A DNA stretch of 64,000 nucleotides, taken from Geosiphon pyriformis uo1 (Eukaryota > Fungi > Glomeromycota). The stretch is taken from contig JAAOMT010000479.1 in assembly GCA_016748015.1 (NCBI GenBank), positions 709,824-773,823 on the forward strand, written 5' to 3'. Shown here one piece after another: positions 1-64,000 of the stretch. The translations under genes and the position numbers were made by a program. How positions within the stretch are numbered: position 1 is the stretch's first letter; each line of letters begins with the position of its first letter. Under the pieces are notes generated by a model that did not search any database, was not told the DNA's origin, and was given only the letters and a program-made list of their open reading frames with translations.

Positions 1-92
1 CTGCCATTTGTGGTACATTCAACAAACACTCTGAAAAAGCCCCGGCTTTTGAATTTGAACCAGAAGAAGAAAAACCAATAATCGAAACATTT

Positions 93-860
93 ATGGCTCT
101 TAGATCAACGTCCAACTGGGCCGATGAAACAGAACAAAAACATTTTACCCTACACACTAAACCCGAAACCTCTGGATGGAATATACCTTACTCAAAACCC
201 GAACCAAGAAAACAACGCCCCTATATTCCCCTTAAATGTAAGGACTGCCACAAGAAATTATCGTCAATGGAAGCCTGCATTTCACCTGAAGAAGAATATG
301 AGAATTATACTTGTTATTACTGCAAGGCTTGCCACAGAGAGCGATGGGGCCATCTAATAAAAAGAAGCGGAAAATGGGACAACACCCCTTGTTTGACTTG
401 TGGAAATATGCTACTGGAAGAATGCAATTGGATTGATGTAGCAATGAGAGGAGGCATCTGCGATCAGACCTGCCAATATGCTTTATCAATTCAGAAAAAG
501 TAAAAAGAGGAACACCCTTTAATGCAGCATACAACAGTGCTCTCAACAAACTTTATCACTACCCTCATGATGCCGAGATGATTTTCGACTTAGCAATGGC
601 ATTAATTAATGGAGCTACCAAAGAAGATGTTTGTCAAATGAAGGAAGCAGAATACATTGAATACACTATGGAATTAGCTAGATTCGATTACGAAGATGAA
701 GTAGAAGTCTACCACCAAATTGCAAGTCACACCTACCCAACTCATGAAGCTCAAATTCAATGATTAGAGCAAATAAACATTAAGCTATGTGAAGAATGCA
801 TTATGTCTTGCGATAAACAATGGTGTCCTGAATGCTATGCTCTTAGTATCCCCTTGCCCA
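93..860 (+). pseudogene. Element A Cys-rich (putative multi-Zn-finger) module between protease and dUTPase; frameshift near 490 and a stop near 761
   Basis: CKDC, CKAC, CLTC, CDQTC, then LCEECIMSCDKQWCPEC. The same Cys spacing occurs in element B. Confidence 0.8.
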
Positions 861-959
861 GCAAAAATGATGAGAATGAAATTGAATTTAGAGAACCTGA
901 AGAAACAGAAGAAATTAAAACAACACCCATCTACCTTATCAAAAATCAGCCTGCCTTAC

Positions 960-1390
960 AACTTAAGTACTTCAACAACAATGGACAAGGAATAAAACCC
1001 GAAAAAGCACACGAAATTGATGCTGGATATGACCTAAGATATCCAGGCAAGGATACTCTTGTTCTCAAACCCAAATCTCTCACAAAAATCAATCTCAAAA
1101 TTGCACTTGAAATTCTGCCAGGAACAATGGTTCAAATCACCTTTCAGTTCTTTCTGACAAGCAAAGGAATTAATGTTAGAGGAAGAATAATCGATGTTGG
1201 ATATACTGGAGACATAACAGTGATGCTTCAAAATGAAACTGACAAATCATTCAAGATTGAACATGCTGAAAAAATTGCCCAAGCTATCTATCTACCCCTA
1301 ATCAACATTTCGGGTTTGCAACTAGTCAATCAAAGAGAGCAATTAGGAAAAAGCAATAGAGGAACCCAAGGTTTTGGTTCAACTGGACGA
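960..1390 (+). pseudogene. dut: Element A trimeric-type dUTPase domain
   Basis: Motifs DAGYDL (I), IIDVGYTGDI (III), EKIAQAI (IV) and RGTQGFGSTG (V). Motif II is eroded (TFQFFL versus ASRSSL in B). Confidence 0.92.
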
Positions 1391-1667
1391 TTCACAGTTC
1401 CAGTTAATATAGCTCTTAACACACAGAATGAATCCCACCAGATTCTCAGACTTCCACAACTGATTACTATCTCACTCTTTGGAGAACATCTGGAAATCTA
1501 CACCTGCCCAAAGCCAACAACCACACAACAAATTTTTGAGTCCAATGAACAAGTCTGCTTGGAACATAATATTTTGATCTCAAACATTTATATTCCAGAA
1601 GGAACAAAGAAAGTCCAAGTTACTTTTTACAACCCCAATAATTACCCCATAATTTTATTAAATAACT

Positions 1668-2318
1668 NNNNNNNNNNNNNNNNNNNNNNNNNNNNNNNNN
1701 NNNNNNNNNNNNNNNNNNNNNNNNNNNNNNNNNNNNNNNNNNNNNNNNNNNNNNNNNNNNNNNNNNNNNNNNNNNNNNNNNNNNNNNNNNNNNNNNNNNN
1801 NNNNNNNNNNNNNNNNNNNNNNNNNNNNNNNNNNNNNNNNNNNNNNNNNNNNNNNNNNNNNNNNNNNNNNNNNNNNNNNNNNNNNNNNNNNNNNNNNNNN
1901 NNNNNNNNNNNNNNNNNNNNNNNNNNNNNNNNNNNNNNNNNNNNNNNNNNNNNNNNNNNNNNNNNNNNNNNNNNNNNNNNNNNNNNNNNNNNNNNNNNNN
2001 NNNNNNNNNNNNNNNNNNNNNNNNNNNNNNNNNNNNNNNNNNNNNNNNNNNNNNNNNNNNNNNNNNNNNNNNNNNNNNNNNNNNNNNNNNNNNNNNNNNN
2101 NNNNNNNNNNNNNNNNNNNNNNNNNNNNNNNNNNNNNNNNNNNNNNNNNNNNNNNNNNNNNNNNNNNNNNNNNNNNNNNNNNNNNNNNNNNNNNNNNNNN
2201 NNNNNNNNNNNNNNNNNNNNNNNNNNNNNNNNNNNNNNNNNNNNNNNNNNNNNNNNNNNNNNNNNNNNNNNNNNNNNNNNNNNNNNNNNNNNNNNNNNNN
2301 NNNNNNNNNNNNNNNNNN
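1668..2318. other. Assembly gap (651 N)
   Basis: N run. The equivalent interval in B is ~1.5 kb and contains RT-RH, so the gap is probably undersized. Confidence 0.99.
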
Positions 2319-2408
2319 ACACCAATGTTGATTGTCTCTCAAGAATGAGGCAAAATTAGAAAACAAAACCAACACCCATTTGAATTAACAGCATCAAAAC
2401 AACAAACA

Positions 2409-3794
2409 ATGAACTCCGAAAACTACAACAATCTTAAACAATATTTAAAGACATTAACAATCCCAACAGATTGGTCTCCAGACAAAAAACATCAGTTACA
2501 ACAACAAGCCAAACAATATTTTCTACACAACAACATTATCTATTATCGAAATTTCAAAAACCCAACCAAACCACTCAGATTAATACAAGAACTGGAAAAA
2601 GAGACCATTTTATACAATATGCACTCAGATCTTTCATCAGCATACTTTGGAAAAGATAGCACCACCCAAAGAACACTAAAATACTACTTTTGGCCTCGAA
2701 TGAGAAAAGACATTCACGAATATGTCGAATCTTGTGATAGTTGTCAAAGAAGAGGAGGAACTCGCTCTACAGAACCTTTAAATCCAATCAAAGTTGGACA
2801 GTCTTTTGACAGAGTTGATATCAATTTAGTCGGACCACTATCTATCACCACTCAAGGAAAGCATTATATTACAGTAGCTGTAGACTATCTTACTAAATGG
2901 CCGGAAGCCAGAGCCATTCAATGAGCAGATGCAAAATCAGTAGCAAATTTCATCTACGAAGACATCATTTGTAGACACGAATGTCCAATTGAACTTTTAT
3001 CCAATCAGGGAACACACTTTGTGAACAACCTGATACAAAAAATTTGTGAATGATTCAATGTCAAAAGACCTCTGTCTTTGCCCTACCATCCACAAACAAA
3101 CGGACTTGTGGAATGTTTTAACAAAACATTGTGTGAGTCATTAGCCAAAGTTTCAACTGATTTTGAGCAAGAATGGGATCTCTTTATTCCATCAGTGTTA
3201 CTAGCATATAGAACATTAAAACAAGATACCATGAAACACACACCATTTGATTTAACTTATGGAAGGATGGCAACGTTACCAATTAGTTTCACAGTAGAAA
3301 CATATCCAGCACAACCAATTGATGAAAACAATTTCCAAGAAACGCTTCAGCAAAGAGCCTATACTCTGCTTAGCACATTGGAAGAAAAACAATGAATAGC
3401 AGCCACCCATATTGAACACTCCCAAGCTCAACAAAAAGAACGGCATGATAACAAATTGTCTTCAGTCACCAATAAATTTAAAATTGGAAACAAAGTTTTT
3501 TTACACAGAACAAAAGCTGAAAAACAATGGAGTGGAAAATTTGAAAATAAATGGGATGGACCATTCTTTATCCATGAAGTTCTAGGCAATGGATCATACA
3601 AACTAAGACTTGATGACAAAATCCTAGCAAAAGTTGCACATGGAGATCGTTTGAAACACTATCATTCCAGAAACAATCCTGAACCATTAATTCTACAAAT
3701 TGGTACACATTCCTCTTTGGTCAGTCCTGAAGATATTCCCCGAAACTTAGAACCAATAGTTGTCATTAAACAACCTTCCAACCTGAACACTTAA
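2409..3794 (+). pseudogene. Element A integrase as a stand-alone ORF (~461 codons, three in-frame TGA stops)
   Basis: ORFs 2409, 3078 and 3456 are in one frame. HHCC remnant (MHSD..Y..CDSC), DDE remnants (INLVGP, SNQG, GLVECFN), YHPQTNG, C-terminal WDGPF. No chromodomain. Confidence 0.93.
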
Positions 3795-3908
3795 TTTAAT
3801 TTACTAGTTATTCTCTTATAATTTAGAAACAATCTCACAAAAACAAAACAAAAATAACATAAAAACCCATACACCAAAAATAATTTTTAGTTTTTTCAAT
3901 TGCTTATA

Positions 3909-4585
3909 ATGACTATTCCTCAAAACATTTAACAATTATCTCAAAAACTAATGTTAGCTTTAAAAACAATACCTGATTTATCCATTACTGTTATTGGAAA
4001 CCACATTAATTATACCCAAACAGAAGTAGTTACGAATTTAGCCCCAAATTCACAAAAATATCACCCATATAAAAAGAACACAAGAAGTTATACTGGAATT
4101 CACCTGCCAGAACTTTTAAAGCTTGCTTTAAGAGAAAACCTAATGCTCACTCCAATTAGTATTCCACTAAATGCTACAATTCAACAAAAACTTCAACTGT
4201 GTCTCAATGAAGAAAACACTGAATATCCTCCAATCTATAGATATTTTCACATTGGAAAAACACTTTATGAACGGAAACTGGAACTTACAACAGCAAACCT
4301 CACAAAAAAAGCTATTCAGAAACAACTCCACAATAAATTCAAGACAACAGCTGGATCAACAAACAGTCACTACAGGCTTAGAGCTGCTCTTAGACTTTAT
4401 GACCTATTCCACACCTGTGAAAACGTACTACAAAACCCAATTTTTCAACCTTTGAAGATTTAATACATTGGAAAGCTCACAGAACTGAAATTTCAACAAT
4501 TTTCAGACCAAATTTCTTCAATAATTTTGGATTATTATCTGGAAATAACAGACAGTGCTTGGACTTCGACGAAGCTCAGTCTTGA
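3909..4585 (+). pseudogene. Element A accessory ORF3 (~225-240 aa, predicted soluble and helical, not Env-like)
   Basis: ATG 3909 is in frame with ORF 3951-4463, with two TAA stops probably from CAA. Aligns to B ORF3 at the N-terminus (MTIPQNI/MEIPDYI), the core and the C-terminus (DFDEAQS*/DFDGTQY*). The latter requires one frameshift; otherwise the frame runs to 4628 inside the LTR. Confidence 0.7.
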
Positions 4586-4593
4586 GGAGGAGA
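4584..4593 (+). other. Polypurine tract of element A
   Basis: GAGGAGGAGA, 3 nt upstream of the LTR start TGTTACC. Confidence 0.8.
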
Positions 4594-4596
4594 TTA

Positions 4597-5555
4597 TGTT
4601 ACCAGACGAAATTAGAGATATTATTTAGCATGAAATTATCTTATAATTCTTATCATTAATTAGCACATATTATTGTTCAAATGATCACTTATTACATTAG
4701 CAAAAATGTCCAAAATTATCATTTAATTAATAACCCAAATTGTACACAACACAGATGTAACCTAATTGCGATGATCAATCATGCAATACTTCGAACTATG
4801 TAACATTCAGAAGTTTGCCAAAATTTGTAGAAATTTGCTGAAATAATTGATAGTTCACCAAAATAACTTGTAGTTCGCCGAAATGTATCTTTAGTTTAGC
4901 GAAATTGTAGAAAATAGCAAAGTTCAAGTTCATAGAATAGTGTTACAACAAGTTGTATAAAAGAAGAGCTTCTCTCTTCAAGAAAATGTATCTTACTTTA
5001 GATTTATCTCTTAAAACCGTTCCTATACACACAAAAAGAAATAAATATCAAATAAATTCGAAAAACCAAATTCTTTAATTATTGTACTTGAAAAATCTCC
5101 AAAAACCCAACTAACATTTCGAAATTGATTAGCTACCAATTTCAGTAAACTGTTAGTGACTCCAGGCCTGGATAGAAAACGTTTTTCTTGACAAAATTCT
5201 ATTTCTTTTACATTTCTTTTATTTTCTTTTTCTTTTATTATTACAATTATTAGAGTAGCCTACAGACGAGATTCCTGTAGAAGAGTTGACTTTCACAGCA
5301 AAGTAATTATACATTTTAGTGAGCTTTCAGATGAGCAATTCCTGGAAAAGAGTTAACATTTATTACAACATAACTACATAAAGTAACTGGCAAGAAATTG
5401 GCCATTCTACTTATAAGCCCAGCAGTTCAAATTATAGAAAATAATTTGAAGATAAATTCAGTTACTGGAGGTTCAACCACATCCAGAAAACGTGAATTCA
5501 CAGCAAATAAGTATCAACAACATTACTGAAAAGAGACCAAAAACCTCCGGTAACA
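4597..5555 (+). repeat. 3' LTR of element A (959 bp)
   Basis: Starts TGTTACC and ends GGTAACA (perfect 7-bp terminal inverted repeat). Follows the PPT; TATAAAAG near 4956. LINE ORF2 sequence resumes right after 5555. Confidence 0.88.
4811..4905 (+). promoter_or_regulatory. U3 array of 5 phased sites, consensus AGTTCGCCGAAAT, 20-bp period, upstream of TATA
   Basis: Units at 4811, 4831, 4851, 4871 and 4892. Most variants are explained by CpG>TG/CA decay. Confidence 0.7.
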
Positions 5556-6936
5556 TCAACACTCATGCTCTTTTTCAAAAGGTTAAAATTGCATCTAATA
5601 CCAAACAAGCATTTAGCAGCTTCAAAAAAAAAGCCAATACTTTCCTACTATAATGCTTCTAAAGTTCATTAAGAATTCCAGACAAACCAGCAGCTTTATT
5701 ATTAAGCAAATTACTAATAGTTAAAGACAATTCTCCTATGTTAATTTCTTTCATTACACCAGAGAAAGCATCATTATTCACATAATTCAGAGACATATAT
5801 TGACAAGACTACAGATCAGGCATCTTTGAAAGTACTGACTGCTTTCTTGTTCACCTTTCTATGATCTCATTAACCTTAGGCTCCATCACTATTATATTGT
5901 TTACCATCAGGTAATCCAAAACAACCTTGTGAAATGAGCATTTCAAAATGTTTTTTATCATTTATTCTTTGTCAAAACAGAAATTTTTTATATACTGGTT
6001 AATAGTCTTTCTAATATTAATATCTTCAGCCAATTTTAATTTATAATACTTAAATTTCTGATATTTTTTTCTCACTACTGACAAATGTCTAACCAAATCT
6101 CTTGAACCAATACTATCTAAAACCATGCTAATAATTTTAAATGTCTCAACAATATCAATAGATGTCCAAATCTTAACAAGGCAGTCAAAATTCAGAAAAT
6201 CTCCAGAATTTCAACATTTTACAATCTTGGCAATAAGCAGCTCCAACTTATAAAATTTTGATGATTGTTTGTTTTTTAAACAATTATATTTACTATACCA
6301 GCTCTTAGAAAACACTTCAATAATAGCTTGTATCATGACTTCTTTCAACAAATTTCACATTATATCTAAGTTACTATTGTCTTTTGCAACTTCAAACATG
6401 TTCAATCTGGTCAACAACACAGTGGAAAAACATTCCCTAAAATGCAACTATTAAACTTCATCAGCATTCTCCAACTTGAACTTCTATTGGTTTTAGTTGG
6501 CCTGCTTATGAGCACTAATAAAATGAGCATTCAGAAATTCATCCAAACCAATTAAAACTGAAACTAACTTATGATCTGTATTAAAAAACCTAGACACATT
6601 ATCAACTTTATGTGATACAACTGCAGATATTAGATTCTTATTTACAAAGATAAAATCTATAACTCTTTCAATGCCTTTAAAATTGTTCCAAGTAGGAGCT
6701 TTGGCCAATACATGTCTATTGAAAGTATTAACCAGACCCAAATCTAAGCAAAACTTAAAACTAGCACTTTTTTTGGATTCATTTTCATTAAAGTCACCAC
6801 CTAAAACCACAAAAAAGTTAGAATTGACTGCCTTAAATATCATAGAGTTGATATTAGCAGCTTGGCCAAAACAAGTACCAATAGGTACACAAACATAAAG
6901 ATCCAAAACTAAAACCAAAAACTTATTCTTAAACAG
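5556..6936 (-). mobile_element. LINE ORF2 fragment (C-terminal half of APE endonuclease, linker, start of RT)
   Basis: VLGGDFNE, PTW, VIDFIFV and NTDH APE motifs (ORF 6493-6918). KAAGLSGI (KAPGPDG-equivalent) lies near 5680-5700. Confidence 0.9.
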
Positions 6937-7781
6937 TGTTACAAATAATTATTTGGGGTCTCAAATCAAATAACAAATCCATAACTTGGTACTTGGTTGG
7001 TATTCCAGTATTAATATCTAAAGATGTGGTTTATCTGAAGGTTTTATTGTGAAGTTTTTTGTATAATGGACAGAAATTTAATTGATGGTTTTATCTGTAG
7101 CTTCCTAAAACCACAGTTTTGTCAAATTTTTTTCTCAGCATGGTGGCTGGTAATCCTCCTGGTAAGCTATCCTCAAATCTATGAGTGTTTTATCCTTGTT
7201 TCACGGGTCTTTTACCAGTCTCTATGACATCTGTAACTCAGCGCTTAATTCTTAATCAATTTAGTAAAACCAAAGAAATAACAAAAGAAATAAAAGAAAA
7301 TAAAAGAAAATAAAGAATAAACAAAAGCAATTGCAAGTTAGTATTCCATCAATAGCCATGATCAAGAGCTATTGTTCTAGTATGGTTAAGTATCAATTAC
7401 TATCAACATGAAGTGTTGATAATGAAGAATGAATTGAGATAGTGAATAATTATTTATTGATATTTTATAAATTAGAAGGTCGCTTAGATGAAATCTAAAC
7501 TGAAAGATCTGTTTTTTCTATTTCTAATGTTATTATTATATATACATAATTTGGGTTCTATGAGATCACTCACATTCTTGAGTGATGTGCTATAATTTTT
7601 CAAGCAATGCTCACATTGCTAAACAATATGCTATATTTTCTGATATTGCTCCACATTGCTGAACAATGTGCCATGATTTCTGATATTGCTCCATATTGCT
7701 GAGCAATGTGCTCACATGTTAACTACTACTCTCTTATTGGTCTACTATTTTTCTATATCTGTTTTCTTTGTATGAGTAACA
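6937..7781 (-). repeat. 3' LTR of element B (845 bp)
   Basis: TGTTAC...GTAACA; direct repeat of 16119-16963. The minus-strand purine tract AAAAAAGAGAAAA at ~7785-7797 abuts it. Confidence 0.97.
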
Positions 7782-7795
7782 TTATTTTCTCTTTT

Positions 7796-8431
7796 TTAAT
7801 ATTGAGTTCCATCAAAATCTTTATTTTGAATTAATTCCAATACTTTTTTTTCAAGTATTGTTTATTTGACTCTGTTTCTCATGTTTTCTACTTGTGTATT
7901 GTTTATTTTTCTTTATTGGTTAATGGTTATGGTTTCTATGTCAAAGTGTAACAGTATTTCTGAATAGTTTTGAAATATGTTGTGTAATCGGTACATTGTT
8001 TTAACATGTAGTGTTGAATTTGTTTTCTTTTCAATAAATTCTTCAATTTGTTGTATTATGTTTTGGTTGAATATTCTCTTGGATTTGTCAATATACAACT
8101 TTTGAATATTCAACTTTTGACCTAACTAATAGTAGCAATATGATATTAAAAGTTGTTCTGTTCATTGCTTCCAATTTTTTTTTGTAAGCTCTTTTGTTGG
8201 TGCCATAATAGGTATTTTCCCAAAAGTGTTCTTTACTTTTTCTATTAAGTTATCTGTCTAGTTTTTATTATTCTTTGGTGGCTGCTGATATAGTGTCTTC
8301 TTTGTCTTTCTTTGGGTGTTTTAATAGCAAATTATTTGGTTGTTAATAACAATTTCTATGTCTAACTGTTGTTGACTTAAGGCCTGGAACAATTGTTGAA
8401 CTATAGTGTCAATATAATCTGGTATTTCCAT
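7796..8431 (-). pseudogene. Element B accessory ORF3 (homologue of A ORF3), with stops and a frameshift
   Basis: ATG at 8431 (MEIPDYIDTIVQQLFQAL). Core in ORF 7913-8113 (KTMYRLHNIF versus A RAALRLYDLF). Ends DFDGTQY* at the PPT. Confidence 0.68.
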
Positions 8432-8489
8432 TTTTTTTTCTTGGTTGCTTTTGTTGCATGTACTGTGTCTTTATATACTTTTTGGTTGT

Positions 8490-9872
8490 TCAATTTGACG
8501 TGTTTGGTTCAATAACTATGATTGGTTCCAGATCTTGTAAAATTTTATCTGGTTAAGCTAGTATTCTTTGTATTCCCAATTGTGAAATGTTATTGGTAGA
8601 TGATAATACTATCTGGTAATATGGTTTCAGTCAATCACCATGTGCTGCTTTGGCTAAAATTTTGTTGTTCCATCTTAATTTATAAGCTTTATTTCCTAGA
8701 ATTTCTTTTATGTGAAATGGTCTATCCCATTTGGGGTCAAATTTTCCACTCCATTGTTTTTCCACTTTGGTACAATGTAATAATACTTTGTCTCCAATCT
8801 TGAATTCAATTGGTTTATCTAGTAATTAATTATCGTGTTATTTTTTTTGCTTTTTTTGTGCTTTTTGAATGTTATCAGCTGCTTTTTGTCATCTGTTTTC
8901 TAGTGTTTTCATTAAGTCATATATTTTTCTCAACAATGTTTCTTGGAAATTATCTTCTGTTATTGGTTCAGTTAGATATGTATTGATCTCTATCTCAATT
9001 AGTAATGTTGCTGTTCTACTATATACCAATTCAAATAGTGTTGGTTGTGTGGTATCTTGTTTCATTGTTTGATAAGCAAATAATACTGATGGTATAAACA
9101 AATCTCATTCATTCTGGTTTTCTTGGCTAATTTTTGCTATTGCTTTACACAGTGTTCTGTTGAATCTTTCAACTAACTCATTTGTTTGTGGATGGTATGA
9201 TGATGATAGTGGTTTTTTTATTCCAAATCTTTGGCTTAATTCTGCTAATGTTTTATTCACAAAGTGAGTTCCTTGATTCAATAATAATTCTTTTGGACAT
9301 TCATGTTGACAGATCAAATCTTAATGAATGAATTTGGCAACAGATTTTGTATCTGCTCTTTGAATGGCTTTTGCTTCTGGCCATTTAGTGAGATAGTCCA
9401 TGGCTACTGCAATATATCTGTTGCCTCTGCTGGTGATTGTTAACAGTCTGACTAAGTTAATTCCAATGTGATCGAATAGTTGTTTCACTTTGATTGGTCT
9501 CAATGGTTTACTGGGTCTTGTTCCTCCTCTTCTCTGACAAGCATCACAATTTTGAATATACTGGATGATGTCTGGATATATTGATGGCCAATAGTATTTT
9601 TTCCTAGTTCTTTTCATGGTTGCTTCTTTATAAAAATGTCTTGCTGTTGGATCTGAATGCATATTGAACAATATTGTCTCTTTTTCTGATTCCTTGATTA
9701 CTCTGGTTGGTTGATCTGGATTCTTTTTGTTTTTTTGGTAAAGTATATTTTGGTGATTGATAAAATATTTTGATTGTTGTTTGATGTTGTTTTGTTTCTT
9801 TTGAGATAATTTCTTCTTGAATAATTGGATATTTATATAATGTTGGAGTTGTTGATATTTTTGTATATTTAT
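8490..9872 (-). pseudogene. Element B integrase as a separate ORF
   Basis: MHSDPTARHF...CDAC (HHCC), GINLV, NQGTHF, YHPQTNELVERFN. Starts (M>I)NIQKYQQLQHY 30 nt after the RNaseH stop. The 3' limit is approximate. Confidence 0.9.
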
Positions 9873-9902
9873 CTTTTGTTATATTTTTGGGTTGAAATGT
9901 TT

Positions 9903-11300
9903 TTAAATTTGTTTCATTTGCAACAATCTGTCAGCATTTCTATTGTCTTTTCCTTTTTTATAATGTACTGTATAATTGAATGGTGAAAGTTCTATTTTCC
10001 ATCTGGTATGGTGGTTATCTCCAAATTCTTGCTTCTGAATTGAAGTCAATCTCTTGTAATCAGTGTACACCTCAAATTTCTGACTTAAGTATTCTTTCTA
10101 CTTGATGACAGTCCAATAGATAGCTAAGTGTTTCAGTGCTGGAGTTCTATAGTTTTTTTCTGCTGGATTTAAGCTTCTATTGGCATAAGCTACTGGATGT
10201 TCTTTTCCATTCAGTCTTTTTTGCAATAGTACTGCTCCCAATGCTTGACCAGATGCATCTGTGGTGATTATAAATGGCTTGCTATAATCTGGATAGATCA
10301 GTACTGAGGCTTGAATAAGCTTTCTTCTTAATATATCAAAAGCTTTTTGTTGAGTTTCAGTCCATTTGTATTTGGTGTTCTTTGTTTGGAGTTGGTGTAG
10401 TAGTTGAGCTATTTTGGAAAAGTCTTTAATAAAGTAGTAGTAGTATCCAGCAAATCCCAAGAAGGCTCTCAATTCTGTGAGATTATTTGGTACTGGAAAG
10501 TTCTTGACAATTTTGATCTTGTCTGAATCCATTTTAATTCTATTTTTGCTCACAACATGTTCCAAAAACTTGAGTTCAGTTTTTCCAAAGAAACATTTGG
10601 TTGCATTTAGTTTTAATCTGGCTCTTCTTAATCTTTTGAACACTTGTTGGAGATGATGCAGATGATCATCAAATGTTTTTGAGAACACATTTGTGTTATT
10701 TAAGTAGACAACTACTGATTTCCACAGTAATCCAGTATAGACAATTTTCATGAGCTGTTGGAATGTTGCTGAAGCATTCATCAAGCCAAATAGCATGACT
10801 TCAAACTCAAAATTTTTTTCTCTTGTGGTAAATACTGTTTTTTTTTTGTCGGCTGAGTTCATGGCTACTTGCCAATAACTATTATCTAAGTCTAGTGTTG
10901 AGAACCATTTATTTCTTCCAAAAGCATTGAATAGTTCTTGGATTTTTGGAGTTGGATAGCTATCCCCTTTAGTTACTCCATTCAGTTTCCAGTAATTCAC
11001 ACAAAAGTGGATTTTCCTATTTTTCTTCTGGATTAATACCACTGGTGACAAACATAGACTCATTGATGGCTGAATTAGCCCATTTTTAAGCATCTAATTG
11101 ATTTCTTGCCAAATGATTTCATGGCTAGCTGGTGGTACTCTGTATGCTCTTTGTTTAATTAACATTACATCTTCAGTCTTGATCTGATGCTGGATGATGT
11201 TGGTGTGGCCAAATTTATTTTTGCTAGCAAAAATGTTATTGAAATTGTTAAGTAACATCCTTAGTTGCATTTGTTGGAGTGGGTCTAGATTCTCCATGTT
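9903..11300 (-). pseudogene. Element B reverse transcriptase-RNase H
   Basis: SPVVLIQKK, FSTLDL, YLNN (eroded YLDD), TDASG..LGAVL, VAYANRSL. Ends NADRLLQMKQI* at 9903. Confidence 0.95.
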
Positions 11301-11729
11301 TATCTGTTCCAATTGTTTTGGTTGGAGCAGATAACATTCACTTTGCCCATAGATGGTTTGTGATGTGATGTCCACATATCTGCAAAGCTGTGAAAAATCT
11401 GGAATATGGTCTGGTGGTTGATCTTCAACTTTAGTGATTAAATATCCAATGATGGTTCCTTTTGGTATTTCAATAACATTTCCCATTGTGTTGTAGATGA
11501 AAATTTTGATGTTTTTGGGGCTTTTGGCTAATATGTAGAGATTAGTGAGTTCAATCTCTCCTAATTTACAAATGGTGGCTTCTGCTTCAAACAACTGAGC
11601 TCGATTCTTTACTTTTCTTTTTATGGCTAACATATACTGGTCATATGGTGGGATGGAAATTGATTGACAGATTGAGATAATTTCTCCTTTGTCAATACTC
11701 TTTTCCTCTGCCATATTAACTGGTATATC

Positions 11730-12155
11730 TATTCTTTCTGTTAATCCGAATTCTTATATCTTTCTAGCTGTTATTCCTAGTTTTTCTTTGTTTCTTACTG
11801 ACACTAATTGAGCTATTTTTACCAGAAGTAGGAATATTGCCTGTGCTATTTTTTCATTTGGATCTATGATATATGCTTTTTTTAAGTCATTTTGTAGCAT
11901 AGCAATAATATTTTTTACATATCCTGCATCAATTATTTCTCCTCTAATGTTGATCCTTTTTTTTACTAAACTACTCCTGGATGCTAGTTAAACCATTGTT
12001 GTTGCTGGAATTTCCAATGCTATTTTCAGATTGATACAAGTGCGTAAATGTGGTTTCAATATGATAGAATTTTTCCCCAGATATCTCAGATCAAATTCTG
12101 CATCAGTATCATGTGTGTGTTTTGGCATGATACTTTCACTATTATCATTAAACTA
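11730..12155 (-). pseudogene. dut: Element B dUTPase domain
   Basis: Manual translation gives TDAEFDLRY, LASRSSL, IIDAGY and EKIAQAI, plus an eroded motif V. Colinear with the A dUTPase. Confidence 0.88.
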
Positions 12156-12389
12156 TTTAAGTTCCTGTTCCTTGGTAAGATCAGGAAGTGCAATATATGT
12201 TTCGGAGTTTGAATTGGAGTTTGAATCTGAGTTAAAATTATTGCTATTTTGAGCAAAACTGGAACCATTATTTTCATCATCATCATTGTTGGAGTTTGAA
12301 TCAGGATTGAAAATTGATTCTAATTCTGATGTGCAGTTGCTGATTGGTTTTTCCTTTTTGGGGATCATGTAGATTATGTGGATCAGTGA

Positions 12390-13020
12390 ATTCACATTTA
12401 TTACAATATTAAAAGTCACATGGGATTATACAATGGTCACATAGTCTTGTGTTTATTTCTTCCAACTATTGCTTTTGTTCCTTTCTAGTGGGTGCTAATT
12501 CCTGGTAGTGTTCATAGAATTGTTTTGGATCTAGGAGGTTTATAACTGGTTTTGGGTCTTAGTCAAGTTTTATGGGTTTAGGTGGGTTATTTTTAATTGT
12601 TTTTATTTTTTCTGATGATGCCCCTTTAATTTTGGCAAGTGCTATTCACCAGATTTCATCATTGTTGTGTGGACATCCATCTAATCGTTTGACTACACAT
12701 CTCCAAGTGGTGTCTATAGGTGTTCCTTTTCTTACCCAGTTGCTTATAAGAATCATGTATTGACACAATTTGTCGCATGTTTTTCCCCTCCCAGAAATGT
12801 TATTCCACATTCCTTCGTCAAGGAGAGTTTCCCCACAAGCCAAGCACAGCTCATTATCCCATTTTCCCACTTGTTTTGGTCTTCCAAAATGTTTTATAAT
12901 GCATAAGCAACAGTAAAACTTGGTTGCCATCTGGTATTCCTTATCATCATCACAGCAAGCACTCATTAATAACAATTTCTTGTTACAATCAATGCATACC
13001 AGTTTTGGGCAGTAATAAAC
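12390..13020 (-). pseudogene. Element B Cys-rich module between protease and dUTPase
   Basis: CIDC, CCLC, GKWDNELCLAC, CDKLCQY, LCDHCIIPCDF.YCNKC; matches element A. Confidence 0.8.
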
Positions 13021-13339
13021 AGATTGCTGTGGTATGATGTAGGAATTATAAGTGGTGGTACTGGTGGATATTGATTTTTTTTCCTTCTCCTTTTTTTTTT
13101 TTTGTCTTTTCTTCTCATTCTTAATTTATTAGCTCTTCCTGGTTGTCATTGGTTCCCCAGGCTTGGTCAAAATTTCAGGTAGATTCTTTTTTTTTTTTTT
13201 CTTTTTCATTGTTGCCCTACAAAAATACCAGTGGTAACTCATTGTGGTCTTCATCAGCCCACGAAACTTGGTATGCTTCCCAGATAGGTTTCTTCTTTTC
13301 TTCCTTGAACTTGATAAAAAATGCTAACATGTTGGGTGT

Positions 13340-13730
13340 TTTGAAATAGCCACATATGGCTGGTACCCATATGTGTCAACCATTCTGGCTGAGTTGAAGC
13401 TCTTATATGTTCTAATCAAGCATTGCATTAGTTTTGGACAGCCAGTTATTGCCAACAAGTGCTTGATATTGAATGGTTTCCATGACTAATACTTTGATTG
13501 ACACAATAATACCATTGATTTCTATAGGGAAGTCATCAATCTTGCCAATCAGAGTTTTGGTCATTCTATTAGCTGTGATAATTCATATGCTGGCAGCTCG
13601 ATCAACTTAGTGACCTAATTGGTCTATAAGTTGTCTTGTGATAATACTGCCAGCTGATTCACTGTCTAAGGTTAGTTTGATTGAATAACCATCAACTTTG
13701 GCATCAGTGTACATAACAGTAATAGGTTTT
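13340..13730 (-). pseudogene. Element B aspartic protease
   Basis: IKLTLDSESAGSII (DSG>DSE), then ALVGNNWL and VPAICG. Confidence 0.85.
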
Positions 13731-16095
13731 TCTTTGAGAGCAGCTCCACTAAATAATGGCGTGGCTGACAGTTCTTTGAGTTTAAATGGAAAAATAGTGT
13801 CCAGTGATTTGTTCTCAGTAATGGTAGCTGGTAGAATGTTGCTGGTAAGTGTTGCTTGTTGATTGGTTTCCGGATTATTGGGTTGGGTGTTTTCTAAGAT
13901 AACTAGGAAACTTAAATAATTTTGAGAACTTAGGTTTTGAGTATACCTAGTTCCTAATCTCCACTGTTGTGATCCAAATGGCTGGTTGGATGAACTGGGG
14001 ATCAGTTGGTGAACAACCATTGCCAATCTCCAGTTTTGGGTGACTTTGGGGTTTTCTGATGTCATTTGAGCTGGGTTGGATGATAGTATTTGAACTGTGA
14101 GTGTTTGATAAATTATTTATGGCTGCAGTAGTTGATATATTATTGGTGACCGCAGTTGATAAACTGGAGGTTGATATATGAATAGTTAATATATTGGCTG
14201 TTGTGTCATTGACAGATAAGTTAGTTGATATGGTGCTGAGTTGGGTTGGTAACTCGGAATTGGAAACCAGCAATCAGGGTTTTGATATTGATTTCCCAAT
14301 CATTGGTTTTCTATTTTTAGCCTACAGTCAATTCTTAAATGTTCTTGTTTACTACAGTAGTGGCAAACATGCATCTCTTGCTGTTACTGTTAATTGTTCA
14401 AAGAAGATAGATGTGACTGATTCTGGAAATGATTTGCATTTCCTTGGATATTACATCATTGTGAAAGTTGATAAATTATGTGATTGTTAGCTAAATATCT
14501 CTCTAATTTCTGATTAATTGAGTCACTAAATTGTTTTAATTTGGAATTCAATTTAGATGATCTGTTTATTATTAAATTCATGGCTTAAGCATGGTTGGCT
14601 TCAAGTTCAGCTGCTTCAAAATCTCTGGCATTAGTAACTGCAGCTTGAAGGTCTGCTGGATGCATTGGGCATACACATTGGAGGATGTTACTGCGCAGAC
14701 CTCTAATAAATTGGTTTAGAATTTGTGGCACTGTAAAATAGTCAGCCTGGATTGCTTGAATTTGGCATAGATTCTTATAGAAGTGTTCTAGATAAGTAGT
14801 GACTGCTTCATTTTCCCCTTGTTTGATAGTGGTGAAAGTGTTTGCTAGCCGATTAATACTATTATTATTGCTGAAATATTGTAGAAATGCAAGCTTGAAT
14901 GTATTAAAATCCTGAGATTTGTTAGCCAAGCTTTGATACCATAAATTGGTGGTATCCTGAAGAAAGTAGAGAATGGCCTACATGGCTCTGGCATCATTCC
15001 AACTGTTGGCTGCAATGGCTTTTTCTACATTGTTTAGCCACACTTGGCGTCATTCTCTTTGCCAGTGAATTTTTTAAGTTTGATGATAAGAGCATATGCT
15101 ATTGGTGCTATGATTTGTTGTTGTGGTGGTTGGTGGAGTTGTTGTTGCAGCAGTTGAAGTGGCTGTTGTGGTTGTTGGAGTGGTTGAAGTGGCTGCTGTT
15201 AAATCAGTTCAATAATCAGTTCAATTGGTGGTTGATTAATAATGATTACTAGAAATAAGTTTTGCTGATTAATTGTTTCGGGGTTTCAATCGTCCTGATT
15301 GTGCTGTATTTGAAAATTCAGAGTTTCAACTTCCAGGTTTTTAGTGATCAAATTCTGGTAAGTAAATTCTTGATCTTCAGATTCTTTTTTTTTTTTCTCT
15401 TCTGATTCTGTTATCTCCCAGGGACTTGCATTTCCAAAATCTGGTTGAGGTGGTAGTGATTGGAATTCTAATGGCATTGGCAATTACAATTTAAATCCTT
15501 CAAAATAATCGCCATAGGTTCCTAGTAATTCTGCTTTCTTTTGTTTACTTTGAAATGGTAGTTGTCCAAATGTTGATATTGCATGTAATGTGGACGCACC
15601 TGTTGATGAGATGTTGATGGTGCTTTCTAAGATGTAATGATATGATAGATTTGTTAGTGATTCAACTCTGGTTTTTTTCCAAGTAGGTAGTTGTATTTGT
15701 TTTGGTATCACTACTGGTGTTTGTAGTCTTCCCTTTCTTTTGTCTACATAAGTAATTGGGAATTATTGTTGTGTGTACCTTTCAATGGTTTGATTAATTT
15801 CCCTAATGATTGGTGTGAAACTGTAGTTTCTTGGTAAGCTGGTATGTTGAAATAATTCTGTATAAAAATTTTTCCTTGTGGATTCAATGTTAACTGTTTC
15901 TCCTAAGCAGTCTGTGATTTTATTGTTGATATAGAAGTTAAAGACAGATTCTGCTGGGAAGTGGTTATTGTTTAGTTTTAATTGTTGGCTGTATTGTTAG
16001 AACAAGAATTTGGCGAATCTTAAATGGTTTGCTCTTATGGTTTCTGATTCTGCCACTTTTGGATGATTGCTGTTGGTGCTGGTTCTCTGCAGGAT
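13730..16095 (-). pseudogene. Element B gag (long N-terminal extension, capsid, CCHC knuckle, Q/P-rich linker)
   Basis: Retrotransposon-gag motifs FKLAFLQYF, IKQGENEAV and QFIRGL (14585-14929). CHYCSKQEHLRIDC at ~14323-14364. Start codon not identified. Confidence 0.85.
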
Positions 16096-16101
16096 TATAT
16101 T

Positions 16102-16116
16102 TCACAGAAAGCACCA
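16102..16116 (-). other. Primer-binding site of element B (TGGTGCTTTCTGTGA)
   Basis: Begins TGG 2 nt after the 5' LTR end; complementary to a tRNA 3' end ...UCACAGAAAGCACCA. Confidence 0.8.
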
Positions 16117-16118
16117 AA

Positions 16119-16963
16119 TGTTACAGATGATTATTTGGGGTCTCAAATCAAATAACAAATCTGTAACTTGGTGCTTGGTTGGTATTTCAGTATTGATATC
16201 TAAAGATGTAGTTTATCTGAAGGTTTTTTTATGGGGTTTTTTGTATAATAGACAGAGATTTAATTGATGGTTTTATCCATAGCTTTCCAAAACTGCAGTT
16301 TCATCAAATTTTTTTCTTAGCATGGTGGCCGGTAATTTTCTTGGTAAGCTATTCTCAAATCTATGAGTGTTCTACCCTTGTTTCACGGGTCTTTTACCAG
16401 TCTCTATGATGTCTGTAATTCAGTGCTTAATCCTTAATCAATTTAATAAAACCAAAGAAATAACAAAAGAAATAAAAGAAAATAAAAGAAAATAAAAAAT
16501 AAACAAAAGCAATTTCAAGTTAGTATCCCGTCAATAGCCATAATCAAGAGCTATTGTTCCAGTGTAGTTAAGTATCAATTACTATTAACATAGAGTGTTG
16601 ATAGTAGAGAGTGGATTGAGATAGTAAATAATTATTTATTAATATTTTGTGAATTAGAAGGTTGCTTAGATGAAATCTAAACTGGAAGGTCTGTTTTTTT
16701 TACTTCTAATGCTATCACTATATATACATAATTTGGGTTTTATAAGATTGCTCACATTCTCGGGTAATATGCTATAATTTCTCAAGCAATACTCATATTG
16801 CTGAGCAATATGCTATATTTTTTAACATTGCTCCACATTGCTGAGCAATGTGCTGTAATTTCTGACATTGCTCTATATTGCTGAGCAATGTGCTCATGTG
16901 TTAACTACTACTTTCTTATTGGTTTACTATTTTTCTATATCTGTTTTCTTTGTATGAGTAACA
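16119..16963 (-). repeat. 5' LTR of element B (845 bp)
   Basis: Direct repeat of 6937-7781; roughly 90% identical over the ~335 bp I aligned by hand. Confidence 0.97.
16750..16893 (-). promoter_or_regulatory. U3 array of 4 palindromes CACATTGCT-G-AGCAATGTG, 40-bp period, upstream of TATATATA (also at ~7570-7712)
   Basis: CTGAGCAAT at 16801, 16841 and 16881, with a variant at ~16760. TATA-like box at ~16718-16726 on the element strand. Confidence 0.72.
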
Positions 16964-16967
16964 ACAG

Positions 16968-19330
16968 AAGACATACAAAAATCAACCAACCAGAAACTTT
17001 TTCCACTGTAGACACATGATAAGCCAAAGAATTATTTATGATTATAACAACTCCAGTACCAAAAAAACCTGCATTCAAACCAGAAGTAAAAACCCAAACA
17101 CTATTAAACTTATTCTTGATTTATGGCCTAATATTAGATCTCAATTTTGTTTCTGTAACAATCAAAACCATGTTTCTTGCTTTCATATGCCAACAAACAA
17201 CATCATTTTGCTTGGCAAAAACATTAACACTCCAAACATTACATGTAGCAAATTTCCAAACCAGATTACTTATTAAGAAGTAAAAAAAGCTAATAAATTC
17301 AAACTAGAGCACAAATAATTCAACCTCTCCAAAACTAATTCAACTGATACTTCTAAAGCCACCAACTTAAATTCCAATCCACTCATCTTGGTGGTCAAAA
17401 CCTTAGAACTACTTGAGCTAAAGTCAACAATTATATTTGCAATAACTGAAAGAAAAAAGATGAAAAACATTAATATATTATTCAGAGCCATATCTGAATC
17501 CAAATCAGAAGCCAAAAATGCTGGAGTAACCAGAGATAATACATAAAACTTGGATGTTAGGAGCACCAATTCTACAAAGCTCAGTTTTTTCATAATAACA
17601 GGAACTTGATTCACCAAAAGCTTCAAAAAGTGGTCCAAAAAAGCCAAATAATCAACCAAACAGGAATCACTAAGAGGATTGAAAACCATTGGAATGAGTT
17701 TCACACCCAAAGACAAACCAGGACCAAAAAAATCTGATAAAATTACATAGGATGAAAAACCACCAGCAATTTGGGCCCAAGTCTTGTCACCAAAAGAAAC
17801 TGAATAAGCAATAGGCACCTGCTTTTTTTTATAAATGTTGGCTAAGTGGACACAATTCTGAAAAATTACCATCCACTTACTATGACCACCAGGATTCTCA
17901 TCTACTGCACAATTAACAGATATATGACCAAATTGTTTACATCGAGCACAACAGACCAAAGAGAGACCAGTCCAGTGCAAATTCACACCCTTAAACACTG
18001 GAGTAGAGCCAATAGCAGCCAATTTGGATGCCTTATTTTCAAAACACACTATAACACACTTATCATGCATATATGAATTTGGATTATGGCCAATGATGCA
18101 AGTTTTTCTATCATAAAAGACCAACAAATCAGCTAAATCATGAGCAATAGTGTCAATTAGAAGTGTATACAACAAAGCTTAATGCTAATTTCTGGATATC
18201 CATATTTGTTTATTATCAATGGTTTTTGCCACACAAACAGAATTCTATAAAAACAGACCATTTAACTATAACCAAATCAGCTATCTCAGATGATTTATAT
18301 TCTACCAAAGCCTTTTGCCACAGACCAATCAATTGTAATTTGATTAAAACAACTTTATCAAATTTTGAAAAGACTAATTTTACAGCTGATTTAGGAAGAT
18401 TAATTGGAATCTTCTTAACAATTACTTTTTAATCTAATTAATTGTTTGGTTTTCTAATATTATCATTCACCAAAATTTTTTCACCAATAGCCATTTCTTT
18501 GGCTTTGATTAAACTAAATTTGGAAGTAAAAAAAGATCTAATAATGTCAGAAAATTTTAAAAAAACAGATGCTCTTCCAAAACTGTCAACTTGATAAAAA
18601 ATTTTTTTTACAATAATTAACTTATCACTAATAGTATTGTTAGATAAGGCAGATAACTTAATATTCAATGCAAATGACTTAACTAGATCGAAAACATGTT
18701 TTTTCAATATATGTAACCTGACAGAGTACAACTTTTTGAAGTCTGCAAACTTAGAAGATGGAAGAGCCACTATATTTTTATTATTACTTAAAATGTCAAA
18801 TAAAGGAGTTTTTGGGAGTTAACTTAATATGTATATGTAAGTGCATATTTTTTTGGGTGTAGTATTATCCTTCATGTCATTAACCACTAAAGCATCTAAA
18901 TTAGCAACAGTATTTTTCATGTTTTCTAAATCCAACAGACCATTTATGCAATTTGCTTTGCTTTCTATTTTGCTATTCCAAGATTTTGAAAACTTATCAT
19001 CAATGTTACCAATATTGGCCAGGTTCAATGAGCCAGCAGATGAGTCAACTACATTGATGCCAACTTTAGAATTCTTAGGCTTTTTGTAGAATACACTGTG
19101 AGAGTACACATTATTTACTCTCTTCTTTTTGGCATTAGGCTGGTTTCCCAATCCAGCAGAAGTAGATCTAGAACTATTAGCAACAGAACTTGTCAGTTCT
19201 ATGTTTACGAATAAAGGTATGTCTGAAGAAATAGCTGAAAGTATAAAAGAAATAGAAAGTAGGAACAACTTTCTCTTTGGCAATATCTTGCTCTTGTTGT
19301 GATTGGAGGATCAACAAGAGAAAGAAAGTT
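16968..19330 (-). mobile_element. LINE 5' part: ORF1 (fragments 18819-19283, 18438-18770, 17273-18175, with CCHC knuckle) and start of ORF2 APE
   Basis: CARCKQFGHISVNC knuckle; ORF2 N-terminus WKFATCNV...VTETKL. Removing B and one TSD restores the frame ...CLLFKNKFLVLVLDLY into 6918. Confidence 0.92.
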
Positions 19331-20369
19331 TTATTATAAATTTAATTGTAAAATAACTAATAATAATAATATATAATAAAATAAAATAAAATAAATAATA
19401 GATTATAATTAACAATAAAATAATATAAAATAACAAAAAAAATAACAAGTTTTTAAAAGTTATTTTATAAAACTAGAAATATATATATATAATTTTAACT
19501 TAAAAAAAAGAGCAATTAATTTTAAAAAAAAGAAAAATAATTTTTTTTAAATTAATATTTAAAACTTAATTAAAGTAACTGAATTTAATTCTTAAATTAT
19601 TATTTTTATTCAATAAAATTTATATTAAATCCCAAATTACATAAATTAATCTTATATTATTTTTAAAAAATTTTTTATTTTTTATTTTTAATATTAAATA
19701 TAATTAGCATAATATTTTCAAATTTTTTTTATATATTAGACTAATTATTTTTGATTATAGTAATTAAAAAAATATTAAATTTTCTTATTTTAATATTTTT
19801 TTTGTAAAACTTTTTATTCAAGCAAAAATTATAAATAATATAAAAAATTATTCAATTATAAAATAACATAATAATAATCTTAAATAGATAATAATTTATA
19901 TAACAGTAATTACCAAATAATATTAACAGCAAATATTATTTTATAATAATAATAAATATTATAATATATTAACAACAAATATTATTTTAATATTATTTAA
20001 ATAATAAAAGAATATTTAATATTAAATAAATTTTTAATTAATAAAAATATAACAATAAAAATTAAATTTTTGTTATAAATTTATTGCAAAACTTATTTGT
20101 ATTTAATTTTTGAATAAAATTATTATTTATTAGCTAAATTTATTAAAAAAATAATTTTTAATTAAGATTATTTATATTATTACTAATTAATAAAAAACTT
20201 TATTATTTATTTAAAAAATATGTTTAAAATTATTAATATTTTTTGTTTTTAGATTAAAAAAACACTTTAAAAAATTGCAAAAATAGTTTTAAAAAATATT
20301 TTAATAACAGTAAATAAATTTTAAATTGATATTTAAAACAATAAAAATTAATAACTTTAATAAAAAAGC

Positions 20370-21080
20370 ATAGACAGTTGCCAGTTGTAGTTAGGAAAAG
20401 GTTATATAATAAAGGCTATTCTGGAATGCTGTGCTTGCTGTGTAATAAGATAAAAGTGTCTGATTATGCTTTTATGTATTCTGGTGACATTGGTCTGTGT
20501 GAGAACATTTTGGTTAAAATTATTAAAAGATGGGTTTCATTGACAGGTCCTTCTTGTTTGTTTTTATCTTTCATTTTGCATTCACTTTTATTATGTTCTT
20601 TAAATGTAGATCTATACACTACTATTTGTAAAGACTTTGTTTTAAGGAATTGATATGTTGAAGCTGTTTTGTGCTTTGAAGAGAAAGAAAGAACTGTTTT
20701 AGTTCTTATTGATTATATCAAGTTTATGGTAGAGCTACATTGTACTAAGATATAACTTATTAGATCCAAACATAGAGTAGATATAGAGAAAACTAGTTTA
20801 GTCAAAGATGATAGTTTAATTTTGGGCCTGTCTTTGTGTTTGGTGTCTATATTATCTAATAGGGTGGTTCATATGCTTAGTATTATAGAATCTTTTACAG
20901 TTAGCTTTGGTAGACACAGGATGTGTCATTTTTTTTTGGTTTAGGTAGTGACATATGTGTTCACATAAACATGTAGTGTAATCTTAGTTGGCCCAAGTGG
21001 CTGGCCATATATAGTAAGTGTGTAAACTACATTTAGTTTGATCTACTTAGTTTGGTTTTATGTATTAAATAGCAGTTGGA
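20370..21080 (+). mobile_element. Second LINE fragment: ORF2 C-terminal Zn-finger region and 3' UTR
   Basis: LPVVVRKRLY..YSGMLCLLC...SDYAFMY is an eroded CX2C...H...C motif of LINE ORF2; TG-rich codon style matches the other LINE. Confidence 0.7.
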
Positions 21081-22685
21081 CTTTATTTGTTAAATGCATA
21101 ATAAAATAATAATAAAAATTTTTAATACAATAATTATAATTATATATAATTAAAATTAAGAAACTTATAAAAAACCAATTATAATTATTAATATTAAATA
21201 TACAAAAAACACTTTTATAACACCAAAAGTAACATAAACAAAACATTAATTATTTAATTATTATAATAGGTAATTTAATATTATAATAGTCTAAAAAAAA
21301 AACATATTTTAAAAAATTAATTTTGTTATAAATTATAGCTTATTAAAAAAGTAAAAAAACAATATTAAATTTTATTAATTATAATTAAATAGTATAAGAT
21401 AAAGCTAAATACAGACAAAAAATAATATAGTTAATATATTTATATTTAGAAAATTTTAATGTTTTTGTTATTTATAAAAAGAATTTGATAGATAAAAAAT
21501 TAGCAAATTTATTCAAAACTTTTAAATTAAACAAATCTTTAAATATTATTTTACTTAAATAAAATATTTATAATAATAGTTTAATTAAATACTAATTAAA
21601 GCCAATTTTAATAAACACATTACTATTATTATTATTTAAATAGAAAAAAAAATCATTGTTTATAACCAAATTTGAATTAAATATTATAGTTGGTATAATT
21701 ATCATAAAATTAATATAAATACTAAAAATTTTGATAAAGTCAATGTTTTATTTTTTATAAAAAGAAAAATAAACTTTAAAAAATAAAATAAAACTTTAAA
21801 AAACACCAAGAGAAATTATTTTAAAAAAGTTAATTGTTTTAAATATAAGAAAAAAAAAGATTACTTTTTTGTTTCTTTGGTTTTTTTAGTTATTTGAACA
21901 AATATAAAAAAAACAAAAAAAATAGTTTTATTATCAATATGTTATTAAAAGTCTTAAAACTCTTTGTAACAATAGTAATTACATTAAAACTGGTTTTAAT
22001 TGTTTCTTTAAAAAGAACTTTTGAGTGTTAAAACTGGTAAAAAAAAGATTAAAAATAAAAATTACAACTAGTCATAAAAAGAAAGTTTTTATTTTTTTTA
22101 TAAACCAATTTTTTTAGTTTTTATATTGATTTTAATTATTTTTTTAGTAATATGTTAACCTTTTAGATTATCTTAATTCCAATTTACTTTCCGATTGTAA
22201 AAGAAAGGCTAATCCTGTAAATATCAAGGTTTCATTTAATAACCATCTTTAAATTTTATTCTATAAATATTGCTAATGAGAACAGATTAAACACTAACGA
22301 GAATGTTTTCATCACTGTTTTCATGTTTCCTTTATTTATTCCTTTTGAACAAAAAGGATACATGCAAGGTGATTTGACGAAGCACTTTCAAGTCAAACCT
22401 TAAGATTTCTCTTAACATCCTCTCTTTTATTACATAACTAACTAAAGATAAATTTAATCTCAATCTTTCCCGATACGTTTACTACTTGATGAAAACTTTG
22501 AAAAAATGTTTCAGTTTTGATAAATATGTGGAACTTAAGTACAAAGATCAGTTTTTTTGTTTCCCCTAAGATTGTAAGAAGAAAATAGAGTCTTACGTCG
22601 ACGAATTTATCTTTCGCCGAGTTGAGAATAATAATCATGACGAATTTAGACTGTTCACGCATTTAAAACAATTGTCGAGATTGGT

Positions 22686-24044
22686 TTAGACGCTCGGTTT
22701 TCTTCTTTCAGCCTCAAGACGACTGTACAACAAATAAAGTGCCATTTGATTCGATTCAGCAGTTCCGGTAATTGTAACCAAACGTTCATTCGTGTTACCG
22801 TGTGGTTCAGCAATTTTTATATGGGAACCAGAAAGATGCCTAATCTCGTTGATTTTACTTCCTCCTTTTCCAATAATACAACCAACCATATCATTTGGAA
22901 TGAAAATTTGTTGTGCTTGGGAGCCTGGTGGAGGTTGATTCATTGGTCCCAGGGGACCAGGCATAAATTCGCGACCGTAAGGTGGTGGCGGGGCAGGAAG
23001 ACTGACATAAAATTGGTGATTGCTAGTGACAGAGGGCTGATGATAGACGATTCGTGGCTGAGGTCTATATGGAGTGATTTGACCACCACGATCGTTTAGA
23101 TGTCTCGATAATTCTTCACCAATATGAAAAACTGCGATATGAATGGAGTCGGGTACACCAGAAATCGAAATGGTGCGTTCCGTCGAACTAGGCAGCATTT
23201 CTTCAGAAGCTAGACATCTGGCACCGGATTTTTCTTGGATTTCTTTGATTTTTGTCCCACCTTTCCCTATCACTGGACCCATTCTAGAATGAGGCACAAG
23301 TAGTCGAATTGTAGTGGACTTGGAGGTAGGGGTGGATGGAGTGTCCAAATTTTCATCGAGGACCTTTCGTGCCACAAGAGCGAAAGCCTAGAGCAGAGAT
23401 GAAAGCAAACGGGTATGAAATTTATGGGCAAATCCAAAAAAACGCTTTATTATATTATATGCTAAGCACCATCTTTACAGCAAGATTGAGATTCACGATG
23501 ATAATTGCAGCTATCGAGTGTTATACATTGGGAAATTCGGTTGACATACCTTAGCAACCGTGTCCAGAGGTCCGGTGACTGTAAGAATTCTTTCATAGGC
23601 ACCTTGAACCATCTCGGATATAGTAACTTTTGCACCAGATCTATCACGAATCTCGCTAACGTTTTTTCCGGCTTTGCCAATAATCACACCAGCTTCTTTG
23701 GTAGTAACTAAGGCGCGAAGTGAAATGGTTTGTAAAACAGCTTCTGTTTCGTTAGGCAGGTTAGTCTTTTCCTTGGTATCATTGCACTTTTCAGATGGCG
23801 GAGTATTTACATCCATAACTTCAGGAGAGGCTGAAGAAGAAACGACGGCCCTATCTTCACCATTAATTTCTTGAAAAGCTAATTCTGAATTTTCGTCTTC
23901 CTCTCCCCCAGAGTTATTCAAAGCTGGACGCTTAAATCGTCCTCTACCTTCATCAAAACTAAGGTCGTCCTCATCGTCGTCTGAAGGAAGAGAACGCTTC
24001 CTTTCAGAGGGTGAGGGAGCAGCATCTTCACCACGGTCAGACAT
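22686..24044 (-). CDS. Three-KH-domain RNA-binding protein (hnRNP K/PCBP; fungal Rnc1/Pbp2/Hek2-like), 2 exons, ~398 aa
   Basis: Exons 24044-23550 and 23387-22686 with a GTATGT...TAG intron. KH GxxG loops IIGKAG, VIGKGG and IIGKGG. Confidence 0.93.
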
Positions 24045-24809
24045 TCGTTATGAGGAGTAATAGGAGGGTAATGGATTGTGATAGAAAGCCAAACTGCAAA
24101 AGGAAGATTGTTGGGGGTGTGAGCGTTACTTTTTGGGATATATATACGACATAAATTGCAAGAGGTAGCATTTTGTTCAAAAATGAGACTTTCTCGTTTA
24201 TATGTGTTATCTAAGCAAGACTATTGAAAGGAAGCAAAAAAGGAGAAAGAAAGCAAGTTGGACAGGGACGGTACCAAAAAGCAGATTTACTGAATTTTAA
24301 AGGGTTGCGAGGAGGTGGAGAAGGTTGTGAGGTATTCCTTAGAGCTACAACTACTTCAGTGTTGATCTTTTGATTGTCTTGTCTCCTAAAGACAAAAATA
24401 CGTTGGTTGGCGTGCCTAAAAGAAGGATTTTGGGAATTTTTTATGTTCTTTGATTTTCCCTTTAATCAAAAAGTTGATCTTTGATGATAAGAGATTGATA
24501 GATGGGAAGGTAAGGGTTGAATTTGATCAAAGAACAATCTTAAAGTTACAATGATAAACAAAGTACAAAGTTGAAAGCGGGCAAACAACCTTCTAACAAA
24601 TTTATACTTTTCATAGATGAATTGAAAAAGGTTAGTTTAAAAATGAAAAAGGTATTTGCTTATTTCAAAGGAATCGAAATCTTTTTAAAAAATATTTAAT
24701 CATTAAATGCAACAAAAAATAAAATTGATTAAATTTAAACACAAAAACACAATATGTGCATTATTAAATCAAGAATTAATTTTTGGTAAATTATTAATTT
24801 TGTTATTAC

Positions 24810-24842
<33 letters not shown>

Positions 24843-25446
24843 GCTTAAAAAATAATTATTTAAAAATGATTTAAATGAAACATTAACAGAAGCTTTATAT
24901 TTTTTAAAAAAAATCAAAGTTGGTAATTTTTGCAATATGTTAGGTTACTGATGTTTAATTAAATATTTACTATATGATTTTCCTGTTTAGTGAAAATTTT
25001 CCAAATTAATTCTTGGGCATCTAAAAATTAGTTGTCTTTTAGATAAAAAATTGCGACATGATTAGATGGTCAACCATATATTTCTAATATATTAATCTGA
25101 CACATTACAGAGCTCTTAATTTTTTGAGAATCAAAATATCGAGGCTTTTAATGAAAAGCCATAACAATGACCCAGTCAAAAAAAGAACCATTTTTATCTT
25201 ATGCCTACTGAAAATCGACTTGGATCTGTTCTCATTAATTATCCAGGATCAAATGGTTCAAATTGATATAGCTAATCATGTTACAAAGCCATATTCCCCG
25301 CGAAAAAATATTAAAACCTAGTTTCATTAGATTGACTATTTTCATGTTCATCATTAATCTTAATAGCTTATATCTGGAATGAGAAAAAAATTAAAAAATT
25401 CTTCGATATATATACCCTCTCCCCGACTTTAAAAATTATCCAAACC

Positions 25447-26524
25447 TTATTTGGCAAAAACATCGATCTTTCTTTTAAATATGAGAGAAAGCTCCTTATT
25501 CAATAACTCCTCTAGCGTTGAATTATCACGATGATAAAACCATTTCTTGTTCTGCAAATCGTAGTCGTACCTTTTGGGGCCACTGTGAAATAAATAAAAA
25601 AATACCCAATTTAGACAATTTAGACTATTGAAACAAAAGGATGCAAGAAACATCAAGCATTTAAGTACAAACCTAACCGGTGATGATAACCAGATTTGTT
25701 TATTGGGTGGCTGCTTATTCACCACGTAAGTCCCCGTGACTCCACACCTCAGTGTTAGAACACCACTCTATCATTCACACGATCGAATCACCATCAAAAT
25801 TTGTTATCCCCATGTTGATCTACCATTCGAAAAGAATAAACACACAAACAAAATTCTCTTCCGTCTCTCATACAAACTCGTTCACATTAAGTAACATTGA
25901 AAAAATGTAGGCTATGGAACATGTACCCATTAACTACGCAGAAAAAACGAACCATTTTACACTGACTCACCGAATACTCGACATCATATCGGGAGAAATC
26001 TTCAGAATCGCTATCAAGCTGGTCACCTAAATTTTCAAAATACTCTAGCAGCTTTTCCATAGTATCCTCTGATAAGCGATGGTATTCCTCTGTTGATAGA
26101 TTACTAGAGTAACAAATTGACCAGAAAAAATCGTTTAATTTGTCAAAGATAAGAAAACGTATAATATTTCCCTGATCCTAATAACATGCCTAATTTCGTA
26201 TTTTAAGCTCCTCACCCCATTTTCCCCTTTGGCAGCTTCGCCAACTAAAGATGCCGTACTAAAAAAACCTTCACCTTCCCTTCGCAGCCTGTGGAGTGCT
26301 TTATTCTCATATGCTGGAGAAATCAAAATCTGTCTAAACCTAAAATTATTCTTTTGCCTTAAGGTCAAGGCTGCTATATTCCTAGTGTAAGTATTTAGTC
26401 GAGGGGATAACTTTAAAGTTTGAAATGCCGACTTTGGTGGAAATCTAGAAAGTGAGAAAACAGAAAGAGTGAGAGAAGACATGATCAGAAAATGAAAATT
26501 GCAAATTTTAGTTGAGATCAGCAT
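25447..26524 (-). CDS. YFH1: Frataxin (mitochondrial Fe-S assembly factor), 4 exons, ~218-232 aa
   Basis: Exons 26524 (or 26482)-26190, 26103-25971, 25767-25673 and 25582-25447. [38 protein letters not shown]; Arg/Ser-rich presequence. Confidence 0.95.
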
Positions 26525-26898
26525 TTATAATTTTACTATTTAATGGTTTTTACAAATTGTGACATCATTTTAGATTTTGATATAACATCTAGAAAAAGTA
26601 AAAGCTGCCCGAAAATCACACCTAAGAAAATTATACGAACCCAAAAATCTGTCCTATTGATTCTCAAGGCTAAACATTTGAAATCTATTACGATACAACG
26701 GAAACAAAGTAAAATTTCATGATAAACTATTACACAAGTTGTTTTTTCGAATTATCTATATTTTTTAAAACTAAAAACGGTGTAAAAAATTATATACGGT
26801 TACTACACTAAAATTACTAATCTAAACTATTCCCCATTAGAGCATCATTAAAATAAATATAACATTTTTTGAGATGACACAAATCTAAATCTTGGAAT

Positions 26899-29597
26899 TT
26901 ATTTAGACAATCCCATTCGTATTCCGATCGGTACTTCATCGTCCTCGCTTGCACTATTACCCTTACCACGACCCTTCTTTTCAGCACTTAAAGTTTTTAA
27001 TAGTCCACCAACCGGCACCTTATCACTCCCACCACTCACTGATGAGTCCTCGAACTCGCCAGCATTCAAAACATCGTCCAAAATCGATTCATAATAGCCG
27101 CTATTGTCCCCTTCCAGACCATTTTTAGCTTCCAACATTTCGGCCGTTAACTTTTCTTTGGTTAAGGTGTTGGGAGCCAATGATCTGGTTGGGGTTGTTC
27201 TTGCTGATCTTGGGTTACTACCTGATTGTGTTTGTTCAAAATATTCCCCAGTTTCTTTATTTGAGTCACTCGGATAAGCGGGTGAATGTGGAGGCGTCTT
27301 TTGACTGGCGCTTGATGCAAACATAGCTAAAGGTAATTGATCCGCAAGTGGTATATTCTCTGAGGATGAACTTTCATTATCTGAACTATTCACTCCCATT
27401 TTCTTTAGTTTAGCTTGTCGTTTACTGGGTGTTCTTGATGGATTTGTCGATAATACTTGAGTTGTTGGTCGGCTATTTTGGCGACTTGTTGAGTTTGATT
27501 TTGGTTTTTCATCATTATCATTATTATCATCATCATCATCATCACCACTTTTTACTAAGGTCGATTTAGCACGATTCAAATCTCCCAATGATGCCAAAGT
27601 TGATCCAATCTCCCCGATCAGTAAATCAGAAGCTGACGATGATCGAACGGCTTGTCGCCGTAAATCTTCGCGTGATCTTTTATCATCTGAGCGTTTTCGT
27701 GACGACGAACTTCGTATCTCAACACTGCCAATAGTTTTAGATCTTGATAATGGGACCTCTGGTTGTGAATCCCGATTTGATGACGATCTAGTCTCATCAC
27801 GAGACTTTGAAACTGATCGATGTGCACGTGATGCGGTGCGATCTGTTTTTCTACTTTCTCTCTCGTCATTTACAGGATCTTCGCGAGGCTTTGAACCTGA
27901 ACGATGTACACGTGATGCGTTGCGATCTATTTTTCTACTTTCTCGCTCATTATTTACAGGGTCTCGTGATCTTGAGCGTTCTTTTTGATTAATAGAGCGA
28001 TGGTGTGATCTCGATTCTCGATTGTCTTGATCTTTTTCGCGCGACGATCGCATTCCAGCTGTTGTTGAAGATTTTGTTGTCGGTTTTGAGTCTTGATGAC
28101 GTTCCTTGTCACGATCATCACGTCGATCTCTATTCCTTTCCCTTTCTCTATCCTCACGTCTATCTTCTCGTCGCTCTTTATCCCTATCCCTATCCCTCTC
28201 CCTCTCCCGATGGCGTTCTTTCTCATCCCTTTCCTGATCATGTAATTTAACTGATGGTCTACGAGTGACATTTATCACCGTTGATTCTTTGGCTGATCGA
28301 GTAGCGGGTATTGCTTTGACTTCTGATGAACGTCCTCGAAGTCCTTTGTCTTCAAGTTCTTTTGATAACTCTAAAACTGCATCATTTTCAACATCAACCA
28401 CTACCGAAGAAATGGGCAGGTAACGACTTCCTGAAAGTCCAGATCCAAGTTCTTCCAATTGTGTTTTTTCATCAACTTCATCATGCATATCCACTACTAC
28501 CTCCCTTGTTTCCTCCGAACCTTTTGTCCTTTTTTGAGGCGGTTTTGATTTGACTTTATTTAACAAACCACTAAGTTTTCTTTCTTTCGGGCTTAGAGCT
28601 GACAGCGGTATTTTCCCGCTAGACTGAACGGGAATCGATCGACGATTCCCTGCTTTTGCTAATAAAGTGTTTGGGTTTAATTGTTCATTTGGCGCATTCC
28701 TCATATTTGGCGGTGTTATAATATCAGTGACATCGGAACGATCACGGTACTTATCGCTGGGATTGTGCCGTCTCCAAACGTAATAGACACCGCCAAGGAA
28801 TATAGCACCGGCGATTGTGCCGACAATGATTGCCACGGGTTTTGGCCAAGTTCCCAAGAAACCGAGCGATATCGAATCCTTTCCACTTGTTTTGGCCGCT
28901 AAATTACGACAAAAATTACTTTGTTTACATTGTTGCCCAAACAAAGTAACATTTGCAGTTGCTGTGTTATAGGTCCCATCCGATTTTGGCGCTGAAATTA
29001 CTCTGAATGAAGCAAAGAATATCTCTGAATTTCTGCTACTACACTCAAAACTGCTGGGAGGCTTTTTAATACATTGGGTTTGAGTGGACGGTGATGTAAG
29101 CTCTGGGACCATGTTGTCATTGGGAAATTGAATCAATGCCTGATAACTGAAATCAGGTGTGTCAGCGGCAGCTGAACTGGTGGCGCTAATGTTAAATTGT
29201 TCTTGCCCGGGAGTAATAATGTCTGATCGTAAAGCATAACAACATTCCTCTAGATAAAAAAATGGGAAAAAATGTCAATTTTCTCGATTTAAAGCTTCTT
29301 AGGAAAAAGAGAAGAGACCTATAGAATGTTCAAATCTGGAAATTATTGGGAATCACGTAATAAATTTTAAATTTTCCCACCTACATTTTCCCCTCTTTCC
29401 AATGCCGCCCACTTACTCACCACAAACATACACACATACAATTTCTCTCTCTCTCTCTTTTTCTTTATAACATATTCGTACAACTTTCAAAGCTAAAACC
29501 CACAAAACTTACGTGCATCGACGCGATTCTCCAGAAATAAAACAATCAGCAAAAGATAGGTCGCTAGTATCCATATTTTTTTTGTAAATGGTTTCAT
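26899..29597 (-). CDS. Type-I single-pass membrane protein (~811 aa): signal peptide, 6-Cys ectodomain, TM, long RE/RD/RS-rich disordered tail
   Basis: Exon 1 29597-29513 encodes MKPFTKKIWILATYLLLIVLFLENRVDA. A GTAAGT...TAG phase-1 intron joins it to exon 2 (29249-26899). TM segment VAIIVGTIAGAIFLGGVYYVW followed by RRH. Confidence 0.85.
27796..27963 (-). repeat. Two-copy 84-bp (28-aa) coding tandem repeat
   Basis: DPVNNERESRKIDRNASRVHRSGSKPRE / DPVNDERESRKTDRTASRAHRSVSKSRD. Confidence 0.9.
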
Positions 29598-30377
29598 TTT
29601 CTTTCGCAATTTTTTGAAAATTGACGTTATGGATATAGAAAGGTCTCGCTTCCGACAATGACAACCAAGAAATCTGACAAAACATGAAAGAATTCGAATT
29701 CATAAAATTGATAGGATTTTGTAAATTGATTGATAATAGAAACAGTTAATTGGAAAATTCTCACATACTCTTGATAGCAAAGGTGTTTCTCGTGGTGTCC
29801 TAGGCTTGGATAACGACCCAAAAACCAGGCTGAGAGATGAGTGGATATTTTTCTTCCCCCGACTTGGTATTTTGTGTCGAATTTCTTTTTTTTTTTTTAA
29901 TGCTCTGGATATGTCTACCTCATATCTGTCGACAAGAGACGAATAAGCCGTTAGTTTCGTTGAGAAATTGCTTCAAAAAGAAATCGAAAGGGCAAATAGG
30001 GTGAGCCTTGGAATTAGCCAAGTTCTCGAATTGTTAGCTTCGCACTTTTCACCTTTATATATATATGTATATGTATAATTTCAAAGTGTCACAAGAAAAA
30101 AAAGGAAGGTGATGTGTCGCGCAGGGTTGAAGATAAAAAGGCAAATCTTCAAGTTGTCTTTTTAAGGTAAAGAAAACAAGGGTATGCCCAAAGAGTAGGT
30201 GGCGAAGGGAGAAGTAATATAAAAAAAAAATGGGTAGACAGGTGTGGGGCTAGTGGCAAGCAAGCGGTTTAAAAAAGATGTATTGTTGGTTGTTGCATGA
30301 GACTGCAGAGATAGAGAGGGTTGGTATGTAAATAATATTTGACAGACTTTTTTCAGCGGGGGGGGGGGGGGGGGGGG

Positions 30378-30464
30378 NNNNNNNNNNNNNNNNNNNNNNN
30401 NNNNNNNNNNNNNNNNNNNNNNNNNNNNNNNNNNNNNNNNNNNNNNNNNNNNNNNNNNNNNNNN
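30378..30464. other. Assembly gap preceded by a poly-G run
   Basis: N run after ~21 G. Confidence 0.99.
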
Positions 30465-30922
30465 AATCTTAGTTTATGAGAATTTTGCTCGTAACCAATA
30501 ATAGAGCTTGTGGCTTGGTGTTACAGAAAAAGACGGAAAAATTCATGAAGGGAAATTTTATAGAGTCACGTATGACTGTTGCGGGAAAACTATAAAAAAT
30601 TTGGATGAAAGAAATTTTCTGTCCTCTTACCATAATTTTTTCTCAGTTTTATTGAACAAAATTTTTTTCTTTTAAATGGATCATCCAAATTAAGGAAATG
30701 CAACACTCTCCACGGGGGGTGGGTGGGTAATGAAAATTAATTTAAGAAAACTGATAAGGGAAAAATCTTAAATTGGATAGTTTTTTTCACTCCAAATTAT
30801 CACAATCAGATAATGGTTGTGATATTCAGAAACACCATTGGGAATGATGGGAAGAGATTTATTATGGATATTGTTGTTATTAATATGTATAAATATATAT
30901 TTTTAAATTACACTGAATATGA

Positions 30923-30956
<34 letters not shown>

Positions 30957-30980
30957 CAAGAAAAACTTTATATTATAGTA

Positions 30981-31016
<36 letters not shown>

Positions 31017-32096
31017 TAATAATGGCAATATAATTTTTTATTCATCAAGAAATATTTTAAAAATTATTGATGTTTCAAACAAATTCGGAAGTTTCTAAAT
31101 TCAAAGTTTTTTATCAAATGTAAAATCTTAAATTTTATTTTTCTTAAAAAAACCATGTCTCACTCATTGTCAATGATCTTTAAAAAATATTTTCGATATC
31201 AACATCAATGAAATCTTCAAATTAAGAAAACCGGAAACGAAATAATTGTTACCTGCCAACCAGCCAGCCAGCTAGCTAGCCAACTAATTAATAGCTTCTC
31301 TCTCTAGTGTAACAAGCTTTATTTATCAGTATGAGTATCAATAAACCATTCGGGAGAAGATAAGGGAAAGTAAAAAAGAGATAGTGATAAGTTTCAGGTG
31401 AGAATATGAAATTAAATTCATTATAATTAATTCTTTATTAGCTAAAAAGATAAGTGAAAGAAACGGGATTAAAAATTCCTAAGAGAATGTATCATGCATT
31501 TAGTAATAAAATGTCGAGTAATTAATGTTGAGTAACAGAAGAACAGAAGAAATTGCATGACGATCTTTATTGTGATTTTCAATTTCCAGTATTAATACTG
31601 GTAAACTTCTATTCAATCTAAATATACATTCACGTCAAGTCAGGACTTGCCTATGAACGCATAGATGGGGAAAATTGTATTAATAAGTAGAATTGATTCG
31701 CTTTTTTGAGGCTAATTTTTGAAAATCTTTAACCTTTTTTAAGTTAAAATGATTTTGTAATATATGAAATGAACTAATACAGGATCTAGGCTGAAAATTC
31801 TTTATTGATGCTGGGAGTTTGTAGGATGATCATTTTTAAGATGTGTATTATTCTCAAAAAAGTTCAAGTTACATTTTTTATCCTAAAATTGATTTTAATA
31901 TTTTTTACTTTATTTGTTAAATCATAGATCTAGTTTTCCTGATCCTTTTAAAAATAGTAAACAATGACAAAATTTTTTTTTCAAGTTTCAAGTTTCAAAA
32001 ACAAAGACGACCTAAAATTTTTCAAGTTAATACGATTTTGAACCCAATTTTTTCGATTTTAACATTTAAAAAAAGCAGTTTTTAGGAATCTTCAGC

Positions 32097-32172
32097 ATGT
32101 ATGTAAGTATTTATGTATGTAAGTATTTATGTATTTATGTATTTATGTATTTATGTATTTATGTATTTATGT
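32097..32172. repeat. (TATTTATG)n/(TATG)n simple repeat
   Basis: Direct inspection. Confidence 0.85.
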
Positions 32173-33076
32173 ACACATTATTTTATTGCAGATAACCGAA
32201 AACAAAAACCAATTCACCCATTTTTGGGATAATTTTCATTGTACCTTTAATGAGAATGATTCTCCGTTATGGACATCATGAAACATTTACCTTAATGACT
32301 TTGATAAAATCAAAGCAACATGTAAATTTTGAAAATGAAAAGGAATTAATTAATTAATTAGGGGATGGTTACATTTTTAATTGCGCAATCTTTTAGGGGA
32401 GTATCAAAGGTGGTGGTGGTGGTGTTGGTGGTGGTGGTGGGAATGATATGGCGGGCGGCGGTCGTTGTCTTGATTCATTATGTGTCAGATTGAAGTAATT
32501 TGTATCAGATATTTAAGAGTTTGATAAAAAAGTAACAAATAGTCTCCGATTGTGATCACAATCTTTTATAATGGTGGTGTGATAAAAATTATGATGATAG
32601 ATGAAAATATTTGGTTTGATAATCAAATTTAAGGGAATTTTTTTTTGAAATCATAAGTCACGAGTAGGCCTAATCATAATTTCGGACCTTGATAGCATCC
32701 GATATCTGGTTCACCTGAAAGACTATGAAAGCTTTTTGTTTAGAATCTAAAAAAAGAGGAAAATTCCTAGAAGTTTAAATAATGCATAATTTAATTTCAA
32801 AATTTCCCATTATTCCTTAGATTCAAAAATATCGCCCTAACCTTTTGAATTTCAATATTTATAAAAAAAGTTATACTTGTTTCCACAGGATCAGGGAATA
32901 AACATGAAAAAAATAAACAAATAAAGAGATTAAAGGTGGGTTTCAATCAGGTTAGAGAAGCTCGTGAGAGGTTTTCTGAAAAAAAAATAAAAAAATAACC
33001 CACAGAGGAAAAACTAAAATTAAAATTAAAAAAACAAAAACGCAACCAATTTACAACCCACTGAAATTTCTTTAAA

Positions 33077-33155
33077 AAACAAACAAACAAACAAACAAAC
33101 AAACAAACAAACAAACAAACAAAGAAACAAACAAAGAAACAAGCAGACAAACAAA
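33077..33155. repeat. (AAAC)n microsatellite
   Basis: Direct inspection. Confidence 0.9.
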
Positions 33156-33964
33156 ATATTGAGAAAACAATATAATTATCTATATTTGATTGAAAATGAC
33201 TACCTTAATTAGTATCAAAATATTTGAAGATTATAAATAGATTTCACATCTTCAATTGAGATCCTTGATTGTTCTTACAATTTTATCTATTTGGCATAAC
33301 AAATATTGAAGCTAACTCAAGAATGTCTTTAATCGGAAGAAACGACTCCTAAAAGATGAAAAAGGATTTTATTTTCTGGAAATGGATTGAAAAAAGTAGC
33401 TATTGTCTCGAATAAAATATTTGAAAGGAACAATCACTTTGCTGTTCGGTTCGATTCGATTCAATTTCATTCGATGATGGCACAATATCCAATATTAATA
33501 AATGTAAAATCGAAAGTTTTCATTGAAATCTTTTATCACCGTAAACTTTTTTTCAAATTTGCATATTTCAAGAAAAAATAATTAGATGCTTCATTACATG
33601 AAAATTATATCTTGAAGAAGAATGTTTAATTGAATGATGGGTTTTTAAGAAGGTGACAAAATTGTCCCTTAGATGGATGGATTTAAAGTCGATAAGTTAG
33701 CTAGAGCATTGAAAATCATGTATCAGAAAAGAAGTATGTCGTAAGTTTCCTCACTAATAAAGTCGAATAGTTAGGAGTTATCAGAAGAGAGGTTAGGAGA
33801 TCATTTGAAATGGTCCACCTTTCTTTGGGTGAGCTTCGAACTTGGGAAATGGTAAGTTAATTTTTGATCATAAAATTATTCTTAAGATTTATATAGAAAT
33901 TTGAAGAATATTTAAGAAAAGCACGTGAGATGGACAATTAATAATTTATTCGAAAAGATTTTTA

Positions 33965-34092
<128 letters not shown>

Positions 34093-34931
34093 ATATTCTG
34101 ATTTTTCATTTATAAAAAATGTAAATTCCTTGATGTTTAAAATAATCAAGTTCTTTCAAAGTGATTTTTTTATTGTAAATTGTCGTTAATTTTTTCTGCT
34201 AATTAAATTTCTTTAAAAAAAATTTCCTAGATGAAATATTTTTCTAACCAAGAAAAAATTCTAAATTAATAATTAAACAATGATTTGTCAAAATATAAAT
34301 ATATATGTATATCACATTAAATCTTAATTATGACTTAATATTTTTTCAATTGTAAAAAACTTTTTTGCCACTTTTAAATTTTGTCCCACCGAATTTTTAA
34401 AGACCCGACTCTTTTATTCTAATACGAATTTCAAAGTTTGACACGTTTAATAAATTTCATTAAATTCGAGAATTCCATTAAAAATTTATATATCATACTT
34501 TAAAATATGTACAAAAAGAATCTATATTGGGTCATATAGACAGAATTCTATTGCGTAACTAGAAATTATGATTTTTTTTCTTTATTTTAAATGATGTGAG
34601 GCTCTAAATTTTTTAACAATTTTTACAAATATATAAATTTCGTAAAATATTCAAAGGATCAATATATATATATGTATTAATAGAATACAAATTTCAAATT
34701 ATGTCATGTGTTTTTGAGCTATTTGGGAGTTTCGATTTTTGCCAACATAAAATCTTTTAAAAAAAACATGTTATAATGTAAACACTCAGACTAGCATTTT
34801 CTGATCGTTTTTTCTTAAATTTTAAAAAAACTAATATGAATTTATATTTATAATTCTATACCTTTGAATACTTTTGAAAATTTTGATAAACATGCTTAAA
34901 ATGTTTGAGCAAAATAAATATTAAATTAAAA

Positions 34932-34967
<36 letters not shown>

Positions 34968-35432
34968 TCAAAGTAATTGAAATAATAATCCCTACCTGGC
35001 AGAATTCTATTTTTTATTTATTTTAATTGAAATTTTTATTATTTTATGCTTGAATAAAACTATGTACCAAAATAAAATATTATAACAAAATATTAAATTT
35101 GTTGAACTTTATAATCAATTACTTTAAAAATATTTTCAAAAGATTAAAATTATAATTATTATTTTTATTTTTGAAAATTCATACTTTTATATATATATAT
35201 ATATATATTTTGTTTCACTTTTTTTAAATCTAATAAATTTTATAATTTTCTTTCAAATATTTAAATGAAAATATTTACATTTAATTTTATATTATTAATT
35301 AATAAATTTACAGTTGTTTTATTTGAAATAATAATAATAATAATAATAATAGGTTTGATTTAATGTCTAATATATATATATTTTTTAAGTTTAATTCTTA
35401 AAATTTCAGTAATATAGAATGGCTTGGCTTTC

Positions 35433-35474
<42 letters not shown>

Positions 35475-35588
35475 CATGCCAAAAATTTACGAAAAAGTTT
35501 TATTGCTCCGCTCAAATCCCCGATAGTTTCCAAATTCAGCTTTGATCCGACCCTATCCGATTATTGACACGTTAAAAATAAAATTTTG

Positions 35589-35629
35589 CTTCTTCTTCTT
35601 CTTCTTCTTCTTCTTCTTCTTCTTCTTCT
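35589..35629. repeat. (CTT)n microsatellite
   Basis: Direct inspection. Confidence 0.9.
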
Positions 35630-37149
35630 CGGTACTATCAAGTGATAATTTTTAAATCACCAAATTTTAAAAAATCAAATTCGTAATCACAAATTGTCAT
35701 AGAATTCTATATATTAGAGTAGGAGAGACAAAAATTCCTTATAATTATATATAAAAAAATTGAATCACTGATAAATCACTTTGTAACTTTTTTAATTATC
35801 GCTTAATCAGATTAATCGTAATAGTATATATTGAATATTATATTTTTATTAATCGACGTCATGTGTTAAATCAATCGATCTTTCAGAAAAAAAGCTTTAT
35901 CAAGTAAAATTCTTGACAAAACGATTGTACAGTCTCTCTCTCCAATTACGATGCAAAAGGTTAAATTGGACGTATAAATTAATTCAATCAAACCGAAAGG
36001 GGCCATCGGAAATTTCTCCAAAGGGTCACCTTTTTTTAATACAACTTCAGGTCGAAAATCGGACAATGTTACAAAAGAATTTCCAATTTACATTTCTTTG
36101 TTTCACATATAGGGTACCAAATTAAACCAGTAGTAGAAAACCCCCGTTGCACATGTACACCACAAATTTTTACTAAATTTCCCTTACCACAAAGATCGAG
36201 TAGAATGAATTCCCTAGTGCATCATTATTATTAGCCAGCATGAGATGGTCAATTTTTAACCCATTATCTATGAGATTATAAATAGAACATGAAGTACAGA
36301 AATTTATCTGATCCCACGTGTGAATAGAATTTCCCGACTTTCTGGGTATTTAAACGCATATTATTGATGAACCCCTAAACTTAAATCGTTCTAACCATTA
36401 AAGTTAAAAAATTATTGACTCTTAAACAAGTTAGCGAAAAGTCTATAGCCTTTGAAATTTTGAATAGATGATCGATTATGGATTCAAAAATTCACTTTTG
36501 CGCGTTTCAAATTGTCAATCCAATATCGCTAACTGGTCTACACTTCTTCTACCTATCTAGAACTTTAAAAGTTCATAACACTTAAAAATATCATGGGGAA
36601 TGAAGGAATACGAAATTATAAAATATCATTAGATTTAAAGATTATTATCTGATCATCATACAATTTATTCTGTAGAAAATATTTAATTGTTTTACTCGTT
36701 TTTTAATTGAAAAGGAATTGAGTAAATTTTCAGCTCCATTTGGAAATTTGGAATCAAGCCATAAAAATGTATAATTTCTGCTCATTATATAAGACAAAAA
36801 GGATATTTTTCAAACATTTTAATTTCGAAAACATGATGAATAATGCATTATGTAATTAAAATTAATCTTCGAATATAATTGAACTTTTTAAATTGTATAA
36901 ATATGGAAAATGAAGAAATTAATTAGGATAGAAATAACTCTAACCAGATTGCTGCATAATGAAAAAATTTGGTTGATTGTATTCAATATCAATGAAAATA
37001 AATTTCAGCATTATTTTTATATAGGTATGACTCTATGTATTATCCAAGGATAACACACTTCAGATTTTTTGAGAAGCATAACGAAGGTTATGTGGCGTGC
37101 ATTGTTATATTATTGGAATCGACTGCATATTAATCATCAATCGATCAAA

Positions 37150-38600
37150 GATCAAATTTTGCATATTATTCATAACAGACGTTTTTTCATATCTAAATCA
37201 TTGAGATATCTAGACTATTTCAAAATCGACTCATATCCTCTTGGACTACTGATTCATAATATTTACAGCAATTGAAACAGATTCAGTTTCATCCCAATCA
37301 CCATAACAAATTTGACATTACAAGATTTCTTGTTTACTTACAGCCTAAAAATATGCACCTACCTTATCTTTATCCTTTCGAAATGAACGAGCTGACTTAG
37401 TTTGACAAACATATCATGCAACATCTTCTCTAGCTTAAGAAAATCAGCCTCCGAGCTTAATTCCACTAACATATGATCGGATACCATCTGAACGAGACCC
37501 ATTCCTTGCACGCTGACCTTCTTCCGGTTTTTTCTTGTTGTCAATGCCACCGCCACCAATTTTTTTCTGTATAAAAGCAAAAAAAAAAGTTGAATGTCAA
37601 AATATATACACACAGGATCAACAGAACTATTACAGGAGACACAGTGACCACACATTGATATCATACCAATTTTCGAGATGATTTTTTCAAAATCCTCAAG
37701 ACTGTCAGTGGTAAACAAGTATATACCTATTATCAAGGCTTCACACCATATTTATTAATACTAACAGCTTCCGCATGATGAGATCAACCCACTACATATC
37801 ATAATGAAATTCGCGGTCATACCATTCATCATTTTTTTGAACGATATTGTTTTGAGGACCTCAAGTTTTGTATCGATCAGATAAAGAGAAAAAAATGGTG
37901 GAATATAGTTAAAACTTACATTGGCAAATCGCATCATAAACATAACAAAACTCTCGTGACCCGAGAGAGTTTTTCACCCCAGTCCACCTTGCTGAACATC
38001 GTCATCGTCAAGGTCAATTATCCATGAACGTAGAAGCGACTCCTCTTGCAATTGCTTGCAATTTTTTAATAGAATATCCTCGGTACATTTTCTGCTTGTT
38101 GAGATCCATTTTTTATGTTTGTTCATGTGCTGATAAGATTCAATAAAACACTGCCATGGCACTATATCTGGATCAGCACTTTGACCAATGTCATCCTTCC
38201 ACTCCCCTTCTCTGTTATCTGAATTGTCATTACCATCCTACATTAAAACAGAATGTTTTACATTAAATAATGAAATAGAGTCAAAGAACTTCATTCTGAA
38301 TATTCCACTATTACAGATCTTATTCTGTTCATTTTTTTTAAAGGCCTTGTGCATTTAATTGACTTACTCATGCCCGTTACATCTTTTCTTGTTATTGATA
38401 TTGCTTGCACCTTTATTCTTATCCACAAGAAATGGGTTTCAGTTGGACTTGTGTGTGAATGATATTACAGTGAAATTAGATAGTTGCTTTCTAATTTCTT
38501 AGATTTAACCCTTTTTATTATACCAGTATGCTATTAAAATTCTTCAACATTTTTGATGACAGTTCCGAATGTTTTAGTAGATTTGCGCCTAATAAAATAA
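37150..38600 (-). pseudogene. Disrupted gene of an AM-fungal expanded family, probably with a PD-(D/E)xK nuclease (Crinkler-type) C-terminus
   Basis: KWISTSRKCTEDIL...LLRSWIIDLDD and VELS...DFLKLEKMLHDM resemble, from memory, motifs of this family. Several frameshifts and stops; boundaries approximate. Confidence 0.45.
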
Positions 38601-39269
38601 GCAGCATCTATCTGTAATTATAGATTTTAGCTAATATAAACAAAATTTAATTGGATAGGTATTTTGCAATTTAATTTTGCTTTAAAACACATTAATATCT
38701 TTAATAACTTTGTTTTTATATAAAATAATATAAATATGTAACAAAAAATATAATTAAATATGTAACAAGAAATATAATTAAAGATTATACAAAAAATATA
38801 AAAATATTACTATAGTTGTGTAGTTTTTGTTTTTTTACAAAATAAATTATTAAAATTTAATATATAACAACAATAGATTATTAAAAAATTAAAATTAATA
38901 TAAATTGTAATACAATATTTTTTATTTAATAAAATAACTTTTTAGTAATTTTTTAAAATAGTAATAATATTATAATTATATTATTAATTAATAAATTTTT
39001 TAAATCTAATTTATTTAAGAAATTGTTAAATTGATTTATTCTTAATATATAATATTATTTACATTATAATTTTATATTTAACTATATATAAGAACATATT
39101 AACGAGTTTATAATTAAAGAGCTATAAAATAAACAAGTTTTCTTTTGATTTTACAAATAATTATATCTTTTTATAAAATTACATATAATATTATCATTTT
39201 TAAAAATATTATATAGCTCTTATAAATAATAATATAAAGTCTTAATATATATTTTTAAGAATATATAAT

Positions 39270-40475
39270 TATAAAACAATGTTTTGTTGCTTATAGTATT
39301 CATATTATTTTTAAATATAATTAGAAAAATAAATCTAATGTTTTTAAAAAACTTTTATTAAAAAATTGACAATAAAAAACAATAACTTGATTAATAAACT
39401 ACTTTTTTATTGTATATAAATAATTATTTAAAGCTAATAAATACTAATATTTAACAGTTTACAATACTAAATATAATTATAAACTATTTGATAATATTGC
39501 TGGATATTTTACTGTTTGACAATTTAAATCTAAACAAAAAGTATTAGTTTTATAAATATTAAGTATAAACATTATACCAAAGACAATTTTAAGAGCATTA
39601 TAACAAAAAAAATCTTAAATAATATGCAATTTCAAAGACTATTTATAATAAACAGATGCATTATTAAAAAATAAAGCTTGCTAATTATTTATCTATATTA
39701 GTATTATTGAAAAAACTTAAAAAAACCAATTATTAATATAATTATATTTGTAATATTGCTAATAAAGTTATATATTTGTTTTATGTATATTTTAAATATA
39801 TTGTTTTTGTTTAAAGATATTTATATATTATTTTAATAAATTGTATATATAAAACAAATTGATTTTAAATATTTATGCTTTATATTATTGATATAAATAA
39901 TTTCAATACATTCTTTATAATTGTTATTGCTTTTATTTATAAAAAAACACAAACATATTATTAATAAGCTTTAAAATAAATTGTAAAGTTTTATATATAT
40001 ATTAAGTCAATTACTATTATTATAAATTAAAAATATGTATTAATATATGTATTTTTTTATATTTTTTTTATATTTACATATTTACTTTATGATTAATATA
40101 TTTAAAAAAATGTATTTATCAATTATAAAAAGTATTTTACAAATAAAAATAATTAAAACAATTTTTATTTAAAATAAATTAATATTATTTAATTTGTATT
40201 ATCAGAAGTATTTAATATTAAATAGAATATATTTAATTATAAGTATTTAGCAATTTCAGTTTTAACAAATTATTTATTAACAACTTAGATTCTATACAAA
40301 AAAAATTTGTTGCTATTTGAACTAATAAGAATATATATTTTGGTCATATTAATTTATTATAGATAAAAGATTAATATGCTTAAATAAAAAGCTATCTTAA
40401 AGTTTCAACAAAAAATTTAATTATAAATATTATATGCCTTAGAAAATATGATTAAAATAATTGAAACACAATAAA
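39270..40475 (+). mobile_element. Mutator-like (MULE/FAR1) transposase relic, nearly G/C-free
   Basis: Manual translation: ISKTIYN; ILINCIYKTN*F (<DCTYKTNRF); IAFI...Y**AL (<WAL); KFVAI*TNKNIYFG (<W..HFG); IKSYLKVST. Confidence 0.72.
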
Positions 40476-43400
40476 GTATTAAGTGTATTCGAATTTGTTA
40501 TGATTATAACATCTTTTTTTTTCAAAATATTGTATGATAAATCTTAATTTTTGTTTTAAAAACAGTCTATAGACAGTATTTTCTTTCATAAAAATTATTA
40601 AATAATAATATGACATTTTGCTCTGGTGTTTTTTCAATAATAATAGATTTTTTATGTAAATTTCAAATTCGAAATATACTTATTATTAGAAAATTTTTTT
40701 CTATGAATCAGTTTTATTTTATTTGGCATCTAGTAAATACAAATTGTTTTTTTACAATAATTAAGCCTGAAGTTAATATTCCAATAATTATTCTAAGTTT
40801 GGATCTATTGCTTGAAAAAATAAATTAATATATATTAACTTTTGGCTTTATATTAACAAAAAACAATGTGTACTCAATTAATTCAGATTTCAATCATGTT
40901 TTTTGTAATTAAGAATTTTTTTAATTAATAAACTTGAAAACATTCTTTAGGTGCTTTAAATTGCTTTTAATAAAATATTGCTTATTAAAAATTATATATT
41001 TAATGAAATTTATCCTAATTTAAAATTGTTAAAAATGTTTTTTCTTAAATTTAAGTATATAAATATAAAATTTGTAAGAAACAAGATCATATTATTCGGA
41101 TCTGTTTACAATAAAATGTTTTTTAATTATTGAATACTATAAATTACTTAAAACATAATAAAAAGTTAAATATATAATTTATATTTAATTTTATATAAGA
41201 AAAAGTTATTTTTTATTTTAATTAAACTAATATTTATAACGTAAATAATATTACGTGTTGAGAATAGATCGATTTAACAAAAAGGGTGGATCAATTTAGC
41301 AATTTTATTTATTTATTTTTAATATTATTTATTTTTATCAAATATAAATTTAATTTATAAATTTTAATCAATTTTTTTTTGTTTTTTATGCCATATATTA
41401 ATTAAAATTAACAAATTTTTTAAATATTTGTAAAATTAAAAATAATATAACAATTAATTACAAGTTTTTTTATTTTTTTAATAAAGTAAAATTCTTTTAT
41501 TATTTATATAACCCAACTATTTTATATTGTTAAAAAAAACTAAAAAGCATTTAAATATATTTATTTTATAAATAAAAAAAATTTACTTATTTAAAAAAAA
41601 ACTTTATTATATTAAATTTAATATTAAGATTTTGAACTTTTTAAATAAATAATGTAAAATATATTATATTTTAGTTTGTTTATAGTTTTTACAAATTTTT
41701 TGAATTATTTTTAATTTGTAATTTTATAACAAAAAATTAAACATATATTTTTTAGTAGATTTGCTTTTGAAAAAAATATAGTATAAATTATTAATTTTAT
41801 TAATTAAGTTAATTTAATTAAATAAACTTTTAAAAACCAATTTTAATTTAAAGCTATTATTTAAAATCATAAAATAAAATAAAATACAATAATTTATAAT
41901 TTAAATATAAAAAAAATAAAATTAACAAAACAGTTTTTAACTAAAAATTGATTTAAAACCAAATTTTACAAGCAAAAACCAAATTTTTCAAATTTTATAT
42001 TTTTAATGTTAATATTTAGAATTTTTTTAAAATATTAGTTTTAATAATAATTAAAACAAAATATTTTAAAATTTAAAAATAATAATAACAGTTCAATTTA
42101 TGTTATCTTTTCGCATGTACAAAATTTTAATAATATTTAAACTTAAATAATTAAAAAATAAAATATATTTAATTATAAATTTGAATAATTATATATTAAT
42201 TTTAAAAATTATATAAACAAAAAAAATTAATCAGTTTACTTTTAAAAATATTAAATAAAATAATTATTTTAATTAATTAATATACAAATACCATTTTTAT
42301 TATTAAAATTAACCAAAAAACAAAAACAGTTTTAAAATTAAAAACTTATTAAATATTTCAAAAACATTTTTAATATAATTTATAAAATTATTATAAAAAG
42401 CAACAACAAAAAAACCAAATTTTACAACAGATCTTACAATAAAAAAAATATTTAAAAAAATTAATAAGAAATTAAACTTAGTAATAATATTTAAAAAAAT
42501 TTAAAATATAAGTTTTATATAAAAATATTTAATATTGTTCTTAATAATTAACTTAATATTAATAAAATCATGTAAAAATTAAAACACAGTTTTAATATAA
42601 GTTAATTTAATTTTAATAAAACAATAAATATTAAAGTAAAAGTTATTTATTTAAAAAATTTTAATAATTAATAAATATTAATAATTATACTACTTATTTA
42701 TTTAATAGTTTTATTTACAATTAACTTAATATTATGTAATTAAATTTAATATTAATAAAATTATATATAAATTAAAATACAGATTTAATAAATCAATTTA
42801 ATTTTAAAAATAATATTAAACATTAAAATAAAAGCTATTTATTTAATAATTTTTTAATAATTTTTTAATAATTAATAATTGTTTTTTAAGTATTATTAAA
42901 GACATTAAAAAACAAAAAAAAGATAATTTAGCTTTTATTTAAATAATCAAATAAGCTAATTAGTTAAAAATATATACAAAAATGTATTTTGTTTTGCTTT
43001 TAAAACCAGCAATAATTAGCTAAAAATTAATGTAATAAACAATAAAACCAGAAGTTAATTTAAACTAAAATTTGGTTAATGTGTTTTAATTATTATTGTT
43101 TTAAATAAGAAATTTTTTTTATTTATAATTTGAATATTATAATTAATATTAGTAATATAAAATTAACAAAAAAATAAAAAAAATAAAGTTTTATTTTTTA
43201 TAAAAAAAGAAATTAATTTTAAGACATTAAAACTATTGAGAATATTAAAAAAAATTTTTTTAATATTTTACAAAAATTATTATTAAACATAATAAATATT
43301 AAAAAAAATTGTTTTTTGGCTGTTTTAATTTTTTTTGGCTATTTAAATAACAATAAAAAAAGAAATAAAAAAAAGATAAATTGGTTATTGGTTTTTTATC

Positions 43401-45935
43401 AAATATTTTAAGACTTTTAAAAAGACAAAACCATACCAAAATTATTTCAGATAAATTTTTCTAACAGAACTTTAAAAAAAAAAAGCTTTTAACTAAAAAT
43501 AAAAAAAATATTTTTAAATTAGCAAAAAACTGATAAATTATTAATTTATTTATTTTATATAATTCAAAAATAAATAATAGTTGAATTTTACTTAAAAAAT
43601 TTTAATTATTAAAAAAAAAAAAGTTTTTTTTTTATATTTTTAAACAAAATAATTTAAATTTTTTTGCCTAAAAAATTTTTTTAACACCAAAAACAGATTT
43701 AAAATAACAATAATAATAAAATTTTAAAAGACAAAAACAAAAAATATAAAAATAGATATATATTTTGTTGTTAAGAAAAAGCTTAAAAAAATTTAATTTT
43801 TTAAAAAAATATTCAGTTTTATTAAAAATTTTGACCAAAAATAACTGTATTATTATAAGTACCAATACAAATTCTGTATACTGTTACTAAAAAGTTAATT
43901 AATTAATTAAAATTTTTTCTAATATTAAAAGTGTTTATTTGTTTTTAATTTTTAAATATTGTTAGTTGTAAAATTTGTTGTTACTTTTTGCTATCAAATA
44001 TATTATTTTTTTGAATAGTATTTAGCTATAAAACATTTTAGATTTTAATTTAAAAACCAATTTTGTAAAAAATTACAACAAGTTTAAAATTTTAATAATT
44101 ATAATTTATTGAAAAGTTTAAAGTAAAATTGTTTTCAAGTTATTTAATTCAAGTTTCTTAAAATTTTAACTACAATAATAATAATATGTTTAAGCTTTAA
44201 AAATCCAAAAAAATTAATTTTAGAGTTATTAGTTTACAATATAATATAATAATTTTCAGAAAATATTTTTTGTTTTTATTAATTATGATTTGGCCAAGAA
44301 ATATTTTTCTTAATAAATTGTATTTATTTTGAATGTTAAAAATTTTAAATTATTGATTATTTTAAGTTTTAAGACTATTAGTCTTATAAATATTTTATCA
44401 AAATTTTTAAAATAAATGGGAATTTTGGCAAATTAATAAATATTTTGGAAAACTTATTATTATTATATAGTTTAAAATAATACATAATTAAATAATTAAT
44501 GTAAAATATAAAATATAAATTAAGAATAAAAATTAAGAATAATTATGCTAATTTTGTATTTTCTCAAAATTAAGCTTTATTAAATTTTAATCACTGTTTG
44601 TAATTATTATATATAGTTTTAAAATTCCAATTTGTAAAATTTTTTAATATTTTAGATTTTTAGTTAAAATTTTGAATTTTGTAATAAACATTTGTTAATT
44701 TAGTTATTGATTTTTAATAATTCTTAAAATAAAGTTTAATAGTAATAATAATAATAGCAATTTTTTAATTAAGTAATGTTTTAATTGTTGTAAAAATTAA
44801 TTATTAATTATTTTATTTTATTGTATACCCGGTGTAATCCAACCACCACTATTTTCGTACAACGCAATTATCGTACATTAGATGTGAATCGCGTGATTTT
44901 TTGTTATTTATCTAAAATATTTTATTTTTATTTCAATTTATAATAGATTTTTAAAATTATTTACGTGAATAAAAATCTATAAAAAAATATATTGACGTAA
45001 TAGAAATAATTTTAAAATTTTATTAATTTATAAAAATATAATTATTTTAAGATATTAATATGATAATAAAGTTTTATTTTGTTTTTGAATTAAGTTGTTA
45101 ATTGAATTATTCAAATACTATAGCTAATAATTTATTTTATATTTTTAAACGAATTAAATTTGAGAAATTTAAAATAAAATTTAAATTAATTTAAATTAAT
45201 TAAATCAATTTATGCACATTAAATTACTTTATTGATTATGTGTGATATGTTTTTTCAAACACTTTTTTAAAAAATCATATGAATAATAATACACCAGGTT
45301 TTTTAAAATAAATTTTTAAAATATTTTTAATAAATTCCAGATTATTTACTAATTGGTTGTTTTGAGATAATATTTTTCTGTAAAGTCCCGAAAATAAGTA
45401 ACCCTCTGCGTCATCAATTTTAGACCGAATTTGAGGCGGGTTGTTTATGCTCGGGATTTAAAAATTTCGACTGAGAAATCAAATATAATTTTATAAAATG
45501 GTAGTGTAGTGTAATGCTCAAATCGTTAATTTTATTATTCTTAATTCTTAGTTTTAATATATACATTCACTGTAGATTTAACATATTGAAATGGTAAATT
45601 AGTCTAACGTATTTGATAAGAAAGTTTACGGTTGAAGCATTTTAAAGTTAGTTCAGAGAGATACTGAGAGCTAATAAATACAAAGAAATGAAAAGGCCCC
45701 GTTAATAAAACTTTTCTGTTTTAGTGTTAAATAAACTACTATAATAATAATAATTATTATTATTATTATTTTTATTATTTTTATTATTATTATGAAATTA
45801 TAACTTCAAAAATATTTTATTTAAAAAATAAGCCTTTTTAATATTAAGAAAATCTGAAATAAATTAGATAATACCGGCATTTTTTTATGCTTTTACAAAA
45901 GTTTACTATTGTTGTTATTGTTCTACAAATAAATT

Positions 45936-48322
45936 GAATAACTCGTTTAGGCAACAAAGACAAAGAGACAATTGGGAAACTCCTTCTTTGTGCATTATAG
46001 CTACTTCAAATTTGTTCAATAGTTAAACGTATTTAGTATGATTTGTAGCGAATCACAGTCTGATGAATAAGGTTAATAAATTGATTTGTTAAACTATGCG
46101 AACATAGAGAAACAACTTAAATAATAACTCGCCTTTAGATAAATTACTTTCTAGAGGTACTATTAAATAAAGCTTTAAAGAAACCCTCAAGAATAATAAC
46201 CTATTGACTTTTTATCCGCACTTATTCTTTATTCACATCATGGAAAATAAAGAAATTAAAAGAACTAGTACGGAATACTAAAAAAGATGCCATTATCTCC
46301 AAATCAAAAACGAAAATTTAAATATCAATCAAGAAAATCTAATAGAAAATTCAATATGAAAAAACCTCACAATGTTCTGAATAAAAAAATATTGAGGAAT
46401 AATAAAGAAAAAGATAACAAAAAACAAAAAAAAAACATGATGAGAAAAGAAATGATGAAAAAGAATATTAGAAAAATGATAAAAAGATTATTGGGAGAAT
46501 GATAAAAAAAAATTGAAGCAATAATGAGAAAAAATCATGGAAAAGTAATGAAAAAAGAGATTGGGACAATGATAATAATAGTGATTGAAATGATAAAATT
46601 AATTTAGAAAAAGAGATTAAAATTCAAGTAAAATTAATTGCAACCAAATTGGATTTTATAGAAAAAAAAATTGTGGTAAACTTGCAAAATATGCAGTTAA
46701 AAAATACAAGTCCCATAGAATAATATTTTAGAAGAATTAAATAAATATATAATTTTATTTTAATTAATAAAATCATTTTTCAAATTTCGGACTGATTATC
46801 AAAACTTGATAACTTCAAGTACCTTGTAATATAGTAAAAAATATAAAGGAAAATTCAATATAATTTATAAAAAAAGTATAAAATATCATGGTGAAATGAA
46901 ATATAAAAAGACAGAAAAGTAGCAATAAAAATTATTTTAACAAACAGTTCAAAAGTGTTTAAAAAAGTAAATAAATTCTTGTTATTATTATTTTTATTAT
47001 TTAATTCACATTTATCTATTAGTTAAAGATTCAAAGGATTATGTTTAATAACAGTTATTTAAAGTGTATCTCTTCAATATAAAAGATAATACAAAATGCT
47101 AAAACACTTGAATATAAAATTATGATGAAATTTGCCAAACATAAAGACATGTAAAAATATTTATCAACAAATTTTTTTTCTATAAATTAAAAATATAAAT
47201 TAATATTCATGTCTCATATAATTAGTAAACTTTTACAAATTTATTCTTCTGTTATGATTTATTATAACCTATACTTAAACAATATTCAACAATTAAGTAT
47301 TAGTGTTATAAATATTGGAAATCTCAAATTATAAACCATAAAACAAAAACAACAACAGAAAAAGCAACAAAGAAAAAAAGAAAAAAAGAAATTTTTAAAG
47401 TGATTATATATATTTTACCAGAAGTTTTAAGAGAAAAAAAGTTTACTTCAACTGGTAATATTATAGTTTTTTTATGTTATTATAAAAATTTACAACAAAA
47501 AAGCCTCTTTTTTATAATTGTTTTCATTATAATACTCTCATATTTAAAATTATTTTTAAGAGTATTAGACCTGAAATTATTTCTCTACTTATTTCATCTT
47601 TAATTATCAAAATAATTATAAAGTATTGTAATGTTAATTTATTAAGTCGCCCTAATGTCAAAGAAATTAAACAGAAGTTAATGGGACTTTGGAAGATTCA
47701 AAAATGATATTTGTCCAAAAAGTTTACAAATGAAAAGATAAAACTGTGTATCTCGAGTTTTTAAAATTTGATAAATATGTAAAAATAATGGTAAAAAATG
47801 ATGTAACAACAAATTACTTGACAATAACAATGGTAACAACAACAATAATTTATTTAAGAGCATTATATAGAAGTTATTCTTTAATTATACAGATGGTTGA
47901 TTTTTTTAAAAGTTTATTGATTGATCTAAATGAATATACAGCATATTAAAATTTTACATTAATTTAATTTACTTTTAAAAGAATTAATCTATTTACGAGA
48001 AGATAAAAAGTAAAATATAATTACGGTATGTACAATTGATTAATAATACTTATTTTATTTTATTATCTATGATCAAACATTAAATTTTTTAACTCGATAA
48101 TTAAGATTAATATTCCTAGTTTCATAAGTAATAAAAAATAATATTGTTTATAAGTTTAATGTTTTATTCTTTGCTAGTTAAGTTAATCCAATATTGTAAA
48201 TTAACACTTAATATCCAAGTATAGGTCGCGATAATTATTAAACAGATTTAACTGTGAATAGCTTTAGTATATAAAGACATCAAACAAATTTCCTATTGTT
48301 TTTTTGCCTAAATAAATAGTTC
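45936..48322. mobile_element. Degenerate TIR DNA transposon relic (family unassigned) with a decayed internal + strand ORF from 46287
   Basis: ~100-bp imperfect inverted termini. Left end: TTTAGGCAA...ACAATTGGGAAA...CTTTGTGCATTATAGCTA...AAATTTGTTCAATAGTTA; its reverse complement lies at ~48232-48322. Confidence 0.5.
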
Positions 48323-48772
48323 TGGAATCCATTAATAAGAGCATAATTACTGCTCCTGCTTCTTAAATGCATTAAGCTAAGACAAAATTCATTTTTTTAA
48401 ACCAATTTTATGAAGTAGTTGATGAAATAATTAAAAACTAATGTTTTTATGTGATTAAGTTTTATTTTGTTATTTTTATTGAAATCTATTTTTTAAGGTG
48501 TAAATCAAAATTTTATATATATATTCAACATAAATAATACTTGTATTAGCAATTAATAATTTTAATTTTCTTAATTTGATTTGTCTACTATATAAAAATT
48601 GTTATTTTTTAATATACTTTTTACAAATATGAGTTTTTAAGAATAAAATTATTAAAAATAAACCATAAATATTAGAAGTTTTTGTCATAATATTTAATAT
48701 TTATTCTTTTTATTTTTGTATAAAAATATAATTGATTAGATTAAGCAAAAAAACATTTATCAGTTTTATCAA

Positions 48773-48869
<97 letters not shown>
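48773..48869. repeat. (AAT)n microsatellite
   Basis: Direct inspection. Confidence 0.95.
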
Positions 48870-48871
<2 letters not shown>

Positions 48872-49439
48872 ATTAAATTTTAAAATTTGTTAAATAAAAA
48901 AAAATTTAGTTTTGAATTTTTTGAATAAACAATAATTCAATTGGGAATTCATGTGTGCAAATAATATTTTGCCATTTTGTAAGATAATTTATTGCAATTG
49001 GTATACAACAAAATTTAACATATTGTTTAATGTTTCTTTGCATTTGAGATCAAAAATAGTGTTATAAAGTTCTTTAGATAGTATTGTTCTGCCAAAATGC
49101 CCTGATAAAAAATCTGAATGCATGTTATAGAGAATTTTTTTTGGGTTATTAAATTACTCAAACAATTTAAATAAAGAATGAATTCAAAAAAGCTGAATAT
49201 TCAAATTTTTAAATCAATGGACTCAAGATAATTAGGATTCTCAACTTTGTGCCAAAACAACTAAGCTCAAATAATAATTGAGGATAAAATTAATGTTATA
49301 ATGCCAAAACATTTTATTCGGTATCTTATGCTTTTAAGGTTTCAGCTTTTTATTTTAAAGGCAAAAGCTATTATACTTCTAGAGTGAGGATGAGTATTCA
49401 GTGTCAAAATTCAGTAACTCCCTAAGCTTTTCTCAAATG

Positions 49440-50120
49440 TAGAATAAAATCACAAAAAGTTTGAACAATTGAGCACAATGGCGGTAATGTTCGTTTCAAA
49501 AAATTCTTCTTTGCCTCTAAAAAAATTGCCATTCAACTAGATACAGAGGAGGAGACATCTCATATCGCACAATTGGCAGATATTTAAAATCACTTGGATA
49601 TATAAAAAATTTACAAACTACTACGTCAATGCTGACGAAATTTCAAAAGCAGAATGGTCCAAAGTTCATCTTAATAATAGCTGGAAAAAACCTCATTTTC
49701 TGACGAAACAGCATTTCAACTGTTCCAAAACACAATTAAACATTAGTACAAGGGAAAATGGCCAGTTCGTCTAAGATTAAAAGATTGGACAAAAATATTT
49801 GCATGGGGAGTTTTTGTATGAAAGGAAAAACTCACTTTTTTGTTTTCGGCGTATCATGAATGCAATAGCATGTTGGAAAAATTAATGAGATACTTAACAA
49901 TTGCGAGCATACAATTCAAGTGGCTGAAACGTTTCTTGTGAAAAATGTAAATGAAGTTATTGACTGGCCGTCGTTTAGTTCGGATCTAAATCCTATTTAA
50001 AATCTATGGGTTATCGTTAAATATGAAGTTAAAAAAACGAATGCCCCAAAATATGGATGATTTGGAACGATATATGTTTATCAATGAGCATTCCTTATAT
50101 CCGTTATTCACAAATTGATT
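49440..50120 (+). mobile_element. Tc1/mariner (IS630-Tc1) transposase pseudogene, internally deleted
   Basis: FSDETAFQLFQNT, KIFAWG and IDWPSFSSDLNPI*NLW (WPxxSPDLNPIENLW signature). The second catalytic Asp region is missing. Confidence 0.85.
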
Positions 50121-50388
50121 ATCTACTCTACATCTGAATTTGAAAGATTGTGATTTTTTGAAATTTTCTTTATAAATCAATATTTATACTACGAATTTTA
50201 ATTATTTATGAAATTGAAAAATTAGTTTACAAGTGAAAAGGTATATTAAATTGATACGAAATTTTTATGCAAGTTTTCCCAAACATCGTGCATTTAAAAG
50301 TAAACTAAGCCAAGTATCTAATATCAATTTTTGAGGCTTAACCACAACGCCTCTTTTCTGCTATTCAGGCTTAGAGATTATGAATCAC

Positions 50389-50467
50389 AACCATGTATGG
50401 GTTTAGAGTTTTCTGCGACTACCCAAACATGTATGGGTTTTGAGTTTCTGCGACTCTACACAACCAT
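50389..50467 (+). repeat. Two-copy ~38-bp direct repeat upstream of the 50583 gene
   Basis: CATGTATGGGTTT(A/T)GAGTTT(T)CTGCGACT occurs twice. Confidence 0.8.
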
Positions 50468-50582
50468 TGATAAAGGGTTCAGTTTTAAAATCATCTTTTT
50501 CAATTATAATCAGAATTCACGGCATTTTTGGTTTCTGAAATTGCAAATAATTTATTTCCGATAAGCTCGAAATTTTTTTAGA

Positions 50583-53500
50583 ATGTTATGGGTTGTCTTG
50601 ATTTGGCTCGCTCTGACGTTTTCATACCACATAAATGTCAATGCCAATAACTTTACAATATCCGATTCTGGTGATTCATTTTCAATTATGAAAGTTGAAA
50701 CATACTATGATGGCACACTAATGCTACAGTTGCAAGATGCTGGAGATAATACCAGAAATTCTCATCAGCTTGATCTTCGACTGATTCATCCTAACGGAAT
50801 CGTTTCAACTCTGGCTGTCCCTTTGACAGATACAAACTCATCCGATGATATTTCAGCGGTTGCTTTTCCATTATCTCCAGGTTACATTTTTGTTACGGTA
50901 GTTTACCTCTCAAATAACACAATAAATGGTAAGATTATTTCATGGAATGGGGATGTTCTTCAAAGGTATGTTGTTTTATATCGTAATTCGCTCATATTGT
51001 TTAGCTGCTGTAATATTTTCAAACTAAATTTAGTGATGTCGATTTGGATGGTGGGACAGTCGGGAGTCCTGATAGCTATTCTTTCAAGTTGAACGTTGAT
51101 CCCTCAAAAAATTTTCTTTGGGTAGCAAACATAACACAGAACTCCACAACTAATCTCAGCTGGACTGTTCTTGGCTCAAAGTATAAAAAAAGATTATAAT
51201 TCCTTTTGAAAAGATATTAGTTTTAAAAAATTAACCTTCACGTTTTTTTGTTTTTCGGAAAATTCAACAGGTCAGATCATTATCAATTTCAAAAGCTTCA
51301 AAGCGGGATCATAAAAATTCCCGAGTCCCTCCGTTTACAGCAATTTAAATCTTTTGAAACAATTGAAGGCGGTTTTGGGATTGCTTACCTGACGAGGGAA
51401 TCAAGCTTAATGACTATAAATGACGATGAGCAATTCTCTTTTTCGCGCAATGGCACGTTTCTCGCTATTCCCAGATGGCAATTAAGCGTTACGTTTCTTG
51501 AACCTGAAGCTGAAAAGTTCAAACAACCTCTTCTCATATATCAAACTGGTGTTCCATTTGACGCGCTCCAATTGGGATTAAATGATTGCTCTTATGGATT
51601 GGATGGAAGTGGATATTCTTGCGTTTTGGTATTCTCCGATTACAAAAAAGATCCCCATTCTTCTTCTAGTGGGGAAGCTTACGTGGAGAGCCTGTTTTTG
51701 CGAATCACCTTCTTATCAAGTGGCGCAATTAAGAGTATAATAAATTTGGTCCCACCTCAAGAGGGAACGGATTTGAGGTTTCAATCCTTGAAAGCGATAC
51801 CTTTTGGAGGTTTCTTGGGGTTATACTTTTCAAATGTTTCTAAATTGGGAGTAATATATGACACTAGTGGAGAAATGGTTGGCGAGATTCCATTAGCCAA
51901 AAATGTCGACACTTACGGCGTTTTCCCAAATAATACCCTTTACCTTCTTAATAAGCAGCTTTCAAATCAAGTAAGCCTTGAGACTGTTGAGATATTTACG
52001 TATCCATTAAAGAAAATACTTGGCAATGGTAGGATTTTGAAATTAATGAAACAGCTTTAGATACTTAAAATGAACCATATTTCTTACCATAAATTCTCAA
52101 AACTCAGATAATCGATTCAACAATCCTAGTATCGAAGCAAGCTCACCAGTTATCGGTGATACAATTAAGCTGTCCGTACCTAAAATTTCCGTGACATTTC
52201 GACTTCAAATCGAAAAATCCGTTGGCAATGTATCAATTTTTCAAGCGAATGGAAGCTCTCCTATTTTGCGCCAATTCTTTTCAGCGAAAACAGGGTTTTG
52301 CTCAATACAAAATGATTCACACACTATATGGATCGACATTTTGAGCAGCACCTTTAACCAACAAGGTGCCAAATATTATGTTACACTTGATAACAACTTC
52401 GTAGAAAGCAAGTCGGCTGGTCAAGCATTATTTGGGATTGCAAAAGATACGTGGTGGTTTTCAACAGGTGCTTTTAAAGCCTTTTCGAATTATCTGTTTG
52501 ATTTTACAGATTAATTGCAACTATTTTGTCAATTATTTAGAGACTCGAACAAATCTTTACTCTGGTAAAAAGTTTGAAGCAGATCAATGGAGTTAACCTG
52601 GTTATTACCTTGAACTTAATGATTAACTTATTTTGATTTAGATTCTGTTCAAGGTTTACTTCGATTAGACGTTGATGGCACATCTTATTTTGAACGCCTC
52701 AATAAAGAACAAAAAGCCGAGTTTTTCCGGCAAATGTTATTTGAAATAGCTCAATCTATTCCAATTGAACAATCCCGTCTTTCTACAAGCCAAAAATATC
52801 AGTTGGATTCTAATTCACAAAAGAGGAAACTGCTGTTCCCGTTGAAAATCTCAGACACTAAAAATTTAAAAAAACCCAATGCTATCCAAGTCACACAAGA
52901 TCTTAACACGCTCATCCTAAATAAAGAAATTTCCCCAATTTCGATAAAATCTTCAACCAAATTCTTGGACACAACTTATGGCTATCAGCGAACCCGTAAG
53001 TTTTTGAATCATCATAATTTTTGTTTCCGTTCGTCTCCAATTCTTATTATTTACGATCTTTTTCTAGCCAATTTATGGGAAGAATACAAATCGCCATTAA
53101 TTGCATGGGGATGTGGTATACTTATTATAACATTTATATACTTTTTGGCAAGAATAAAGTACCCGCAGGTATATTTTCGTTGCTTTCTCATGAAATTAAG
53201 AGGATCAATTTAAGCGTTCTCTTCCAAATAGGGACGTAACCGGAAAATATTCCAATTTAGCTTGATTGTGGTCGATTTCGGATTGGATCTCGCCTTTTTG
53301 GTTTATAACAGCAGAGACGTTCCTTGGCTTTTTATACCTTGGTACGTAACAATTATGTTTAAGAAATTTATTAAAGGTTCTATTTATTGAATCATGGATT
53401 TTTGGACTGTCTAGTCTCGCCGTTTTCTCGGTTCCAATCTTATTGAACTTGCTACAGGCCTTTTGGTTGTTGATAAATGAAATTACCAGAAACGAAGCAT

Positions 53501-54029
53501 TCGCCAAATGGTTTCATCATCACACTAAATCGGCTTCAATTATCACATTGATAGCTGCAGCAGACGTAGAAATAGTTACCCTTCTTGGATCACGAATTGC
53601 TGGATTTGCTTTTTTTAGCGCCCCATTTTCTGTCAATGCCAATAATTGGATTTTTTGGAGTACCACTATAAACATGTTCATTGAGGATCTTCCTCAATTG
53701 GCTATTCAGGTAAAGAAATTATTTTACTCGAATATAATGAATTGGCTTTGCGTTTTCAAACTCGTTCTTTTTTATAGATTCTGTATCGATTCAACACCGT
53801 ATCTTATGAGATTATTCCATATCTCTCTCTCATTGTCAGCTCTCTCATAATGGCAACTAATATCATTGGACGTGTCTATAATTGTGCTGAAAAGGCCCAA
53901 GATTCACACCAAATTAAATACCAGGAAGCAGGCGAAAAAGTTAACTTTCAACAAAGTCGTTTAAGCACAATAACCATTGAGAGAAAAGGGCCCTCCAATA
54001 TTTCACATCATGAATATTCTTCGTCGTAG
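50583..54029 (+). CDS. Receptor-like membrane protein (~927 aa, 10 exons): signal peptide, large beta-rich ectodomain, Ig-like and SEA-like modules, C-terminal multi-TM domain with EDLPQ motif
   Basis: Phase-consistent GT-AG exons 50583-50965, 51034-51180, 51271-52028, 52108-52467, 52541-52564, 52642-52995, 53068-53168, 53232-53341, 53415-53709 and 53778-54029 (total 2784 nt). Domain names are inferred. Confidence 0.88.
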
Positions 54030-54649
54030 CCTCCTTGAACTTCACAAAATATAGGAGCTATGATTGTCACATACATCAAATTTTATAGGATATATCTAGT
54101 CGATAAAAACTATTCATTCCAAAAACGTCTAAAAAATATTTAAATTCCAGTTAAATTGAAAAGCACACTAAAAATGCGCATGTTTTAGAAATTTAAATTT
54201 TACACGAAATTTTGTAAAAGTAAAATAACAAACATTGTCAAGATGTATTTTGCCATTGAACTCGGAAGTAAGAGCATGGTTCTTGTTACTTTCTGCTTGA
54301 AATAATAAAGTTTTGGTTTTTAAGATCAACATGTATAAGTCTAAATACTTGGATACATTTAAAGGTAGGTATAAAGTCGCTCGGATGGCTTCAGTCGGGA
54401 ATCATGTAGATTACTGTTCGACCTGTACTCTATAAGCCTCAGATGCCATTTTCGCCTCTATCTATACATCCACTACATTTAACCTTCTAAATTCAGACGT
54501 CATCATTTTCTTGGTCTTGTGATGTTATTGAAAGGAGCCAGAATGCTGTTTATCATGGTATCCATCAACAAAATCACAGATCTATTATGGTTGCCGAATT
54601 GTAGGTGAATGAATACTAAACTCTATTTTGTTTTTACTTTCTTTTTAAC

Positions 54650-56450
54650 ATCAATTTAATATTAGCTTGAAGTTGTTTGTATTTCTAATGGAAAAATATA
54701 TGTTTTAATTAATTTTACATTGAAAATATAAAATAGAATTTAAATAACCACAGTAATTTTGTTATTAAATTGTTGTTACACATTTAATTCAATTAAGTTT
54801 ATATTTCTCTCAATTTCCTTATATATTAACTTGTTATTTCAACTCATAGCAATATATTGAAAAGTAATAATTAAAACAATATTGAGTTTTTAATAATTAA
54901 TTCTAAGATTAATATAATTGTTAATATTGTGGTTAATATATTAAATTAATATTGTTTTGTGAAAAATATTTATTTAATTTTTATCAAAATGTCTAAATAT
55001 GTTGCATAATAACAAGTTTTAATTATAGAATAAAATAATTTGATTCTAGCTTTGATTTTAATTTTAATAATATAATAAAAATTTTCAGGTTTTTTTCAGG
55101 TTTTTTTTATTTTTTAGATGATTTTAATTAAAAGTTTGATTCTTTTAAAGTTATGTTGTTAATTGCCATTTTATAGAATTTAGCATTTTTTATTTTAAAA
55201 ATATATTGATTTAAGATTGTACTTTGAAATAATAGTTAACAGGGCCAAATTAATTACAAATTTGAGTTTTTATTGATTCTGCTTTATTGATTTTATTCTT
55301 TAAGTGCTTAAAGAAAGCAAAATTTTCTTTAATATTTTGTATAGAATTTTTAATTTTTTGAAATTTATTTAAAAATAATTCTTGAATTGAAAAAAGCAAT
55401 TAATTTTTTTTAAATTTTCTGGGTTTTGGTGTATTATGCAATGTTGTTGTTAATCTTAATAAAACAAGTATTGATTGAATTGCTGAAAATTGAACATTAT
55501 TTTTTCAATTTGGTAATAAATTTATGTAATTTTATTTTTTAGTCTGATAAATAACATTTTTCACAATATTTTCAATATTTTATTTAAGTGTTTTAAAATA
55601 TTTATAAGATATTGGTTTATATATTTATTATTTTTAAATTCTTGTGCACAATGAAAATAAAATTGGATGTAGTATTTAAAAATTGTAAAAATTATTAGTT
55701 TTGTTTTTTTCGAATTTTACGTTCAAATTATTGTAGTCTCTTGATAACTAATTTTAATGGTTACAATTATATAATATAAGTTTAAAAACATTTTGCAAGC
55801 TATTTCTAATATAGATTAATATCAAAAATTCTAAACACTTTTTTTTTAGTAATTTCTTCTTTAGATTCAATACCAAAATATTTATTTATTGAAAATAAAC
55901 AATAGTAATTTAAAATTTAAATACTAAATTTTGTAATTTTAAATAAAATTTATTATGGTTATAAAATTTTTATATGTAGTATTAAGAAGTTTGTAGTTTT
56001 ATTAATTTTGCTTTTAATTTGGTAGCAATTTTTATATATTTTTTTATAATTTTTAAGACTTGTCAGATGGTAAAGGTTTTTTAATTTTGTATAGTCCAAT
56101 ATTTTTATTATTACAATACTTATAAAATCAAATCAGTATATCTTATTAATATTAAGTTGTTAAGTTAAGATGTTTTTCTTCACAAATTTAGAGAAATAAA
56201 TACATTTTTAAAGTAAGAAATATTGTTTATAGCTGATTAAAATAAATTCGATTTTAAGTTATTTTTGGTTTTTGCTTAAAAAAAATATAAGTGTTAATTT
56301 TTTGACCATTAATTAAAATGAGTTTAATCAAATTTTATTTAGAAACATGTTAAATTATTAAATTTTTGTTTTCATGAATATTTTGTGTTTTGGAATTTTT
56401 GATTAAGAATATTTTGACAAACCATGAAAAAAATTGATTTAAATCTGAGA
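54650..56450 (-). mobile_element. Highly eroded AT-rich TE relic, possibly MULE/FAR1-like
   Basis: Same G/C-stripped, codon-like texture as 39-44 kb; only faint motif echoes. Confidence 0.3.
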
Positions 56451-57628
56451 AAGGAATACATGATCACACGATATACCAAACTTATTTTTTGAAAAATCAA
56501 TTGTGTCTTTAGGGTATAATTCAAATCATATTAACTGCAATATTACACTTTAGAAAATTCAGAAATTTTGAATTAAACTTGCTGGGTATCATTGAAAAAA
56601 ATCCCAGCTTTAAACATTTGGTTATCATTTAGTATACAAGTTTCCCAACATTTAATAGCAAAATTCTGGTGAAACTTGAATTAAATCCTCAAATTTAAAC
56701 ATAATAGCCATTATACCAAATTTTTTCAATTTATAGCAAAAGAGTTGAACAACTTTCAGCTTTAGTGTTTAAAACTTTACTTGAAATTTCAAACATATTT
56801 TTTTTATCAGAAATTGCATAATTTCGCCCCTTTGGGAAAAATGTCTAAATTGGTTGATCCAATTATCGTTACTCCAAATAATTTAGTTGCAACCAAATCT
56901 GATGCTTATTTTATCTTGACTGTTATAATTTTGCGATGCATGTTGCAGCCATTATATGAATTTCAACATTTAGCTTATGTCGAAGAATGTTTTGTGCAGC
57001 GACATGTGATCAGTTTCAGATGGGAACATTTATTTTCACACTTACTATCTTTATCATCACCCAAATAATATATAATGAAAACTTGGGCTGGCAACGGACT
57101 CTCAATTCCGGTCGATATCTCTATTAGAGGTTAGCTGATTCCAAATAATACATTCCCAGCGTCATTGTTGTACTTCCTAATGGAAGCTAATCAATCATGA
57201 TATTCACATATATAAAAATAATTGTGTTGCAGAATTCTGCTACACTGTGAAAAAGATTGTCCGTTTTTGTTGTTATGTCACTAATTAATAGCTGCTGATA
57301 AATTGTTTTGATTTGTCGCTCTCTTCTTCCTCTTCTTTTGGTTCATATTTTTGCCGTCGTCGTCGTCGTTTCGAAAAGCAGCAATCCTAAAAGATACCCT
57401 GTTTTTTTTTTTTAATAATATTCTATTTTTACGAAAGAAATTACTGGTATATAATTGTCAAAAGACTTTTTTAAAGGCAAAAGCATTGTAAACGGTTTTT
57501 ATCAATTTTTACTTTGATTATTGGATTGTGTCCTTTTTGATTTTTAATACATGTTTTGAAGTATAATGATTTAAAAATTAATTGTTTTAAATTTTATGAA
57601 AATTTACAAGATATTGAATACGTAAAAA

Positions 57629-58190
57629 ATGGGAATTACATCATCTCGAAAGAATGTTCCCTTAGACACCCAAAATAGTGCACTTAATACAACCAACAAT
57701 TCGAAAATTATTTATGAAGAATCGAAAGTTGATGTCCAAGAAATTTACCATGAACAAACAAAGTCATTGCATAAAGGAGAAGTGTATGGTGTTGAGGAGG
57801 TATAGGATTGTTTTTTTTTTTGAAAATTATATTTTTTCATTTCGCATTTAATAATTTGATCTAATTAAGATGATTGGAAATCCACAAAGATTAAGTTAAA
57901 TTTTCTTTTATTAAGTCCCCTCATGAAACAATTCATGATGAATTGAATAGAAACCGGTTAAGTAGACAAAGTTCTGTGATTGATTATCATGATACGCCCA
58001 ATGAAAATCTACCTCCATTTCAACTAGAGTATCAATATCACACTCGAACACAAAGCAACCTTTACTTGATATCACTTGATAATTATCCCGGATGTAATGG
58101 GTCTTATAAAACATCAAGTTGCGCTAATCGAATATTTGATGAAGATATCGAAAACTTCACACCACCATCAATCAATTCTATAAATACTAT

Positions 58191-58245
<55 letters not shown>

Positions 58246-58644
58246 TCAACATCTTTGAATTATTCCCAATCATCCTCCGAAAAAAATCCATCTTTAAATA
58301 CTTGGGGACATCCATTAATAATTTCCGATTATACTACCTATCGATGGACTAACACGGATCGATGTGCCGTAACACAACAATTTGTAGATTTAGTGGAGGA
58401 ACGCGAAGAAAGTGGGGAAGAAATTACCTATAAAATAATCGCAAAAGAGTTGGCAGCTTTATGTGATCAACGTGTATCGGTACGAGATTTGAAACGGCAA
58501 GTGAAACGATATTTAACTGCAAATTTTATACCGACTGATATCGTGATATTGGAAGCGATGCAACGTTGGGTTGATTTTGAAGAGATGAAACGAGGAGTAG
58601 AGAGCGGCTCCGCTTCGGACCATATGGATACTGATGAAGGTTAA
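57629..58644 (+). CDS. ~299-aa protein with an N-myristoylation-like start (MGITSS), a poly-Thr tract and a C-terminal Myb/SANT-like helical domain; 2 exons
   Basis: Exon 1 57629-57799 joins in phase 0 to exon 2 57916-58644, the same frame as ORF 57943. (ACT)n encodes the poly-Thr. C-terminal RWTNTD...ITYKIIAKEL...SVRDLKRQVKRY. Confidence 0.75.
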
Positions 58645-59354
58645 AATAAATAAAATAATTCAAAAAGTCACATAATTTAAAAATTTGAAAACTATAATTT
58701 AAAAAATAAGATTTCAAAGGCTGATATCGATTAGAGAATCATTTAATATATATTAAAAGAAAAATTATTATTCATCATATTTAAAATGATTTTTTAATTT
58801 TTAAAAATTAAATAAATTCAAAAACAACAAAACTAAATTTTATGAGATGCTATCAAGTTTTTAACTAACTAATCAAAGACTAGCAATTGAAGAAGTACAT
58901 GCATTTTAAAAACTCAAATACAAAACGTTCTTTCTTACCATTCCCGTACCAACAAGAACGTTGATCAATTTTACCATTACCAGGGATTTAAAATGTCAGG
59001 AAAAACCTGCACGTCAAAAAGTGATCATCATTGAATTAAATGTGGTTAGATTGGAAAATTGTACATTGATTATTATTATTATTTTTTTTTCAAACAAATT
59101 TGAAAATTCTTTATATTTTTATTACGCTATCAACTAACATAAAAATTTTCTTATTAATATTTATTTTTTAATCTGGTTATCTAATCCTCAAACATTTCGA
59201 TTTGATGCTGATTCTAGTCAACTATCAAAAATATTATATCAATATTGGATATTTTGTTTGAATTTTAAATGAGCTGAATCGTAAGGTTTAAATCGTGGAT
59301 AACATCCAATGGAAGTTCCAAAAAATTTAGATATCTCTTACACCATTCAAAATT

Positions 59355-62300
59355 ATGTATCCTCCTTTGAAATTTTTTAAAAAAATTTTCAAATTCCGAG
59401 AAAACAAACTCAAAAATCCAGCTAATCAACCACAGAATGATTTTGCCGTTGATAAAAACTCAACTTTATTTAAAGACAAACAAATTGAATCTTCAAAAGA
59501 AATGGACGAGAAAGCTGAATTTGAATTAGATGACCTAGAAAAAGAAGAAAATTCTCCGATTCCTGCTGTTGCCGCTGTAAATATTTAAATGATTGTCAAA
59601 CTTATAGTTTTTAGCTCACTCTCGAACCCTAACAAAATTAAATTAGACATTTTTCGATAAACTACAAGGCAGTGAGTCCGAAAGATGACTCAACGTTACA
59701 ATCGATCACTTTCCGATTTTGGGTGTTGAGCACAGTACGTTACTAATGCTCAAGTCAACTTAATAAAATATTTTAATCCTATCAAATAAAATTGGTCTAT
59801 TAATTAATTTTTGCGTTAAAATAATTCTTAATTTTCCAGTTTTTTTCAATTTTATCAGCGTTTCTCTCGCAGATATATGCATTTCGACCAAATCGGACGG
59901 TTTATTCACCTTTTTTTGTTTTACTTGGGTCCTATGTTATTGGTAAATGGATGGCAGCTGTTTTACCAACACATCAATATCAGATTGGCAAATGGAAATT
60001 TAGTTTAAACCCAGGTAGTTTGATGGTTTATTGATAGATCTGATTTTTTTAAAAAAATCTTTTTTTTTTTAATTGAGAAAAATTTTATCAGGTCCTTTTA
60101 ACATCAAAGAAAATGTTTGCATAGTTATTTCAGCTAATGCTTCTGGTAGTGCATCTGGATGGGCTTCGGTATAATAAAATTCTTTTTATAATGATTATGA
60201 AGACTTTAAAAAATTTATAGTTTAAATGCCTAATTTTCAAAAATTTAGGAAGTAATAGCAATCCAGAAGCTTTTTTTTAAAAAAGATGTTGGATGGGGCA
60301 TAGGAATATTGTTTATAATGAGCACATTAATGATTGGTTATGGAATTGCTGGCTTTCTTAGAAAATGTGAGTACCAACTTTCATAATTTACAATTATAAT
60401 TGATTTGTATCTCTTTCTAATTTTATCTTCCATTAATCTATTTTCATACGGTCAATCAATCGTTCAATAATAATAGATCTCATCTACCCAGCAAATATGA
60501 TCTGGCCTGAAGTCTTTCCTTTCACCTCCCTTTTCAGTTTATTACACAGTCGAACCGAAAAAGAAGCCAACAAGAGAGCACAATTCTTTTTCATCACATT
60601 TTCCGTGATTCTTGTATGGCAATTTGTTCCGCAGTATATTTTTCCTTGGTTGACAAGCATGGCGTTGCTCTGTTTCGCTGGAAAATCAAAGACCATTAAT
60701 ATTCTTGGAAGTTCATATAGAGGAGCTGGTATTTTATCTTTCTCTTTAGATTGGAACGCTATTTCAACTTTAAGTCCGTTGATTACTCCTTGGTAAGACT
60801 ATCAGTAAAAAATTACTTGAATCGATTTGTAATTTGTTTCTTACTTTTATGATATCGCTTGTTTAAAACGAGCAATTAGGTGGGCTACTGTGATTGTTAT
60901 TTTATCAGGAATAACAGCAGCTTGGATTATTGCACCAATTTCTTATCATTATAATGTTTTGTGAGTTTCTTTAATTTTTTTGGCTTCTTTCAATAAATTA
61001 ATAAATAAATTTTTTGTTAACTTAATTTTTGAATATTGGGTAAAAAAGTGAAGCAAAGAGATTACCTTTCCGTTCACCAAATATATTGGATAAAACTGGT
61101 GCCATGTAAGACTCAAAGATTCTTTTTTCTTAAATTGAACAACATTATGAATATTAATCTTTATTGTCTTGTACACTTTGAAGATACAACCAAACATATA
61201 TCATTGATCAGAATAATGGCAGTCTGAATTCAACTGCTTATGAAGAAGCTGGACCTGTTTATATATCCGTTACATTTGCTCTACTTTATTTCTATAGATT
61301 TGCTTCTTTACCAGCCGCCATTACTCATGTTGCTTTATTCTATGGAGAAGAAATTTATCAAAGATTTCATGATAAAACCTGTAGTAAAACCGAAGATATC
61401 CATTATAAAAAGATGAAAAATTATGAAGGTGAATGAATTTTTTAGCTAAAATAATCAAAAATCACCAAATTTAATGAATTGCCATTTTCTTGATTGTCAG
61501 AGGTCCCAAATTGGTGGTATTCTTTGTTATTTTTCAGTATGTTGGCTGTTACAGTAATTTTGGGATACATGAATGATGTGAATCTGCCATGGTGGGGTAC
61601 TTTTTTATCTATAAGCCTTTCTGTTATTACAGCTTTACCTGTCGGTAAGTTGTTAATCTTTTGGTGTATCTTTTTTCTTTTCATCCTTGTTTGAACTTGA
61701 AACTTTTTCCTAGGTATCATTACTGCAGTCTCTGGAATAAAGATTGGAATTCATATTGTTTCTCAATTGATTTGTGGGTGAGTCTCATCCCTACTAATAG
61801 TTTTTGAAAATAGGAAAACTCATTTTATGTTGTAATTAAATTTCAAAGCCAAAATTTTTTTTAAAGAAGCTTGAATATTTTACAAATTTAGATACATTTT
61901 ACCAGGTCGACCAATAGCTAATGCTTTTTTCAAGGCTTACTCATTTTTGGCAAGTTATCAATGTTTTTGCTTTTTGAAACAACTTAAATTAGGTAAGCTT
62001 TTTTTTTTTTTTTTTTTTTTTTTTTGAAATATGGCTTCTGAGCCGATTGTATTGTTGACTCGAAATTTCCTTTTTTTCATAAAACTAAAAAATATTCCAA
62101 AGGACACTACATGAAAATTCCACCAAGAGTTTTATTCCTTAGCCAAATATGGGGAACTGTTTTATCAGGATTTACTCGTTTTGCAACATTGCAATTAATT
62201 TTTAAAACAAAAAGGAGGATATTGGATGGATCTGAATCTGATCCTACCGGACAGGCATGGAAAATAATATTTATTTATCGCTCTATATTTTCCAGATATA

Positions 62301-63101
62301 AGGGAATTTAATACTGAATTATAATTTTTTTTCAAACTTAACAGTGGTCAGGAAATGTTATCCAAATTGGTAATGCTGTCACAATAATTTGGGGGCTTAT
62401 TGGACCTGCCCGAGTTTTTGGTATGGGTTAAAAAATCTTTTCCCAACTTGTTTGCTATTCTCATTTTCGCGACTAAATAAGATAATTTTACCAAATTATT
62501 CTCCTCATAATTTCTTTTCCAAAACGCAGGACCATCATCAATCTACCATCCGCTATTATACGGTTTTATCTTCGGAGCAATTATCCCAATCCCAATATAT
62601 CTTCTTCATCGCCGATTTCCAAAAGCAAATTTTAAATTATTTAACACTCCGTTGATGCTTAATGCTCTTTGTATCTTGCCCACTGAGTACACCAATTCTT
62701 TAGTCATGGGATTAATTGCTGGTGGTTTGAGTCAGTTTTGGGCTGCACGGTACAAAAAGAATTGGTTCAAGCAGTAAGTTTAATGAATTTTGGTGATCAC
62801 ATAAAGCGGGTGATAGGAAGTATTATTGACTAATTTTTACGATCAATCAGATACAATTATATTTTATCAGCGGCATTAGATAGCGGGACTCAAATTATGA
62901 CGTTATTAATTTTTTTCTGCTTTTCTGGATTAGTAAAGGTATTTATATACGTCTAACATTTCCTTTCAAATTTATGGGAGGTTTCTTTTTGATTCTCTAA
63001 ATTAAAAAATCTTCATAATATGTCACATGTAGGTCGATTTCCCAGAGTGGTGGGGAAACAATCATCAAACGCAAGGCGAGCGATGTTTTGATGATAAATA
63101 G
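59355..63101 (+). CDS. Oligopeptide transporter (OPT family), ~17 exons
   Basis: ENSPIPAVAAAVSPKDD (SPYxEV..DDP-like), TFRFW, LNPGPFNIKE, YPANMIWP, EVPNWWY, LPGRP, LKLGHYMKIPPR, YNYILSAALDSG, FPEWWGN. Confidence 0.95.
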
Positions 63102-63711
63102 AATTCTATTGGGTCAAGTTTTCCGCCCAATTTAGTTTTTGAAACAAGTTTTAATACCAATAGCATTTAATTTTCAAATTTTTTTTTTTTTTGAATCCTA
63201 TTTTTTTATTTAAATTATGAAAACTAATATTTTATTAAAGTCGTAAAAATATAGGTTTGATAAATTGATTTCGTACAGTCTTACGTTTGCAATTCGATAG
63301 TTTATTGCAATGACGGCTGTCATAGAAATTTGCAAGAGACTATACTCAATACCAATTGAAAATTCATATGGGCTAACTTTAATTTTATTTAAAAGAACAG
63401 CCACTAATTTATATGTTACATGGAAACGCCCCTATATCTAATATCTGTTTCTTATATATCAAAGTAAATTTACAGAAAATATGACTTTGTGACTTTATCC
63501 GTGATTTACACTTTCAGATAATGACTTGTTTGTTAAAAAGTTAGGGAAGAAAGTATTTATATATTCTGAGTAGAGTGAGGATAAAGATTAATAATAATAA
63601 TCTTAAATTTTTTGCAGAAATGTAAAATTCTCAAAATTCACTATTCTTTTCTAATAAAAAATTTTTGTGGAATAATAACAAGAGTAAAATAATAAACAGC
63701 TCTTCAAAAGT

Positions 63712-63962
63712 TTAATCAAAACAATTTTCTCCTTGAGTTTCATGGTTGTTGCCCCACCATTCCGGGAAATTTAACTGTATTTTTTCAGAAAGTATTAAAT
63801 AAAAAAAAATAAATTATATTATTTTTTTTTGATTTAATGAATCGTGCAAAGAAAAGAAAAAAAGTTATTCGTACCATTTCAAGTCCGGAAAAACATAAAA
63901 ATATTACAATCATTGTTATCTGCGTACCACTATCCAAAGCAGCTGATAATAAATAATTATAT
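63712..63962 (-). CDS. Second OPT-family transporter, last two exons (gene continues beyond the window)
   Basis: Exons 63962-63875 (YNYLLSAALDSGTQI...) and 63774-63712 (LNFPEWWGNNHETQGENCFD*). Confidence 0.92.
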
Positions 63963-64000
63963 CTGCAAAAAAAAAAAAAATTCAGAATATTTATCACAAG

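Follow-up and report, generated by a model that had tools for sequence, protein, structure and literature searches.

The window, by which is meant the whole 64,000-nucleotide stretch of Geosiphon DNA that was analysed, contains two mutation-killed copies of Ty3/gypsy-type LTR retrotransposons, referred to here as elements A and B. Their lineage is widespread; its integrase is a gene of its own, and most members carry a third open reading frame (ORF3), which would likely regulate its element through repeat arrays in the promoter. The three-ORF architecture is almost certainly real, and because integrase lies outside the Pol polyprotein (no fusions at 36 loci) the lineage is regarded as a variant of Ty3/gypsy and not as a canonical member.

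Two nested LTR elements in the window

Elements A and B are both nested within one LINE-like element (Table 1). The initial annotation had described two elements with dissimilar LTRs of 959 and 845 bp that share one plan, and both lengths were borne out, the first for the 3′ LTR of element A and the second for both LTRs of element B. The latter two are 89% identical, have the ends TGTTAC...GTAACA and are accompanied by a 4-bp target duplication and a primer-binding site (PBS) that begins with TGG two bases past the LTR. The Gag, protease and 5′ LTR of element A fall before base 1 of the window and a 651-N gap occupies the place of its RT and most of its RNase H, so that the full plan is visible in element B only. 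The part of the plan that could be followed in element A comprises the Cys-rich module, dUTPase, RNase H stop, integrase, ORF3 and 3′ LTR. No RNA holder was listed for element A.

Both copies are decayed. The CpG observed/expected ratio is 0.11–0.35 in the elements vs. 0.9–1.0 in two gene-bearing stretches, which is listed as support for host methylation. The integrase of element B shares the frame of RNase H, from which two stops separate it, and its start codon reads ATA, so this element alone is no proof of a split, whereas the integrase ATG of element A is located 49 nt past the RNase H stop and in another frame. At both stop positions of the element A ORF3 other copies have Gln, and position 4461 belongs to a sense codon in 98% of the read depth.

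Table 1. Features of elements A and B and of their host element in the window.
Feature	Position	Strand	Remarks
Element A Cys-rich module	210..843	+	Six Cys pairs; one frameshift, one stop; 40% and 31% identity to element B module
Element A dUTPase	998..1387	+	PF00692, E 7e-16
651-N gap	1668..2318		Expected site of element A RT and most of RNase H
Element A final RNase H codons and TAG stop (2357-2359)	2319..2359	+	Position matches the stop of element B
Element A stand-alone integrase ORF	2409..3794	+	ATG at 2409; three decay stops
Element A ORF3	3909..4628	+	239 aa, two decay stops; overlaps PPT and LTR start
Element A polypurine tract (PPT)	4584..4596	+	
Element A 3′ LTR, 959 bp	4597..5555	+	Terminal TGTTAC/GTAACA; repeat-contig cover drops off after the bin of the LTR end
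Element A U3 array	4812..4904	+	Five near-palindromic sites, spacing 20/20/20/21 bp; TATAAAA downstream at 4956
Host LINE-like element (endonuclease and RT start)	5556..6936	-	One continuous decayed frame; PF14529 weak; 5′ part resumes beyond 16964
Element B 3′ LTR, 845 bp	6937..7781	-	Palindromes at 7710, 7670, 7630; target duplication 6933-6936
Element B ORF3	7770..8431	-	Decayed, about 220 codons; ends at PPT (7782-7797)
Element B integrase ORF	8490..9872	-	Start codon ATA; 30 nt past RNase H stop; 53% identical to element A integrase
Element B RT and RNase H	9903..11195	-	Ends in TAA (9905-9903); RT active site decayed
Element B dUTPase, decayed	11735..12150	-	
Element B Cys-rich module	12394..13011	-	
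Element B aspartic protease	13436..13705	-	PF13975, E 2e-7
Element B Gag	14300..16050	-	Capsid domain and decayed zinc knuckle; PF03732 E 1e-11, PF19259 E 4e-8; 5′ end approximate
Element B 5′ LTR	16119..16963	-	Palindromes at 16892, 16852, 16812; TATA box 16744; target duplication 16964-16967; PBS next

The Cys-rich module and dUTPase, which had been placed between protease and RT as part of the shared plan, are real in both elements (40% identical between A and B) but are not lineage-wide. Neither was found in any of the 80 related loci or in 10 long polyproteins, and within the best explanation they are add-ons of a Geosiphon subfamily. The module of element A matched no Pfam family above the cut-off. 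A dUTPase between protease and RT has already been published for the fungal gypsy elements Tuber Tmt1 and Postia PosPlaTy3-5, as well as for rotifer and planarian elements (PMC2864245, PMC6431247). In the available portions of these papers the position is that found in A and B, a separate integrase is not described, and the dUTPase tree concerns chromodomain-bearing elements. Chromoviruses carry a chromodomain at the integrase C-terminus, whereas no chromo family was found in the integrases of A or B, nor in the precomputed domains of 120 relatives.

Integrase as a separate gene

The junction between RNase H and integrase was examined in 80 related metagenome loci, of which 44 were uninformative. 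In all 36 loci with RT/RNase H visible upstream integrase has its own ORF, and none is fused. Many of these loci have fully open ORFs; the frame of integrase relative to RNase H is spread over all three possibilities (12/13/11) and the distance from the RNase H stop ranges from -14 to +827 nt. The same start Met is used in 101 of 119 intact integrases, with the start of element A falling in that column, and the second residue is D, E or N in all 101. The context of the ATG has a purine at -3 in 28/34 cases and G at +4 in 22/34. Integrases of Rhizophagus irregularis fall within the lineage; the integrase tree is a quick one with no outgroup and only this lineage in it.

The stop after RNase H and the independently starting integrase proposed initially are thus inherited, and the further proposal that the features are ancestral rather than products of decay holds for the stop, the separate integrase and ORF3, all conserved in relatives; an uninterrupted RNase H-integrase reading frame was not seen in the 36 loci, and ORF3 is conserved in 28. 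It is hardly credible that A and B represent an ordinary gypsy element with a single Pol, its stops and additional ORFs having arisen by decay or faulty assembly. Such a reading can draw on the many stops in A and B, the ATA start and frame of the element B integrase, the loss of the element A RT in the N gap and the restriction of the integrase protein search to 253–807 aa. However, the 36 unfused loci come from DNA of relatives found with no length limit, many are fully open and all three frames are represented, and ORF3 is intact among the 120 Geosiphon proteins listed (239 aa in 23, 221 aa in 18).

Expression of the integrase

Gag, protease, RT and RNase H would be read from genomic RNA, with integrase being initiated afresh. 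Frameshifting or readthrough into integrase is ruled out by the use of all three frames and the variable spacing, and universal stop-start coupling by gaps of at least 24 nt in 24/36 loci. ATG is depleted in spacers of 20–170 nt (9 observed vs. 19 expected, P 0.009); three spacers of 365–727 nt, however, contain 7–12 ATGs, an obstacle that scanning onwards from the RNase H stop could not overcome. A search for conserved splice or TATA signals upstream of integrase was negative, TATAWA and branch-point patterns there being the same as in controls. An excess of TATAAA (9/33 vs. 2/33) was rejected as a promoter signal, since Tyr-Lys codons in RNase H account for it.

A covarying RNA hairpin lies directly before the integrase ATG in 16 of the 80 loci, all of one subclade. 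It is absent from elements A and B (best E 0.46), had no Rfam match in the seven loci scanned, and its exact pattern was not found in viral contigs. The most likely source of integrase, with about an even chance, may be a subgenomic RNA or an internal entry site near its ATG. Reinitiation after the RNase H stop is possible at a lower probability, and splicing is unlikely.

ORF3, a conserved helical protein

Homologues of ORF3 follow integrase in 28 of the 65 loci that reach the integrase end, six of them lying outside the training alignments. It is absent from at least 12 relatives that keep a separate integrase, and is therefore dispensable. The similarity between the ORF3s of A and B is weak when they are compared directly (24%, E 0.004), and that of B, matched to the profile of the A family, did not exceed 500 shuffles. 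The two are connected via intermediates, with the element B protein being 36% identical to P0275 (E 1e-29) and 27% to P0274 (E 6e-9). ORF3 evolves faster than integrase (mean identity 20% vs. 44%), is mostly net basic and has a predicted all-helical fold (pLDDT 92.6); no membrane segment was detected in 57 rows. The conserved non-Env third ORF of the initial annotation is accordingly upheld as a real protein, which on modelling appears to be soluble and helical and has been assigned to no family. As for its reported end at the PPT, this is so in element B, while ORF3 of element A runs through the tract. There is no room before the PPT for another ORF.

A resemblance to the DUF1016 N-terminal domain (PF17761) is a weak lead: Pfam E-values of 0.07–0.11 are far under the cut-off, the Atlas score was 0.85, and hhalign gave a probability of 2–10% with scores of 21.7–25.0 vs. 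shuffled maxima of 16.5–21.4. Atlas look-ups for ORF3 and the Cys-rich module returned only leads below 0.9. Foldseek against PDB and viral libraries gave nothing at E 0.001 or better, and a profile search of solved structures only a VirG-like protein (E 0.045). The best hits of a wide structural search had Z 4.5 (rmsd 3.3, 70 aligned) and 5.2 (rmsd 2.6, 68 aligned). No clear match thus emerged, HTH and other DNA-binding folds included, and hits of this strength speak neither for a new fold nor for a departure from the known ones.

Repeat arrays in the U3 region

A phased palindrome array before the TATA box had been claimed for both elements. The arrays and their periodicity are real, that of element B consisting of three 19-bp palindromes with 40-bp spacing; periodicity scores were 18 for A and 45/46 for B, vs. 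shuffle maxima of 14 and 14/12. The palindrome counts are not clearly higher than in shuffles (A, 3 vs. a maximum of 3; B, 3 vs. 3 and 3 vs. 2). The arrays of relatives are mostly direct repeats and not palindromes, many of them being strand-asymmetric repeats of 7–14 nt; periods are mostly 9–10 or 18–20 bp.

Array scores of at least 25, a cut-off picked after the scores were seen, occur in 13/18 ORF3-bearing vs. 1/10 ORF3-less U3 regions (Fisher p 0.004; rank test p 0.002). The ORF3-less elements belong to two integrase clades only, so this contrast amounts to about two independent events. One ORF3-less element (L030) does have an array (score 31), and L002, the relative nearest to A and B, reaches only 9. 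Among 17 elements array similarity tracks integrase relatedness (0.52, p 0.0005) but not, when that relatedness is removed, ORF3 similarity (partial rho -0.10, p 0.78, the ORF3 identities being near noise). ORF3 adjoins U3, and the co-travel of the two may therefore be plain linkage.

In the reading preferred here ORF3 would bind the repeat array in the adjoining U3 and thereby switch on or protect its own element; the architecture together with this action falls just short of an even chance. ORF3 would tentatively be a nucleic-acid-binding regulator, either a transactivator or, in a methylating host, a VANC-like anti-silencer. Such autoregulation may operate, in that the presence of arrays goes with the presence of ORF3, but array sequence follows integrase relatedness and not ORF3.

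It is also quite conceivable that the arrays, within the same architecture, are enhancer repeats of an ordinary, rapidly evolving kind that serve host factors, and that ORF3 acts elsewhere, e.g., by helping to assemble the particle, by recruiting free integrase to it or by counteracting host defence. Array sequence going with integrase or host relatedness agrees with this, as do the short repeated motifs that ORF3-less U3 regions also contain, and U3 repeats specific to a subfamily are frequent among LTR elements. Strong arrays are, however, far rarer where ORF3 is missing, and the separate integrase of members without ORF3 shows that this protein is dispensable for packaging or expressing the enzyme. 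An action on RNA is improbable, whether with the array, transcribed just behind the ORF3 stop, as a Rex/Rev-like response element or with ORF3 as a TAV-like factor helping ribosomes to reach downstream cistrons. The U3 of the 3′ LTR does form part of the transcript, many arrays are strand-asymmetric and ORF3 is mostly basic; the dyad symmetry of the A and B arrays and their 20- or 40-bp spacing just before the TATA box fit double-stranded DNA binding instead, and an integrase that is separate even where ORF3 is lacking leaves no TAV-like need.

Comparison with known systems

Among solved structures Ty3 comes closest both for RT (E 4e-65; 224 bits, the next reaching 136) and for integrase (E 7e-49; 170 vs. 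115). Shared with Ty3/gypsy elements (Metaviridae) are LTRs with TG...CA ends, PBS, PPT, target duplication, a capsid-type Gag and the order PR-RT-RH-IN. In Ty3/gypsy, however, integrase forms the end of Pol, whereas here it is an ORF of its own and ORF3 is added.

Foamy virus Tas and HTLV Tax are accessory proteins that act via the LTR (Tax/TRE), and both there and here an accessory gene is located at the 3′ end beside LTR repeats. These viruses differ in possessing env, which is not present in this lineage, and the split of foamy viruses lies between Gag and Pol instead of between RNase H and integrase. An enzyme gene apart from Gag is nevertheless common to both, foamy Pol being expressed separately from an internal promoter according to the accessible text of PMC7828637. 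It is possible, at well under an even chance, that this fungal lineage evolved the logic of complex retroviruses independently. It would then combine a free-standing integrase gene under its own translation control (a structured RNA in one subclade) with an ORF3 representing a new class of sequence-specific DNA-binding protein, which would form with the U3 array a swappable regulator-operator cassette activating or de-silencing its own family only.

The bdelloid rotifer elements Juno, Vesta and TelKA likewise have a dUTPase and a third non-envelope ORF gained or lost by family, but their ORF3s are DEDDy nucleases, GDSL esterases or membrane proteins and their integrase is in pol, as far as the available part of PMC5408684 describes them. 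VANDAL elements of Arabidopsis pair an accessory protein (VANC) with family-specific tandem motifs in a methylating host (PMC6719617, in the portion available), and the U3 arrays are family-specific tandem motifs too; VANDAL is a DNA transposon, unlike the LTR elements here, and no similarity of ORF3 to VANC was seen in Pfam scans. The five states of int position in the accessible text of PMC2774666 make no separate provision for an int that follows rh with a start of its own. No paper describing a split integrase was found; Repbase, GyDB, REXdb, most subscription journals and supplements lay outside the coverage, and a prior description is possible.

Biological significance

LTR elements normally bring integrase into the particle by its fusion to Gag-Pol. 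A lineage that throughout encodes integrase apart raises two testable questions, namely how the enzyme is expressed and how it is packaged. LTR elements make up 41% of the Geosiphon genome, according to the available part of PMC11952901. The clades that lack ORF3 and the hairpin in the integrase leader provide natural, ready-made controls. Should ORF3 indeed work through the U3 arrays, this would be a case of a retrotransposon that encodes its own regulator or anti-silencer.

Structure of elements A and B

The window DNA is fungal and AT-rich. It opens with two LTR retrotransposons of Ty3/gypsy type, A and B, which lie in opposite orientation within one decayed LINE-like element. This element was the single target of both insertions, and its endonuclease-bearing ORF is split by the target duplication of B. 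A plan common to both elements had been proposed in the initial annotation. It is fully visible in B, which is complete (845-bp LTRs, 89% identical; 4-bp target duplication; PBS; PPT) and contains Gag, protease, a Cys-rich module, dUTPase, RT, RNase H, integrase and ORF3, the small ORF before the PPT. Only part of it can be seen in A, as Gag, protease and the 5' LTR lie beyond the window and RT/RNase H falls within a 651-N gap. The 959-bp LTR of A is backed by terminal motifs and by contig coverage, which falls from ~390,000 to 5,000 past the bin holding position 5555.

Both elements are dead, with many stops and signs of decay in each. The RT active site of B is decayed, 88 of the 90 differences between its LTRs are transitions, and CpG observed/expected ratios are 0.11–0.35 in A and B compared with 0.9–1.0 in two gene-bearing stretches.

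Coordinates of features in the window and in related element loci (L-numbers, from metagenome DNA)
Feature	Locus	Position	Strand
Elements A (+) and B (-)	window	1-16963	+/-
LINE-like element, decayed	window	5556-6936 and 16964-19310	-
Host gene, two open frames encoding three KH domains	window	22686-24047	-
Host gene, 791-codon frame, one hydrophobic segment, charged tail, no Pfam match	window	26899-29274	-
Host gene, multi-exon, membrane-protein-like, no Pfam match	window	50565-53850	+
In-frame stop between Gag-protease and RT	L005, L022, L026, L048, L063, L066	870, 902, 3290, 3358, 1585, 929 (in order)	
ORF with restriction-endonuclease-like domain (PF13156, E 5e-9), ending directly before integrase ATG	L030	509-1234	
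Integrase-ORF3 distance >1 kb	L031	2596-3693	
Integrase-ORF3 distance >1 kb	L047	3695-5055	
Motif of ~37 nt before integrase	L007	295-331	
Motif of ~37 nt before integrase	L009	5193-5229	
Motif of ~37 nt before integrase	L016	4464-4500	
Motif of ~37 nt before integrase	L004, L008, L013, L015, L024, L025, L027, L031, L055, L058, L068, L071, L076		
RNase H C-terminal extension	L009	4336-5163	
RNase H C-terminal extension	L013, L016, L024, L025, L027, L031		
GC-containing U3 motif	L007, L012, L016, L017, L018, L031, L046, L048, L050, L053, L066		

A separately encoded integrase

As first described, a stop follows RNase H at the equivalent place in A and B. The integrase of A starts 49 nt past this stop in another frame. 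That of B, 30 nt past its stop, keeps the RNase H frame and begins with ATA instead of ATG. An independently initiated integrase had been claimed from these two copies, and relatives bear this out. A protein search limited to 253–807 aa gave 1,219 matches, and among the best 120 of these, less one chimeric model, 101 of 119 integrases have the Met start of A, followed in all 101 by D, E or N. Four integrases in the tree carry the name Rhizophagus irregularis. A DNA search without length limit in 13 of the 64 parts of a metagenome collection gave 548 related stretches, of which the 80 best were kept. The integrase occupied its own ORF in all 36 of these loci with RT or RNase H visible upstream and was fused in none (44 loci were uninformative); since the query consisted of stand-alone integrases, this count defines a clade rather than a share among all gypsy elements. 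The separate integrase is thus firmly supported as a lineage trait.

Frameshifting and readthrough into integrase can both be excluded, because all three frames relative to the upstream ORF are used (12, 13 and 11 loci), spacing varies from overlaps of 1–14 nt with the RNase H stop (12 loci) to gaps of 24–827 nt (24 loci, two with a broken RNase H), and the integrase ATG stands in start-codon context (purine at -3 in 28/34, G at +4 in 22/34).

A single in-frame stop was also observed between Gag-protease and RT, with TGA followed by CTA five times and a TMV-type TAG context once. We take both contexts to be of readthrough type, which would apply to 6/6 loci shown and suggests programmed readthrough into RT. 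In L030, an ORF3-less element, an ORF with a PF13156 domain sits where RNase H would be.

Expression of integrase

Production from a subgenomic RNA, or by internal entry near the ATG, would be the favoured route, at about an even chance. Restart after the RNase H stop is somewhat less probable. ATGs are scarce in short spacers (9 seen against 19 expected, P 0.009), which fits scanning across a short leader, although the shortfall is no longer significant when all 22 spacers are counted (36 against 45, P 0.09); the 7–12 ATGs in each of three long spacers argue against simple reinitiation as a general rule. Splicing is the least likely route. No common splice or TATA signal was found in the regions upstream of integrase.

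A conserved motif of ~37 nt, one copy per locus, ends 0–13 nt (once 32 nt) before the integrase ATG in 16 of the 80 loci. Its predicted RNA hairpin shows two-sided changes in 7 of 11 pairs, with 97% of cells pairing, in 14 related sequences from which the structure itself was drawn. No Rfam match was found in the loci scanned. The motif is a candidate translation element or protein-binding operator. It is absent from A, B and the window, and the integrase spacers of A and B are A/C-rich and unstructured.

The subclade with this motif also carries a 240–320 aa C-terminal extension of RNase H with a conserved Cys/His-rich module, for which the one copy scanned gave no Pfam match; a short stretch of it resembles part of the Cys module of A and B.

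ORF3 and the dUTPase-Cys module

A conserved third ORF had been reported, and ORF3 proved real but dispensable. The 120 homologues listed are all named Geosiphon pyriformis proteins (59–93% identical to the query), which points to Geosiphon or a close relative as the host. Copies elsewhere in Geosiphon have intact frames of 239 or 221 aa, with Gln at the positions of stops in A. Direct similarity between the ORF3s of A and B is weak, B not rising above shuffles with an A-only profile, and intermediates join the two (E 1e-29 to 6e-9 on the B side, 1e-20 to 4e-12 on the A side). Of the 65 loci that extend to the end of integrase, a homologue is present in 28 (22 in the training alignments; six outside, E 1e-21 to 2e-6), 12 run from integrase straight to PPT and LTR, and 25, mostly too short, were unclassified. 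Re-inspection gave two further loci without it. On a quick integrase tree, the presence or absence of ORF3 needs three changes. In L031 and L047, no sense-strand ORF of at least 130 codons lies between the distant integrase and ORF3.

The description of ORF3 as non-Env stands, no membrane segment having been found in it. Its predicted fold is all-helical, with a pLDDT of 92.6 in a member of 148 aa and 77.1 in the A family. Among named families, only the DUF1016 N-terminal domain came up as a lead (2–10% probability match). ORF3 is a conserved accessory ORF with no family assigned.

The proposed dUTPase and Cys module are common to A and B (~40% identity). The 80 loci, only about ten of which span that interval, showed neither of them, and no dUTPase was found in 10 long polyproteins. 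A smaller four-Cys motif occupies the module interval in 3/7 loci examined. A dUTPase between protease and RT is not new, being published for fungi, rotifers and planarians (PMC2864245, PMC5408684, PMC6431247).

U3 arrays

The phased palindromes reported before the TATA box are periodic above shuffles in A and B, but palindromes are not clearly more numerous than in shuffles. The five sites of A are spaced 20–21 bp apart and differ in a way consistent with CpG decay of a palindromic core; in B, three 19-bp palindromes made of 10-bp units recur every 40 bp. Strong arrays (score of at least 25, a cut-off set after the scores were seen) occur in 13/18 ORF3-bearing and 1/10 ORF3-less U3 regions (p 0.004; rank test p 0.002). 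In L002 the TATA box was positioned manually, in L051 none was found, and L043 (score 10) was excluded because its LTR start was unsure. While this association speaks for the arrays as operators, the ORF3-less set comes from two clades, the array of A itself reaches a score of only 18, direct repeats make up most arrays in relatives, and similarity between arrays tracks integrase (partial rho 0.52) and not ORF3 (-0.10, p 0.78). A putative operator role is plausible, at a little under even odds.

A short GC-containing motif near the LTR start, seen in U3 of ORF3-bearing and ORF3-less elements alike and not in A or B, is likely a host factor site.

Relation to known elements

Ty3 is the closest solved relative of RT and integrase. 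A non-Env ORF3 has a precedent in PMC5408684, foamy viruses express an enzyme gene separately (PMC7828637), and VANDAL combines an accessory protein with tandem motifs (PMC6719617). A separately initiated integrase is not described in the available portions of PMC2774666, PMC2582038, PMC11952901 and bioRxiv 10.1101/2021.03.30.436303, and a literature search outside Repbase-type sources and supplements returned no paper on one. The elements belong to a Ty3/gypsy lineage that encodes its integrase separately and has an accessory ORF that is conserved, for which a candidate autoregulation model is the leading reading.
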